Source: a virus
Lineage: Duplodnaviria; Caudoviricetes
Virus record (IMG/VR): IMGVR_UViG_3300046751_000386
Coordinates: 1-57,960 of that record
Strand: one strand, 5' to 3'
DNA length: 57,960 bases
Both the position numbers and the translations under genes were made by a program. Shown piece by piece: positions 1 to 57,960 of this stretch. Below the pieces are notes generated by a model. That model ran no database searches. It was not told the DNA's origin and saw only the letters and a list, made by a program, of their open reading frames with translations. How positions within the stretch are numbered: position 1 is the stretch's first letter; every line of letters starts with the position of its first letter.

Positions 1-127
1 GCGGCGCGTGAAATGCTCGAACGCCGTGAAGTGGAAATAGCCCGCTTGCGTGAAGAGATGGAAGCACTTCGAACCGTTAACCAAGAAAATGCTTTGATGC
101 TGGACGATATACGCTTGCCCCTTTTTA
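1..127. repeat. Terminal direct repeat, identical to 57834-57960; indicates a circular assembly
   Basis: GCGGCGCGTGAAATGCTC...CCCCTTTTTA is identical at both ends; 127 bp is a common assembler k-mer length. Confidence 0.95.
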
Positions 128-372
128 AACTTTTGAAAGACCAACTCGGCGCAATGGTCTCGGGCGAAATTGCCGAGCAATTGAAATCACAAGAAAAGGC
201 TTTTGATATTCAGGATCATATGGACGAGATACGCGAAGATATCACTTACAATTTCGACATCAGTTCTTTTCAATCCGAGATCGAAGAGATTGTAACCGAG
301 CGCGACATGACCGACGAGGTGACCGAAATCGTTGAAGATGTTTTGAGAGGCGCGAAAATCACACTGGGTTAA
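1..372 (+). CDS. Early hypothetical protein (coiled-coil N-terminus, acidic C-terminus); 3' part of a gene starting at 57789 across the circular junction
   Basis: ORF 13..372 is in frame with ATG 57789 (19 extra codons), which has the RBS TTGGAGAAC. Confidence 0.8.
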   Translation, partial: AAREMLERREVEIARLREEMEALRTVNQENALMLDDIRLPLFKLLKDQLGAMVSGEIAEQLKSQEKAFDIQDHMDEIREDITYNFDISSFQSEIEEIVTERDMTDEVTEIVEDVLRGAKITLG

Positions 373-399
373 AAAACCCGCTCAACTTTGCCCAACTTT

Positions 400-424
400 G
401 CCCGCCATAGCGCGGGCTTTTTTT
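400..424 (+). terminator. Rho-independent terminator
   Basis: GCCCGC-catagc-GCGGGC followed by T7. Confidence 0.8.
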
Positions 425-428
425 ATGT

Positions 429-458
429 TTGACAGATCAGTAAGAGATATCCCATACT
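429..458 (+). promoter_or_regulatory. Sigma70-like early promoter
   Basis: TTGACA-N18-CATACT, followed by a GC hairpin and RBS GGAGAAC. Confidence 0.6.
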
Positions 459-506
459 GCAGGAGCGGCGGGCATCCTGCCCGCTTGCTATAGGAGAACC
501 GACACA

Positions 507-818
507 ATGAAACGCTATCAAATAGAAGCCTCGACATTCGAGCTAGACGGGACCGAGAGCCACACAGTGCTTTACACCTCGAACGGCATAAGCACCGCCC
601 GTGCTTACCTCGAAGGATTTACAACCGCCAGCGATTGGAAAGATTACGACCTTGTCAATCTATTGGATACAGCGCACCCCAGCGACAGCGACTTGCACTT
701 GATCGATAGCAAGATGCACCCCGCCATCGACAATTGCGCGACAAGCCAGAGCCTTTCTGATTTTACCGAAGTGTGGGCCGACGTAGGACAGCACGCCTTT
801 TTCCGGTGTAAGCTATGA
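507..818 (+). CDS. Acidic early hypothetical protein
   Basis: 103 aa ORF with RBS TAGGAGAAC. Confidence 0.7.
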   Translation: MKRYQIEASTFELDGTESHTVLYTSNGISTARAYLEGFTTASDWKDYDLVNLLDTAHPSDSDLHLIDSKMHPAIDNCATSQSLSDFTEVWADVGQHAFFRCKL

Positions 819-965
819 GAGGCGGCGTAGGTATCTGTTTAAATGGTTTGAGTACCAAACCCCCCGCAGACCCCCAAAAGAGCCGAGCCGAGCGCAGAGC
901 AGCCGACAGCAACCGCAAACATTCAAAAGGTGGAAAGGTTAACTTTAACCGCTGGACTACCAAAC

Positions 966-1184
966 ATGGCAGACGAGCCGGAAAGTGAAACTATGATAGA
1001 TATGACAACCGCCCAGCGCGACACATTGGAACGCAAATGGTCAGAGCTGGACGAGACCACCCGCCCGACGCTTGAACGCTTTCTTGAGAGCGTGAAAGAC
1101 ACGTTCTATTGCGACGACGCCGTGACCGTGTACTGGGCTAACATGTGGCTTTGCATAGAGCGTGACGGATACTGTCACACTTGA
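966..1184 (+). CDS. Early hypothetical protein
   Basis: ORF ending WLCIERDGYCHT; start uncertain (966, 993 or 1002). Confidence 0.6.
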   Translation: MADEPESETMIDMTTAQRDTLERKWSELDETTRPTLERFLESVKDTFYCDDAVTVYWANMWLCIERDGYCHT

Positions 1185-1254
1185 CTAAATCATATAGATC
1201 AGGCAAAACAGGGGCGGGGCAATCCCGCCCCTTATCTATTGGAGAACCGAAACA

Positions 1255-1476
1255 ATGATTAAAGTACTTTACCAGAGCATCGACAATCACGACGGCTGGA
1301 CCGTTGAGTATGATACTGAAGCCTCGGCTTTTGCCGGTATACGTCACCAGCTTGGCAACGTCGGAGAACCGTCGAGCCATTACGCTTGCGCCGACGATGG
1401 AGTGTGCACCGCCACCGTTATCAATTCTACATTGCGGGAACTGCACGAGGCCGCATCTGTTTTGGGTATTCGTTAA
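1255..1476 (+). CDS. Early hypothetical protein
   Basis: 73 aa ORF preceded by TTGACT, a GC hairpin and RBS TTGGAGAAC. Confidence 0.75.
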   Translation: MIKVLYQSIDNHDGWTVEYDTEASAFAGIRHQLGNVGEPSSHYACADDGVCTATVINSTLRELHEAASVLGIR

Positions 1477-1504
1477 TACCCAGCACCACCGCACCGACGC
1501 TCAG

Positions 1505-1533
1505 AGGCCCGCCCAGTGCGGGCCTTTTCTTTT
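1505..1533 (+). terminator. Rho-independent terminator ending the early region
   Basis: AGGCCCGC-ccagt-GCGGGCCT followed by TTTCTTTT. Confidence 0.8.
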
Positions 1534-1684
1534 AGTGACACATGCGACCCCCGCACCCCGCCCCTTGGCTTAAACCTACCGGACCGAGATCCGAGGCCCA
1601 AGGTTTGATGTTCGATCTCGTCGATCTCGTGCCCAGATACCCAGTGATCGACAACGAGGTGGACGAGAGAGCCGTTAATCTGGT

Positions 1685-1732
1685 CCGATCCGCCCCGATC
1701 CGCCCCGATCCGCCCCGATCCGCCCCGATCCG
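1685..1732. repeat. Tandem repeat (CCGATCCGCC) x about 4.8
   Basis: Direct reading of the sequence; lies in a GC-rich non-coding region. Confidence 0.95.
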
Positions 1733-2049
1733 ACGCCAACTGGCGGAAAATATCGGAGCGCAGCCGCGCAGTTAAATCCACCGGATCGACGTTCGAGCGT
1801 CAATTAACTGTAACAGCTGCAGCAGCTGGCGCACCAATCGCCACGGCTGCTGGCACCGGACAACCGCAGCACGATCACGAAACCCGGACCAGGCTAGACA
1901 ATATCGCATGTTATCAATGCCCCAAAGACCGTTTAACGCGACCTAGGGTCCCCCAGATATCGGGTCAATCCGCCTAGGTTAAACCCAAATCGACCGGAAT
2001 CCGCCGACCGCGCACCCCGTGCCGACCTGCGGGGGCTTGGGCCATGTTT

Positions 2050-2089
2050 TTGACAAATAGTTGCCATAAAAATGATATGGGGTATAACT
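2050..2089 (+). promoter_or_regulatory. Putative promoter for the packaging/structural operon
   Basis: TTGACA at 2050 and TTGCCA-N16-TATAAC (2061-2088) in an AT-rich patch upstream of RBS AAGGAG. Confidence 0.5.
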
Positions 2090-2134
2090 ATGTAATAAGA
2101 CTATAACCTTTGTACAACTTTAAGGAGAAAGCTC

Positions 2135-2353
2135 GTGGGTATTATTAAAGAAATGCAACTAGAAGCTGCGGACATAGAGTCTATTAAACAAGACCGCGAA
2201 GAGGAAGCGCGGTTCGCGGCTATGGATCACCGGACCGCGGACGAAAAACGCTGGGACGAGGAGGGTCCTTCTGATTCAGAGATAGAGGATATGGAGGTTG
2301 AGCGTTTAATTAATCTACAGGAAGAAAGGTCATTAGGGGTCCCCGATCTGTGA
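2135..2353 (+). CDS. Small highly acidic hypothetical protein
   Basis: GTG start with RBS AAGGAG; overlaps the terL start (GTGA). Confidence 0.7.
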   Translation: MGIIKEMQLEAADIESIKQDREEEARFAAMDHRTADEKRWDEEGPSDSEIEDMEVERLINLQEERSLGVPDL

Positions 2354-3801
2354 CTATTGCACTACAAGAAAAGGCTCTGAAACTTCAACTTAGGCTTGCA
2401 CAAATAGAGAAGCAGGAGTCTCAGCGTAACAATTTTTTACCGTTTGTGAGGGGTATGTGGCCTGACTTTATTGCTGGTCGTCATCACCGTATTATTGCTG
2501 AGAAGTTGGAGCGTGTTGCGAGTGGCGAGTTAAAGCGTTTAATTATCAACATGGCTCCGCGGCACACGAAGTCTGAGTTTGCGTCATTTTTGTTTCCTGC
2601 GTGGATGATGGGCAAGAATCCTAGTATGAAGATCATTCAGGCGACTCACACGACGGAGTTGGCGGTAAACTTTGGTCGTAAGACTAAGAATCTTTTGGAC
2701 ACGGACGAGTATAAGGGTGTGTTTCCTCACGTTAAGTTAGCGGCGGATTCGAAGGCTTCTGGTCGGTGGGACACGAGTGCTGGTGGGATGTATTATGCTG
2801 TTGGTGTTGGTTCTAACTTAGCGGGTCGTGGTGGTGATTTAATTATTATTGACGATCCACATTCTGAGCAGACGGCTATGAGTACGAATGGTTTTAACGA
2901 TGCTTGGGATTGGTACACTGGGGGCCCTCGGCAGCGGCTTCAGCCCGGAGGTTCTATAGTTTTGGTACAGACTCGGTGGTCTGAGAAGGACATGACGGGT
3001 CAGTTGTTACGGGGTATGGCTAAGGACCCTTTGGCGGATCAGTGGGAGGTTGTAGAGTTACCTGCTATTTTTGAGGACGGTACGTCTTGTTGGCCTGAGT
3101 ATTGGAGTATTGAGGATTTAACCGCGGTTAAGGCGTCTATTCCTCCTATGAAGTGGAATGCTCAGTACCAGCAGAATCCTACTGGTGAGGAGAACGCGAT
3201 TGTTCCTCGGGAGTGGTGGCAGCGTTGGGAGAGTGAGCGGGTCCCTAACTTGCAGTATGTGATACAGAGTTATGATACTGCGTTTAGCAAGCGGGAGAGT
3301 GCTGACTACAGTGCTATTACGACGTGGGGTGTATTTTATCCTGAAGAGGCTGGGGGTCCTCCGGCGTTAATATTGTTGGATAGTAAGAAGGGTCGTTGGG
3401 ATTTTCCTGAATTAAAGCGGATTGCTTTTGACGAGTACCAGTTTTGGGACCCTGACACTGTAATTGTGGAAGCGAAGGCGAGTGGTATGCCTTTAACTCA
3501 GGAGATGCGGCAGGTTGGGATTCCGGTTGTAAATTTTACGCCGAGTAGGGGTAATGACAAGGTTACGCGGTTGCACAGTGTTAGTCCTTTATTTGAGGCT
3601 GGTATGGTGTATGCTCCTGACAAGACTTGGGCGGACGAGTTAATTGAGGAGATGGCTGCGTTTCCCAACGGTGAGTTTGATGATTTAGTTGACAGTGCTA
3701 CACAGGCTTTGATGAGGTATCGTCAGGGCAATTTTGTGCAGTTGCCAACAGATGATTGGCAAGATGAAGAAACATCTGCTAGGGTACACGCATATTATTG
3801 A
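2350..3801 (+). CDS. terL: Terminase large subunit
   Basis: Walker A-like MAPRHTKSE, Walker B IIIDDP, nuclease motifs SYDTA..DYSA and DDLVDS. Confidence 0.95.
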   Translation: MTIALQEKALKLQLRLAQIEKQESQRNNFLPFVRGMWPDFIAGRHHRIIAEKLERVASGELKRLIINMAPRHTKSEFASFLFPAWMMGKNPSMKIIQATHTTELAVNFGRKTKNLLDTDEYKGVFPHVKLAADSKASGRWDTSAGGMYYAVGVGSNLAGRGGDLIIIDDPHSEQTAMSTNGFNDAWDWYTGGPRQRLQPGGSIVLVQTRWSEKDMTGQLLRGMAKDPLADQWEVVELPAIFEDGTSCWPEYWSIEDLTAVKASIPPMKWNAQYQQNPTGEENAIVPREWWQRWESERVPNLQYVIQSYDTAFSKRESADYSAITTWGVFYPEEAGGPPALILLDSKKGRWDFPELKRIAFDEYQFWDPDTVIVEAKASGMPLTQEMRQVGIPVVNFTPSRGNDKVTRLHSVSPLFEAGMVYAPDKTWADELIEEMAAFPNGEFDDLVDSATQALMRYRQGNFVQLPTDDWQDEETSARVHAYY

Positions 3802-3812
3802 CGGAGACGGCT

Positions 3813-6221
3813 ATGGCTATTGGCGGATTGATGGATACGAACGTACCAAGTCAGCTTGACGAGGACGATTTACGCGCTGAGTTGGAGATAGAGATACCTG
3901 ATTCTGGTGCGGACCCTATGTTGTATGCGGTAGATTCTGACGTGGAGATAGAGATTTCTACGGAGGATGACGGCGGGGTTACGGTAGATTTTGATCCTGA
4001 AGACATGCGCGGTGAGGGCGGAGATTTTTACGCTAACTTGGCGGAGGAGATGCCGGACCGCGAACTTAGTCGCATTGGCAGTGACTTAGCGGGTGAGTTT
4101 GATGCTAACAAGGCTGGTCGTCAGGATTGGGAGGATGCGTATACGGATGGTTTGGAGTTGTTGGGATTTAATTACGAGGAGCGCACTCAGCCGTTTCGTG
4201 GTTCCAGTGGTGTAACGCATCCGTTGTTGGCGGAAGCTGCTACGCAGTTTCAGGCTCAGGCGTTTAATGAGTTATTGCCTGCGGGTGGTCCTGTACGGAC
4301 GCAGGTTATGGGTGAGGAGACACATGCCAAGGCGGATCAGGCCAAGCGGGTTCGTCAGTTTATGAATTACTACATTACGAATGTCATGGAGGATTACACT
4401 CCTGACATGGATCAGATGTTGTTTTATTTACCGCTTGCTGGCAGCACGTTTAAGAAGACTTATTATGATGAGGTCATGGACCGCGCTGTAAGTAAGTTTG
4501 TTCCTGCACAGAATTTGGTTGTTCCGTATGATACTTCTGATTTGGATACGTGTCCGAATATAAGTCAGCTTATACGGATGGATTTAAATGATTTGCGTAA
4601 AAAGCAGCTTGCGGGGGTTTATTTAGATATAGACGTAATACCTGCGCAGGGTGATGTTACGGATGTTGATTCTGAGATAAACCGGATTGACGGCATTGAG
4701 CCTTCGCAGATTGATTACGACTGCACTTTGTTGGAGTGTCACGTTGATTTGGATTTAGAGGGTTATGAGGATTTAGACGAGGGTGGTGAGCCTACGGGCG
4801 TTAAGGTTCCTTACATTGTTACTATATCTCAGGACAACGGTCAGGTTTTGTCTATTCGGCGTAATTACCGTGAGGACGATCCGGCTAAAAAGAAAATTGC
4901 ATATTTCACGCACTTTAAGTTTTTACCGGGATTTGGGTTCTACGGCTTGGGCTTGATCCATACTATTGGTGGATTATCGCGGACCGCGACCAGTGCTTTG
5001 AGGCAGTTGATTGATGCTGGTACTTTGTCGAATTTACCTGCGGGGTTCAAGGCCCGCGGACTTCGGATACGGGACGACGATGATCCATTACAACCGGGGG
5101 AGTTTAGGGACGTAGATGCTCCGGGTGGTGCTATACGTGACAGTTTAATGCCTTTGCCTTTTAAGGGTCCTGACCGGACGTTGTTTGAGTTATTGGGTTT
5201 TGTTGTACAGGCTGGACAGCGGTTCGCGACCATTACTGATATGAAGGTTGGTGACGGTAATCAGAACGCGGCGGTTGGCACGACGATAGCGATGTTGGAG
5301 CAGGGTTCGCGAGTCATGAGTGCTGTTCACAAGCGTTTACATTATTCGATGCGTCAGGAGTTTAAAATTTTGGCGCGTGTAATGTCGGAGAGTTTACCGC
5401 AGGAGTATCCGTATTCTGTTGCTGGTGACGAGTCGAGCATTATGGCGTCTGATTTCGATGATCGTGTTGATGTAATTCCTGTCAGTAATCCGAATGTATT
5501 TAGTCAGGCGCAGCGGATTGCGTTGTCTCAGACTAAGATGCAGTTAGCGGCGCAGGCTCCTGAGATGCACAACATGCACGAGGTTTATCGTGATATGTAT
5601 GAATCGTTGGGCGTTACGGACGTTGATAGGATAATGAAGGCGGTGCCGGACGACGAACCGCGGCCCTTGGACCCTGCTCAGGAGAACATAAACGCGTTGG
5701 ACATGATGGAGTTACGTGCGTTTGCGGGTCAGGACCATCAGTCTCATATTATGGCGCATTTAATTTTTGGTTCGACTCCGATGGTTGGACAGATGCCGCA
5801 GGTTGCGGTTGCTTTACAGAAGCATGTTTTAGAGCATGTTAAGATACAGGCTGAAGAGGCTGGTATGCAACAGATGCAGCAAGCGCAGGGCGGTGAAGAG
5901 GCTCAGATGGAGATGCAGTATCAAGCGGTTGTAGCTCAGTTGATTGCGCAGGGTATGCAGCAGGTTAAGCAGTTGTCTGGACAAATATCTGGTCAGGGCC
6001 CTGATCCTCTGGTAAAGCTTAAAGAGAAAGAGTTGGAGATTAAGGCGCAGTCGGAACAGGCGGACAATCAGATTGATCAGGCTAAGTTGCAGTTAGACGC
6101 GCAGAACCAACAGATGCGCAGCGAACAGTTCCAACAGCGGCTTGAGAGCCAAGAGAAGCAAACGGACAAGCGCATTCAGAGTGCAATGCAGCGTGAAATG
6201 ATGAAGCAGAGGAGTCAGTGA
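3813..6221 (+). CDS. Portal protein
   Basis: About 800 aa immediately after terL; P22-like portal character with a Gln-rich C-terminal coiled coil; RBS GGAG before ATG 3813. Confidence 0.85.
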   Translation: MAIGGLMDTNVPSQLDEDDLRAELEIEIPDSGADPMLYAVDSDVEIEISTEDDGGVTVDFDPEDMRGEGGDFYANLAEEMPDRELSRIGSDLAGEFDANKAGRQDWEDAYTDGLELLGFNYEERTQPFRGSSGVTHPLLAEAATQFQAQAFNELLPAGGPVRTQVMGEETHAKADQAKRVRQFMNYYITNVMEDYTPDMDQMLFYLPLAGSTFKKTYYDEVMDRAVSKFVPAQNLVVPYDTSDLDTCPNISQLIRMDLNDLRKKQLAGVYLDIDVIPAQGDVTDVDSEINRIDGIEPSQIDYDCTLLECHVDLDLEGYEDLDEGGEPTGVKVPYIVTISQDNGQVLSIRRNYREDDPAKKKIAYFTHFKFLPGFGFYGLGLIHTIGGLSRTATSALRQLIDAGTLSNLPAGFKARGLRIRDDDDPLQPGEFRDVDAPGGAIRDSLMPLPFKGPDRTLFELLGFVVQAGQRFATITDMKVGDGNQNAAVGTTIAMLEQGSRVMSAVHKRLHYSMRQEFKILARVMSESLPQEYPYSVAGDESSIMASDFDDRVDVIPVSNPNVFSQAQRIALSQTKMQLAAQAPEMHNMHEVYRDMYESLGVTDVDRIMKAVPDDEPRPLDPAQENINALDMMELRAFAGQDHQSHIMAHLIFGSTPMVGQMPQVAVALQKHVLEHVKIQAEEAGMQQMQQAQGGEEAQMEMQYQAVVAQLIAQGMQQVKQLSGQISGQGPDPLVKLKEKELEIKAQSEQADNQIDQAKLQLDAQNQQMRSEQFQQRLESQEKQTDKRIQSAMQREMMKQRSQ

Positions 6222-6415
6222 TGGCTAAAGTAAAATTCCAAGGGGCCCCTGCGGGTCCAACTCCGAAGGCGGTTCCTTACGCTGACATTAAGGATCAGGG
6301 CCGTATTCCTTATGGCAAGAGTGCGCCGTTTAAGATACCTACGTCTACATCTATTAAGACGGCCCGTGGTATGGGCGCTGCGAAGCGCGGCGGCAAATAC
6401 ATTGCGTGTGTCTGA
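6221..6415 (+). CDS. Small basic protein (RGMGAAKRGG motif)
   Basis: RBS GAGGAG; Lys/Arg-rich, 64 aa. Confidence 0.7.
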   Translation: MAKVKFQGAPAGPTPKAVPYADIKDQGRIPYGKSAPFKIPTSTSIKTARGMGAAKRGGKYIACV

Positions 6416-6418
6416 CGG

Positions 6419-6652
6419 ATGCCCCCTGAGTTGCTATGGAGCGGCGGTTTAACGGCGGGTTTGGGCATTGTTGGTTGGTTGTTACGCACGTATGTGTGTG
6501 AGGTTCAGCGTATTCAGATACTTTTGAATCGCACTCGGGAAGAGATGGCGAAGGAGTATGTGACTAAATCTGACAACACGACGGACATGAATCGGGTTAT
6601 AACGCGTTTGGATGCGTTAGACGCTAAGATGGACCGCATGTTGGAGAGGTAG
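6419..6652 (+). CDS. Small protein with an N-terminal TM helix and coiled coil
   Basis: Hydrophobic N-terminus followed by a heptad pattern; tightly packed in the operon. Confidence 0.7.
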   Translation: MPPELLWSGGLTAGLGIVGWLLRTYVCEVQRIQILLNRTREEMAKEYVTKSDNTTDMNRVITRLDALDAKMDRMLER

Positions 6653-7132
6653 ATGATTGATCCTGTAACGGCTTTTGCCGCAGCTAACGCCGCGTTTAAG
6701 GGCGTGAAGATGTTGGTTGGTGCTGGTCGTGAGATGCAGGACGTAAGTAAGCAGCTTGGGCAGTGGTACTGTGCGGTTGCGGACATAACCAAGGCAGAGT
6801 CTCAGCGTAAGAATCCAACGTGGTTGGATAAGAAGACGCATGGAACCGATAACATAGAGCAGCAAGCTATGGATATCGTGATCCGCAAGAAGACTTTACT
6901 GGAAAAAGAGAAAGAAATTAAGTTCATGCTGGACTATAGGTTTGGCTTGGGCACTTACGACGAGATGTTGGGTATGCGGCGCAAGATACGCGCAGAACGG
7001 GAGGAAACGGTGTATCGTGCTATGGAAGCCAAGCGCCAGATACAGAATAACATGGCTATTGGTGCGTTAAGTCTTGGTATAATTGGCGTTTTAGGTGGTG
7101 GTATTTATTTAATAGTATTGGTTACTCAATGA
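6653..7132 (+). CDS. Hypothetical membrane-anchored coiled-coil protein
   Basis: MIDPVTAFAAA start, C-terminal TM helix, RBS GGAGAGG. Confidence 0.75.
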   Translation: MIDPVTAFAAANAAFKGVKMLVGAGREMQDVSKQLGQWYCAVADITKAESQRKNPTWLDKKTHGTDNIEQQAMDIVIRKKTLLEKEKEIKFMLDYRFGLGTYDEMLGMRRKIRAEREETVYRAMEAKRQIQNNMAIGALSLGIIGVLGGGIYLIVLVTQ

Positions 7133-7395
7133 TAAACGCGCTTATTTTGTCTGTAACTCTTGCGGGAGTGGCTAATCCGACGCATGTTCAGTGTCACTTA
7201 TGGAAACGACTTACAGCCGAAAACGGTCAAAAGATTTGTGTTTATAGGTTTACAGCGGGTTATGGAGGTTTGGGGTATCACTACCCTACGAAAAGTTTTT
7301 CCGAGTGTCCGAAGGTTTTTAGTTGTCTTTATGAGAAGAAGGACAAGCGACCTAGCTTGTCGGAAATATTAGATGGCCTGAAAGGAGGTTTCTAA
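7129..7395 (+). CDS. Small putatively secreted Cys-containing protein
   Basis: Signal-peptide-like N-terminus, 4 Cys, ATGA coupling. Confidence 0.65.
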   Translation: MINALILSVTLAGVANPTHVQCHLWKRLTAENGQKICVYRFTAGYGGLGYHYPTKSFSECPKVFSCLYEKKDKRPSLSEILDGLKGGF

Positions 7396-7595
7396 TGACT
7401 ATGGAGAAGTTTTTGGCATGGAAGGTTATGCCTCGGCTTATGATGTTGGTAATGACGGTTATGTATATCAGGGTGATTGAGTGGTTTATGTCGTTACCGC
7501 AGGACGTTGTTAGTACGCAAGCTACTGCGCTTACTGCAACCGTAACGGGTGCTATGACGGGTGCCTTCGCCGTATGGTTAGGATCAGAAAAATGA
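7395..7595 (+). CDS. Small two-TM membrane protein (possibly lysis-associated)
   Basis: RBS AGGAGG; two hydrophobic helices; ends FAVWLGSEK. Confidence 0.7.
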   Translation: MTMEKFLAWKVMPRLMMLVMTVMYIRVIEWFMSLPQDVVSTQATALTATVTGAMTGAFAVWLGSEK

Positions 7596-8047
7596 TGGCA
7601 TTATTAGGGAGTTTGCTGGGCTTTGGGAGTTCTTTTCTGCCCGAGGTACTTAGCTATTTTAAGGCTAACCAACAACAAAAGCATCGTATGGAGATGATGC
7701 AGCTTGAAACGCAGTTGGCGCAGAAGCGTTCTGAGATGAAACTGGTTGAGTTAGATAAGCAGGCGGATATCGCGGAAACGAAGGGGTTGTATGAGCATGA
7801 CCGATCTATCGATGCTGGCGGATTTATCAACGGTCTTCGGGGTAGTGTTCGTCCTGTCATTACTTATGCCTTTTTCGGACTGTTCGTAGCTACGAAAGTA
7901 GTTATCATGGTTAAAGTAGGGCAGTCGGGCGGCGATTGGACGGAAGCTGTTGAACTTATGTGGGACCCAGAAACAGCCGGACTTATGAGCGCAGTTTTAG
8001 CATTCTGGTTTGGAAATAGAGCAATCTCTAAATATGCGGGGAAGTAG
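7592..8047 (+). CDS. Holin-like protein (3-TM, GTA-holin-like)
   Basis: SVRPVITY...FWFGNRA motifs, TM helices, directly upstream of the endolysin. Confidence 0.65.
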   Translation: MMALLGSLLGFGSSFLPEVLSYFKANQQQKHRMEMMQLETQLAQKRSEMKLVELDKQADIAETKGLYEHDRSIDAGGFINGLRGSVRPVITYAFFGLFVATKVVIMVKVGQSGGDWTEAVELMWDPETAGLMSAVLAFWFGNRAISKYAGK

Positions 8048-8049
8048 TT

Positions 8050-8502
8050 ATGGGATACAAGTTAGGAAAGCGAAGCCTATCAAGGCTAGAAGGTGTCAAC
8101 GACGATCTGGTAACGGTCGTGAAATACGCTATCGGCGTGACGAAACAAGACTTCTCGGTCATCTGCGGGTTGAGAACAATAGAAGAGCAACGCGCATTGG
8201 TTGCAAAAGGGGCCTCGCAAACCATGAAATCAAAACACATTGACGGCAACGCCGTTGATTTGATGGCTTACTGCGACGGAGGGCGTTGGGAACTCAACCT
8301 GTATGATGAAATTGCTGACGCCATGAAGGAAGGTGCCGAGGCTGCGGGTGTAAAGCTCCGTTGGGGCGCGGCGTGGACGATAGACGATCTTGGTGCGTGG
8401 GATGGAACTGCGGAGAATGCAATGAACAGCTACATTGACATTCGCAGATCACAGGGACGTAGGCCTTTTATCGACGCTCCACACTTTGAAGTTATGTTTT
8501 AA
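8050..8502 (+). CDS. Endolysin, M15-family (L-Ala-D-Glu) peptidase
   Basis: GLRT..EQ, SKHIDGNAVD, LRWG..W and DAPHFE zinc-peptidase motifs. Confidence 0.9.
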   Translation: MGYKLGKRSLSRLEGVNDDLVTVVKYAIGVTKQDFSVICGLRTIEEQRALVAKGASQTMKSKHIDGNAVDLMAYCDGGRWELNLYDEIADAMKEGAEAAGVKLRWGAAWTIDDLGAWDGTAENAMNSYIDIRRSQGRRPFIDAPHFEVMF

Positions 8503-8714
8503 TGTACGCGTTCGTTCTCATGCTGTATCTCGGCTACGGGAGCGAACGTAAATTAGTTGTGGATGATCTGTATTTTTCCCAGTTAAACGTTTGCAATAGG
8601 GTAGCCGAGGCTCTTGTAGAGCGTTACAGCACTCACGGTATAGCGACAGCGGACAGAGCCGTTGCGTATTGTTTGCCAATAAAAATTACGGACGACTCGT
8701 TGCACGTTTACTAA
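8502..8714 (+). CDS. Small hypothetical protein
   Basis: Coupled ORF with hydrophobic N-terminus and two Cys. Confidence 0.6.
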   Translation: MYAFVLMLYLGYGSERKLVVDDLYFSQLNVCNRVAEALVERYSTHGIATADRAVAYCLPIKITDDSLHVY

Positions 8715-8760
8715 AAAACAAGTAGGTTTCCCATATAAGATTAAATGGGAGAATCTGGGA

Positions 8761-8958
8761 ATGGATGAGATACGCGTTGCAGAAGCTGTTTTTCGCGTTA
8801 TAAGGGAAAGGAGACAGGGCGTTGTCGATCTAATGCAGTACGGCAACGTTAAATCACTAGAGCAATATCGTGAGCTTATGGGCAACTTAGAGGCCCTGAA
8901 TCATGTGGAACAGGAACTCAAGGGCCTGCTAGATAAACAGGAGCGTAGTGTTGACTAA
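8761..8958 (+). CDS. Small helical hypothetical protein
   Basis: 65 aa ORF directly upstream of GroES. Confidence 0.7.
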   Translation: MDEIRVAEAVFRVIRERRQGVVDLMQYGNVKSLEQYRELMGNLEALNHVEQELKGLLDKQERSVD

Positions 8959-9403
8959 AGCACATGCAATAGACTTAGCCGCTGCCAAAAAGGGCGTGGC
9001 GAACTTAGAAGATGCTTATAAAGAGAAAGTACAGACAACTTTAGACCCTTCGGCGTTGGGTCAATCTCTTTTAGAAAAAATGCCTAGTCCTACGGGATGG
9101 CGTCTGTTGATTCTCCCATACAAGGGAAAGGGTCAGACAGAAGGCGGCATATATCTACCGGATAAAGTAGTTGAGGAACAATCTGTGTCTACGCAGGTTG
9201 GATATGTCTTGAAGGTCGGGGAACTGGCGTATCAGGACGGGGACAAGTTTCCAAATGGTCCGTGGTGCGCGAAGGGTGATTGGGTAATGTTTGCTCGTTA
9301 CGCTGGTTCGCGGTTCAAGATCGACGGTGGCGAGGTCCGTATTCTTAATGATGATGAGGTTTTGGCTAAAATCTCTAATCCTGAAGATATTTTGCATTTC
9401 TAG
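8948..9403 (+). CDS. groES: Phage co-chaperonin GroES (Cpn10)
   Basis: PTGWRLLI, TEGGIYLP, GYVLKVG, GDWVMFARYAG and RILNDDEVLA match the Cpn10 pattern. Confidence 0.9.
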   Translation: MLTKAHAIDLAAAKKGVANLEDAYKEKVQTTLDPSALGQSLLEKMPSPTGWRLLILPYKGKGQTEGGIYLPDKVVEEQSVSTQVGYVLKVGELAYQDGDKFPNGPWCAKGDWVMFARYAGSRFKIDGGEVRILNDDEVLAKISNPEDILHF

Positions 9404-9412
9404 GAGAAAAAA

Positions 9413-10252
9413 ATGGCAGAAAATGATCAAATTGAGTTAGAACTAGAGAGTTCTGAAGAAACGGAGGTTTCGGTAGAGCCTAACGTTGACGCGGACTCGG
9501 GGGATCAGTTCGAACAAGCGGAAAGCGCCACGCAATCGCGCATAAATCGTCTTACAAAGAAGATGCGAGAGGCTGAACGTCGTGAAAATGAGGCTTTGAA
9601 CTACGCAAAACAGGTTCAGGCCGAGGCAAATTCGTTAAAAGAGCGTATGTCCAGCTTGGATAACAGTTACGTTAACGAATATACCACGCGTGTAGAGACA
9701 CAGCTTGCTCAGACTGAAAAAGAGATGGCCCGTGCTATGGAGTTGGGCGATACTCAGGCTGCGGTAGAGGCTCAACGCAAGCTAACGTCGCTATCTATAG
9801 AGAACGACAGGGCTTCTCAGGCTAAAATGCAGCAAGAGCGTCAAAAAGAGGCCGCGTCACAACAACCACAACAACAGGCTCAACCGCAGCAACAACAGAT
9901 GCGCCGTCCTGACCGAAAGGCCGAGGATTGGGCAGAAAAGAACGAGTGGTTTGGTCAAGATGAGGCCATGACTTTTGCGGCTTTTGGAATCCACAAGAAG
10001 TTGGTGGAGGAAGAAGGGTTTGACCCGCAGAGCGATGACTACTATACTGAATTAGATCAGCGCATTTCTGAAAAGTTCAGAACGCCTGCAAATAACGCCA
10101 GTAGACGGCCCGCACAGACGGTTGCTGGAGTTTCAAGAAGTACCTCTGGGCGCAGCACTGGAAAGAAGGTTAGACTCACTCCTAGCCAAGTCGCAATAGC
10201 GAAAAAATTGGGTGTGCCACTAAGCGAATACGCGAAATACGTGAAGGATTAA
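9413..10252 (+). CDS. Putative capsid scaffolding protein
   Basis: Acidic coiled coil with a basic C-terminal helix (QVAIAKKLGVPLSEYAKY), upstream of the capsid genes. Confidence 0.65.
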   Translation: MAENDQIELELESSEETEVSVEPNVDADSGDQFEQAESATQSRINRLTKKMREAERRENEALNYAKQVQAEANSLKERMSSLDNSYVNEYTTRVETQLAQTEKEMARAMELGDTQAAVEAQRKLTSLSIENDRASQAKMQQERQKEAASQQPQQQAQPQQQQMRRPDRKAEDWAEKNEWFGQDEAMTFAAFGIHKKLVEEEGFDPQSDDYYTELDQRISEKFRTPANNASRRPAQTVAGVSRSTSGRSTGKKVRLTPSQVAIAKKLGVPLSEYAKYVKD

Positions 10253-10256
10253 GGCT

Positions 10257-10715
10257 ATGACAGACAGAACTCCTCGCGCTAACAAAACTAGGGAAAAGAC
10301 GGCTGCGCGTAAGCCGTGGGCTCCCCCGTCTATGCTAGACGCACCGCCTGCACCGGAAGGTTACAAGCACCGTTGGATTCGTTCAGAAACTCGGGGCTTT
10401 GATGACACGAAGAACATTAGCGCCAAGATGCGCGAAGGTTGGGAACTTGTTCGTCAGGACGAATACCCTGACTTTGAGTCTCCGGTAGTTGAAACAGGTA
10501 AATATGCGGGTGTGTTTGGGGTTGGCGGATTGATGCTGGCTCGTATCCCAGAGGAAACAGTAGCGGAAAGAACGGCTTATTTCTCAAGTAGGAATAGGGA
10601 CCAGATGGACGCGGTTGACTCTGACATGTTACGAGAGAATGCACACTCTACCATGACGATCACTAAACCTGATCGTCAATCTCGTGTAACCTTTGGTGGA
10701 CCTAGAAAGAATTAG
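10257..10715 (+). CDS. Head-region protein of unknown function
   Basis: PPAPEGYKHRWIR...GWELV motif; located in the head module. Confidence 0.7.
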   Translation: MTDRTPRANKTREKTAARKPWAPPSMLDAPPAPEGYKHRWIRSETRGFDDTKNISAKMREGWELVRQDEYPDFESPVVETGKYAGVFGVGGLMLARIPEETVAERTAYFSSRNRDQMDAVDSDMLRENAHSTMTITKPDRQSRVTFGGPRKN

Positions 10716-10739
10716 CTCCACCTTTAATGGAGAAAGATA

Positions 10740-11384
10740 ATGGCGAATACAGAGACGTCTTATGGTCTTCGTCCGATAAGCAGGCAGGGTTCTTCTGCTT
10801 CTTCTACGGGCATGACTGAGTATCGTATCGCATCTGACAACTCTAACCCTATCTTCAACGGCATGGCGGTTATTCCGTTAGCTGGTGGTGTTATTGACGA
10901 TCTGCAAGCTGCGGCTGGTGGTAACGTTTCAATAGCAGGGGTTTTTGGTGGATGTGAGTACGTTTCAAGCACTACCGGAAAACCAGTGTTTTCTAACTTC
11001 TGGCCCGGATCAGGCGCTGACAGCGACTTTCCCGTAAGGGCTTTCTTGTATGACGATCCTAATCAGTTGTTTCGGATTGCAACATCTAATGTTGTATCTG
11101 CGGCAAATACTGAAGCAGAGATTCGTGCGGCGGTTTTTGCAAACATCGCGTTTGCAACAGGTAACAGCGGTTCGACTTCTACTGGATTGTCTTCAGCTAC
11201 GGCTGACTTGAACACAATCGCAACCACCAACACTTTGGCTCTCAGAATTATGGGTATCTTAGACGATCCTGCTAATAATGACTTCACAAGTGCGGGTATC
11301 CCTCTCATTGTTCGTATAAACAACCACTTCAATGCGCCTACGGGCTCTATTGCGGCGGGCACTGTTTCTACGACAGGCGTATAA
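10740..11384 (+). CDS. Putative capsid-associated/decoration protein
   Basis: Ala/Gly/Ser/Thr-rich beta-type protein directly before the MCP; strong RBS. Confidence 0.6.
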   Translation: MANTETSYGLRPISRQGSSASSTGMTEYRIASDNSNPIFNGMAVIPLAGGVIDDLQAAAGGNVSIAGVFGGCEYVSSTTGKPVFSNFWPGSGADSDFPVRAFLYDDPNQLFRIATSNVVSAANTEAEIRAAVFANIAFATGNSGSTSTGLSSATADLNTIATTNTLALRIMGILDDPANNDFTSAGIPLIVRINNHFNAPTGSIAAGTVSTTGV

Positions 11385-11396
11385 GGAGCTTAAATT

Positions 11397-12305
11397 ATGG
11401 CTATTTCTCGCGCACAACTAGCGAAAGAGCTAGAACCGGGACTGAACGCATTGTTTGGGCTTGAGTACGGACGTTACGAAAACGAACATAGCGAAATCTT
11501 TGAAGAAGAAAGCTCGGATCGGGCCTTCGAAGAAGAAGTTATGCTCGGAGGTTTTGCAACGGCACCTGTAAAAAGTGAAGGCGGCGCGGTTTCTTTTGAC
11601 GATGCTCAAGAGACATATACTGCACGTTATTCCCACGAAACCATTGCGCTTGCGTTCTCTATCACAGAGGAAGCAATCGAAGACAATCTTTATGATCGTC
11701 TGGCTTCGCGGTACACTAAAGCGTTGGCTCGTTCGATGGCTACGACAAAGCAAATCAAGGCTGCGTCTATCCTGAACAACGCGTTTTCAACGGGTGCTAA
11801 TGCAATAGGTGACGGCGCAGCGTTGTGTTCTTCGGCTCACCCTTCGCTGTCCGGCAACCAGCGAAACTTGCTGTCTACAGCGGCTGATCTTAACGAGACT
11901 TCGTTGGAGCAAATGTTGATTGACATTGCAGGGTTCACTGACGAGCGTGGTTTAAAAATCGCGGTTCGTGGTACGAAGCTCATTATTCCAAAAGAGCTTC
12001 AGTTCATTGCAGAGCGGGTTATGAACTCCAATCTGCGTAGTGGCACTGCGGACAACGACAACAACGCGATGAAGAACATGGGCATGTTGCCAGAAGGAGC
12101 GGTTGTAAACCACTTCCTTACTGACACAGACGCGTTCTTTATTAAGACGGATGCCTCTAACGGCTTCAAGTACTTTAACCGTGCTGCGATCAAGACTGCT
12201 ATGGAAGGCGATTTTGATACGGGCAACATGCGGTTTAAAGCGCGTGAGCGTTACTCGTTTGGCGTATCAGATTGGCGTTGCGTCTTCGGAACACCCGGAG
12301 CGTAA
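11397..12305 (+). CDS. Major capsid protein
   Basis: 302 aa; MAISRAQLAKELEPGLNALFG...KARERYSFG.SDWR pattern; strong RBS and downstream terminator. Confidence 0.9.
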   Translation: MAISRAQLAKELEPGLNALFGLEYGRYENEHSEIFEEESSDRAFEEEVMLGGFATAPVKSEGGAVSFDDAQETYTARYSHETIALAFSITEEAIEDNLYDRLASRYTKALARSMATTKQIKAASILNNAFSTGANAIGDGAALCSSAHPSLSGNQRNLLSTAADLNETSLEQMLIDIAGFTDERGLKIAVRGTKLIIPKELQFIAERVMNSNLRSGTADNDNNAMKNMGMLPEGAVVNHFLTDTDAFFIKTDASNGFKYFNRAAIKTAMEGDFDTGNMRFKARERYSFGVSDWRCVFGTPGA

Positions 12306-12327
12306 ATCACGCACAATCTTGTGTTTT

Positions 12328-12359
12328 AAGGGGCAGCTTCGGTTGCCCCTTTCTTTTTG
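12328..12359 (+). terminator. Rho-independent terminator after the MCP
   Basis: AAGGGGCAGC-TTCG-GTTGCCCCTT plus T-tract (cUUCGg tetraloop). Confidence 0.9.
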
Positions 12360-12436
12360 TTTAAATATTGTGTATTCTTTTGTTATCCCTGACAGGCGCA
12401 TGATGTGTCTGACACTAGCCACGACAGGAGTATAAC

Positions 12437-12985
12437 ATGGCTAATACAACTTTTTCGGGTCCGGTTCGTTCCGAAGGCGGATTTCAAGTCGTTTCCAAAA
12501 ACGCTACTACGGGCGCACTTACCACTGTTGCAAACACCGCTTCTACAGGAATTGTTACTAACAAGTATGTAAAGCATGTTGGTTTTGCCACGGGAGTTAC
12601 AGTAAACACTACTGCGGGTGATAGCCCTACGATTGGTGAATTTACACAACCAGCAAACACAATCATTACGGACATTAAGATCTTTTGTGATACGTCGCCT
12701 GTAATCGGCACGGGAGATATTGGTTATGAGGTTGGGACTTCTAGCTCTGGCGCACAGATTGTTGCGGCTCAGACTGATGAAATCTTAGACGGCGGTACAA
12801 CTGTTGTTGAGCATAACGTAACTGTAACCTCGTTGGTTTTGCAAACTCAGGACGGCACTACTGCTCCGGCCTCGGTTCAATACACTTCGGCAGAACGTAC
12901 AATCTTCTGTAACATCACCAACACGGTTGACGCCACTACCGCGGGTTCGTTTACGTTCATCATTGAGTATGTGCAGATTGCATAA
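12437..12985 (+). CDS. Virion structural protein (possible capsid fibre/decoration)
   Basis: MANTTFSGPVRS start, Thr-rich beta-type protein, RBS AGGAG. Confidence 0.65.
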   Translation: MANTTFSGPVRSEGGFQVVSKNATTGALTTVANTASTGIVTNKYVKHVGFATGVTVNTTAGDSPTIGEFTQPANTIITDIKIFCDTSPVIGTGDIGYEVGTSSSGAQIVAAQTDEILDGGTTVVEHNVTVTSLVLQTQDGTTAPASVQYTSAERTIFCNITNTVDATTAGSFTFIIEYVQIA

Positions 12986-12998
12986 ATAGGAGCGTGAT

Positions 12999-13403
12999 AT
13001 GGCAGATGCTGTAACGTCACAGACACTTATCGACGGCGGCAAACAAGTCGTTATGAAATTTACAAACGTTTCTGACGGAACGGGTGAGAGTGCTGTAACC
13101 AAGGTTGATGTTTCCGCGCTAGAGGCCAGCGTTGATGGTGACACTTGTACAGGTGTTGTTATTGAACGCATTTGGTGGCAGTGCATTGGCATGAAAGTTA
13201 AGATACTGTTTGACGCAAGCACTGACGCGTTTTGCATTGAACTGGGTGAAAACCAAAGTGGTGACCACGATTATACTTCTTTTGGCGGCTTAACTAACAA
13301 CGCGGGCAGCGGAAAAACAGGTGATATTAACTTTACTACAGTTGGACACTCTAGTGCGGACACCTACACGATAATTTTGTACATGCGTAAGAAGTATGAC
13401 TAA
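12999..13403 (+). CDS. Virion structural protein
   Basis: Beta-rich, 134 aa, RBS AGGAG. Confidence 0.65.
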   Translation: MADAVTSQTLIDGGKQVVMKFTNVSDGTGESAVTKVDVSALEASVDGDTCTGVVIERIWWQCIGMKVKILFDASTDAFCIELGENQSGDHDYTSFGGLTNNAGSGKTGDINFTTVGHSSADTYTIILYMRKKYD

Positions 13404-13674
13404 CGGCAAGATGCCTGCGCGAAACAAAAAGAATTTCCGCTCCACTAAATCTGGGGCGGGAATGACTGAACAGGGTGTAAAAGCCTACAGGGCTAAAAAC
13501 CCCGGATCAAAATTAAAAACGGCGGTTACAGGCAAGGTTAAAGCGGGCAGCAAAGACGCCAAACGGCGTAAATCTTTTTGTGCAAGGTCCGCGGGTCAGA
13601 TGAAAAAGTTTCCAAAGGCGGCTAAAAATCCAAACAGTCGCTTACGCCAAGCTAGAAAAAGGTGGAAGTGCTGA
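13396..13674 (+). CDS. Small very basic protein
   Basis: RRKSFCAR...SRLRQARKRWKC; Lys/Arg-rich. Confidence 0.75.
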   Translation: MTNGKMPARNKKNFRSTKSGAGMTEQGVKAYRAKNPGSKLKTAVTGKVKAGSKDAKRRKSFCARSAGQMKKFPKAAKNPNSRLRQARKRWKC

Positions 13675-13868
13675 TGTCTTATTCTCGAAAATCTAAGGGC
13701 GCTTCAAAGAAATCTAAGGGTAGCAAGATTTGTCCTGCGGGAAAAGCTTGGGCTCAAAGAACCTTTGATACATACCCTTCGGCATACGCTAACATGGCTG
13801 CATCTAAATATTGCAAAGACCCGAATTATGCCAAGGGAGCCAAAGGTAAGAAGAAGGCGTCAGCGTAA
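13674..13868 (+). CDS. Small very basic protein
   Basis: KICPAGKAWA..FDTYPSAYAN motif; stop/start coupled. Confidence 0.7.
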   Translation: MSYSRKSKGASKKSKGSKICPAGKAWAQRTFDTYPSAYANMAASKYCKDPNYAKGAKGKKKASA

Positions 13869-14239
13869 TGGGTGCTTTAAAAGATTGGGTAGACCAAGAT
13901 TGGGTTAGGATTGGGACAGATGGAAAGATTAAAGGTAAATGTGGCACTTCGAAAGATAAGAAGAACCCTGACCGATGCTTGCCTCGGTCTAAAGCGGCTT
14001 CTCTTTCCCAATCTCAAAGAGCTTCAACAGCTCAGAAGAAAAAACGAGAAGGCTCTAAAGGTAAAACAAACGTTAAAAACACCAAAGCCGCTGAAGTTAA
14101 ATATGCAAGGTTTGGCGGAGAAATATCCCGCAAAAGGCCCGCGCCGAAAAAAATGAACGGCGGGGGCGTTGTGGCTAGGGGGTGCGGCATGGTTTTATCT
14201 GATAGAAGAAAATTCACTACAGGTTCTGTAAGCTCATAA
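13868..14239 (+). CDS. Basic protein with xxGG motifs
   Basis: LKDWVDQDWVRIG...CG...CLP; coupled ORF. Confidence 0.75.
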   Translation: MGALKDWVDQDWVRIGTDGKIKGKCGTSKDKKNPDRCLPRSKAASLSQSQRASTAQKKKREGSKGKTNVKNTKAAEVKYARFGGEISRKRPAPKKMNGGGVVARGCGMVLSDRRKFTTGSVSS

Positions 14240-14249
14240 GGAGACTAAA

Positions 14250-14510
14250 ATGGCTGTTAAGAAAAAGAAGAAGGCAAAGGGTTACGCGGCGGGCGGAAAA
14301 GTACGTCGCATGTCTAAAGGTGGAGCGATGGGTGGCAAAATGCCTCGTCGTATGTCGAAGGGCGGAGCGATGGGTGGTAAGATGCCCCCTAAAATGATGG
14401 GCGGTGGTGCTTCTATGACGTTGCCTCAACTTAGAGCCGCAGCAAAACAACGCGGCATGTCGCTTTCGCCTATGAAGAAAATGGCAAAGGGCGGCAAGGT
14501 TAAAAAATAA
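14250..14510 (+). CDS. Lys/Met/Gly-rich repeat protein (MxKGG repeats)
   Basis: RBS AAGGAG; five [YM]xxGG motifs; 42-bp tandem duplication at 14304-14387. Confidence 0.75.
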   Translation: MAVKKKKKAKGYAAGGKVRRMSKGGAMGGKMPRRMSKGGAMGGKMPPKMMGGGASMTLPQLRAAAKQRGMSLSPMKKMAKGGKVKK

Positions 14511-14513
14511 TCT

Positions 14514-15188
14514 ATGGCATATCTGTATTCTAACGTGCCTTATTTTAAGGCATGGGTGAGGCGTGAGTACACACACAATCATCAAAAGTATCATGGCGAG
14601 TTTTTACACGCTATGGTGATAGGCGTCACAACGCTGCCCAATAGGTGCTTGAGTTTTCAGATAATGTTTACGGGCAGTGCTGCGGAGGGAGAGGACGAGG
14701 ACGAAGTTCATGGCGGTGCTATGTGGGCGAGAATGCCTATAACGGCGCTGGTTGGAGATATACCGTTGGAAGAATGGCCTGAACCTATGGAGACTTATGC
14801 CGCGCAGCCTTGGGATTGTGCGTCTCACCATCATTCAGTGTTTGTTATGGATAGAACCACGCCCTGCCCTTGGTTGGCAAAAATAAACGGTGAAATGTAT
14901 CCAGCTAAATATTTATTTACGGTAGATTATACGGAAAGCGAGATAGCGGACGATCCTGCGCAGCATAAGCAGAGTCATGTTTTACAACTTTTAGAAGCGG
15001 GGAGTTGGACAGGAAATATAGTGGCTTTACCCAACAACCGCGTTAGAGTTACGCATCCCGCATGGTTTGTTACAGGCGAGGGTCCCCCGGACTTCAAGCC
15101 ATCTCAGCATGTACATTACTCTAAATCTGACTTAGACTACACCTTAGACGTTAATCGAATATTCGACAATCTATACAACGAGGAATGA
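14514..15188 (+). CDS. Hypothetical protein, Trp/His-rich globular (possible enzyme)
   Basis: 224 aa with QPWDC, HKQSH and PNNR motifs. Confidence 0.75.
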   Translation: MAYLYSNVPYFKAWVRREYTHNHQKYHGEFLHAMVIGVTTLPNRCLSFQIMFTGSAAEGEDEDEVHGGAMWARMPITALVGDIPLEEWPEPMETYAAQPWDCASHHHSVFVMDRTTPCPWLAKINGEMYPAKYLFTVDYTESEIADDPAQHKQSHVLQLLEAGSWTGNIVALPNNRVRVTHPAWFVTGEGPPDFKPSQHVHYSKSDLDYTLDVNRIFDNLYNEE

Positions 15189-15189
15189 C

Positions 15190-15858
15190 ATGACAGTTTC
15201 TAGCAGCGTAGATTTTGAGTTAGATGTAGCCGAGTACATTGAAGAGGCTTTTGAACGCTGTGGTTTGGAGGTTCGAACGGGTTACGACCTTAAAACAGCC
15301 AAGCGGTCTTTAAATTTAATGTTGGCAGAATGGGCTAACCGCGGCTTAAACCAATGGACTATTTCTCAAAGAACCACGACCCTGACACAGGGGACGGGAG
15401 AATACGCTTTATTGCCAGATGTTATTGATATTCTATCTGCGGTAATCCGCAGGGATGATATTGATTACTCTTTGCTTAGACTGAGTAGAGAAGAGTATCA
15501 AACTATACCAGAGAAATCCTCTCAAGGGCGACCTAATCAATTTTTCTTAGACAGGCAGGTTACTCCTAGCTTAAAGCTCTGGCCTACACCGGAAAACTCT
15601 ACAGATGTTGTGTTTTACAACGCTCTTACTCGTATGGATGACGCCGACACTTACATTAACACTGTAGACATGCCGTTTCGGTTTTACCCGTGTTTAGCTG
15701 CGGGATTAGCGTATTACATTTCTATAAAGCGGGCCCCGCAACGCGTTCAGTTGTTAAAGGCGGTGTATGAAGAAGAGTTTGAACGAGCTATGACAGAAGA
15801 CAGGGACAGAGCTTCGTTTAACGTAGTTCCTCAATACCAGTACTTTAGGACAGGCTGA
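15190..15858 (+). CDS. Head-tail adaptor / tail tubular protein A-like
   Basis: IEEAFERCG...LNLMLAEWANRG..W, LWPTP and helical C-terminus; position at the start of the tail module. Confidence 0.7.
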   Translation: MTVSSSVDFELDVAEYIEEAFERCGLEVRTGYDLKTAKRSLNLMLAEWANRGLNQWTISQRTTTLTQGTGEYALLPDVIDILSAVIRRDDIDYSLLRLSREEYQTIPEKSSQGRPNQFFLDRQVTPSLKLWPTPENSTDVVFYNALTRMDDADTYINTVDMPFRFYPCLAAGLAYYISIKRAPQRVQLLKAVYEEEFERAMTEDRDRASFNVVPQYQYFRTG

Positions 15859-16184
15859 TGGGTAGGTTTGCTAGCGGTAAAAATGCTCTTGCGATATCAG
15901 ACCGTTCTGGTTTTCGATACAGATATAGAGACATGCGACGAGAATGGAATGGGTTGTTAGTTGGCAAGGACGAGTTTGAGCCTAAACAGCCACAGCTAGG
16001 TCCGTTTAGAACGGTTTCTGATCCACAAGCCTTAAAAGACGCTAGGCCGGAGCAAAACCTTGCGGAGATAGACGCTATTGAGTATGGATTTGACCCTGTA
16101 GGTTATCGCGGGGATGCTCTGGGTTTAACGGGCAATAGACTAAAGGCTGAAGGGTCTGTAGGAGAGGTCACGGTGACAACATGA
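15858..16184 (+). CDS. Virion-associated hypothetical protein
   Basis: SDRSGFRY...EPKQPQL..DPQALKDARP; coupled ORF. Confidence 0.7.
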   Translation: MGRFASGKNALAISDRSGFRYRYRDMRREWNGLLVGKDEFEPKQPQLGPFRTVSDPQALKDARPEQNLAEIDAIEYGFDPVGYRGDALGLTGNRLKAEGSVGEVTVTT

Positions 16185-17038
16185 GCTACACATATACAAC
16201 TCTGAAACAGGCTATAAAAGATTATACTGAAAACGACGAAACTACGTTTGTTAATAATCTTCCCGTATTTATTCGTAATACAGAAGAGCGTATTTTAAAA
16301 AACGTGCAGTTAAGCTTGTTTCAGCGTAACGCCAGTGGTGTTATGAGTAATGCAAACAAGTTTCTTACTTGTCCATCTGACTTTTTAGCTCCGTTTTCGT
16401 TGTCCTACACGGATTCTAGCAGTAACCAAGTATTTTTAGATTTTAAAGACTCAAACTTTATACAATCTTTTAACCCTAATTCTGCTACTACGGGCTCTCC
16501 CCGATATTACGGTCAGTTTGACGTTGAAAACTTTATTTTAGCGCCAACGCCAAACAGTGGGTACGCGGTAGAACTGCAATATTACTACAGACCAGCAAGC
16601 CTGACTGTTAGTACGTTTACATTAACGATGACCAGCGTAAGTGGCACGTTTACGACTTTGGACACTATTACTGGATCGTCCAGCGCACAGTCTACAACGG
16701 TTAATGCGGTTCCGTCATCTACAACGTTGACAGTAAAAATACCTGCGGGGGACTTTGCGATAGGAGAAACCTTAACGGGTAGCTCTAGCGGAGCAACGGG
16801 AACCTTGTCTTCTATTGGAAGCGACACAACCGAATCATGGCTTAGTGAAAACGCAGAAGTGGCTTTGCTTTATGGTAGCTTGATGGAAGCCTACGTGTTT
16901 ATGAAGGGCGAACAAGACTTGCAGGTTTTATATGAAAAACGTTTTGGTGAAGCGATTATGGGTCTTAAAATGCTTGGTGAGGCTAAAGAAGTTACTGATG
17001 AGTACCGTACGGGTCAGATCGTAAGGGCTAAACAATGA
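16181..17038 (+). CDS. Second adaptor-like tail protein with a Ser/Thr-rich insertion
   Basis: Helical N- and C-termini (LLYGSLMEAY) and LAPTP motif similar to 15190..15858. Confidence 0.65.
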   Translation: MSYTYTTLKQAIKDYTENDETTFVNNLPVFIRNTEERILKNVQLSLFQRNASGVMSNANKFLTCPSDFLAPFSLSYTDSSSNQVFLDFKDSNFIQSFNPNSATTGSPRYYGQFDVENFILAPTPNSGYAVELQYYYRPASLTVSTFTLTMTSVSGTFTTLDTITGSSSAQSTTVNAVPSSTTLTVKIPAGDFAIGETLTGSSSGATGTLSSIGSDTTESWLSENAEVALLYGSLMEAYVFMKGEQDLQVLYEKRFGEAIMGLKMLGEAKEVTDEYRTGQIVRAKQ

Positions 17039-17319
17039 ACAGCATGTCTTTTGGAGAGTTCAAGGTTGACGTTCAAACAACCAATAATCGTGGTGCCACT
17101 CCTGAAGAGGTGGCGCACCGTTGTGTTGGAAAAATTGTTGCTTTTTCGGAAGACGCTCATCCCGCGTTAAGAGATCAAGCGATAGCCTATAGGGATAGTA
17201 TTGAAAAGCTGTTAGTGATCTATATGAAACAGGCTATCCAAAGTGACCGTACTACGGTATATAATGCGATTAAAGAAGCGGGGCATCCCACGTTAGCCGA
17301 ATATATAAGGAAAATGTAA
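17035..17319 (+). CDS. Hypothetical protein
   Basis: Coupled 94 aa ORF. Confidence 0.7.
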   Translation: MNSMSFGEFKVDVQTTNNRGATPEEVAHRCVGKIVAFSEDAHPALRDQAIAYRDSIEKLLVIYMKQAIQSDRTTVYNAIKEAGHPTLAEYIRKM

Positions 17320-17754
17320 ATGGCGTTCTCAGGCAACTTCATGTGTACATCTTTTAAAAAAGAATTGATGACAGGCACACACAATTTCACCGCAGCAAGC
17401 GACCAATTTAAAATGGCTTTGTACACAAACAGCGCCAGCTTTACCGCAGCAACCACTGCTTACACCAGTAGCAACGAAGTTACGGGAACAAATTACACTG
17501 CGAAGGGTAATTTCCTAACAAGCGTAACGCCAACAACTAGCGGCACAACGGCGCTTACAGACTTTGCAGATGAGGTGTTTTCCAACGTAACAATCTCTTC
17601 TGTAAGAGGTGGGTTGATCTATAACGAAGCGGCTAGTGGCGACCCGTCTGTGGTTGTCTTAGACTTTGGAGCGGACAAGGGCGCAAGCTCTGGTGACTTT
17701 ACTATTGTTTTTCCTACAGCGGACGCAAGTAACGCAATTATACGGATAGCATAA
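17320..17754 (+). CDS. Tail-associated structural protein
   Basis: SFKKELM..HNF...FKMALYT...VLDFG.DK pattern; precedes the fibre genes. Confidence 0.7.
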   Translation: MAFSGNFMCTSFKKELMTGTHNFTAASDQFKMALYTNSASFTAATTAYTSSNEVTGTNYTAKGNFLTSVTPTTSGTTALTDFADEVFSNVTISSVRGGLIYNEAASGDPSVVVLDFGADKGASSGDFTIVFPTADASNAIIRIA

Positions 17755-17755
17755 C

Positions 17756-19663
17756 ATGGCAGTTGTTCTTGGAAATCGTGCAAAAATGTCCACCAGCACC
17801 ACGGGCACTGGAACGATTACCTTGGGCAGCGCCCTGTCAGGGTATCAGACCTTTGCACAAGCTGGCATAACTAATGGTCAGACGGTCAGGTACGCGATAG
17901 AAGACGGCACTAACTTCGAGATAGGAAGCGGTGTTTTTACTTCTAGCGGAACAACGCTTACGCGAAATGTTACGGAAAGCTCTAATTCTGACAGTGCTAT
18001 TAGTCTTAGCGGTAGTGCCGAGGTGTTTATTACTGCGTCTGCGGCGGATATATTTGTTAATGATGGGGCTACCTCGTTAACTACGACAGGAACAATTACC
18101 GCTGGCGGCAATGTAGCAATTTCAACGGGTGTTATTGACCTAAAGAACGGTGGATCACAGTCTGTTGTTAAGTTCTATTGCGAGTCAAGCAACGCGCATT
18201 ATGCTGAGATAAAAGCTCCCGCTCACGGATTGTTCAGCGGAAACGTGACATTAACACTTCCCGCGACTACAGATACAATCGCAGGGATTGCCGCAACGCA
18301 GACGTTTACAAACAAGACGCTTACTGCGCCTAAAATTAATGAAGATGTAGCAGTAACCTCAACAGCTACTGAACTTAATATTCTTGATGGGGTTACAACC
18401 ACCACTGCCGAAATTAACCTAATAGATGGTGGTACAGCTAGGGGAACCACAGCGGTAGCAAGCGGTGACGGCATTTTAATTAACGATGCTGGCACCATGC
18501 GTATGACCAACGTAGACACGGTATCTACTTACTTTTCTAGTATTAGCGTAGGCGGCGGTAATATTGTAACTACTGGCGCGTTAAACTCAGGGTCTATTAC
18601 ATCTGGCTTTGGCGCAATAAATAACGGTTCAAGCAACATTACCACAACAGGCGTTGGAACTTTTGGGTCTTTAGACATTAGCGGCAATATAGACATTGAT
18701 GGAACGACCAACCTTGATGCTGTAGATATTGATGGCGCAGTTCAGCTAGATGCTACATTAACGGTAGGCGTTGATGATACGGGATACGATGTAAAGTTCT
18801 TCGGAGATGCGGCTAGTGCGTTTATGCAGTGGGATGCAAGCGCAGACGATTTAATTCTCGGTGGTGCAGCGGGTCTTATTGTTCCTGAAGGTCAGTTCAC
18901 TTTAGGTTCTACCGCAGTTACGTCTACTGCGGCGGAATTAAATTTAGTAGATGGCATATCTGCGGGAACAGTTTCGGCAAGTAAGGCTGTAATTGTAGAC
19001 AGCAACAAAGATTTAACAGGTGGTAGAAATCTTACTATCTCCGGTGAGCTAGACGCGGCTACGTTGGATATTTCTGGCAACGCAGATATTGATGGAACGT
19101 TAGAGACAGACGGGCTTACAGTTGGTGGTGTTGCGGCTAAAGTCGCAGGCAAAGAAAGCATTTATGTTCCTGCCACTGCTATGTATCCCAGCACGACCAA
19201 TCCATGTTCTGATTTAACGCAAGTCGAGACAACGGCTCTTCGCCCTGATCTTAAAGTGTTGGACTTTGCTGATGGTGCCGATGATTTTGCTCAGTTTAGT
19301 GTAGCGTTTCCTAAGAGTTGGAACGAAGGCACTGTTACGTTTCAACCTTTCTGGACGGTAACGGGGACAAATACAGGCACGGTAGCATGGCAATTAGCGG
19401 GTGTGGCGATAACAAGCGATGAAAGCATAAATACAGCTTTTGGTACTCAGGTAGCAACAACGGCGTTGGCCTTTTCTGGTACGTCAAATGATTTGATGGT
19501 AAGCGCAGAAAGTGGTGCAGTAACAATCGCGGGAAGTCCCGCAGCGGCGGATATGTGCTTCTTTCAAATAAACAGGGACATTAGCGCGGATACTCAGACG
19601 GGAGATGCTCGGTTATTGGGTGTTAAATTGTTATTTACGACTGATGCAGCGAACGATGCGTAG
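17756..19663 (+). CDS. Tail fibre protein 1
   Basis: Thr/Gly/Ala-rich; STATELNILDG repeats; C-terminal domain paralogous to 22517..23803. Confidence 0.8.
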   Translation: MAVVLGNRAKMSTSTTGTGTITLGSALSGYQTFAQAGITNGQTVRYAIEDGTNFEIGSGVFTSSGTTLTRNVTESSNSDSAISLSGSAEVFITASAADIFVNDGATSLTTTGTITAGGNVAISTGVIDLKNGGSQSVVKFYCESSNAHYAEIKAPAHGLFSGNVTLTLPATTDTIAGIAATQTFTNKTLTAPKINEDVAVTSTATELNILDGVTTTTAEINLIDGGTARGTTAVASGDGILINDAGTMRMTNVDTVSTYFSSISVGGGNIVTTGALNSGSITSGFGAINNGSSNITTTGVGTFGSLDISGNIDIDGTTNLDAVDIDGAVQLDATLTVGVDDTGYDVKFFGDAASAFMQWDASADDLILGGAAGLIVPEGQFTLGSTAVTSTAAELNLVDGISAGTVSASKAVIVDSNKDLTGGRNLTISGELDAATLDISGNADIDGTLETDGLTVGGVAAKVAGKESIYVPATAMYPSTTNPCSDLTQVETTALRPDLKVLDFADGADDFAQFSVAFPKSWNEGTVTFQPFWTVTGTNTGTVAWQLAGVAITSDESINTAFGTQVATTALAFSGTSNDLMVSAESGAVTIAGSPAAADMCFFQINRDISADTQTGDARLLGVKLLFTTDAANDA

Positions 19664-19671
19664 GGGATAAA

Positions 19672-21687
19672 ATGTCAGGTTTTGGTTATAACGTCTTAGG
19701 TTTTGGGGCCAACGCTTCTAGTGCTGCTGGCGGGGCATCAGACGATCAGTTCAATCGTGTTAGTTTTCTTAGTCATTTTGACGGTGCTAACAACGGTGTA
19801 AACAATGTGTTTGATGATAGCTCTACATCTAACCACACAGTCACGGCTGCTGGCAATGTAACCCAAGGCTCCTTTGGGCCATTTGCTCGGCCAGATGGTG
19901 AATGGGCTGTGTCGTTTGATGGTGGAAGTTATGTAACTAGCAATTATTTGCAAGTAGCTGCAAGTTCTGACTTTGACTTTGGCACTGGTGATTTTACTGT
20001 TGAGCTATTCTTTTTTAATAGGGCATATGGGGCATATTATGACTATTTAGTTACGTTTGGGAATGATGTTGGTGCAACAACTTCTTTTGGAATATATCTT
20101 GACAATGGAACAAACATTAATTTGTGGAACAATGGAGCAATAGCTAGTTCAACGTCCTACAATAAAAATCAGTGGTATCATCTAGCAGTTGTTAGAGCCT
20201 CTGGTACAGTTAAAGTTTATTTAGACGGCAGTGAAATAAAGTCAGCTAGTCTTTCAAGTGATATATCAAGCCCCGGAGGAATGAATGTTGCGAATTGGCG
20301 ATTATCTGGTGATGGTCAATATTTTAATGGGATAATTAGCAACCTAAGAGTAGTCAAAGGAACAGCAGTTTATACAGGAAACTTCACTGCACCTACAAGC
20401 AAACTGACTGCTATTACAAATACTGTTTTACTAACCTGTCAATCAAACAGGTTTGTTGATAACTCTGCAACAGGCCACACTGTAACACCGTATGTAATAC
20501 CAGCCGTAACATCATTTGGCCCATTCCTGTCCAGCGCAGTGTATGACCCTGCGATAAACGGCGCATCTGCTTACTTTGATGGGACAGCCGATGCTCTAAG
20601 TATTGCTGCTTCGCCTATTTCTGCGTCTGGAAACTTTACTTTAGAGGGTTGGGTATACCCTAATACTACATCAGAATCCGGGGTTGTTGGACAATATCAA
20701 GGCCGTAGTACGGGCCGCATGATAATCACTACAAATGCTGGACTGTTAATATTTTTTCAAAACGGTGTAACGGGAGGTCAGGCTACGGTAGCCCCGAAGC
20801 AGTGGGCGCATTTTGTTTTGCAGAGAACAGGCAGCAACATAGCTTTTTATGTAAACGGTACAAGAATACTGAATAATTCTGCTGGTAATATAGCACAAGA
20901 TTATCTTGTAATTGGGACAGAAGATGTAAACTCAGGCAATTACCCAAATACTATGGACGGCTATATTTCAAACATTCGTATTACATCGTCAGCAGTGTAT
21001 TCTGAGGGTACATCTATAACTGTTCCAACCGCACCGTATTCAACGGTTACGAATACAAACTTCCTGCTCAACATGGCAGATGGACAGGCGATTGACAGTG
21101 CTGCTCAAAATAATCTGAACTTGTTTGGCACAGCCAAAACTAGCACGGCACAATATAAGTTTGGCACTGCGTCTTTGCTTTTGGATGGTAACAGTGACTA
21201 TGCAACATTCCCAGAAAATGGGGCAAACGACATTGATGGTGGAGGTAACTGGACTGTTGAGTTTTTTTGGAGGTTCGTAAATAAAACGTCACCAGCATAT
21301 CAAGAACTTATAACTAAAGGCAACGGCTTTCAAATATATACAAGTAGCGGGTCGTTATCTTTAGCTTTATCATCTAATAATTCAAGTTATGATATAGCCA
21401 ATGCTACAGGTGGTACAACATTGGATAATGACGTTTGGTATCATCTTGCCTTGGTAAAAAATGGAACCTCTTACAAATTATATTTGAACGGCACTAGTGA
21501 TTTATCCGTTACATCCTCTTCAAACTTAGATACGGGTGGTTTTCCTTGGTTTCTAGGCACTCTCAGAACTGCTGAAACTACTTACCCTTCCAACGGATAT
21601 ATGGATGAAGTTCGTATAAGCAAGTTTGCTCGTTATACAAGCAATTTCACAGCACCGACAGAACCATTTGCAGATAAAGGACAATAG
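19672..21687 (+). CDS. LamG/concanavalin-A-like lectin domain protein (receptor-binding candidate)
   Basis: Three repeats of FT[VL]E..., W[YA]H[LF]..V[RK]....YL[DN]G, G.ISN.R / GYMDEVRI. Confidence 0.85.
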   Translation: MSGFGYNVLGFGANASSAAGGASDDQFNRVSFLSHFDGANNGVNNVFDDSSTSNHTVTAAGNVTQGSFGPFARPDGEWAVSFDGGSYVTSNYLQVAASSDFDFGTGDFTVELFFFNRAYGAYYDYLVTFGNDVGATTSFGIYLDNGTNINLWNNGAIASSTSYNKNQWYHLAVVRASGTVKVYLDGSEIKSASLSSDISSPGGMNVANWRLSGDGQYFNGIISNLRVVKGTAVYTGNFTAPTSKLTAITNTVLLTCQSNRFVDNSATGHTVTPYVIPAVTSFGPFLSSAVYDPAINGASAYFDGTADALSIAASPISASGNFTLEGWVYPNTTSESGVVGQYQGRSTGRMIITTNAGLLIFFQNGVTGGQATVAPKQWAHFVLQRTGSNIAFYVNGTRILNNSAGNIAQDYLVIGTEDVNSGNYPNTMDGYISNIRITSSAVYSEGTSITVPTAPYSTVTNTNFLLNMADGQAIDSAAQNNLNLFGTAKTSTAQYKFGTASLLLDGNSDYATFPENGANDIDGGGNWTVEFFWRFVNKTSPAYQELITKGNGFQIYTSSGSLSLALSSNNSSYDIANATGGTTLDNDVWYHLALVKNGTSYKLYLNGTSDLSVTSSSNLDTGGFPWFLGTLRTAETTYPSNGYMDEVRISKFARYTSNFTAPTEPFADKGQ

Positions 21688-21689
21688 AC

Positions 21690-22178
21690 ATGATGATAGC
21701 ACAATTAAGTGGCAGTACGATTGTTGCGGTTGGGGATCACACTGCGTTGTTTCCAAATACACGTTTTTACAAAGGTGGCCCAGACTCAACGTGGATGGCT
21801 AATCACTCCTGCGTAGATGTAGTGAAGTATTTAGCTTATGACCATGCCACGCAGAAGAGCGAAGTTGTTACGCCATACTTACAAGATGGCAAGGTGTACA
21901 CGCGCCGTGTTGTAAACATGACCGACAGCGAAAAGACTGCTTATGTTGCAAGTCAAAACGCAGCGGCAGCGCAGCGCAATCGTGATGAGCGCAATAGGCG
22001 GTTGGCTAATTGTGATTGGGTAGTGACCAAGGCATTAGAAGCAGGTGGTTCTGTACCGTCTGCTTGGTCAACGTATCGCACCGCCCTGCGAGATATTACC
22101 ACACACGCCAACTGGCCCAACCTAACAGGGCCAAATATGGACGGTAGCGGGGGCGATTGGCCCACAGAGCCTAGCTAA
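21690..22178 (+). CDS. Tail fibre assembly chaperone-like protein
   Basis: RNRRLANCDW...W.TYRTALRDIT...WP motif. Confidence 0.8.
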   Translation: MMIAQLSGSTIVAVGDHTALFPNTRFYKGGPDSTWMANHSCVDVVKYLAYDHATQKSEVVTPYLQDGKVYTRRVVNMTDSEKTAYVASQNAAAAQRNRDERNRRLANCDWVVTKALEAGGSVPSAWSTYRTALRDITTHANWPNLTGPNMDGSGGDWPTEPS

Positions 22179-22507
22179 TGTTAGGGTTTGCCCCACTAGC
22201 TAATAACTCCATAGCGGGGTTTGGCAATATTCCTGTAGATACCGCTGTAACGGGCGTGGCAGGAACAGGGGCTGTTGGAACTGTTGCAGTTGGCGCGGTA
22301 GTTACGGTTACGGGACCATCTGCGGGAACGGCCTCTGTTGGTACAGCCACTTCGGTTGGTGACGCTAATGCTAACGTGACAGGTCTTTCGGCTACGGGTT
22401 CAGTTGGATCAGTTCTTGTTTGGGGTGAAATCACACCCTCGCAAAATTCAAACTTCTCTGCTATAACTCCCTCACAAACACCGTCTTGGACGGACATTGC
22501 GGCATAG
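22178..22507 (+). CDS. Small virion protein with G[SA]VG repeats
   Basis: Gly/Val/Thr repeats; coupled ORF. Confidence 0.65.
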   Translation: MLGFAPLANNSIAGFGNIPVDTAVTGVAGTGAVGTVAVGAVVTVTGPSAGTASVGTATSVGDANANVTGLSATGSVGSVLVWGEITPSQNSNFSAITPSQTPSWTDIAA

Positions 22508-22516
22508 GATAATGAC

Positions 22517-23803
22517 ATGGCTAGTACATATGTAAACGATCTAAGGCTAGAAGAGATTGGTACTGGCGAAGCGTCTGGTACGTGGGGAACTAAAACAAAC
22601 GTAAATTTAGAACTTATTGGAGAAGCGTTTTCCTACGGCTCTGAAGCTATAGCAAATGCGTCTACACACACTATTACAATGGCTGACGGCACCTCAGATC
22701 AAGCCCGTTCATTCTACCTTAAATGCACTGGTGGTGGTCAAGCCTGTACGGTCACACTGGCACCTAACACTGTGTCTAAGGTTTGGATGATTGAAAACGC
22801 TACCAGCGCAACGCTAACTTTTTTTCAAGGATCAGGGGCCAACGTTGCAGTAGCCGCTGGCGAAGTTAAGATGATTGCAACGGATGGTCAGGGTTCAGGG
22901 GCCGTTGTTTATGATTTGTTGACAGACGTTAACTTGGCGGGAACCACGGCTCTTGCAACTTTAAAGCTCGGTGGCACAACGGTTACTTCCACCGCTGCGG
23001 AACTAAACATATTAGATGGAGTTACGTCCACCGCTGCGGAGTTAAACATATTAGACGGTGTGACAGCTACTGCGGCAGAGCTAAACTATAACGACACAGG
23101 CGCGGCTGTTGGTACGGTTGTAGCGAGTAAAACTGTAACGGCAGACGCTAATAAGGATGTTGCAAGCCTGCGTAATCTTACGCTTACAGGCGAGTTAGAT
23201 GCCGCTACACTAGATATATCAGGCAATGCTGATATTGACGGCACGTTAGAAGCAGACGTTTTAACGGTTGATGGCGTTGCTGCTAAAGTGGCAGGTTTAG
23301 AAACCATATATGTGCCTGCAACAGCAATGTACCCTAACACCACTAGCGGCTGTGCTGACATAGCTCAAGTTGAATTAAGCAATGGTCCTGAATTAAAGTG
23401 CTTGGACTTTGATCCAAGTTCCGATGAGAATGCTCAGTTTACCGTGTGCTTTCCCAAGTCTTGGAATGAGGGAACCATTACGTTTCAAGCATTTTGGACA
23501 GTCACGGGAACGGATAACGGCACTGTAGCTTGGGGCTTGTCTGGTGTAAGTGTAGCTGACGATGCTTCTATAAACGCTTCTTTTGGAACTAACGTGGTAG
23601 CTACGGCAAAAGCATTTAGCGGAACGTCCAACGACATGACTGTTTCTGCGGTAAGCGGCCCCGTTACTGTAGCCAGTGCTGCGGTAGATACGCAGACATA
23701 CTTTCAAATTATGCGGGACGTTTCTGCGGATAGTCAGGCAGGAGATGCTAGACTTTTAGGAGTAAAACTTTTCTTTACTACAGATGCAAAGAATGATGCC
23801 TAA
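22517..23803 (+). CDS. Tail fibre protein 2
   Basis: MASTY...GTWGTKTN N-terminal anchor; TAAELN repeats; C-terminal domain shared with fibre 1. Confidence 0.8.
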   Translation: MASTYVNDLRLEEIGTGEASGTWGTKTNVNLELIGEAFSYGSEAIANASTHTITMADGTSDQARSFYLKCTGGGQACTVTLAPNTVSKVWMIENATSATLTFFQGSGANVAVAAGEVKMIATDGQGSGAVVYDLLTDVNLAGTTALATLKLGGTTVTSTAAELNILDGVTSTAAELNILDGVTATAAELNYNDTGAAVGTVVASKTVTADANKDVASLRNLTLTGELDAATLDISGNADIDGTLEADVLTVDGVAAKVAGLETIYVPATAMYPNTTSGCADIAQVELSNGPELKCLDFDPSSDENAQFTVCFPKSWNEGTITFQAFWTVTGTDNGTVAWGLSGVSVADDASINASFGTNVVATAKAFSGTSNDMTVSAVSGPVTVASAAVDTQTYFQIMRDVSADSQAGDARLLGVKLFFTTDAKNDA

Positions 23804-25920
23804 TGCCCTTAACAAAGTTACAGTTTAAGCCCGGAATAAACAGGGAAACCACTTCGTACAGTAACGAAGGTGGTTGGTTTGATGGCGATAAAATACGATT
23901 TCGCATGGGTTTTCCTGAAAAGATAGGCGGTTGGATAAAGAACTCTGGCAGTGCTTTTTTAGGCACTTGTCGTGCGCTTCATGCTTGGGTGGCTTTGTCT
24001 GGTGAAAAATACATAGGCGTTGGAACAACCTTAAAGTATTATATAAGTGAAGGCGGAACATACCACGATATAACACCTCTTAGAGTTGCATCGTCCTCCG
24101 TTACCTTTGCGGGGGGAGCCGATACGTTAAATGGAGCCATTACAGACTCGGCACAATCTATAACGTTAAACAGTGCCAGTGGATTTCCTACAGGTGGTGG
24201 TCGCATTTTGATTGGCTCAGAACAAATAACGTATGGCGGAGTTAGCAGTGCGACTTTGACAGGATGTGAACGCGGGGTTAACGGAACGACTGCGGCGGCT
24301 CATTCTGACAGTGCCTCGGTAACATGTTGCACAATTTCTGTAACAGATGCGGACAATCATGGTGCTTTAGAAAATGACTTTGTAACTTTTACAAATGCAG
24401 CAAGTCTTGGTGGGGTGATAACTGCAAACGTTTTAAACCAAGAGTATCAAGTAACGCATGTTGTAAGTGCTACCGTCTTTCAAATTGAGGCTAGGTCTGT
24501 TGCATCTATTGAAAGCATTACTACAACCTCTGGATTAAACCCTACTTTTGTTTTTGCTAACACCAGCGATACAGGAAATGGTGGTGGGTCATCAGTTGGA
24601 GCGTATCAAGTCAACACGGGATTAGACACCTCTGTTGGTGGTACGGGCTGGGGCGCAGGAACATGGGGTCGTGGAACATGGGACTCAGCGTCAACACTTT
24701 CGGCGGGGGGTTCTACCTTGCGTATTTGGAGCCACGATAACTTTGGCGAAGACCTGTTAATAAACGTTCGTGACGAAGGTATATTTTATTGGGACAAGAC
24801 AAACGGCCTTACAACACGGGCGGTATCTCTTGCCAGTTTAGGTGTAGCGACGGATAACATACCGACTATTGCAAAACAGGTATTAGTTTCAGACAAGGAC
24901 AGGCACATTATAGCCTTTGGTTGTGACCCAGAAACGGCAATAGGCACACAAGACCCTTTGCTTATTCGTTTTGGCAGTCAAGAAAGCCTAACAGATTGGT
25001 CGGCAAAAGCTACTAATACAGCGGGGGATTTGCGCATTGGTTCCGGTTCCGAGATTATAACCGCTGTAGAAACCAGACAACAGATTCTGGTATTTACAGA
25101 TGTGTCTTTACACGCCATGCAGTTTCTTGGACCGCCGTTTACGTTTGGTATAAACACGGTTTCTGAAAACATTACTACGGCTGGGCCTTTGTGCGCTATT
25201 GCGGTAAATGACAACGTATTTTGGATGGGTCGCGAAGAGTTTTATGTTTATGCAGGTGCCGTAAACAAACTGCCTTGCACCGTTAAAGACTACGTTTTTT
25301 CGGACTTTAACCAAAATCAAATTGAAAAAGTTATCGCAGCAAATAACAGTTCGTTTTCAGAAATATGGTGGTTTTATCCGTCTGCAAGTAGTGAAGAAAA
25401 TGACAGGTATGTTATTTTTAATTACGAGCAACAAATTTGGTATTACGGTAATTTGGGCCGCACAGCGTGGATGGATCGTGGGGTAGATGAGTTGCCTATA
25501 GCCGCGGGTTCAGATCATTATTTGTATGACCACGAAAGCGGTTTAGATGACGGTAGCACCGCACCAGCTAGCGCCCTAGCTGCAAACATAGAAAGCAGTC
25601 AGATAGACTTAGGTGACGGGGATCAGTTTGCTTTCTTGTCAAGAATTATACCAGACATTACGTTCCGCGATTCTACTGCCAACACGCCTACCGCTACGTT
25701 TACTTTGGGTGTTAGAAACTTTCCGGGTGGTAAATACTTACATACCGACGAAGATGTAGTATCAAAAACTGCCTCAACGCCTGTTGAGCAGTTTACCAAA
25801 GAAGTGCGAACGCGGTTACGTGGGCGGTCGTTTAACCTAAAGGTTGAAAGCACTGCGACAGAAACTACTTGGCGTTTGGGCACTCCCAGAGTCGAAGTTA
25901 GACCCGACGGCAGACGCTAA
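23803..25920 (+). CDS. Tail nozzle / tail tubular protein B-like (DNA stabilisation) protein
   Basis: 705 aa with beta-propeller-like character; position just before the internal virion proteins. Confidence 0.7.
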   Translation: MPLTKLQFKPGINRETTSYSNEGGWFDGDKIRFRMGFPEKIGGWIKNSGSAFLGTCRALHAWVALSGEKYIGVGTTLKYYISEGGTYHDITPLRVASSSVTFAGGADTLNGAITDSAQSITLNSASGFPTGGGRILIGSEQITYGGVSSATLTGCERGVNGTTAAAHSDSASVTCCTISVTDADNHGALENDFVTFTNAASLGGVITANVLNQEYQVTHVVSATVFQIEARSVASIESITTTSGLNPTFVFANTSDTGNGGGSSVGAYQVNTGLDTSVGGTGWGAGTWGRGTWDSASTLSAGGSTLRIWSHDNFGEDLLINVRDEGIFYWDKTNGLTTRAVSLASLGVATDNIPTIAKQVLVSDKDRHIIAFGCDPETAIGTQDPLLIRFGSQESLTDWSAKATNTAGDLRIGSGSEIITAVETRQQILVFTDVSLHAMQFLGPPFTFGINTVSENITTAGPLCAIAVNDNVFWMGREEFYVYAGAVNKLPCTVKDYVFSDFNQNQIEKVIAANNSSFSEIWWFYPSASSEENDRYVIFNYEQQIWYYGNLGRTAWMDRGVDELPIAAGSDHYLYDHESGLDDGSTAPASALAANIESSQIDLGDGDQFAFLSRIIPDITFRDSTANTPTATFTLGVRNFPGGKYLHTDEDVVSKTASTPVEQFTKEVRTRLRGRSFNLKVESTATETTWRLGTPRVEVRPDGRR

Positions 25921-26231
25921 TGTCTAGGAATTTAGTTCGCCCGTTCTTTCCGATTCCGCCGCAGGAGTACGATCAGACATACTTTGATGAGGTAATTCGG
26001 TCCTTCGCGGTGTATCTGGATCAAATGCAGAACCCCGGAGAAGGCAGGCATACGGCGTTAGTTTTGACCAATTTACAGACGGACGATCAGGGCTTAGAAG
26101 TAGGTAGCTTGTATCAAGGGGCTAACTCTGATGGCTTAATGGGCTATGTTAAGATAACCCTAGCGGACATAAGTAGTTTGCGCGGCAACTCGGTTACAGG
26201 TTCAGTGGGTGCGGTTACGGTGACAACATGA
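25920..26231 (+). CDS. Small virion protein
   Basis: Coupled ORF; C-terminus GSVGAVTVTT. Confidence 0.7.
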   Translation: MSRNLVRPFFPIPPQEYDQTYFDEVIRSFAVYLDQMQNPGEGRHTALVLTNLQTDDQGLEVGSLYQGANSDGLMGYVKITLADISSLRGNSVTGSVGAVTVTT

Positions 26232-26286
26232 TAAATACATGGAAAAGTTTTAGACGGTCTGATACAGTCCAGATCAAAGGGGCGAT

Positions 26287-27747
26287 GTGATGCAAGAACA
26301 GATGTATTTTCCCGAAGGTGGCGTTGGGTCTTTCTTAACCTCTAACATGGATGAAATGCCTGACAACGTGCTTGCGTTTGGTCAGCCTCGCGGCATTAAC
26401 TCTATGGGCGACGTAGCAAACCGCATGGCTCAGATGGGTCGTAACGGCGATACGGAACTGGCTCACTTACGGCGCGACGAAGTTGTTATGACTGAAGACA
26501 TGGCCCGCGATCCGCGGATCAGGAACGCTGTGGCGGAGGTTTTTAGTGACAATGATATGGACATGGCGCGTTACACGGTTGGCAACGCGGCTAACTCTGT
26601 AAACCCGTACACTGGTAACAGAGAGTTCTTTTTGAAGAAGATCATTAGCGGCGTTAAGAAGATCGTTAAGATGGCTGCGCCTGTCGTTATACCCCTTGCG
26701 CTTAACTTTGTTACGGGTGGCGCGTATGGCGCACTTTCAATGGTAGCGCAGGGCGCTATTTCTGGCGGAATTACTTCTTTAGTTCAAGGCGGCAATTTAA
26801 AAGACGCCTTGAAGGGCGCGGCAATAGGCGGCTTTGCGGGCGGACTTTCTGCGGGTGTTCAAGGGTTTCAAGGTGCTGAGGGCACCTTTGGGCAAAGGTT
26901 TGGCAAAGGTGTTGAGAGTTTTAAAGGCAGTGTCATGGACACCTTTAGAAAGCCTGACGCAGGGTTCATTCTTGGTGAAAGTGCTAAAAAGTTTTCTACG
27001 CCTTCGGGAGCAGAAGAAAGAATGAGTACGCTTAGTGCAACCGGAGAACAAAGTGGTGCAAACGCTAGAATAGGTGAAAAATTACCCCTTGAGATGGGTA
27101 AAGAAGTTGGACCTGCTCTTCCAAAGGACATTAAACTGGCGGATTATACGACAGACGGTTCTTTTTATAAGAACCCTGAAATAACGCTTGATGCGGCTCG
27201 TAAGTATCTAACCGCCTCTGGTACGCCTGTAAACGAGGGAACGCTTAAAATGGTTATGGATCAGGCGTCTGGTGGCTACAAAATTCTACCAACAGTCGGC
27301 ACTGCTCTCGGCATAGGCGCGTTAGCTGGTGGCTTTAAACAAATACCCGCGGAGAAATTAGAAGACCCTTACGATCAGGAATCGCCGTCCCAAAAACTCT
27401 TGGAAGCAAACCCTGAGAAGTATCGCACAGGTGTAGTGGGTGCCCCGTCTTACCGCACTCTGTACGATGTAATGGTGCCCACGGTCCGTCCGCCGATTTA
27501 TGAGCCCCTCGTTGAGCCCATACAAACCGCGGCCCGCGGCGGCGAAATGGAGAACTTCCCACGCAAAACAGGTTATATAAGTGGCCCCGGAACCGAGACT
27601 TCCGACAGCATCCCAGCGATGCTTTCTGACGGTGAGTTTGTAATGAACGCCAAGGCCGTCCGCGGAGCGGGTGGCGGTAGCAGGGAGCGCGGCGTTAGAA
27701 AGATGTACGATATGATGAGAGCTTTTGAAGGGGGTGCCGTAGCATGA
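26287..27747 (+). CDS. Internal virion/ejection protein
   Basis: GRNGDTELAH domain, Gly-rich hydrophobic segments, C-terminal GPGTETSDSIPAMLSDGEFV motif. Confidence 0.7.
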   Translation: MMQEQMYFPEGGVGSFLTSNMDEMPDNVLAFGQPRGINSMGDVANRMAQMGRNGDTELAHLRRDEVVMTEDMARDPRIRNAVAEVFSDNDMDMARYTVGNAANSVNPYTGNREFFLKKIISGVKKIVKMAAPVVIPLALNFVTGGAYGALSMVAQGAISGGITSLVQGGNLKDALKGAAIGGFAGGLSAGVQGFQGAEGTFGQRFGKGVESFKGSVMDTFRKPDAGFILGESAKKFSTPSGAEERMSTLSATGEQSGANARIGEKLPLEMGKEVGPALPKDIKLADYTTDGSFYKNPEITLDAARKYLTASGTPVNEGTLKMVMDQASGGYKILPTVGTALGIGALAGGFKQIPAEKLEDPYDQESPSQKLLEANPEKYRTGVVGAPSYRTLYDVMVPTVRPPIYEPLVEPIQTAARGGEMENFPRKTGYISGPGTETSDSIPAMLSDGEFVMNAKAVRGAGGGSRERGVRKMYDMMRAFEGGAVA

Positions 27748-28784
27748 GTACAACCACTCAATATGTAGTCAATCGCCAAGACCCCGCGATTGAGGCTTAC
27801 CGTCTGGGTTTACTGGGCGATGTACAAGAATACATTAAAGGTCAGATTGAACGCGGCGACGCACCGCCTGACTATCAGGTTGCAGGGCTAAGTCCCGGTG
27901 AACAGGCTTCTATTGCCGCCGCCCAAACAGGCGTGGGCGCGTATCAGCCGTTCCTGACGCAGGGTTCGTCAACCGTGGATCAAGCCACGGGTTTAGTTGG
28001 AGATCAGGCCACCGGATATATGGGTGACGCCTCGACGGCGTTGCAAAGCGGTATTGGTGCTTTGGCTGGTACTGGGGCTATGTATGACCCCAACAGTTAC
28101 CAAGACTTTATGAACCCTTACGAAGATCAGGTAATTGACAACACTCTGGCGGACATTCGTCGTCAGGGTGACATAGCGCAGCGGGGCGTTGCGGCTCAAG
28201 CGGTAGGTTCTGGAGCGTTTGGTGGTTCTCGCGGTCAGATTGCACAGTCTGAGCTAGACCGAAACGTTATGAAGCAACAGGCAGACACGGCGGCGCAAAT
28301 GCGGGCGGCAGGTTTTCAGAATGCGCAGCAAGCTGCGATGAATGCGTTTGAGTCTGGTATGGGTAGACAGCAACAGTTGGGCCAGCTTACCGGACAGATA
28401 GGCGCGGGCCTCGGCTCCTTGGGCGCACAAACAGGTGCGTTGGGTCAACAGTTAGGCGGGCTTGGTATACAGCAAGCGGGCTTGGGTGAGATGGGCACAA
28501 ACCTGAATACTCAAGACATACAGAACCTAATGACTACGGGTGCCACGGAGCGCGGTGTTAATCAAGCGGGCTTGGATGCTCTGCGTCTGACTAACTTGCA
28601 GCGTTATACACAGCCTTATCAACAGTATGGCTTCTTGTCAGATATTTACTCTGGCACACCAACAGGGTCTTCAACGCTTACGGCGGCTTCGGCTCCGCAA
28701 GTTTCACCCTTCCAAACTGCAATGGGTTTGGGTATAAGTGGATTAGCCGCCGCATCAGGCGCACAACGGGCGGGGTTATTTTAA
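27744..28784 (+). CDS. Gln/Gly/Ala-rich internal virion (pilot-like) protein
   Basis: MNPY..QVID, GAFGGSR and glycine-zipper segments. Confidence 0.7.
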   Translation: MSTTTQYVVNRQDPAIEAYRLGLLGDVQEYIKGQIERGDAPPDYQVAGLSPGEQASIAAAQTGVGAYQPFLTQGSSTVDQATGLVGDQATGYMGDASTALQSGIGALAGTGAMYDPNSYQDFMNPYEDQVIDNTLADIRRQGDIAQRGVAAQAVGSGAFGGSRGQIAQSELDRNVMKQQADTAAQMRAAGFQNAQQAAMNAFESGMGRQQQLGQLTGQIGAGLGSLGAQTGALGQQLGGLGIQQAGLGEMGTNLNTQDIQNLMTTGATERGVNQAGLDALRLTNLQRYTQPYQQYGFLSDIYSGTPTGSSTLTAASAPQVSPFQTAMGLGISGLAAASGAQRAGLF

Positions 28785-31700
28785 ATGATGAATCGTAGCG
28801 TAATGAAGCGTCAGATGTTTAACCGCGGCGGAGCGGCCTCGTTTCCTGATCTGAGCGGTGACGGAAAAGTCACTAGAAAAGATATTTTGATGGGCCGAGG
28901 CGTACAAGGCTTGGCAATGGGCGGTCAACCTATGATGCCGCCCGCAGCGCCACCACCAATGGCACCTCCTATGGGAGCAGAGCAAGCTCTCGCGGGCGCG
29001 GAGATGCAGGGCCAAGAGATGGGCATGATGGCAGCGGAAGGCGTTATGCAGCAAATTGACGGCGCTCAAGATTACGAAAGCTTGATCGACGGAATACGCG
29101 GCAACCAACAGCCCCTTCAAGCGCGGTACGCGGAACTTGGTAGTATTGTTGGTCAGCAAGACGCTATGCAGACGCCCGAGTCGGTTTTGGCACTAACGCA
29201 ACCAGCCATTATGATGACGGAAGAGGGAGCGGTTAACAGCGGCATTGGTGAGCTAATGCAGGGCATAGCCGGAGATACTTCGATGGCAGGTCAGATGGGG
29301 GAGGGCGTCGGTGGTTTGATGATGGCCCAATCGCCGGAGCCCGCGATGGAAGCTCCCATGATGGAGGCGGGCAACACTCCCCCCGTAAATTTTAGGCAGG
29401 GTGGGCCGGTAGAGGTCCGAGGATACCAAGACGGAGAAGAAGTTAAAGCTGGCGGAGGACAATCCCTCAATCCTGTTATAACGCAAGCAAAACGTGATGC
29501 TTCAGCGTACCAAGATTACTTTGCGGGCGCTATGGACAGGGAAGCGCGGGCCGCGGACCTTGAAGAACAACGTAGAATGTCACAAGCGCAAATGCTGTTT
29601 GATATTGCTCAAGCGGGTCTGCAGTTTGCAGGTACTACTGAAGGCGGCTCTATAGCGGAGCGTCTGGCAAATGCGGCTGCGCAAACACAACTTCCGCAGC
29701 GGATCGGGGAACGTGCCGCAGGTATGATGGCTGCGAAACGAGAACAACGCGCCGAGGATCGTCAGATGCGTATGGCGGGTCTACAGGCCAGCCTTCAACA
29801 GTCGATTGCAGACAAAACTGCGGCAGACGAGTTGGCTTTAGCTCAAGCAAAAGTAAAACCAACGGCTGCGGACCGTCAGACTTTATACAGAGTTACGGCT
29901 GATGGAAAAGGTTTAACTGGTGGATTTAAAACGTTTGATTTAACGAACGATGCAGAAAAAGCTGCGTATGATAAGGCTTCAGGTAGCGGAAATTATCGAA
30001 CAAAAGACACTGCGGGACCTCTTTTAGAAGCCTTTACGGGAGAACTTGTTGGTTTAGACCTTACTAAGGTTGTAGCTAAACAACCTATGCAAGTAGATGG
30101 AGTTGATTATGCAGTAGGCGAAGTAGCTTACCTATCAAAGAGAGAACAAGGCGAACAACGTGGGAAATGGGATTTAATTGACGCTGACGTTAAGCTAACA
30201 ACGCTCTATAAAAAAGGCGAACAACCAAAAACTGTTTTAATGGGTCAACCAAATTCTGCAAAACGCGTTAAGGAGCTTTTGGACAAAGGTTGGAACCAAA
30301 GCGAAATCGCTACTCAAACCGCCGCAACGATTGAAATCGAACAGTTTAAAAACAAAAACCGTGTTTCCGCTGCCGAGAAACTGGCGGAGGTTGGTCTTAA
30401 CCTACTGGAAATTCGTGAGAAGGGTGCGGATCTTCGTCAAAAACGCGGACTTATTGCAACCGAGGAACAAAACCGCGCAGCATTTAACTACTCCAAAGCT
30501 TTACAGGATGACCAACAGTTGTTTACCACGGGTCGGGATCAAACTCTGCAAGGTTACAAAGAGTCGTTGGCAACAGATTTGGCTGAAACTAACCGTGCCA
30601 TGCAGAACCTTAAAAACATGCAGGGTCGAGGTGTGGAGCGGTTACGGGCGACCTTGGCAGAGCGCAGAGACAAGGCTCAAGCTCAATTAGACCAGACTAA
30701 CGCTCTGGAAATGTTTGATGTTAAAAGTCTGCATGACATACGAACAGCAACAACTGCATTTGACCGACAAAAAGAGTATGCGAGATACTCTGACGCGTTG
30801 AGACTTGTTCGAGAAACTGCAACAGAGGGTCGGTTAGAACTGGCTGCAATACGGGCAGAAGATAGAGCTAATGATCGAACACTGGACGAAGAGTCCCGAG
30901 CGTTATCGCGAATATTAGCTGAAGAGATACGTGCGGAATCCGCTTTAAACCGACAGCTTGATAAAGTTGCCGCAATGGAAGAGGACTCTACTATAGGGGC
31001 GGAGCAACGGGCACTTGCTAGACAGTTGGCGCAAGAAAAACGCGACGAGTTGGCAAAAAAGCGTCAAGAAATACGGGATCAAGGTTATGATATCGCTGCG
31101 GAAAAACGTCTACTTCTTACTACTATTGGTGCAGAGGAACGTGCCCTTGGTCGAGAAAACGCTCTTTGGGCTAAAAACCGTTCAGCGCAACTGTCGGACA
31201 TTATTGCTCGTACAGAAAGAGAACTTTTAGAAGAAAAACGTTTGCGCGGATATGATTTAGATGACGCTGCGCAACAAGAGCTTTACTGGAAAACTCGTCA
31301 AAAGATTGAAAACGAATACGCGATAGACGCGGAACAACGGGCTTTGGGCAGAGACTTAGCTAAAGAAGACCGTGTAAGGATAGCAGAAAGAACTCGGTTT
31401 GAACGGGACGTTGCGGCTCAAATTGAAAAAGAACTTCGTGCAGTACAAAATCGCGATAACATCCTTGTAAAAGAAATTGACGGTCAGCTTGTTCGCGTAG
31501 ACAAATCCACGGGAGAAGCTTTGGCGGTTTATGGAACAGCAAAACTTCCTGACCCTGAATATCGTGTGTTTACGTTGCCCAACGCCAACGGTGTTTTAAC
31601 CAAAACGGTTGCAGATATCTCCGGTCCTCGCGGAAAATCTTTGTTAGAGCAAGTTAACCAAGCTACCGAGGCGGGCATTGCTGGCGCGTCTATGCAAAAA

Positions 31701-32540
31701 GTGACTACGCAAAGCACCGCGGTCCGCGGGTTTGTAATTCCTAATGAGGGTGTGGTAACTTCTTACGACGGCGTGACATATGTTAACCATGCTGGAGAAA
31801 TTAAAAATCTTCAAGATGCCGAAGGGGTCTATGAGGTTAACAACTCTGTAGCAAACGAGGTTAACAAACAAGAAAAATACGCCGCTACGGCTATTAGAAA
31901 GTTGAAAGAAATTGACGCGGCGCTGGTTCAAGGCATGTCTGTTCCCACCTACGACGCGGCTGGAAACGTTAACGGAAGTAGAATGCTTGACCCTAATGAA
32001 GCAGGGCAGACAGTGGATGCTTACGCCGCAGCGCGGTCTGGTACAGGCTTCTGGTCAAAGGTCGGCGCAGGATTAAACGCAGTGTTGTCTGCAATTCCCG
32101 GTTCTGAAGATGCCTTTAGGGATTACTTTAAAGAAACGACAGACGCGAGACAGTTTGTTAAAATGGTTCGTGTCATGGGTCGATCCGCGTTATCTTCGTC
32201 CCCGAGATTTGCGGTAAGTGACCTTGTAACTACAGAAAAATTGTTTCCAAATGAAGAAGCCTTGTTCAGTAACCCTAAGACAGAGGCGGACAAGCTGGTT
32301 ACTATTGACAGGTATTTAACCGAGGAAAAACAACGTTTGTTAGGATTGTTTGCTCGTAACGAACCTATGGATAAATCTACTCGAACCATATATTCTCAAA
32401 AAATATCTGAGATTGAAAAACTGCAAAACATTTTAGGTCCAATCGTGACTACGGATCAAAGCGCCGCAGCCGCCGTTAATTATGGCGCGGCTCAAGACAT
32501 GATGCGACAAAGCGTGACAGGCGGCGATAAAGAGGATTAA
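28785..32540 (+). CDS. Large coiled-coil internal virion/ejection protein
   Basis: 1251 aa; long charged helical repeats; N-terminal EF-hand-like loop. Confidence 0.7.
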   Translation: MMNRSVMKRQMFNRGGAASFPDLSGDGKVTRKDILMGRGVQGLAMGGQPMMPPAAPPPMAPPMGAEQALAGAEMQGQEMGMMAAEGVMQQIDGAQDYESLIDGIRGNQQPLQARYAELGSIVGQQDAMQTPESVLALTQPAIMMTEEGAVNSGIGELMQGIAGDTSMAGQMGEGVGGLMMAQSPEPAMEAPMMEAGNTPPVNFRQGGPVEVRGYQDGEEVKAGGGQSLNPVITQAKRDASAYQDYFAGAMDREARAADLEEQRRMSQAQMLFDIAQAGLQFAGTTEGGSIAERLANAAAQTQLPQRIGERAAGMMAAKREQRAEDRQMRMAGLQASLQQSIADKTAADELALAQAKVKPTAADRQTLYRVTADGKGLTGGFKTFDLTNDAEKAAYDKASGSGNYRTKDTAGPLLEAFTGELVGLDLTKVVAKQPMQVDGVDYAVGEVAYLSKREQGEQRGKWDLIDADVKLTTLYKKGEQPKTVLMGQPNSAKRVKELLDKGWNQSEIATQTAATIEIEQFKNKNRVSAAEKLAEVGLNLLEIREKGADLRQKRGLIATEEQNRAAFNYSKALQDDQQLFTTGRDQTLQGYKESLATDLAETNRAMQNLKNMQGRGVERLRATLAERRDKAQAQLDQTNALEMFDVKSLHDIRTATTAFDRQKEYARYSDALRLVRETATEGRLELAAIRAEDRANDRTLDEESRALSRILAEEIRAESALNRQLDKVAAMEEDSTIGAEQRALARQLAQEKRDELAKKRQEIRDQGYDIAAEKRLLLTTIGAEERALGRENALWAKNRSAQLSDIIARTERELLEEKRLRGYDLDDAAQQELYWKTRQKIENEYAIDAEQRALGRDLAKEDRVRIAERTRFERDVAAQIEKELRAVQNRDNILVKEIDGQLVRVDKSTGEALAVYGTAKLPDPEYRVFTLPNANGVLTKTVADISGPRGKSLLEQVNQATEAGIAGASMQKVTTQSTAVRGFVIPNEGVVTSYDGVTYVNHAGEIKNLQDAEGVYEVNNSVANEVNKQEKYAATAIRKLKEIDAALVQGMSVPTYDAAGNVNGSRMLDPNEAGQTVDAYAAARSGTGFWSKVGAGLNAVLSAIPGSEDAFRDYFKETTDARQFVKMVRVMGRSALSSSPRFAVSDLVTTEKLFPNEEALFSNPKTEADKLVTIDRYLTEEKQRLLGLFARNEPMDKSTRTIYSQKISEIEKLQNILGPIVTTDQSAAAAVNYGAAQDMMRQSVTGGDKED

Positions 32541-32551
32541 GCGGGGCACAC

Positions 32552-35500
32552 ATGGCGGAAGAACAACAAGTTTCTGGGGAAAAACAGGCGGGGCCCGCAG
32601 CGAAAGTGGTTCCGGCGCACCTTACTTTTAGTAAGGAAGAGTTTGATAATCAAATGGAATCGTTTAACGGCAACATCCCTCAGTTTGCTGCTAACATGTC
32701 CGCTGTTTTACAGGAACAATATAAAGACCCTGAGTTTTTAACGTACCAAGGTTTAAAGGACGGCACCGCCCCTGTATTTAATTTGTTCCCTAGTTATAAA
32801 AACGTTTCTCCTCAAGACAGGCGCTTAACAGACGAACAGATTGTCAGCCTTTTTGCTTTTGACACAGAAGGAAATCCAATACAGGCAGGAACTTTTTTAG
32901 AAGGTTTTTCGCGGGAACTTCCCGCTCAAGCGGCCTCTGTTCCCGGTTTTATGGGCGGGTTTTCTGCGGGTCAAAGCCTTGTGGCGGGTGTTCCCCCTGT
33001 CACTTTACCTACGGCGGCACTTCGATTTGGTGTACCTTTAATAACAGGCACCTTGGGGGCAATGACAACCTATGCTCTGGGCGAGAAAGTTACAGAGGCT
33101 ATTGCGGGCGAAGAAAAACCCATGCTTCCGGGTACTGCCGCAGCTTACGAAGCAGGTAAAACAACCGCTGGAGCATTAGCGTGGTTGCCCATGCCCTTTA
33201 TGATCCCACAAAAATTAAACTTTGGCGTTCAAGCCGTTGAAAGCATGTGGCGATACAAGGGTAAACAAATCCTTACTTCAGGAAAGGGAACAAACTTCGG
33301 CTTGAGAATGGCCCGTGGTCTTGAAAACACGGTGGGAAGTTTGGGCAGGGTTGCTCAAGAAGCTCCCAGCGCGTTTTTAAAAGCCGAGGTCGCGGCGGGA
33401 GCGGGGGCTACTTTAGGGGCTTACGGCGCTGAAACATATAAACCCGGAGACACAACAACTCGGCTAATTGCAGAATTTGCTGGAGGACTTTCGGTTCCAG
33501 TAACCAAAGCCGTTTTGTTTGAACGTATTCCCGCAATGAAAAATGCCTTAAAGGGTATGCTTAAATACGGAAAAGAGGGGAAAGCTCAAGACGCTGCAAT
33601 GGAGCTTGCAGGTAAAGGCACTAAGGAAATGCGCAGGCAGAATATAAACTATATTCTGGACCTTTTAGAAGACTCCGGTGAGGATGCCGATGCAGTTATA
33701 GCGGCGCTTTCTTCTAAAGAATTTGAGGGCATCTTACTTGACCCTGACACAGGTGACCCGATTGAGCTTACAGCAGCACTAAAGTCGGGTTCTCCAACAA
33801 TACTAGCGTTAGAAAAAGCTCTTGATCGTCTGTCTACGGGATTAGGTAAAGAGCGTGGTTCAGCCAATATACAAGCCACCAGAGCTTTAAGAAATTATGT
33901 TATGGCTATGTACGCTTCGGGAGACAAAGAGGCTTTAAGAAACGGAGCCGAGTTAGCCGAGCAAATATTTGAGGCCGACCTTACCAGTGGAATACAACAA
34001 GCTGTTGATAATACGTTTAACGCTTTCAACCGTGTAAAGGGCGGGGAATCTCCTGAGAGGCAGGCCGTTTTAGGTCGAAATCTCATGCAAGTTTTTGAGC
34101 AACGCTTTAAATTGGGAAGAGACAATGAACGTCGTTTGTGGCAACAAACCAACCGTAATGGCGAAATAACCACGTTTAGAAACCCTCGCGGTCAAGAAAT
34201 AGATGAGCCTAACTTTATGGCTTATTGGAAATCAGCGTTACCAACAACCCCCCGAGCGGCAGACCCAATAAAACGTGCGTTAAAAGATTTAGCGGGTTTT
34301 TATGATGATAAAATGCGCGACCTGTTCCCAGAGGCGGCGGATGCGGCGGATGCGGCGGCTACAGGTCCGTCACAAGCGCAAAGAAGTTTTGATTCAGCCT
34401 TTCTAAAGATACGAGGAACGCCATCTGAAGACACATACAATACCGTCATGGACTCAGTTAGGGGCATGGACCCAGAAACAGCTATGGCAGAGTTGGCTCA
34501 ACAAGCTGCGTCTAGGAGACGGTTAGGCCCACGATCTACTCAGTTAGCTAACGCTTTAGATCGTCAAAGAGAACTTATAGCCACGCGACTTAATGTGGGC
34601 GAGTTGGGGGATGCCCCTGCGATGCAAAGAGTGTCGCAAGAGGCGCTTAACAGAGCCCAACAACGTTTTGACGAAGCGGAACAGGCGTTTTTAAGCGAGG
34701 GCGGTGACGCAAGAGACGTTGCTTATTACACCCGTAGAATTGATTCTTTGTTAAATGATACTCCGGTTATTAACCAAAACAGAGATATTATCGGAGCGGA
34801 TATAGACCAGTTAAGAAGTGAAGGTCAAACGGCTTTAGCTGATGTAGTTGACAGCTACCTACAAAGTCGAGACTTAACTCTACAGGGACAAAGCCAACCT
34901 TCCGAAACCCGTGGCTCTGCAATGTCCGCGGCCCGTGCTGCGGCTTCCGACGGGTCTGAAGAAGCCGGAACACTTAGCGTCGTAGAATTGGTAGATATGC
35001 GAAGCACCGCAATAAACTTAGGACGACAGCTTGCGGCTGCGGGCGACAGCAATTCTGCTCGAATAGCTTACGGGTTTGCGGATGCGTTGTTAGATGATTT
35101 AGAAAGTTTTCCAGAAGGCGTGGACCCTGCATACGATACGGCGAGAGCTTACTCCCGAGCTTTTAATGACGCCTTTACTCGTACATTTGTTGGCGACGCA
35201 ATGGGTCTGAGCAAAACAGGTGCGCCCAAAGTTGCACCTGAAATGTTAGCAAACGACCTGTTTAACGCTGATGCAGGATATTTGCGGTCCCTTCAAATTG
35301 ACGGAATTGGCAAATTTGAAATAACGCAGGCTATGACAAATCTTGCAAACGAGTCCTCGGGAGAGTTGCGCCCTTTACTAGATGATATGTTAGAAACTTC
35401 AGTAAATCCCGACAATCAGATGTTGGATCAAAGAGCTTTGTCTCAGTGGATTTTTGAAAACGCGGGTTCTCTTGAGGCTTATCCAGAAGTTTTAAACAGG

Positions 35501-36871
35501 GTTAGAGACGCTGCAAGTTTGACAACCACTACCCGCGGCACTGTAGAATCCATTCTAAGAAACATACGATCTACAGCCAACATGTTTAACCCTGACACGG
35601 GAGAGGTTAATCCTGACACACTTAGAAAGTGGATGGCAAAACCGGAAAATGTAGATGTTTTGAACGCTATGCCTGCGTTAAAAGCAGATTTAGAAAACAG
35701 CGCCTCTGCAAATGTTGTTTTAAACGAACAAAATGCTGCTATGAAAGAACGCCGAGCGGAGGTTAAAAAACAAAGTTCGTTTATGGATTTATTGCCATCC
35801 GTTACAGAAAACCCCACTACAGCGTTTTCAAAGGCACTGGCTCGTAACAACAAAAACCCTATCGTAAAAGGCTTAAACCCTCTTTGGCAAGTGGTGAAAG
35901 ATGCCCCAGAAAATTGGACTACTCCTGACGGCGTTAATCACACCAAAGCTGATGCAATAGAGGGTTTTAGAAGTTCGTTATTAGAGTCCATTTTTACGAA
36001 AAATGGACAAACATCCCTGACGTTCAGTCCTCGGGCTGCGTTCGACGACCTGTTTTCTCCTATTCCAAACTCTCAAAACAAAATTACTGTTGCAGAATGG
36101 ATGGAGGAAAACGGTGTTATGCCTAAAGCCGACATTGAACGTATGCGACGTTTTATGGCGGAAATGGTAAAAATGGAGTCTTTTGCCGCAACAGGAGATA
36201 TAAACCTTCAGGACGTTGCTGAAAACGTTGGTCCTGCTATGGACTTTTATTTGCGTATTCAGGGTTCTAATTTAGGTGCAGGCGCTTCTGAAATGCTTGG
36301 TGGTGGGGGTAACGACCTTATTGCGCGGGGCGCTGGTTCTAAGCTCTTTAGAAACGCATACAACAAGGTTTTCTCTGCGATACCCGAAGAGTTGAAGATG
36401 GACAGTATGCAGGCCATGATGAAAGACCCTGAACTATTGGCAACGCTTTTAAAAAGAGGCCGGACGGAAAGAGAACAACTTAACATTGCAGGGCGTTTGG
36501 CTACACTCTTTGTTGAAAAAGGTCTTATACCTGCAACAACTAGCACGGCGAACTTCTTTCGTCGCCAAGCGCCCGCGATTGTTCGTGAGTCTACTGAGTC
36601 CGTTGTGGACAAAGAACCTAAGAAATATGGAACTGAGAGCCTTAATCTTCCTATTCCAGAAGAGCAATCATCCTTACAACTACCGAGTAGGGGGGTCCTC
36701 CCAGCCCCTGCTCCGGTGCCCAGCGGAGTCCAGACGGCTTCTGTTGACTCCGCTGGTAGCGGTATAAGTAGCATTGACATTAACAAAGCGCGACAGCTTT
36801 TCCCTAACGACATAACCTTCGCGGCCCGTGGCGGCGAGATGCGATCAGGCATAGGAGGATTATTCCGATGA
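32552..36871 (+). CDS. Large internal virion/ejection protein
   Basis: 1439 aa helical protein with hydrophobic Gly/Ala segments; position analogous to podovirus ejectosome genes. Confidence 0.7.
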   Translation: MAEEQQVSGEKQAGPAAKVVPAHLTFSKEEFDNQMESFNGNIPQFAANMSAVLQEQYKDPEFLTYQGLKDGTAPVFNLFPSYKNVSPQDRRLTDEQIVSLFAFDTEGNPIQAGTFLEGFSRELPAQAASVPGFMGGFSAGQSLVAGVPPVTLPTAALRFGVPLITGTLGAMTTYALGEKVTEAIAGEEKPMLPGTAAAYEAGKTTAGALAWLPMPFMIPQKLNFGVQAVESMWRYKGKQILTSGKGTNFGLRMARGLENTVGSLGRVAQEAPSAFLKAEVAAGAGATLGAYGAETYKPGDTTTRLIAEFAGGLSVPVTKAVLFERIPAMKNALKGMLKYGKEGKAQDAAMELAGKGTKEMRRQNINYILDLLEDSGEDADAVIAALSSKEFEGILLDPDTGDPIELTAALKSGSPTILALEKALDRLSTGLGKERGSANIQATRALRNYVMAMYASGDKEALRNGAELAEQIFEADLTSGIQQAVDNTFNAFNRVKGGESPERQAVLGRNLMQVFEQRFKLGRDNERRLWQQTNRNGEITTFRNPRGQEIDEPNFMAYWKSALPTTPRAADPIKRALKDLAGFYDDKMRDLFPEAADAADAAATGPSQAQRSFDSAFLKIRGTPSEDTYNTVMDSVRGMDPETAMAELAQQAASRRRLGPRSTQLANALDRQRELIATRLNVGELGDAPAMQRVSQEALNRAQQRFDEAEQAFLSEGGDARDVAYYTRRIDSLLNDTPVINQNRDIIGADIDQLRSEGQTALADVVDSYLQSRDLTLQGQSQPSETRGSAMSAARAAASDGSEEAGTLSVVELVDMRSTAINLGRQLAAAGDSNSARIAYGFADALLDDLESFPEGVDPAYDTARAYSRAFNDAFTRTFVGDAMGLSKTGAPKVAPEMLANDLFNADAGYLRSLQIDGIGKFEITQAMTNLANESSGELRPLLDDMLETSVNPDNQMLDQRALSQWIFENAGSLEAYPEVLNRVRDAASLTTTTRGTVESILRNIRSTANMFNPDTGEVNPDTLRKWMAKPENVDVLNAMPALKADLENSASANVVLNEQNAAMKERRAEVKKQSSFMDLLPSVTENPTTAFSKALARNNKNPIVKGLNPLWQVVKDAPENWTTPDGVNHTKADAIEGFRSSLLESIFTKNGQTSLTFSPRAAFDDLFSPIPNSQNKITVAEWMEENGVMPKADIERMRRFMAEMVKMESFAATGDINLQDVAENVGPAMDFYLRIQGSNLGAGASEMLGGGGNDLIARGAGSKLFRNAYNKVFSAIPEELKMDSMQAMMKDPELLATLLKRGRTEREQLNIAGRLATLFVEKGLIPATTSTANFFRRQAPAIVRESTESVVDKEPKKYGTESLNLPIPEEQSSLQLPSRGVLPAPAPVPSGVQTASVDSAGSGISSIDINKARQLFPNDITFAARGGEMRSGIGGLFR

Positions 36872-37476
36872 ACAGAATGGAACAGGGCATAGCGTCCATA
36901 CCCCGACAGACCATGATCCGCGATCAGCCGCACATGCTGGCCTACATTACGCCCGCGGAAGCCATGCTTTTGAAACAGAACGGCGGATCGGGGCTCCCGA
37001 GCCACGGCGGCGTCCCTGAGTTTGGTGCCATAGGTGATTTCTTTAGTGCCATGAAGGACGACTTTATGATTGGCACTGGGATGAAAGACGACCCGGGTCC
37101 TACTCCCCGTGATGATATGTCGGGATTGCCTTCCGCTTACGAAAGACGCACTCAACAGCGTAAGGCCCAAGAACAAGACGCGATTGACAATTATTATTTG
37201 TACAAAGAAGACGACAAGCCGCAACCCGTTCAAATCGCGCAACCCATGTACCGTCCGCCAGAGCCCGTGAACGTCGCGCCGCCGACGATGACACCGATTA
37301 GTTCTGGTCAGCCAAGAGTGCCCGTAAATACGGATGATCCTGTATTTGTGGGGCGTCCCGTACCACCGTCCGATATTATAGCGCGTCCTCCTGCTATGCC
37401 TATTGGACAGCGGCCCGCGAACAAAGCCTACACCTTCCAAGAACTGTTGGGCATGTACCAGAACCCTTACGCGTAG
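36868..37476 (+). CDS. Pro-rich internal virion protein
   Basis: RBS AGGAGG; HMLAYITPAEA..LK..GGSG...GVPEF domain. Confidence 0.7.
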   Translation: MNRMEQGIASIPRQTMIRDQPHMLAYITPAEAMLLKQNGGSGLPSHGGVPEFGAIGDFFSAMKDDFMIGTGMKDDPGPTPRDDMSGLPSAYERRTQQRKAQEQDAIDNYYLYKEDDKPQPVQIAQPMYRPPEPVNVAPPTMTPISSGQPRVPVNTDDPVFVGRPVPPSDIIARPPAMPIGQRPANKAYTFQELLGMYQNPYA

Positions 37477-37486
37477 GATTTGAGCT

Positions 37487-39604
37487 ATGGCTGAAAGCAT
37501 CTCTCCCGAAAGAATGCAGCGTTTGATGGAGTTGTCTAACAACGCCATGACGGTGGAGCTTGGTGCGTTAAGAAACCCGCAAGTAACTACGGTGCCCTCA
37601 AATGAAGCCAACGCCTTTTATCAATCCGCTCCCTACGCTGAAAGAGAAATAAACAAATATCTTTACGAGGAATATAGAAAAATCAGAGAGGCCAAAGATA
37701 AATTTGCCCGTGGAGATTTAAGTAAGTATCGGTTTGAAGAAGCAATCCGCAAAGCTAAATATAACATAAATCAAATGAAACCTTCCGTTGAAAACGGCCT
37801 TGATCAAGCGGGTTTAGATTACCTTGATCAGAAACAACAAGAAGGCATAAGCTCTTTAAAGGACACGGTTTCTACAGAATTTAACCCTGACTTTTCTATG
37901 CCAGAACTGGATCAAAGTCGTGACCAGATAGTTTTGGGCGAAAAAATGAACGAGTCCGTTTTAGCGCACGAAATAGGCCACGCAGCTTTTTCCGTGGCAA
38001 AAGACTTTTTTAGAAGTAAAGTTGTAGAGCTTGGTTCCATTGAGGACGCTTTAAAAGCCACGGCTTTGGAGTATGGGAGAAACATAGCTGACAAAATAGA
38101 GGCGGGTGTTCGCGGAAATCTTGACGGGCTTTTTGCTGACACGGATGAGGCCACCGTTCAATATTACGACAACCCGTTGGGAGATGATCCCTCTAATCCG
38201 GGCGTGGGAACCCCTACGTCTGAAGGCGGTCCAACTTATTATAGTCCCGGAGGAGGGTTTGATGCAGATACCGACAACACGTTTAGTTTTCTCCCGTCCG
38301 ATAGAGCAAACACTACAGACCCCTTGCTTCAAAAGCCTTTTACAGATTACCGTACTGGAGAGTTAGTCTATCACGATGAATACAAGGGCGACTTCGAAGC
38401 CGACTTAAAAGAGGCGGGGTTAATGGGTTTTGAAACTCTAATGTCCGACCTTATTTCAGAAAGAAAAGGCTTGGACCGTTTTGCGGAACGGCAACGCCGC
38501 GGGCTAAAGATTAACCCGTTGGGAGCCCCCAAGGGAGAGGTCCTGCGGTCCGTTAAACCTCAAACTCGACCAGAAAAATTTGCCCAAGGAGGTCCCGTGA
38601 TGCGCGGTATTGGAACCTTGAACGAGACTGCGAGAAACATGTTCCGCGGACCGTCCGGTGTTGCCGCGTATCAACAGTTCGCGGACGGCGGACCTGTTTA
38701 TATGAGTAATGGTGGTGAAGGCAGTGTAGGAGCCGCTTATAAAGATACTATAAACAAGTATGCTGAAGAATTCTTAGTAAACCCTGACGTATTGTTTAAC
38801 TTACTAAAAACGGAATCAAATTTTAATCCAAAAGCGGTGAATAAAGCTAGTGGGGCGCAGGGTATTGCTCAAGTTATGCCTGACACTGCCGCTGATCCCG
38901 GATATGATGTTACACCTTTATCAAACCCTTTTAACGCAGAAGATAGTATACGTTTTAGTGCCGAATATTTATCCGCTATGCTTGAAGAATTTAGGGGCGA
39001 TTACGACCTTGCTCTTGCTGCATATAATGCAGGTCCCGGTAGAGTAAGAACTTACCGAGGTGTTCCTCCCTTTGCTGAAACTCAAAATTATATTGAAAAA
39101 ATATTAGGGCGCGTTGCGCCTGATGAGAAACAGGGTAGATCGGGGTCCGGTGTAAATGAGCAAGGTGAGCAAGTATTTACTCCGCGCCCACTTTTAAGGG
39201 GGGAAACAGGGTACAAAGAAGAATTAGAGGGAATGCCCTTAAAACCTCGTATGCGTCCTTCTAGCTTGTCTCAAGGGATTATGGCAGCACAAGATACGGT
39301 AGACCCCGCAGTCATAGACAGGGTAGTGGAGCAAGTACAAGAAGAATTACCCCCTACACAAGAAGAGGGCGACCTGTATGAAAAGTACAGCCCTGAAAAC
39401 ATGTTTCCTGACGCAGGGCTTACCGAGGGCGAACTAGAAAGAAGAAAACGCTTCGCACCAAAAGAGGGGGACGCAGAACCTTATCGGCAACCGCCTTCAA
39501 CGTTGGAGCAGATAGACCAGTTCTTTCAAAGATTTGCCCCGTCCAGAAAACCTGAACGGGTTATCCAACCAAAGCCTACGCCAATGCAGTACCGTAGTGC
39601 CTAA
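37487..39604 (+). CDS. Virion protein with an SLT lytic transglycosylase domain and an HExxH motif
   Basis: TESNFNPKAV, GAQGIAQVMP, ALAAYNAG and PPFAETQNY; LAHEIGH upstream. Confidence 0.85.
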   Translation: MAESISPERMQRLMELSNNAMTVELGALRNPQVTTVPSNEANAFYQSAPYAEREINKYLYEEYRKIREAKDKFARGDLSKYRFEEAIRKAKYNINQMKPSVENGLDQAGLDYLDQKQQEGISSLKDTVSTEFNPDFSMPELDQSRDQIVLGEKMNESVLAHEIGHAAFSVAKDFFRSKVVELGSIEDALKATALEYGRNIADKIEAGVRGNLDGLFADTDEATVQYYDNPLGDDPSNPGVGTPTSEGGPTYYSPGGGFDADTDNTFSFLPSDRANTTDPLLQKPFTDYRTGELVYHDEYKGDFEADLKEAGLMGFETLMSDLISERKGLDRFAERQRRGLKINPLGAPKGEVLRSVKPQTRPEKFAQGGPVMRGIGTLNETARNMFRGPSGVAAYQQFADGGPVYMSNGGEGSVGAAYKDTINKYAEEFLVNPDVLFNLLKTESNFNPKAVNKASGAQGIAQVMPDTAADPGYDVTPLSNPFNAEDSIRFSAEYLSAMLEEFRGDYDLALAAYNAGPGRVRTYRGVPPFAETQNYIEKILGRVAPDEKQGRSGSGVNEQGEQVFTPRPLLRGETGYKEELEGMPLKPRMRPSSLSQGIMAAQDTVDPAVIDRVVEQVQEELPPTQEEGDLYEKYSPENMFPDAGLTEGELERRKRFAPKEGDAEPYRQPPSTLEQIDQFFQRFAPSRKPERVIQPKPTPMQYRSA

Positions 39605-41058
39605 CTTAACCACCCCTTAACTTCTTCACCCAGTACTTTGCCTGCTAGGCTTACCTTGTCGCGCAACGCGTTCAAAACCTTCTCGTCAATCGTATTAGGG
39701 GAAACTATGTCGATATAAGTTACCGCTTTAGTTTGACCAATCCGGTGCGCCCTGTCCTCACTCTGTAAGCGTATCTCCAGATCGTAGCTGTTGCTGTAGT
39801 AGATCACAGTGCTAGCCGCCGTCAGAGTAATGCCATAACCGCCCGTCTTGGGCTGACCCACAAAGAACCGCAGCGGGCTGTCGGGGTCTTGGAACTCCTC
39901 AACAATCTCCTGTCTGCGGTCCTGCGGCGTCTCACCGTAATAAGTTGCGACCGAATCGGGCCCGAAACGGTCGCGCAGGGCATGTGCTATCCGTTGGAGG
40001 TCGTTAGTGTACGTCGCCCAAATGATAGCCTTCCCCGAAAGCTCGTCTGTTATATCCATTAACTCTGGCAGACGGTTGTTCTTTAGTTCCTGTAAATCCC
40101 CCACGTCAGGCTGAAACGATCCGCAGCATATCTGTTGGAGCCGCATGATCTGTGTCAGAACACTGGTTGTCGTGGCAATGTTGTCATCATTGAGATGCGC
40201 CAAAGCCAATGACTTCATCTGATCGTACACCCTGCTTTGCTCCGTGGTCAACGGAACGCGGCGCTTTATGTACAGTTTCTCAGGTAAATCCAAACAATCC
40301 TCTTTTAACGTGCGGGTGCTGAACCCCAACAGACGCTCGTTTAGTTCGTCCAACCTACGGTATCCCGTTATCTCCTGAAAGCTGCGCGAACCCATTACAC
40401 GCTTCTGCGTAATCGCGTAGCGGCTCTGGAACGCGTAAAAGCTGGCAAAGCCCAAAGAACTCGGATCAAGGAACCTGCACTGACTGTAGAGGTCCAACGG
40501 GGACTTTGTAATCGGGGAGCCTGTCAGAATGCGCCTGTACTTAATGTACGGGTTTAACGCCATCAGGTTCTTGGTACGCTGGGCGTTGCGGTTTTTTATC
40601 GTGGTGCTTTCATCAACAACAGCCATGTTCTCGGGATTGGCTACCAGAAAACGTCCCGCGGCCCGCGTACCTCGGGGCGATGAGAACGCTTCGACGTTCA
40701 TTACAAAAAGTTTTAATCCGTCAAACGGGTCATCAATAAACGTATCCAGTTCCTCGGAGTAGCGTTTGGATGTGGCGGGCGTCCACCGCATAACTTTGCG
40801 CTTTATAGTGTCTGGCAAGTGTGCGGGTATTTCGCCCTGCACCCAGTTGTCGTAGACACCCTTGGGCGCTACAATTAGTGCCGCGTTTAGGTCACCTTCT
40901 ATATATAGTACACCTATATTATCTATGGCGACTTTAGATTTACCCGTTCCCATTTCCATAAAGTACGCGTGGTACGTTTTGTACCACGACTCTTCTAGTG
41001 CGTCACGCTGATGGTTGAAGGGCTGCGTCTTAAAGTCGTAATCTATCTGTTCCAACAT
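39601..41058 (-). CDS. SNF2-family (SF2) helicase
   Basis: MEMGTGKS, VVDEST, LTGSP, GGYGITLT and QSEDRAHRIGQ; RBS GGAGAAC before ATG 41058. Confidence 0.92.
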   Translation of the reverse strand: MLEQIDYDFKTQPFNHQRDALEESWYKTYHAYFMEMGTGKSKVAIDNIGVLYIEGDLNAALIVAPKGVYDNWVQGEIPAHLPDTIKRKVMRWTPATSKRYSEELDTFIDDPFDGLKLFVMNVEAFSSPRGTRAAGRFLVANPENMAVVDESTTIKNRNAQRTKNLMALNPYIKYRRILTGSPITKSPLDLYSQCRFLDPSSLGFASFYAFQSRYAITQKRVMGSRSFQEITGYRRLDELNERLLGFSTRTLKEDCLDLPEKLYIKRRVPLTTEQSRVYDQMKSLALAHLNDDNIATTTSVLTQIMRLQQICCGSFQPDVGDLQELKNNRLPELMDITDELSGKAIIWATYTNDLQRIAHALRDRFGPDSVATYYGETPQDRRQEIVEEFQDPDSPLRFFVGQPKTGGYGITLTAASTVIYYSNSYDLEIRLQSEDRAHRIGQTKAVTYIDIVSPNTIDEKVLNALRDKVSLAGKVLGEEVKGWLS

Positions 41059-41074
41059 TTGTTCTCCTACGGGG

Positions 41075-41115
41075 TTGACTGCCTGATATCTTATATGTAT
41101 ATAGGTGTTTGTCAA
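41075..41115. promoter_or_regulatory. Overlapping divergent sigma70-like promoters
   Basis: + strand TTGACT(41075)-N17-TATATA; - strand TTGACA(41115)-N16-TAAGAT. Confidence 0.65.
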
Positions 41116-41150
41116 GGCCGTAAAAAGGGTCTTTTAAACAGGAGTACTAG

Positions 41151-41726
41151 ATGAACGATATTTTAGGCATGATGGAAGAGGACTTTGAGAAAACTCTCTC
41201 TTCCGTCGAAACGCTGGACAACGCAGGTTTAGACACTGTGGCTGGTCTAGCTAGAAAGATCAAGCAGCAACAAGATAAAGTTGAACGGCTTGATCGGGAA
41301 CTTAAAGACGAAAAGCAAGCACTACTAAAGCTGACAGACGAGGACCTACCCTCGACTATGGCTGACTTAGGGCTGTCTAAGTTCTCTTTGGATGACGGCA
41401 GTACAGTAGAAGTCAAGCCGACTTACGGTGCCAGCATCCTAGTCAAAGACCGTCCGGCAGCATACGAATGGCTGCGCGAAAACGGGTTTGATGACATTAT
41501 CAAGAACGTTATCTCCTGCCAGTTTGGCAGAGGTGAGGATGACCAAGCCAGTGCGTTCCACGCGTTCGCATCTCAGCAAGGTTATCCGGCAGACCAGAAC
41601 GAAAGTATTCATTCGAGTACATTGAAAGCGTTTGTTAAAGAGCGCATCGAAACGGGAGAAGACTTCCCGCACACACTATTCGGAGCCTACGTTGGGCAAC
41701 GAGCCATTATTAGGGGAGCAAAATAA
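41151..41726 (+). CDS. Replication-module hypothetical protein
   Basis: Coiled coil followed by WLRENG..DIIK...IHSSTLKAFVKE; RBS AGGAG. Confidence 0.75.
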   Translation: MNDILGMMEEDFEKTLSSVETLDNAGLDTVAGLARKIKQQQDKVERLDRELKDEKQALLKLTDEDLPSTMADLGLSKFSLDDGSTVEVKPTYGASILVKDRPAAYEWLRENGFDDIIKNVISCQFGRGEDDQASAFHAFASQQGYPADQNESIHSSTLKAFVKERIETGEDFPHTLFGAYVGQRAIIRGAK

Positions 41727-42511
41727 TGGGTGCAGTTAAGAAGACAGAGAAAACAGAAATGGTTGAGTTTGACCAAAGTATGTTTGAAGCGGACGCCGGA
41801 GTTGGCGTATCGGATATGGGCCAAGACGATCTGGCGCTACCGTTCCTCAAGTTGATTAGCGGGCTCGACAGCCTGTTAGATGACCCTGACTTTGAGGGCA
41901 AGAAGGGTGATATCTACAATACCGTCTCTCAGACCGTCCACAAGGGCGCTGAAGGGGTCAAAGTGATACCGTGCGTCTATCAGCGCAGGTTTATCCAGTG
42001 GGCTCCCAGAGGCGCTGGTTCAGGCGCTCCTATCGCGGTGTTCGAACCGACAGACAAACTGCCCCCGTTCGAGCGGGACCGTGAAACCAATAAAGACATG
42101 GTTGTAGGCGGTGACGGATCGTACATCGAAGAAACGCACCAGCACTTCGTAATCGTTCTTAACGAAGACGGCTCTGCGGAAACGGCGCTCATTGCAATGA
42201 AAAGCACGGGCCTCAAGAAAAGCCGTAAATGGAACTCTATGATGAGTTCCATCACCATGAACGGCAAGAACGGTCCCTTCACACCGCCGCGTTTTAGTTC
42301 TGTATATTTGCTAAAGTCCGTCAGTGAAGAAAACAGTAAGGGCAAATGGCATAATTGGGACATGTCCCGCATTGGCCCCGTAGAAGACAAGGGCATCTAC
42401 AACAGAGCCCGCGAGTTCCGTGCAAGCATCGCTTCAGGGGACGTGGTTGTGAAACACCAAAGTGAAGAGGCGTCAAAGCCTGACTTCAACCCAGACGAAG
42501 TACCGTTCTAG
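41726..42511 (+). CDS. Putative single-stranded DNA-binding protein
   Basis: Acidic SSB-like tail DFNPDEVPF; position before the primase. Confidence 0.6.
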   Translation: MGAVKKTEKTEMVEFDQSMFEADAGVGVSDMGQDDLALPFLKLISGLDSLLDDPDFEGKKGDIYNTVSQTVHKGAEGVKVIPCVYQRRFIQWAPRGAGSGAPIAVFEPTDKLPPFERDRETNKDMVVGGDGSYIEETHQHFVIVLNEDGSAETALIAMKSTGLKKSRKWNSMMSSITMNGKNGPFTPPRFSSVYLLKSVSEENSKGKWHNWDMSRIGPVEDKGIYNRAREFRASIASGDVVVKHQSEEASKPDFNPDEVPF

Positions 42512-42564
42512 TTTCACAAGGGCCGTAGCTGATGCTGCGGCCCGCTTTCCCAAAGGAAGACCCC

Positions 42565-44100
42565 ATGTCAGTAGATAAGTTTTCCGCCATCTTTGATGGT
42601 TTGAAACAGGCTTACGGCACGTACAAAGTTGAAAAAACTCAGTCCAACGGTAAAAATACTGGCAAGGCTAGTATCATTAAGGAACCGCGGACCTCGAAAC
42701 TCTGGAAAGGTCATCTGTCCGGCAAAGGCACCGCTGTAGGCATCATCCCGATTAATGAGGATAATTGCTGCAAGTGGGGCTGCATTGACGTTGACCAGTA
42801 CCCGCTAGACCACAAAGTACTTATAGAAAAAATACGGGCCATGAAGCTGCCCTTGGTTGTCTGTCGATCAAAGTCCGGCGGCGCACACTGCTTTCTTTTT
42901 TGTAAGGAATGGATCGAAGCAAAGGAAATGCAGAAGGTCCTGACACACCTGTCCGCGGCCCTCGGATATGGCGGTAGTGAGATATTTCCAAAGCAAGTAA
43001 AGCTGCACTTGGACCGTGGAGATGTAGGTAACTTTCTAAACCTGCCTTACTACGACGCAGAGGACGGCCTGAGATATGGCATTCTGGATGACGGCACGTC
43101 AGCAACGCTTGAAGAGTTCTTCGGCTTGTACGAGGCGCATGTGCAAACGCCGGAGGAGATAGTCAAACTTCAGATGACTGACGCGCAGGTGAAAGGACCG
43201 CTTGCCGACGGACCGCCTTGCCTACAGCACCTTACCAAGGTTTTGATTAGCGAAGGCGGAAGAAACAACGGTCTGTACAACATAGGTATCTATCTACGCA
43301 AAGCGTTTCCCGATAGCTGGGAGACAGAGATAATGACGTACAACACTCAGTTTTTAGACCCGCCCTTGCCGCTGCCAGAAGTGAACGTTGTTGCAAAGCA
43401 AGTGGGCAAAAAGGATTACTCGTACAAATGTTCTGACGCGCCCATTAACGCACACTGCAACAAAGAACTGTGCCAGACCATGAAGTTTGGGATTGGTGCA
43501 GGGGCTCAGAACGCGGCTATTGGAAACTTGCGTAAGTATAACTCAACACCGCCCGTGTGGTTTATGGACGTAAACAGTGAACCCGTTGAATTAGATACTG
43601 ACGGCTTGATGAACCAGAGTATGTTTCAAAAAGCCTGTATGGAGCAAATCAACTTCATGCCCCGCAGCGTTGCTAGATCACAGTGGGAAGCGCGGATCAG
43701 CACTATGATGCGTGAAATGACCGAAAACCAAAGCGCCATAATAGAAGTGTCCGTTGACGCCTCAGTGGGTGGTCAGTTCTACGACTTCCTAGAAGAGTTC
43801 TGTAGCCACATGCAACAGGCCAAAGACAGGGAAGAGATACTACTTCGCCGTCCGTGGACGGATGAGGAAGGGCAGTATACTTACTTTAGGCTCAAGGACT
43901 TTGAAGGGTTTTTAAAGAAGAATAAGTTTTTTGAATATAAGTCCCACAAGATTGCCCAGCGTCTGCGCGAGGTGACCGGAGAAAGCTGCTTACTTAAAAT
44001 AAAAGGTCGAGTAGTGCGCCTATGGAAGGTGCCAGCATTTGAAAACGGTGATATAGAATTAAGTACACCACAGTTTCAAGCGCAGGAGAGTCCGTTTTGA
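42565..44100 (+). CDS. Archaeo-eukaryotic-type primase (prim-pol) with a PriCT-like domain
   Basis: CIDVD, RSKSGGAH, GNFLNLPY, PPCL, EGGRNN..YN motifs. Confidence 0.8.
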   Translation: MSVDKFSAIFDGLKQAYGTYKVEKTQSNGKNTGKASIIKEPRTSKLWKGHLSGKGTAVGIIPINEDNCCKWGCIDVDQYPLDHKVLIEKIRAMKLPLVVCRSKSGGAHCFLFCKEWIEAKEMQKVLTHLSAALGYGGSEIFPKQVKLHLDRGDVGNFLNLPYYDAEDGLRYGILDDGTSATLEEFFGLYEAHVQTPEEIVKLQMTDAQVKGPLADGPPCLQHLTKVLISEGGRNNGLYNIGIYLRKAFPDSWETEIMTYNTQFLDPPLPLPEVNVVAKQVGKKDYSYKCSDAPINAHCNKELCQTMKFGIGAGAQNAAIGNLRKYNSTPPVWFMDVNSEPVELDTDGLMNQSMFQKACMEQINFMPRSVARSQWEARISTMMREMTENQSAIIEVSVDASVGGQFYDFLEEFCSHMQQAKDREEILLRRPWTDEEGQYTYFRLKDFEGFLKKNKFFEYKSHKIAQRLREVTGESCLLKIKGRVVRLWKVPAFENGDIELSTPQFQAQESPF

Positions 44101-44297
44101 CTGACAACGTATTAAAAGAAATGCGGAACAAAGAAATTGTCCGTCTGATTGACGAACAGAAAGTGACCAAGACCGCTGTTGCTAAATGGTTTGGGATAAC
44201 CAAGCAGAGGGTACATCAGATATACACTCGGGAGACAAACAATGTATCGGATATTCGGACCTCCGGGGACGGGGAAAACAACAACACTACTCAATAA
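44097..44297 (+). CDS. Small HTH DNA-binding protein
   Basis: TKTAVAKWFGITKQRVHQI helix-turn-helix; TTG start with RBS AGGAG. Confidence 0.7.
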   Translation: MTDNVLKEMRNKEIVRLIDEQKVTKTAVAKWFGITKQRVHQIYTRETNNVSDIRTSGDGENNNTTQ

Positions 44298-45777
44298 GGT
44301 TGATGACGCCCTGCAAAGCGGAGTAGAGCCGACCAAGATTGCTTTCTTAGCCTTCACCAGAAAAGCCGCAGAAGAAGCTAAAGAACGCGCCGCTGCACGG
44401 TTTAAGCTGGACCCCAAAAAGGACCTGTACTTCTTTCGCACTATCCACAGTCTAGCGTTGTCTCTGTCAGACATAAGCCCCGAACAAGTAATGCAGCCGT
44501 CTGATTACCGTGAACTATCTGAGAGTATGGGCGTACATCTCGTAACCACCAAAAGCGTTAATTTTGATGACGATCTTCCAGACATGATGAAAGCGTCTGA
44601 TCCAATCTTAGGGTTGATAAATCTGGCGCGTCTTAGAAAAGTGCCTCTGCGTAAACAATACGACATGAGCAACACACATCTTACATGGAACGAGATAAAT
44701 TACGTCGATAGCTGCCTTGGTAGATACAAACAGGTGCGGCACAAATTTGACTTTACAGACATGCTGGAGAATTTTGTAACAGAAGGCTCCAACTTCTGTC
44801 CAAACTTCGACCTGTGTTTTGTGGACGAGGCGCAAGACCTCTCTCCAATGCAGTGGGATATTGCCCACCTGTTAGATGAACGCTCCAAACGAATGTATGT
44901 TGCGGGTGACGATGACCAAGCTATCTACCGTTGGGCCGGAGCCGACGTGGACGCATTCATAAACCTCGACGGCGGATCAGATACACTAAGCCAATCCTAT
45001 CGCATCCCCTACAGCGTACACAAAGTGGCAGAAGGCATAGTCAAACGCATTCAACGGCGCGTCGTAAAGAACTACGAACCAAGACAAGAAATGGGCGAAG
45101 TCGGATACTACCGAGATATTATGGACATTGACCTGTCAGAAGGCTCTTGGCTCATAATGGCGCAAGCCGGATATATGCTAGAACCCGTGGCGCAATACCT
45201 AAAGTCCTTCGGTTACCTGTTCGAATATCGCGGCTCACGGTCCATCTCCGCTAAGATCAGTGACGCGGTAAACGGGTGGGAGCAACTGCGTAAAGGCCAA
45301 AGCGTTACAGGGCAAACAGCGCGGAACATCTATGAGTACATGTCCGCTAAGGATTCTATCAACTCTTGCCAAAGAATAAAAAAGGGCTTTAAGCGCCTCA
45401 AAGGTTTGGAAGACGCCGAAATGGTTAACATGCAAGACCTAAATGTTAACCACGGGCTACTCGCAACAAAAGATATGCTTTGGCATGAAGCTATGGACCG
45501 TCTGCCAGAAAGAGACAGGGCTTATATAATCGCACTGCTTCGACGCGGAGAAAGGTTTAACGGGACGCCCCGTATCATAGTGTCCACGATTCATGGCACC
45601 AAAGGCGGAGAAGCCGACAACGTTGTAGTGTTCTCGGACATTAGCGCAGCGGCTCAACAAGATATGACCGAAAGACCCGACGACATGCACCGCGTGTTCT
45701 ACGTTGCCGTCACGCGGACCCGAGAGCGTTTGTTTATTATCGAAGGCGAAAACTTAAACAGGAGTTACGACATATGA
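44242..45777 (+). CDS. UvrD/Rep-like SF1 helicase
   Basis: GPPGTGKTT, FTRKAA, VDEAQD, GDDDQAIY, TIHGTKGGE and YVAVTR. Confidence 0.92.
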   Translation: MYRIFGPPGTGKTTTLLNKVDDALQSGVEPTKIAFLAFTRKAAEEAKERAAARFKLDPKKDLYFFRTIHSLALSLSDISPEQVMQPSDYRELSESMGVHLVTTKSVNFDDDLPDMMKASDPILGLINLARLRKVPLRKQYDMSNTHLTWNEINYVDSCLGRYKQVRHKFDFTDMLENFVTEGSNFCPNFDLCFVDEAQDLSPMQWDIAHLLDERSKRMYVAGDDDQAIYRWAGADVDAFINLDGGSDTLSQSYRIPYSVHKVAEGIVKRIQRRVVKNYEPRQEMGEVGYYRDIMDIDLSEGSWLIMAQAGYMLEPVAQYLKSFGYLFEYRGSRSISAKISDAVNGWEQLRKGQSVTGQTARNIYEYMSAKDSINSCQRIKKGFKRLKGLEDAEMVNMQDLNVNHGLLATKDMLWHEAMDRLPERDRAYIIALLRRGERFNGTPRIIVSTIHGTKGGEADNVVVFSDISAAAQQDMTERPDDMHRVFYVAVTRTRERLFIIEGENLNRSYDI

Positions 45778-45953
45778 ATTGTTGGCACTGTGGGACAGAA
45801 TTAATCTGGGGCGGGGATCACGATTGTGAGGATAAGGAAGAGTTTATTATGGTCACTAATCTTAGCTGCCCCAACTGTCAGTCGTTTTTTCTGGTTTATT
45901 TGCCCGAAACAGAAAATGGGGGAGTTTCCCCCGATGGAAAGGTTTACGAATGA
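45774..45953 (+). CDS. Small zinc-ribbon protein (59 aa, not in the ORF track)
   Basis: MNCWHCGTELIWGGDHD...NLSCPNC; ATGA-coupled at both ends; RBS AGGAG. Confidence 0.8.
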   Translation: MNCWHCGTELIWGGDHDCEDKEEFIMVTNLSCPNCQSFFLVYLPETENGGVSPDGKVYE

Positions 45954-46525
45954 ACTGGTGGGAAGACTTAGAGTTGATGCGGCGTTTATTTAAATATGAC
46001 CCCAAAACGGGTTTGATTTATACGCGGGAACGTTCGCCAAAAGATTTTTACGACACGGGGAGCGGTAGCTCGTTTGTGAGTGCTGAAGGGGCCGCTATAA
46101 AATACAACTTGGAAAACTTAGGGCGACTAGCTTTTAATTGTCGTGTCAAAGGTAGACGATCTACATGTTACTATTTTAACGGTTCACCATCATATCTAGG
46201 TACACAAAAGAAACTGTTCGCGCACCGCGTTGCCTTCTTTTTATATCACGGGCATTACCCTAGATGGCCTAACTCTATCGACCATATCAATAGGGATGGA
46301 TGCGACAACCGCATTGAGAACCTACGAGAAGTTACCGCAAAGGAACAGTCTGCTAACACCGGACTGAGCAAGGCAAACACTTCGGGAGTTAAAGGCGTAA
46401 GCTTTTTAAAGGGCCGGAATAAATGGAGAGCTTCTATTAACCTTGAAGGCAAAAAAGTAAACCTCGGTACGTTCAACACTTTGAAAGAGGCGGTGACCGC
46501 AAGGCAAGCTGGAGAAAAACAATGA
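45950..46525 (+). CDS. HNH homing endonuclease with an AP2-like C-terminal domain
   Basis: AHRVAF...IDHINRDGCDNRIENLR; NTSGVKGVS..KWRASI..LGTF. Confidence 0.88.
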   Translation: MNWWEDLELMRRLFKYDPKTGLIYTRERSPKDFYDTGSGSSFVSAEGAAIKYNLENLGRLAFNCRVKGRRSTCYYFNGSPSYLGTQKKLFAHRVAFFLYHGHYPRWPNSIDHINRDGCDNRIENLREVTAKEQSANTGLSKANTSGVKGVSFLKGRNKWRASINLEGKKVNLGTFNTLKEAVTARQAGEKQ

Positions 46526-47166
46526 GCGAAGATTTCAACATTAAAATATCGGTTAGAAACGGCAGGTTGTTAAAAGCAATTAGGGCTCGTTACGATTCAG
46601 TGGCTGATTTATCCCGTAAATGTCACCTCCATCAATCTGGAGTAAACAGTTTGGTTACCATGACGGTAAAGCCCTTTAACAAAAACGGTTGGACAAATTT
46701 AGCCTTGGACGTTGCAGCAATGGTTGGCAAAGAGCCCGAGTACTTATGGCCTGACCACCTTCGTGAGTTAAAATTAGCCAGATCAACATCTGAAACAGAA
46801 GTTGGTTTAGACAGTGTTAAAAAAATAATTCAAGACGGAACTTCCGAAAAATCTTTGTCTCAAATAAGTGCTATATCAACGTTATCTAAAACACTGACCC
46901 CCAGAGAACGGCAGTGCTTGGCAATGCGTTTTGCGGTAGGCCATACTTTAGATGAGACTGCCCGAATATTCGGCGTTTCAAGGGAGAGAGTGCGTCAGTT
47001 AGAAGCCAAAGCTATTCGAAAAATGAAAAAACAAGCCAGCCTTGCGGGCTACCGTGTTCAAGGCTCTGAGCATGGACAGTTGAAGTTTGAACCAAAAGCT
47101 AGAACGCTTATAAGAACGGTTCAGGAGCGAACAACCAGCAAAGGTTTGGACCTCCTCAATGATTAA
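46522..47166 (+). CDS. Sigma70 region-4-like HTH protein with an additional N-terminal HTH
   Basis: LTPRERQCLAMRF...TLDETARIFGVSRERVRQLEAKAIRKM matches sigma70 region 4. Confidence 0.8.
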   Translation: MSEDFNIKISVRNGRLLKAIRARYDSVADLSRKCHLHQSGVNSLVTMTVKPFNKNGWTNLALDVAAMVGKEPEYLWPDHLRELKLARSTSETEVGLDSVKKIIQDGTSEKSLSQISAISTLSKTLTPRERQCLAMRFAVGHTLDETARIFGVSRERVRQLEAKAIRKMKKQASLAGYRVQGSEHGQLKFEPKARTLIRTVQERTTSKGLDLLND

Positions 47167-47527
47167 TCGAAGGGAGGCTTACGAAAGATTAGAAAACCTT
47201 TTAAAAAAGGCAATGGACCCTGCTTGCTCCCCCGCAGAAGCTCAAGCGTGTAAGGCAAAGGCGGATAAACTAGCCGCGGAATTAGGCATTAAACGACGTA
47301 AAAAGAAACGTAAAGAAAAGTTGTTTGTAAAAGGACTGTACACAAAAGCCCCGCAAGAAAGCTCTCCTGAATGGGTAATGTTTACTTTAAATATTAACCG
47401 CGCGGAACTAATTAAGTGGCTTTCAACAAGCGGTGACTCAGAGTGGATTAACGCTCAAGTGTGCAAAAGTCGCGGCACGGGGAACTTTTACGCAGAAATA
47501 AATCAATGGGAAGACGTAAATACATGA
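47159..47527 (+). CDS. Hypothetical protein (DUF2786-like N-terminus)
   Basis: LLKKA...SPAEAQAC..KA..L pattern. Confidence 0.6.
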   Translation: MINRREAYERLENLLKKAMDPACSPAEAQACKAKADKLAAELGIKRRKKKRKEKLFVKGLYTKAPQESSPEWVMFTLNINRAELIKWLSTSGDSEWINAQVCKSRGTGNFYAEINQWEDVNT

Positions 47528-47814
47528 AAAAAGAAGAAATTTTAAAAAAAAGTGCAGAGTTAGTGACAGGCAACCGTGCAAAAGACTATGGTGACGCGCT
47601 CGAAAACTTTGACCGTATCGCCACAGGGTGGAACGTAATTCTAAACGGGGCAATAGCCTCGCATGGATACCTAACCGCGCAGCACGTTGCGCTTATGATG
47701 GATTGGGTTAAAACAGCAAGACTACTAAACACCCTAGACCATGAAGACTCATGGATCGACAAGTGCGGATACAGCGCAATCGGTGGGTCTTTTTCGGGAG
47801 AAAAAAGTGAGTAA
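47524..47814 (+). CDS. Phage protein, DUF6378-like
   Basis: RAKDYGD..NF.RIA..W...VALMM..VK.AR...HEDSWIDKCGY. Confidence 0.75.
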   Translation: MKKEEILKKSAELVTGNRAKDYGDALENFDRIATGWNVILNGAIASHGYLTAQHVALMMDWVKTARLLNTLDHEDSWIDKCGYSAIGGSFSGEKSE

Positions 47815-49702
47815 TCTAACAGTAGGCAGCGCGTCCCTTTTATCCGAATGGGTGCCGCCACACGAACTGCCAGACCTAACACACGCCAAAACAATCGCTA
47901 TCGACGTGGAAACCAAAGACCCGAACCTTAAAAAGATGGGCCCCGGATGGGCTAGAGGTGACGGCGAAGTGGTGGGATACGCCGTGGCAACTACAGATTG
48001 GGCCGGATACATCCCCATCAGGCACCAAGGCGGCGGCAACCTAGACGAAAAACAAGTAAACAAGTGGCTGAAAAAGATATTCGACTGCCCCGCAGATAAA
48101 GTAATGCACAACGCTCAGTATGACCTCGGCTGGATCAAGCGCATGGGCTTTGATGTAAAGGGCCGTGTGATCGACACGATGGTTGTGGCGTCCCTGCTTG
48201 ATGAAAACCGTAGAAGCTTCAGTCTCAACAACCTCTGCTACGAACTGTTAGGCATAGCCAAGTCAGAAAAACTATTAAACGCCGCCGCGGTGGAGTTCGG
48301 GTTCGATGCAAAAGCAGAAATGTGGAAGATGCCCGCAATGTTTGTCGGGCCTTACGCACAGAACGATGCAGAGATTACGCTTAAACTGTGGGACTACCTG
48401 TCCGTACAAATCAAACAAGAAAACCTTGAGGGCGTTACAGAACTCGAACTAGACCTCCTGCCCTGCCTTGTAGACATGACATGGCGCGGTATTCGCGTCG
48501 ATATGGACAAAGCCGAAATAACGCGGAACGCAATCCTAAAGCGTGAGAAAGAAGTCCACAAAGAAATAAAACGTATCTCTGGCTGCGACATAGAAATCTG
48601 GGCCGCGGCGTCCATTGCCAAAGCCTTCGATAAAATGGGCATAGAATACTTTAAAACAGAAAAAGGCTCTCCGTCCTTCACCAAGAAGTTCCTGTCAGAA
48701 CATCCCGATAAGTTACCTAAACTGATTGTAGAAGCGCGAAACCTCAACAAAACGTCAGGCACGTTCATCAACAACATCCTGACCTTCTGTAACTCAGATG
48801 GACGTATCCATAGCCACATAAACCAAATTAGATCAGATGACGGCGGTACAGTATCAGGGCGGTTCTCTATGAATAACCCCAACCTACAACAAATCCCCGC
48901 CCGCGACCCAGAGATAGGACCAATGATCCGGTCCCTGTTTCTGCCAGAAGAAGGCGAACAATGGGCCGCTATAGATTACTCCCAACAAGAACCGCGCATC
49001 TTGGTTCACTACGCACACGTATTTGGTAAAAGCCAGAACAGAGTGCTAGGGGGCGTCACAGAGTTTATACAAAGCTACAAGGACGATCCGCGGACCGACT
49101 TCCATACGATGGTGGCAGAAATGGCGGGCATCCCGCGTAAACAAGCGAAGACCGTGAACCTCGGTATCATGTATGGCATGGGCGTGGGTAAGCTGGCGAT
49201 TGAACTTGATCTGCCCGAGGAACAGGCCAGAAGCCTGATTAACCAGTACCATGAGCGGGTGCCGTTTGTAAAAGAACTGATGAAGGGCGTACAAAGTCAC
49301 CTTAGTCAGAAAGGAAGCCGAGGCCATGTGAGGTCCCTACTGGGCCGCAAGTGTCGGTTTGAGTTGTGGGAACCAAAGCAGTTTGGAATGTTTAAAGCAC
49401 TGCCGTTCGAGCAAGCGGTGTTAGAACACGGCAAGCACACTCCGCTGGTCAGAGCGTACACCTACAAAGCACTCAACAGGCTGATCCAAGCGTCCGCCGC
49501 GGACATGACCAAGAAAGCTATGGTCGATCTGTACCGAGAGGGCTATCTGCCGATGCTGCAAATACACGATGAACTGGCTATGTCCGTAACGTCCAGAGAA
49601 GAGGCAGAAAAGGTTGCACTAATCATGCAAAATGCTGTACCATTGGAGTTGCCAAGCCTTTGTGACGTTGAGTTGGGTCCGTCATGGGGTGAAGCAGTAT
49701 AG
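47807..49702 (+). CDS. polA: DNA polymerase family A with 3'-5' exonuclease
   Basis: Exo motifs DVET and HNAQYD; motif A DYSQQEPR, motif B RKQAKTVNLGIMYG, motif C QIHDE; GTG start with RBS GGAGA. Confidence 0.95.
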   Translation: MSNLTVGSASLLSEWVPPHELPDLTHAKTIAIDVETKDPNLKKMGPGWARGDGEVVGYAVATTDWAGYIPIRHQGGGNLDEKQVNKWLKKIFDCPADKVMHNAQYDLGWIKRMGFDVKGRVIDTMVVASLLDENRRSFSLNNLCYELLGIAKSEKLLNAAAVEFGFDAKAEMWKMPAMFVGPYAQNDAEITLKLWDYLSVQIKQENLEGVTELELDLLPCLVDMTWRGIRVDMDKAEITRNAILKREKEVHKEIKRISGCDIEIWAAASIAKAFDKMGIEYFKTEKGSPSFTKKFLSEHPDKLPKLIVEARNLNKTSGTFINNILTFCNSDGRIHSHINQIRSDDGGTVSGRFSMNNPNLQQIPARDPEIGPMIRSLFLPEEGEQWAAIDYSQQEPRILVHYAHVFGKSQNRVLGGVTEFIQSYKDDPRTDFHTMVAEMAGIPRKQAKTVNLGIMYGMGVGKLAIELDLPEEQARSLINQYHERVPFVKELMKGVQSHLSQKGSRGHVRSLLGRKCRFELWEPKQFGMFKALPFEQAVLEHGKHTPLVRAYTYKALNRLIQASAADMTKKAMVDLYREGYLPMLQIHDELAMSVTSREEAEKVALIMQNAVPLELPSLCDVELGPSWGEAV

Positions 49703-49716
49703 TCTGCTCTTCAACT

Positions 49717-49750
49717 CCCCCGCTTTGGTTCAGCAAGGCGGGGGTTTTTT
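49717..49750 (+). terminator. Rho-independent terminator after polA
   Basis: CCCCCGCTTTG-gttcag-CAAGGCGGGGG plus T6. Confidence 0.85.
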
Positions 49751-49808
49751 GTTGTGTATCAAGTGTTTATCCTATATAGTCCCAGAAACTCTCACAAAGG
49801 CGCATAAG

Positions 49809-49985
49809 ATGGATACTACAAAATGGAAATCAGTCCTCGTTCCGGTCGAAGTTTACCGCGAATTGAAGATTTTATCGGCTATCGAAGGCCGCACAATCAG
49901 CGGACAGCTACGCTTTATGTTTGACCAATACAGCAAACTGAAGTCCGTTCGAAATAAGCTCAAGCAACACTACGAAGAAGCTTGA
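49809..49985 (+). CDS. Ribbon-helix-helix (Arc/CopG-like) DNA-binding protein
   Basis: KWKSVLVP-VEVYRELKILSAIEGRTISGQLRFMF fits the beta-strand/helix/turn/helix pattern. Confidence 0.7.
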   Translation: MDTTKWKSVLVPVEVYRELKILSAIEGRTISGQLRFMFDQYSKLKSVRNKLKQHYEEA

Positions 49986-50010
49986 CCACTCCCATATTAT
50001 CGCGTATGTA
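49982..50010 (+). promoter_or_regulatory. Promoter for the candidate sRNA
   Basis: TTGACC-N17-TATGTA; spacer nearly identical to that of the promoter at 54779. Confidence 0.6.
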
Positions 50011-50015
50011 ATATG

Positions 50016-50095
50016 TATCTCCTCATGAGATATTAATGTTTGTTCTCCAATAAACATTGAACCCTCACCGAAATACCCGCGGTGAGGGTTTTTTC
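50016..50095 (+). ncRNA. Candidate anti-Shine-Dalgarno small RNA with three hairpins
   Basis: ORF-less; bounded by a promoter and an intrinsic terminator; 10-bp stem with CUCC loop complementary to GGAGAAC RBSs. Confidence 0.6.
50060..50095 (+). terminator. Rho-independent terminator
   Basis: AACCCTCACCG-N9-CGGTGAGGGTT followed by TTTT. Confidence 0.88.
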
Positions 50096-50107
50096 TTGTA
50101 TTTGTAC

Positions 50108-50136
50108 TTGACTATCTCGTATAGTTGGTTTATCTT
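50108..50136 (+). promoter_or_regulatory. Sigma70-like promoter
   Basis: TTGACT-N17-TATCTT. Confidence 0.7.
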
Positions 50137-50164
50137 AGCTTTACTCAACCAAAGGAGAACAAAC

Positions 50165-51004
50165 ATGCTTGAGTCACGCTTTCTTGATAAAGCAGCCGCA
50201 ACAGAACTGCTTAGTAATAACTGGTATAAAAACCGTAAAATCCACAGAGGCATTAAAGATCAACACGTTAAAGACCTCGCGGCAAAGATCACACAAGGCC
50301 GCTGGGTTGTAGATGCAATGGAAACGCCTATTCTAATTGATACAGACGGTATTTTATATAACGGTCAAAATAGATGTATGGCTGTAATTCTCGCTGACCA
50401 AGGTGTAGTGGTGCAGTGCCGCATAGAGTCGCCGGAAGAGTGCCAAAGACTGTACGCGTCTCTGGACCTTGGCAAAGCCCGATCAATCGCAGACATTACA
50501 GGATTAAACCAAAGCAACATAGTGCAGCCCATACTCTACCTCATGCGCTGCGCGGGCCTTGATGGACGGCTTAAAGATGAAGCCGTCGTATCGCGGATCG
50601 CGGATACTTACATGGGAGATATCCTGCGCCACTTCGATCAGAACACCCGTTGGGTAAAAAACAATCGGTGCTTTAATTCTGTTCAATTTAAGGCCGCAAT
50701 GGCGTACTGTGTTCATAGGCGGGTATTGCCCGATTATGAAGCTATCTCGGTGCTTGAAATGTTGCAGAACAACAAAGACTACCACTGGCCTTCCATGTAT
50801 TTAAACTACCGCGAACAGATCGTGTTTCCAAACGGTAAGCTAAATACTAGCGGTAAGAACGTAGCAAACGATAAGTTCTGCCGAGGCGTTTATCTGATCG
50901 AACGCCGCATGAAACATCAAAGCAAAATTCAAATATCCAGCGGATTTCTGGATGACCTTGCTTCAAACGTTCGCCGCGTGATTAGCTTGGCTGCTGCCGA
51001 ATGA
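50165..51004 (+). CDS. Protein with a ParB/Srx-like N-terminal domain
   Basis: VKDLA..I..G.W...PILID..G.LYNGQNR..A resembles the ParB-like DG(Q)HR motif; RBS AAGGAGAAC. Confidence 0.55.
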   Translation: MLESRFLDKAAATELLSNNWYKNRKIHRGIKDQHVKDLAAKITQGRWVVDAMETPILIDTDGILYNGQNRCMAVILADQGVVVQCRIESPEECQRLYASLDLGKARSIADITGLNQSNIVQPILYLMRCAGLDGRLKDEAVVSRIADTYMGDILRHFDQNTRWVKNNRCFNSVQFKAAMAYCVHRRVLPDYEAISVLEMLQNNKDYHWPSMYLNYREQIVFPNGKLNTSGKNVANDKFCRGVYLIERRMKHQSKIQISSGFLDDLASNVRRVISLAAAE

Positions 51005-51219
51005 ATTATAAGATAGAAAAAAACATCCCCCTTCCCGCGTCACAGCGGAAAGGGAAGTTCGCTATCTTAGAGGACTTGGAAGTTGGCGACAGCTTTCATG
51101 TTGCAGATGTAACCGCGCCAGCGGGCATCTATTCAAAAGCAGAGAGCCTCGGGATTAAAGTAACCGTGAGAAGCATCCTACACCCTAGCGGCGGCTTCAG
51201 AGTTTGGAGAATCGAATGA
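51001..51219 (+). CDS. Small phage protein
   Basis: KIEKNIPLP...LEVGDSF...GFRVWRI. Confidence 0.75.
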   Translation: MNYKIEKNIPLPASQRKGKFAILEDLEVGDSFHVADVTAPAGIYSKAESLGIKVTVRSILHPSGGFRVWRIE

Positions 51220-51515
51220 GCGACAAAGCTTGGCATATCAGTTACCTGTCCGCTATCGTCGGACCGTGCGCCGCAACAACCGATGACGGTTGTATGGCGT
51301 GGGAAGACACAGAAAAAAGTGACTTTGTTATGCGCCTACTTGACAGGGATAATGACGCCAAAAACCTCCTACTCGTTATTCAACCAGAAATGAATGAGTT
51401 GGCGATTTACACCCTGACCGGATACTGCGTGGCAAACGATCTGCCGTACATGATTAAAGATTGGGATACCCTGTCCGCAGAAGGGCAAAAAGAAGCTCAG
51501 AAAACGAGGCACTGA
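51216..51515 (+). CDS. Hypothetical protein
   Basis: ATGA coupling; RBS TTGGAGAA. Confidence 0.65.
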   Translation: MSDKAWHISYLSAIVGPCAATTDDGCMAWEDTEKSDFVMRLLDRDNDAKNLLLVIQPEMNELAIYTLTGYCVANDLPYMIKDWDTLSAEGQKEAQKTRH

Positions 51516-51517
51516 AC

Positions 51518-51721
51518 ATGATCCACCGCGACGAGTACGAACGCGTCTGCGAAGAAAACAGAAAGTTGCGGGACTTGGTTAAAGCCAAGTCCCCAATGGC
51601 TATGATGCAAATGCTTAAAAGGTTTCTGGGAGGGAACTATGACCGCACTGGAACAGTGGAAGACACTAGCGAAAATAGAAAACGCCAAGATGCTGGAACC
51701 CTACGAGGGCCGACCCCCTAA
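51518..51721 (+). CDS. Hypothetical protein
   Basis: Short coiled-coil ORF; overlaps the next gene. Confidence 0.5.
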   Translation: MIHRDEYERVCEENRKLRDLVKAKSPMAMMQMLKRFLGGNYDRTGTVEDTSENRKRQDAGTLRGPTP

Positions 51722-51932
51722 TTACGGTATTGTCAAAAATAAGATTAAAGGCGGCGGACCGCGGCTCTCGGAAATTAACCGCTCACTCGCCGCACAAAAA
51801 CTTCTGGAAATGTCCCAAAAAGGTTATACTCTGGAAGAAGCCGCCGTTGAAACAAACTCCCCAATAGAGAAAGTTCTAGGCCGCGCCAGACGCTATCAAA
51901 TCACGTTTAAAGGGCAAGAGGAGCTTTTATGA
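51639..51932 (+). CDS. Hypothetical protein, possible C-terminal HTH
   Basis: RBS GGAGG; GYTLEEAA...IEKV. Confidence 0.6.
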   Translation: MTALEQWKTLAKIENAKMLEPYEGRPPNYGIVKNKIKGGGPRLSEINRSLAAQKLLEMSQKGYTLEEAAVETNSPIEKVLGRARRYQITFKGQEELL

Positions 51933-52192
51933 GTAATCACCTATCAGAAGTGGCAGAGGGCATCATAGAGGCTTGCCCAACGCAGCTTAACCCAGATGAA
52001 ATGTCTACCCTGATTGCGTACATGATCTGGTCGTACGGTATGCAAAGCGATTGGGACGATATGCTTCCCAAAATCGTGCGCTGCATAAATCTGGATGACG
52101 GTCACGCCCGTATCGTCAGAGTGGCTAACAGAGACGCTAATAAGTTTTTGGATAAAGTAAGAGAGGATGTTAGCAATGCCCGACGCAGTTAA
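51929..52192 (+). CDS. Hypothetical protein
   Basis: RBS GAGGAG; ATGA coupling. Confidence 0.65.
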   Translation: MSNHLSEVAEGIIEACPTQLNPDEMSTLIAYMIWSYGMQSDWDDMLPKIVRCINLDDGHARIVRVANRDANKFLDKVREDVSNARRS

Positions 52193-52340
52193 ACTGTTCT
52201 CCGAAATAGACCAGCAGTTCCTAGAACTGGAACAACAGTTCGAAATAATCAAAAAACAACGGGAAGAAATAGAACTATGCAAGAAGAAGACATTAAACGC
52301 ATCCAAAGAGACCTCAACCCCGCACAACAAGCCGAATTAA
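52176..52340 (+). CDS. Small coiled-coil hypothetical protein (54 aa, not in the ORF track)
   Basis: MPDAVKLFSEIDQQFLELEQQFEIIKKQREE...; RBS GAGAGG; fills an otherwise empty gap. Confidence 0.5.
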   Translation: MPDAVKLFSEIDQQFLELEQQFEIIKKQREEIELCKKKTLNASKETSTPHNKPN

Positions 52341-52486
52341 AATTCCTTCGACAAGAAGTCGATAGATGCCAAGATGCGCGGTTTGCTAAAGAACCACTAC
52401 CCAACGCCAACCAAAACTACTGGACCGCCGCAGAAGAACTGGACAGATACGTCAGGAGCCTTCGTAATGATGGATACTGGATTTAA
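52277..52486 (+). CDS. Hypothetical protein
   Basis: 69 aa helical ORF ending LRNDGYWI. Confidence 0.6.
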   Translation: MQEEDIKRIQRDLNPAQQAELKFLRQEVDRCQDARFAKEPLPNANQNYWTAAEELDRYVRSLRNDGYWI

Positions 52487-52664
52487 AACCATAATCGAAG
52501 TGATGAAACAAGGATCGTGGCTCACGGACCTCGAAGTGGCAGAGCGGGCCAAAATGAAACTAGATGCCGCGCTCTACTACCTTAGACGATTAAGGCGCTT
52601 GGGGCTGGTGATAAGCGAATGGGTTCACGGACAACGGGTCTGGGGTGTTCTTAACTGCACTTGA
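52467..52664 (+). CDS. Small winged-helix-like DNA-binding protein
   Basis: LTDLEVAERAKM....YYLRRLRRLGLV..W pattern; RBS AGGAG. Confidence 0.6.
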   Translation: MMDTGFKTIIEVMKQGSWLTDLEVAERAKMKLDAALYYLRRLRRLGLVISEWVHGQRVWGVLNCT

Positions 52665-52689
52665 CTTTCTTCTATACTTGGGGTATTCT
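52661..52689 (+). promoter_or_regulatory. Sigma70-like promoter
   Basis: TTGACT-N17-TATTCT. Confidence 0.7.
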
Positions 52690-52720
52690 GTAAAAGTAAA
52701 TCTTACAAAGGTAGGTTCAA

Positions 52721-52984
52721 ATGCCTAATCACTCGGCAACAAAAATGATAGACGATGCTTCGGCACAGATTGAGCTTGTTGAAATCATTCCAGAACAAGG
52801 GGATATAAGCAGTTATATTCGGATCGTTGCGCTTGCATCCTTCTATTGGGAAGAGGATCAAGATTGGTCTGAGTTTGTTCAACAGGTAACCTCGGTTGCA
52901 GACAGTATGTTTGCAGAGTTCAATAACGACAATCCGCGGATCGTTACACAATACATTCAATTTAAAACAGGGGGAGTACTGTGA
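52721..52984 (+). CDS. Acidic hypothetical protein
   Basis: 87 aa ORF downstream of the promoter. Confidence 0.6.
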   Translation: MPNHSATKMIDDASAQIELVEIIPEQGDISSYIRIVALASFYWEEDQDWSEFVQQVTSVADSMFAEFNNDNPRIVTQYIQFKTGGVL

Positions 52985-53008
52985 AAGTAACCCCAATGGA
53001 GAACCATT

Positions 53009-53344
53009 ATGAAAGCCCGAATAAACATCACACAACGGATGCTCAACAAAAGCATTATAGACGCCAATAAAAGCGTCGTAGCGTTCGTTAGAAATTGCTA
53101 CCCAACACTGGGATACGACTTCATAGAAAATGGGGGCAAAAACACCCTTTTAGCGTACTATGACGATGGTCACGAATATACAACGACCAGCATACGATTG
53201 TACCGCCGACCGCGGGGCGATAAACTTATGTCCGTTTGGGGGCTGACAAGACGCGCCAAAGCAGGAGACACAATGACTTTCGAGCATGACAAGGAAAGCA
53301 ACAGAATAATCGTCCGGCTCGAACTGGGAGAAGATATAGAATAG
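53009..53344 (+). CDS. Hypothetical protein (possible B3/EcoRII-N-like beta-barrel)
   Basis: RBS TGGAGAAC; ...LYRRPRGD....GL...AKAGD.MTF. Confidence 0.6.
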   Translation: MKARINITQRMLNKSIIDANKSVVAFVRNCYPTLGYDFIENGGKNTLLAYYDDGHEYTTTSIRLYRRPRGDKLMSVWGLTRRAKAGDTMTFEHDKESNRIIVRLELGEDIE

Positions 53345-53787
53345 GGCGGGTTTAGGGGTTTTAACCCGTCCTAGCGCAGGGAGCGGTCGCTTAACACTCT
53401 CACGCGGTAGGCCATTTTGACATAGTAGTGGCAGGACCGCGGATCAGGCTCTCGTCTTAATTTAGGCGGGAGCCTGTGTCGTTAGTAACGTGTATACTAT
53501 ACCCCTCCTGAGAATTGAAAAAAAAAAAAACGAAAATAAATAGCCGTTACCGGTGTTATAAAAGTTACCACTCTGTAATCAAACAAAAATAAGGCAAAAA
53601 ACGGTAACATTTTCGGTAACTCCATACTAAAGATAGGTGTTACTTTGGCTGTTTTTTGACCCAAACGGTTAAGCAGCCTTCTGCGTTAAGCCAAATCTCC
53701 ACAAAAAAAAGTAAAAAAAGTTTCTCTGGCGGGGTATACTATATGTTGCTAAAGGGTATTGTATAGTTATTTGCAGTGGAGAGAACC

Positions 53788-54447
53788 GTGCCTAGAAAAA
53801 CAAATGCTGATCTTGCAAAACTCCCCAAGCCTTTGAGGATTAAAGCGAGGCCCATCCCTAGAAAGCATACCGGACTAGCCGTGGATAAAGAGGCCAACCG
53901 TTCTGATCCCCGAGGCGCGAAGTATAAGACAGCGGATAGCCCTTTGACGCGTAAGCAAGAGCTTTTTGTAAAAGAGCTTGTAAGCAACGACGGTATGATA
54001 ACTTACAAGGAAGCCGCCATTCGAGCGGGCTACCCTGAGAGTTCAGCCCACACCCGTGCATATGAGTTAACCAACCCTCACAAATGCCCGCATGTTGTGG
54101 CAGCTATCAGGCGGTATCGAAACGAATTGGATGAACGTTTTGCCATCAACTACAGCAGACACGTTCGAGACTTGCAGAAAATCCGTGATGTGGCCCTCGA
54201 AAACGGGGCGTACAGTGCCGCGGTACAAGCCGAGTATAGACGGGGACAGGCGCAGGGTGATATATACGTTAGCAAGGCGGAGATCAGACACGGCAGTATC
54301 GACAACATGGACAAGGATGAGGTGATGAAAGCGTTGAAGGAACTAAAGGAATCCAATGGCTCAGACATTATCGACATTACCCCAACCGAAGATTCCGACG
54401 GAAGCGGCGTTTTATCAACAGTTGAGGACAGCCGCGAAAAAGGTTAG
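53788..54447 (+). CDS. terS: Terminase small subunit
   Basis: LTRKQELFVKE...EAAIRAGY..SAHTRAYEL...PHVVAAI HTH pattern typical of TerS. Confidence 0.75.
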   Translation: MPRKTNADLAKLPKPLRIKARPIPRKHTGLAVDKEANRSDPRGAKYKTADSPLTRKQELFVKELVSNDGMITYKEAAIRAGYPESSAHTRAYELTNPHKCPHVVAAIRRYRNELDERFAINYSRHVRDLQKIRDVALENGAYSAAVQAEYRRGQAQGDIYVSKAEIRHGSIDNMDKDEVMKALKELKESNGSDIIDITPTEDSDGSGVLSTVEDSREKG

Positions 54448-54796
54448 GCCCCAGTTAAGCCTGACTAGAATAGAAAACTCTGTCGGTCAGGGCATACCCG
54501 ACCTTATGATCTGCGATGAACGCGGGCTATTTCATTTTGTAGAATTAAAGTTTTGCAAGGCCAATGCGGTACGGTTAAGCCCGCACCAAGTTTCTTGGCT
54601 AACGAGGCACCGACACAGTAGCAGTTGGATATTGGTTAAGCAGCATCAGAACTGGGGGAAAAAACCTGTCGTTCTTTTGTATCGTGCGGATCAGGCAATA
54701 GCGGTCAAAACAGACGGGCTAAAGACCGATCCGGTGTATGAAGGCACAAATCCTTTTGATTGGCCTGTTCTTTTCGACTTGATTTCTCCCATATAA
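54356..54796 (+). CDS. VRR-NUC / Holliday junction resolvase-like PD-(D/E)xK nuclease
   Basis: E..FY...RIEN..GQGIPDL...FVELK...LSPHQVSW. Confidence 0.8.
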   Translation: MAQTLSTLPQPKIPTEAAFYQQLRTAAKKVRPQLSLTRIENSVGQGIPDLMICDERGLFHFVELKFCKANAVRLSPHQVSWLTRHRHSSSWILVKQHQNWGKKPVVLLYRADQAIAVKTDGLKTDPVYEGTNPFDWPVLFDLISPI

Positions 54797-54807
54797 TCGC
54801 ATATACT
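54779..54807 (+). promoter_or_regulatory. Sigma70-like early promoter
   Basis: TTGATT-N17-TATACT, with TCCCATATAA/TCGCATATAC repeats. Confidence 0.75.
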
Positions 54808-54836
54808 CTAAGGGTTAGCTAAATGGAGAACATGCT

Positions 54837-55193
54837 ATGAGTTTAAATTATGATTTATGCGGTGTAAAAGCCGACTATAAAGACGACGCCGTCTGGCCTA
54901 TCACCAGTGCTTTAATTTGGGGCACCATGTCGGTTGGCTTAAATGCGATTACGGAAAAGAATTGGGAGGAATTTTACGTTCGTTGCCACGCCGTTGAAAC
55001 GATCAACGGGGCTTGGCTTCGTGATAAGGATTTAAAAGGCCGACCGATCACGGCAGAGGATGTAAGAAGCCACGTAGGATTGCACACCAATGCGGACACT
55101 CGAACTAAGGCCGAGTTCCAGAAAGACATTTACAGACGTTTTTTGGATCAGGCTAACCGCAACATAACACTGTCACGGCAGGAACTCGAATGA
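54837..55193 (+). CDS. Early hypothetical protein
   Basis: RBS TGGAGAAC; 118 aa. Confidence 0.75.
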   Translation: MSLNYDLCGVKADYKDDAVWPITSALIWGTMSVGLNAITEKNWEEFYVRCHAVETINGAWLRDKDLKGRPITAEDVRSHVGLHTNADTRTKAEFQKDIYRRFLDQANRNITLSRQELE

Positions 55194-55372
55194 ATACTTA
55201 TAAGATCACCTGTGAGATTCATGTGCTGGCAGAAAATGCCCACGATGTTGAGGCAACGCTGCACGAAGAAGCTTACGCATGGCTCAAGAACAACGAATTT
55301 ATGTGTGCCATAGAGAGCAACGCGAAGACAATCACACGAATGAATATCACGGAAGAAAGGGAGAAAGCCTAA
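55190..55372 (+). CDS. Early hypothetical protein
   Basis: ATGA coupling; 60 aa. Confidence 0.6.
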   Translation: MNTYKITCEIHVLAENAHDVEATLHEEAYAWLKNNEFMCAIESNAKTITRMNITEEREKA

Positions 55373-55375
55373 CCA

Positions 55376-55480
55376 ATGTTTATTTTTGAACTAATAGGTC
55401 GATTGCTTTATGGCAGCGATTACGAGGAATTGAGCAAAAGAGCGAACCGCAAAAAACCAACGCGAAAACGCCGACGATAA
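55376..55480 (+). CDS. Very small protein with a basic tail (34 aa, not in the ORF track)
   Basis: MFIFELIGRLLYGSDYEELSKRANRKKPTRKRRR; RBS GGGAG; ends just before a terminator. Confidence 0.55.
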   Translation: MFIFELIGRLLYGSDYEELSKRANRKKPTRKRRR

Positions 55481-55493
55481 AACTTTAGAAACT

Positions 55494-55523
55494 GCCCGCT
55501 TTACAGGCGGGCTTTTTTCTTTT
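55494..55523 (+). terminator. Rho-independent terminator
   Basis: GCCCGC...GCGGGC plus TTTTTTCTTTT. Confidence 0.75.
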
Positions 55524-55558
55524 ATAGATATGGGACATTGCATATATTGGAGAACGCT

Positions 55559-55789
55559 ATGGCTAACGTAATTTATAAGAAATATTCCTTTTTGGGACAG
55601 CCTAGATACTGGAACCGACGCACTAGAATGTGGACATTATGGCTTTCTAAAAGTTGCCATTACCCGACGCACCACGGCGCGTTGCGCGTTTTGCATAGCC
55701 GAAGGTTTTCGGAAAATATTTCAACGAATAAAGACGTATCGACAGGCATAAGCCTATCGCCGGAATATGGGGTAAAAACGCTATGCTAA
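55559..55789 (+). CDS. Early basic/aromatic hypothetical protein
   Basis: RBS TATTGGAGAAC before ATG 55559. Confidence 0.6.
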   Translation: MANVIYKKYSFLGQPRYWNRRTRMWTLWLSKSCHYPTHHGALRVLHSRRFSENISTNKDVSTGISLSPEYGVKTLC

Positions 55790-56493
55790 AAACTGTCGAA
55801 TATAGCCGCGCAAAAAAGACGCGGGGAATTGCAGTCACATATAGAGCGGGCGATGGTAGCAATTACGGAACTTGCCCAGTTAGTTGTGAACTTAACCCGA
55901 GCGGTTGCGGCGCGTCAAAAATAGATGTTGATTATCTTGACGCTGTTTTAGATGCTAAACCTGTCAAAGGTGTATCGTTCACCTATTCGCATTTCTCTCC
56001 CCTTCACTGGAAACGAAAACTTGCGGCAAATAAAACGGTCATAAACTACAGCGCAAAAACCGCCGAAATCGCGGCAAAGTTTATGCGGTTTAAGGTGCCT
56101 TGTGTTGTGACAGTTGGGGAAAAATTCTGGCAGGGGAAAAAGAAACAATCTGTTGATGGTGCCTTGATTGTACGTTGTCCGGCGGAAACAATCGCGGGGT
56201 TTAGTTGTGCCGATTGCGGCAATGGTGATCCCCTATGCGCAAGGCTCGAAAGAACTTTTGCAGTTGGCTTTACCGCCCATGGTGCTAGTAAAAAGAAAGC
56301 CGCTAATCCAGATGAGGCGGGCGGTTGCTATGCGTCTGGCGGTAATGTCGCGTTGCACTGGACGGCTACAGCCGCGCAGGATCAGGACGAAACCGACGGG
56401 GATAAATTGCGTCGCTTTGTTTCTGGCTTGCCGCCCCGTTCAATTATCCGGCATCATATTGCAGGCGATATAGGCGAGGAAACGCACGATTAG
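55783..56493 (+). CDS. Cys-rich phage protein (GP88/DUF7227-like, putatively metal- or Fe-S-binding)
   Basis: TCPVSC, FTYSH, CPA...CADC...LC, GFTAHG, GCYA and RHHIAGD motifs. Confidence 0.6.
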   Translation: MLKTVEYSRAKKTRGIAVTYRAGDGSNYGTCPVSCELNPSGCGASKIDVDYLDAVLDAKPVKGVSFTYSHFSPLHWKRKLAANKTVINYSAKTAEIAAKFMRFKVPCVVTVGEKFWQGKKKQSVDGALIVRCPAETIAGFSCADCGNGDPLCARLERTFAVGFTAHGASKKKAANPDEAGGCYASGGNVALHWTATAAQDQDETDGDKLRRFVSGLPPRSIIRHHIAGDIGEETHD

Positions 56494-56575
56494 AAATTTC
56501 CGCTTGATTATATATGCGAGGTTCTATATGAAGGGGGCGGGGCAATCCTGCCCCTTTAACTTTGGAGAACGTAAA

Positions 56576-57703
56576 ATGTCACATTCAATCGAAAACTCAA
56601 ACAACAGTTTAACCCAGCTAATGCAACAGGTCCAAGACCAAGCCGCCCGCAAGGCTGATTTTTTGACCCCTACAAATGATCTGCAAAAGATCACCAATTC
56701 AGAAACAAACGAACCAATATTAGTTATTGAAGCAAAAGGCGGCGAACCTACCCGCCATTTAAAAATAAACAACGTAGCTTTCCAACAGCTAGCCGCGCAT
56801 TGCGACATTGAGGCCCGCACGGCCCGCCGCCTTCAAACACATTACCCTTTTGAGTTCGACAATCTGATTAACGCTCACTTTGATCAAGAGCCTAAGCGGA
56901 AAATGCTTCGTACTTTTCTCGACACCGACGAAACGAACGGCACCGCCCGAGCGTTGCTTTCCGACAGGTTTAAGTGTTTTGATAATGATAATATGATCCA
57001 AACCATTTTGCCGCCGTTGATGGAAAACCCCGCGCAACTTCAGGTCGTGAACGCAAAAATTAGCGACAGCAAATTGTATATGCGGTTTAAAAGCCTTGTT
57101 CATACTGGGGCGGGTGCAAACGTGTCAGATGTAATGGCGAACGGTTGCGGCTTTTCTAACTCGGAGACGGGGCAGGGATCGGTGTCAGCTTACCAGCTTT
57201 TTTGGACCTTAGCATGCCTTAATGGCATGCAAACCGAGAACAAAACTCGGAGCAGCCATATCACCAGCGCGAGGGATAGTGACGATTGGGGCTTGTTATC
57301 GGGAGAGGCGCAGGAAGCCGATAATAGAGCCTTGAATTTAAAACTTCGTGATCTGGTGGAAGCATACAGCAGCCGCGAGATGTTTGACCAAGTGCTGGAC
57401 AAGATGAAAGCAGCAGCCGCCGACACAATCGAAGGCGAATATTCGGTTTCTGACACGGTTAACAATCTGGGAACCGTTATGCGTTTGACCAAAAAAGAAA
57501 CGTCAAATGTTCTTGACGGCCTTATGTCAACTATAGGGCAAGCGGGCTATGAGAACGACCGCCCATTGTCGCGGGCAACCTTTATCAACGCCGTGACAGC
57601 AGCGGGCAACAAATGTGATATTGACCAGACGGATGACTATCAACGCCTTGGGGGTCGTCTTTTGAATATGAACGCTCGAGATTGGAACCGCATAGCGGCT
57701 TAA
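56576..57703 (+). CDS. DUF932-like phage protein
   Basis: RALLSDRF..FDN, SNSETG.GS and LACLNGM motifs; RBS TTGGAGAAC before ATG 56576. Confidence 0.7.
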   Translation: MSHSIENSNNSLTQLMQQVQDQAARKADFLTPTNDLQKITNSETNEPILVIEAKGGEPTRHLKINNVAFQQLAAHCDIEARTARRLQTHYPFEFDNLINAHFDQEPKRKMLRTFLDTDETNGTARALLSDRFKCFDNDNMIQTILPPLMENPAQLQVVNAKISDSKLYMRFKSLVHTGAGANVSDVMANGCGFSNSETGQGSVSAYQLFWTLACLNGMQTENKTRSSHITSARDSDDWGLLSGEAQEADNRALNLKLRDLVEAYSSREMFDQVLDKMKAAAADTIEGEYSVSDTVNNLGTVMRLTKKETSNVLDGLMSTIGQAGYENDRPLSRATFINAVTAAGNKCDIDQTDDYQRLGGRLLNMNARDWNRIAA

Positions 57704-57712
57704 ATTTTTTTA

Positions 57713-57741
57713 TTGCTTTGCACTTTACAATGGCGCATATT
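57713..57741 (+). promoter_or_regulatory. Sigma70-like early promoter
   Basis: TTGCTT-N17-CATATT followed by the hairpin GGGGCAGGG-GAAA-CCTTGCCCC. Confidence 0.65.
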
Positions 57742-57788
57742 GGGGCAGGGGAAACCTTGCCCCTTAACTTTGTTTGGAGAACGAAAAA

Positions 57789-57960
57789 ATGGAACTAGCT
57801 AAAACAGACTACACCAATGAGACCGAGTTGAGAGCGGCGCGTGAAATGCTCGAACGCCGTGAAGTGGAAATAGCCCGCTTGCGTGAAGAGATGGAAGCAC
57901 TTCGAACCGTTAACCAAGAAAATGCTTTGATGCTGGACGATATACGCTTGCCCCTTTTTA
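57789..57960 (+). CDS. 5' part of the early gene that continues to position 372
   Basis: MELAKTDYTNETELRAAREMLERRE...; RBS TTGGAGAAC. Confidence 0.8.
   Translation, partial: MELAKTDYTNETELRAAREMLERREVEIARLREEMEALRTVNQENALMLDDIRLPLF

Follow-up and report, generated by a model that had tools for sequence, protein, structure and literature searches.

Phage small RNAs (sRNAs) with known targets are few, and most of them act on host mRNAs or on one phage gene. The c4 antisense RNA of phages P1 and P7 is short, lies upstream of its target on the same strand, and has loops that pair with the ribosome-binding site (RBS) region of the target and block its translation (PMC12197685). In P1/P7 heteroimmunity, the complementary c4 pairs differ between the related phages. 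Among other RNAs, AbcR, RsaE, and the Betaproteobacteria toxic sRNA (RF02278) use C/U-rich anti-Shine-Dalgarno (anti-SD) loops on many SD sequences, and sRNAs of the DapZ or MicL type are host 3'UTR RNAs with an internal promoter. In phage T4, the repressor RegA and the endoribonuclease RegB silence early mRNAs via their SD regions (cf. the review PMC3014915). Short terminated leader RNAs (5'UTR-derived ncRNAs) have been described in Pseudomonas phages (PMC10914365).

We analyzed a 57,960-nucleotide stretch of phage DNA, here called the window, and describe an element that we place, by analogy, among the anti-SD sRNAs and near the c4 antisense RNA. As with c4, the predicted RNA is short and lies upstream on the same strand, its 13-nt match to the SD and AUG of the following gene satisfies the c4 criterion of RBS complementarity, and the complementary pairs differ between related phages. 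In contrast, c4 regulates a single operon (icd-ant) of temperate phages and arises by processing of its own target's transcript, whereas the window RNA has about nine dispersed leaders as predicted targets and its own promoter and terminator. Rfam gives no C4 homology, the immI icd-ant context is lacking in that no Pfam family matches the downstream gene, and no lysogeny gene was noticed in the window, in which only 10 proteins are annotated. AbcR, RsaE, and RF02278 resemble the element in their two hairpins plus terminator, CUCC-type loop motif, and many mRNA SD targets, but they are encoded on chromosomes and have seeds for generic SDs, whereas the window seed extends to both sides of GGAG. 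Post-transcriptional silencing of an early gene set via SD regions would be common to this locus and to RegA/RegB, with an RNA rather than proteins as the specificity element. Like DapZ and MicL, the element has its promoter in the end of an upstream coding sequence and shares its terminator with that mRNA. The Pseudomonas phage ncRNAs, unlike the RNA proposed here, have no assigned targets.

No Rfam family accounts for the locus. At the gathering threshold, Rfam 15 returned only Mu-gpT-DE (12387-12439) across the whole window and no family at the element. The best scores in a permissive Rfam scan of 49900-50200 were rnk_leader with 24.5 of 50 bits and RF02278 with 20.7 bits, against a gathering score of 50 that rules out membership, and the C4 model had no match at E <= 10 in this interval. 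No GenBank phage matched 49600-50400 in blastn. We found no description of the element in the literature that we searched, supplements excluded; Table S1 of PMC12197685, which lists 38 phage sRNAs without described function, could bear on its novelty.

Directly 5' of the RNA element, an adjacency kept in relatives, is a putative 58-amino-acid (aa) ribbon-helix-helix (RHH) gene (49809-49985, + strand), whose product scores E = 3.2e-5 and 24 bits against the Pfam family RHH_5, under the 26-bit cutoff. The sRNA promoter (49982-50010, +) comprises a -35 box, TTGACC (49982-49987), that overlaps the TGA stop of the RHH ORF, a 17-nt spacer with the operator-like TCCCATAttATCGCG, and a weak -10 box, TATGTA (50005-50010; 3/6 to consensus). 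A paralogous operator-type promoter lies at 54779-54807, and a separate operator-like motif, TCCCATA..ATCGC, is present within the promoters. The promoter is followed on the + strand by hairpin 1 (50015-50033; 7 bp in the fold, including one G-U, with the loop CUCAU), which is the variable part; hairpin 2 (50034-50059; 11 bp), with an anti-RBS segment at 50036-50052 and a CUCC loop at 50045-50048; and an intrinsic terminator (50060-50096) in which a stem-loop with an 11-bp GC-rich stem and a 9-nt loop (50060-50090) precedes U6. The fold of 50010-50100 has a minimum free energy (MFE) of -32.5 kcal/mol (z = -6.0), and none of 200 shuffled sequences was as stable. Hairpin 2 alone is predicted at -6.4 kcal/mol, with the seed half buried in a 4-nt loop (mean unpaired probability 0.42). 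A generic promoter/terminator scan listed neither the sRNA promoter nor the terminator because its rules require T at position 6 of the -10 box and a loop of at most 8 nt. It did list a promoter-like site for the downstream gene, TTGACT-17-TATCTT (50108-50136, +), which lies between the anti-SD segment and the SD of that gene and is kept in relatives.

No credible ORF is present in the element, as the + strand offers nothing more than a TTG start extending the downstream gene in frame. A 7-codon ATG frame on that strand was rejected as a small peptide; it has no SD, and the ATG is absent in one relative (L010). A 49-aa minus-strand ORF runs antisense to the RHH gene, and relatives keep no ORF on that strand. 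A minus-strand gene using the inverted RBS was also rejected, with ATT at its start position and a stop four codons on. A promoter and an intrinsic terminator enclosing no ORF satisfy the criterion for an independent transcription unit, on sequence evidence only and with the transcript unobserved. The downstream gene encodes a 279-aa protein that matched only phrog_5931, of unknown function; an initial "ParB-like" label was dropped for lack of a Pfam match.

Hairpin 2 is complementary to RBSs dispersed through the window, which share an extended motif, (T)TGGAGAAC. The complementarity spans 13 nt at the RBS and AUG of the adjacent 279-aa gene (50154-50166, +; duplex -20.6 kcal/mol), where cis pairing in read-through RNA is also possible. 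It spans 11 nt at a 73-aa gene (1237-1247, +; GC hairpin upstream at 1210-1232) and a 76-aa gene (55545-55555, +; terminator upstream at 55494-55512), and 10 nt at an SNF2-family helicase gene (41058-41067, - strand). Matches of 9 nt occur at a 375-aa gene (56562-56570, +; hairpin upstream at 56539-56554), a 138-aa gene that crosses the terminal repeat (57774-57782, +; hairpin upstream at 57742-57763), and a 118-aa gene (54824-54832, +) that follows the paralogous operator-type promoter. An 8-nt match lies at a 111-aa gene (52997-53004, +). Two weaker targets are a 99-aa gene (51204-51211, +; 8 nt, TTGGAGAA), which was not on the list of an earlier note made from the sequence alone, and a 103-aa gene (493-499, +; 7 nt), which has a promoter-like site at 429-458 and a GC hairpin upstream. 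Promoter-like sites or terminator-like hairpins just 5' of the targets lead us to read them as leaders of early units. The promoter, two hairpins, terminator, and complementarities reported in the earlier note were all reproduced, with a single correction: the match at 54824 is 9 nt rather than 8. Predicted duplex energies range from -14 to -20.6 kcal/mol, compared to the -6.4 kcal/mol needed to open hairpin 2.

These matches exceed chance expectation. In nine of the 75 RBS windows, 8 nt or more are complementary to hairpin 2, compared to a mean of 1.93 when CTCC was held in place and the flanks of hairpin 2 were shuffled (28 of 2,000 shuffles reach 9). With a minimum of 9 nt, there are seven RBS windows against a shuffle mean of 0.65, and 3 of 2,000 shuffles reach 7. 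Gene list and starts came from a simple caller of our own, with hand curation for three missed genes and three dubious ORFs. Of the nine matches of at least 8 nt, eight belong to the 21 early genes and one, the SNF2 helicase, to the 12 replication genes, with none among the 42 structural genes (Fisher p = 9e-5). The window contains 18 copies of GGAGAAC (14 on the + strand and 4 on the - strand), and half of these copies (9/18) sit 3-9 nt before a start codon. The earlier note had offered equal frequency of GGAGAAC at late-gene RBSs as grounds for refutation; the motif is present in the RBSs of 0/42 structural-region genes, so that this ground does not hold and GGAGAAC is rejected as the general RBS of the phage. 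The canonical 16S CCUCC core could pair only with GGAG, and the flanks TATT and AAC cannot pair with it.

Among close relatives, conservation of the element exceeds the neutral expectation set by synonymous changes in the RHH gene. The promoter and a 22-nt core are invariant in 14/14 close relatives, beside an RHH gene with many synonymous changes, and the exact core was found in 22 viral contigs. Hairpin 1 varies, with a register shift in L010 and truncation in L013 and L015. The terminator is kept with compensatory stem changes in L012-L016, and L026 has a different terminator in its place. The adjacent RBS is one base shorter in L013-L016, which leaves a match of 10 nt instead of 13, and the RNA shows no compensating change. 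At the orthologue of the 1241 site, G005 has GGAGGAT in place of GGAGAAC.

Distant relatives (55-75% identity in PolA) likewise have a promoter, a short RNA, and a terminator in the corresponding slot, with a different seed. Homologous promoters of the type TTGAC/TTGCT + T(C/G)CCATA lie 5' of the element in these phages. The seeds of relatives are predicted to be mostly unpaired. Each seed corresponds to an RBS class of its own genome. In the window, seed GUUCUCCAAUA corresponds to RBS class TATTGGAGAAC; the other pairs are ACCUCAUAAAAA with TTTTTATGAGGTG in G001 (matches of 13, 12, 11, and 8 nt), CUCCGUAGUUGAA with TTCAACTACGGAG in G008 (13, 11, 10, 10, and 8 nt), GUUCUCCGUAG with TACGGAGAACAT in G003 (12, 10, 9, and 8 nt), CUCCGUGUAGU with ACACGGAGA or ACTACACGG in G012 (9 nt four times and 8 nt twice), CACCUCCAUU with AATGGAGGTG in G010 (10 and 8 nt), and CUCCGUAGUA with TACTACGGAG in both G011 and G004 (10 nt). 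In a permutation test, the sum of the top three own-genome matches was 122, compared to 102.6 +/- 3.8 for permuted assignments, and 0 of 20,000 permutations reached 122. For representatives of six seed classes, the true assignment of RNAs to genomes is the single best of 720. Related phages share seed classes, and the co-variation therefore represents about six independent events, not fourteen. The best targets in G001, G003, and G008 are 3-6 kb from the RNA gene, which favors action in trans. Convincing own targets were not found in 4 of the 14 genomes, all on contigs of 8.5-15.5 kb: three (G006, G009, and G014) have an own-genome match of only 7 nt, and G013 lacks the anti-SD motif. A seed complementary to several SDs beyond chance, with co-variation, is a criterion for a trans-acting anti-SD sRNA, and the element fulfills it computationally. 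The central inference of the earlier note, that one sRNA with an anti-SD hairpin faces an extended-RBS class of about nine early and replication genes, is thus supported, and the co-variation of seed and RBS class across distant relatives adds to that support.

RHH homologues follow PolA in 72 of 80 relatives (tblastn). A terminator was found 20-420 nt past the RHH stop in 31 of these 72; CTCC or CCTC precedes it by at most 45 nt in 30/31, and the operator-type promoter motif is present in 29/31. In 39 of the 72, a strict finder (perfect stems, loops of at most 9 nt) found no terminator within 420 nt, and in two more the terminator is at the RHH stop. This finder missed evident elements in L095, L093, and L070, so the census is a lower bound of at least 31. 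We lean toward the view that a family of phage RNAs of approximately 55-100 nt is conserved in this slot; its pairing with the RBSs of leading early cistrons is inferred.

We propose that the locus is a stand-alone sRNA gene, in which an operator-type sigma-70 promoter overlapping the end of the RHH gene would drive a two-hairpin RNA of approximately 80 nt, ending at an intrinsic terminator common to the sRNA and the RHH mRNA. The anti-RBS segment (50036-50052) would pair with the SD region of the leading cistrons of early units and of the SNF2 helicase gene. The likeliest outcome would be RBS occlusion and thus a concerted translational repression of early genes, acting in trans where the units are distant and additionally in cis on the adjacent gene upon terminator read-through. 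We assign a probability of roughly 0.65 to this reading, in which an sRNA pairs with early leaders and probably represses them; a discrete transcript, repression, timing, and involvement of a chaperone are all inferred. For the adjacent gene, cis pairing in a read-through transcript is as plausible as pairing in trans. The earlier note had further inferred silencing, an early-to-late transition or carrier state, and possible host targets, and had named Hfq dependence and a discrete RNA as points to check; none of these has support beyond inference.

The alternative that survives best, though we consider it unlikely, is that the anti-SD segment acts purely in cis. Read-through of the terminator from the RHH or PolA promoters would yield RNA in which the adjacent SD and AUG are sequestered, so that only transcripts from the 50108 promoter are translated, and the remaining matches would be by-products of a shared RBS. 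The same logic applies to T4 lysozyme, whose early read-through RNA is translationally silent. In favor of this explanation, both the MFE and centroid folds of 50017-50195 pair 50036-50048 with 50154-50166 (13 bp) around the terminator (z = -6.5), the longest match is to the adjacent gene in both the window and G015, and the two pairing segments flank the promoter-like site at 50108-50136. Against it, the RNA has its own conserved promoter, and the adjacent gene in G001, G003, and G008 matches by only 6-8 nt, compared to 11-13 nt for genes 3-6 kb away. Pairing of the seed with the TATT before GGAG has no bearing on the adjacent gene, yet the seed bases involved are invariant and match other leaders, and base loss in the adjacent RBS is uncompensated. 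Cis pairing, which the earlier note had raised as an alternative, thus holds for the adjacent gene, as judged from the fold, but cannot account for targets kilobases away in the window phage and its relatives.

A second unlikely explanation gives the complementarity no pairing role. The element would serve the early operon as a regulated attenuator or an antitermination site, or be a plain RHH 3'UTR, and the complementarity would be a relic of an inverted intergenic cassette of hairpin, U-rich tract, and RBS. The minus strand of the locus does resemble the standard cassette, with a GC hairpin, a T-rich stretch, and GGAGAAC; in relatives of the G003 type, a gene lies directly 3' of the terminator without a new promoter; and premature termination yields 5'UTR-derived short RNAs in other phages (PMC10914365). 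A relic, however, would not remain invariant beside drifting coding DNA or track a different RBS class in each lineage, and the cassette similarity is confined to the 8-13-nt seed, with unrelated hairpins. An attenuator role would also be compatible with pairing in trans. Least likely is a DNA site, (T)TGGAGAAC, bound in either orientation by a phage protein such as the RHH protein, with copies that track its specificity: a DNA-binding gene is always adjacent and co-variation of the copies would be expected here too, but nine copies share one orientation 3-9 nt from a start codon at varying promoter distances, the motif includes the SD itself, the only inverted copy is in every lineage the one between promoter and terminator, and the promoters already hold the separate operator-like motif.

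The carriers are uncultured marine phages that have been recovered from many metagenomes and are present in marine metatranscriptome libraries. Four RNA libraries of one study hold 17-30% of the sampled words, and metatranscriptome contigs with 90-99% identity cover much of 47500-56500; one of them corresponds to 49751-50082 and ends within the terminator stem. Logan contigs of metatranscriptomes cannot show ends, strand, or even transcription, and we counted them neither for nor against the sRNA. No cultured carrier of the module was found in DSL-LC04 or 023Pt_psg01, the two phages examined (HTVC023P and HTVC027P were left out), in which the RHH protein had no significant tblastn match (E 0.5-6). 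DSL-LC04 has an RHH-looking 93-aa gene after PolA, with no RNA unit behind it. The alphaproteobacterial framing of the earlier note is unsupported; by PolA, the closest cultured relatives are phages of a gammaproteobacterium and of SAR11.

A bolder reading is that seed and RBS together act as a translational "identity code" specific to the phage, in which every lineage labels its early-operon leaders with a private extended RBS and has the one RNA that recognizes it, and that the RNA of a resident phage silences the early genes of a superinfecting or coinfecting phage with the same code. We regard this joint claim as improbable. If it is true, the six or more seed classes in one conserved slot would be the record of an arms race between related phages, and heteroimmunity of the P1/P7 c4 kind would be generalized to the entire early regulon of abundant marine phages.

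The sRNA reading itself, if true, would add a conserved example, spanning the family, of a single RNA that reads a private extended RBS code on the leading cistrons of the phage's own early operons, an RNA counterpart of T4 RegA/RegB. The co-variation supplies natural compensatory pairs for experiments, and repeated extended RBS motifs in phage early regions may offer a computational route to cognate regulators. Given the recovery of these phages from many metagenomes and their presence in metatranscriptomes, the mechanism could be ecologically widespread.

The putative small RNA is encoded on the + strand, downstream of PolA (end at 49702, followed by a terminator at 49717-49744) and of a 58-aa ORF (49809-49985, +) with a weak ribbon-helix-helix (RHH) signature (RHH_5, E = 3.2e-5, slightly below the Pfam cutoff). 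The -35 box of its promoter, TTGACC (49982-49987), overlaps the stop codon of this ORF, and TATGTA follows 17 nt later. Folding of the RNA from 50010 to 50100 gives hairpin 1 (50015-50033), hairpin 2 (50034-50059) with a CUCC loop at 50045-50048, and a terminator (50060-50090) composed of an 11-bp GC-rich stem and U6. This fold has a minimum free energy (MFE) of -32.5 kcal/mol (z = -6.0), which is matched by none of 200 shuffled sequences. No credible ORF was found between promoter and terminator. On sequence and fold, the promoter, two hairpins, terminator and absence of a credible ORF claimed in the earlier note all held.

Complementarity to ribosome-binding sites (RBSs) was assessed in our own list of 75 gene starts, using positions -22 to +3 as the RBS window. 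Nine of the 75 windows contain at least 8 bases perfectly complementary to hairpin 2, compared to a mean of 1.93 in 2000 shuffles that held CTCC in place and shuffled its flanks (28/2000 reach 9); for at least 9 nt, 7 were observed compared to a mean of 0.65 (3/2000 shuffles). Matches occur in 8 of 21 early-block genes (50100-57960 plus 1-2000), 1 of 12 replication-block genes and none of 42 structural-block genes (Fisher p = 9e-5). The sole replication-block match is an SNF2 helicase on the minus strand, which is also the only target protein with a Pfam family. Six + strand copies of GGAGAAC outside the early region are all intragenic, with none at an RBS. RNA-target duplexes are predicted at -14 to -20.6 kcal/mol, versus only -6.4 kcal/mol for hairpin 2 alone; the anti-RBS seed is predicted to be half buried (0.42). 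The matched RBSs are likely the leaders of separate early transcription units, as promoter-like sites or terminator-like GC hairpins immediately precede them. The shuffles and regional counts show that the complementarity is non-random and confined to early leaders, plus the helicase. Every complementarity listed in the earlier note is present, and its proviso that GGAGAAC being equally common at late-gene RBSs would refute the idea was not met (0/42). Four early genes have a GC-rich hairpin and U-rich tract between promoter and RBS (468-485, 1210-1232, 56539-56554 and 57742-57763); these hairpins, mutually related in sequence and unrelated to the terminator of the small RNA, resemble terminators or attenuators inside 5' leaders, an inference from sequence alone.

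The downstream 279-aa protein is encoded in 16 viral contigs at 86-97% identity, 14 of which include the RNA region. All 14 share, without any change, the promoter from TTGACC to TATGTAATA and the hairpin 2 core of 22 nt, and the adjoining RHH gene has many synonymous differences in the four more distant of these relatives. The exact core is present in 22 viral contigs. Hairpin 1 is unconserved (shifted in register in L010, truncated in L013 and L015), paired changes preserve the terminator stem in L012-L016, and the terminator of L026 is a different one. One base has been lost from the RBS of the adjacent gene in L013-L016, shortening the match from 13 to 10 nt without a compensating change in the RNA, which argues against a strict cis reading. 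All close relatives (L002-L016) have a 45-100-nt insert, absent from the window, between the terminator and the next promoter; it varies in length and has its own hairpin (CACGCTAACG...CGTTAGCGTG). A near-identical relative, G005, has additional small early genes at 42599 and 42779, not found in the window, with AATGGAGAACAGAC RBSs and a duplicated leader, suggesting that newly acquired early genes take up the common RBS code.

The decisive evidence comes from more distant relatives. PolA relatives number at least 599 viral contigs, from which we retained the 80 best (one at 96% identity, the others at 63-75%). An RHH gene follows PolA in 72 of the 80, and a strict terminator finder placed a terminator 20-420 nt past the RHH stop in 31 of the 72. 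An operator-type promoter motif lies at most 130 nt ahead of the terminator in 29 of these 31, and CTCC or CCTC at most 45 nt ahead in 30. This census is a lower bound, since L095, L093 and L070 visibly have the element yet were missed. The RNA body is strongly divergent between lineages. In most of them, structure prediction leaves the seed mainly unpaired, whether within a 7-nt loop, at the 5' end or in the linker ahead of the terminator.

In 15 whole contigs (G001-G015), with genes called by the same script, each RNA was compared to the RBS windows of each genome. Seed and own RBS pair as ACCUCAUAAAAA and TTTTTATGAGGTG in G001 (matches of 13, 12, 11 and 8 nt), CUCCGUAGUUGAA and TTCAACTACGGAG in G008 (13, 11, 10, 10 and 8 nt), GUUCUCCGUAG and TACGGAGAACAT in G003 (12, 10, 9 and 8 nt), CUCCGUGUAGU and ACACGGAGA or ACTACACGG in G012 (9 nt four times, 8 nt twice), CACCUCCAUU and AATGGAGGTG in G010 (10 and 8 nt), and CUCCGUAGUA and TACTACGGAG in G011 and G004 (10 nt); in G002 and G007 the loop GCUCCGUAGG matches CTACGGAG over 7-9 nt in 6 and 9 genes. 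Flanks co-change even inside the CUCCGUAG group (RNA UUG with RBS CAA in G008; UAa with aTA in G011). Across 14 genomes (G005 and G015, nearly identical to the window, were omitted), the top three match lengths of own-genome pairs add up to 122, compared to 102.6 +/- 3.8 when permuted (0/20000 reach this value); scored by the proportion of genes matching over at least 8 nt, the figure is 3/20000. When six seed-class representatives are assigned in all 720 ways, the true assignment alone ranks at the top. Not every genome fits: among short contigs, G006, G009 and G014 have own-genome matches of no more than 7 nt, and an anti-SD motif is missing from G013. The permutations show that the seed matches the extended RBS class of its own genome. 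This co-variation, which the earlier note had named as a check and could not itself see, supports its central idea of an anti-SD RNA directed at an extended early RBS class.

A paralogue of the promoter lies at 54779-54807 (TTGATT-17-TATACT), with a nearly identical spacer, tCTCCCATATaATCGCa. Ahead of their element, distant relatives have a -35 of TTGAC or TTGCT, directly followed by T(C/G)CCATA, and then the -10. This shared layout speaks for a genuine promoter, probably under repressor control, even though its -10 is weak. Across the class (49982-50010, 54779-54807 and relatives) the spacer T(C/G)CCATA..ATCGC is conserved, an ATGCGAT...ATCGCAT palindrome surrounds the -35 box in some relatives, and an RHH gene is always near. 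The spacer is likely an operator for the RHH protein, an inference made without binding data. In nine relatives (L045, L052, L053, L057, L060, L063, L067, L073 and L083), a short coding stretch that is Cys-rich and zinc-ribbon-like (CPKC...C..C) separates the RHH homology from the RNA promoter, either fused to the RHH gene or after it.

With its 57,960 bp, the window makes up a complete IMG/VR virus record; it has 47.7% GC and nearly every gene on the + strand. A direct terminal repeat of 127 bp occupies 1-127 and 57834-57960, and a 138-aa ORF runs from 57789 over the junction to 372, indicating a circularly closed assembly. By PolA, the nearest cultured phages are DSL-LC04 (56% identity; host listed as Gammaproteobacteria), 023Pt_psg01 and the pelagiphages HTVC023P and HTVC027P (48-55%). 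In DSL-LC04 (L115, 21837-21952), the PolA 3' region has CUCCUC about 12 nt ahead of a strong terminator, and an RHH-looking 93-aa gene comes after this stretch; the stretch may be a distant counterpart of the element in a different position. Close relatives of the phage are present in marine metatranscriptome libraries, with one contig spanning 49751-50082; such contigs cannot reveal transcription, strand or ends, and we draw no conclusion on expression. At 55172-55348, where a 118-aa gene ends, contigs of three metatranscriptome libraries have 175 nt swapped for 11 other letters, a naturally occurring indel difference between related phages.

No Rfam family reaches threshold at the RNA locus, with best scores far under gathering; the anti-SD-type Betaproteobacteria toxic sRNA scores only 20.7 of 50 bits. 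In the whole window, Rfam matched only the Mu-gpT-DE RNA motif (12387-12439, +; 70.8 bits, E = 1.7e-14), directly before an ORF starting at 12437. By analogy, the closest functional counterpart is the c4 antisense RNA of P1/P7, which likewise lies upstream of its target on the same strand, pairs with an RBS and varies in specificity from one related phage to another; unlike the small RNA described here, c4 acts on one operon, in a temperate immunity region (PMC12197685). Bacterial CU-rich anti-SD sRNAs are analogues in mechanism, and T4 RegA/RegB in task. Short terminated leader RNAs without assigned targets have been catalogued in Pseudomonas phages (PMC10914365). We found no description of the element in the literature searched, paper supplements being outside its scope.

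We favor a functional pairing RNA, with a probability of 0.65; repression, timing, chaperone and host targets are not shown. A purely cis element would account for the adjacent gene and is unlikely, as it fails on the distant targets and on the co-variation in relatives; in G001, G003 and G008, the best targets are 3-6 kb downstream of the RNA gene and the match to the adjacent gene is poor. An inert remnant of an inverted intergenic cassette would explain the leader-like look of the minus strand, but we disfavor it given the invariance amid drifting neighbors and the lineage-specific matching. A DNA-binding site is very improbable, because it would not hold a fixed spacing to start codons or give a single inverted copy always within a promoter-terminator unit.

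Under the pairing-RNA model, the gene would have its promoter in the end of the upstream coding sequence and a terminator that also ends the RHH mRNA. The RNA would contain a segment complementary to the private, extended SD motif marking the first cistron of each early unit, and pairing would be expected to block 30S binding and probably destabilize the mRNA, the sign being untested. The adjacent gene may be subject to a second mode, cis pairing in read-through RNA: in RNA 50017-50195, segment 50036-50048 is paired to the SD and AUG (50154-50166) in both the MFE and the centroid fold (z = -6.5). As a promoter-like site at 50108 lies between the pairing segments, translation would be possible only for transcripts initiated there. 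The neighboring RHH protein and the operator-like spacer common to the RNA promoter and its paralogue at 54779 suggest a repressor circuit into which the small RNA is wired. The outcome would be a coordinated brake on early-gene translation, of untested sign and timing. The description that best fits the element, as inferred from its sequence, is that of a new and conserved phage small-RNA family whose members would read a lineage-specific extended RBS on early leaders.
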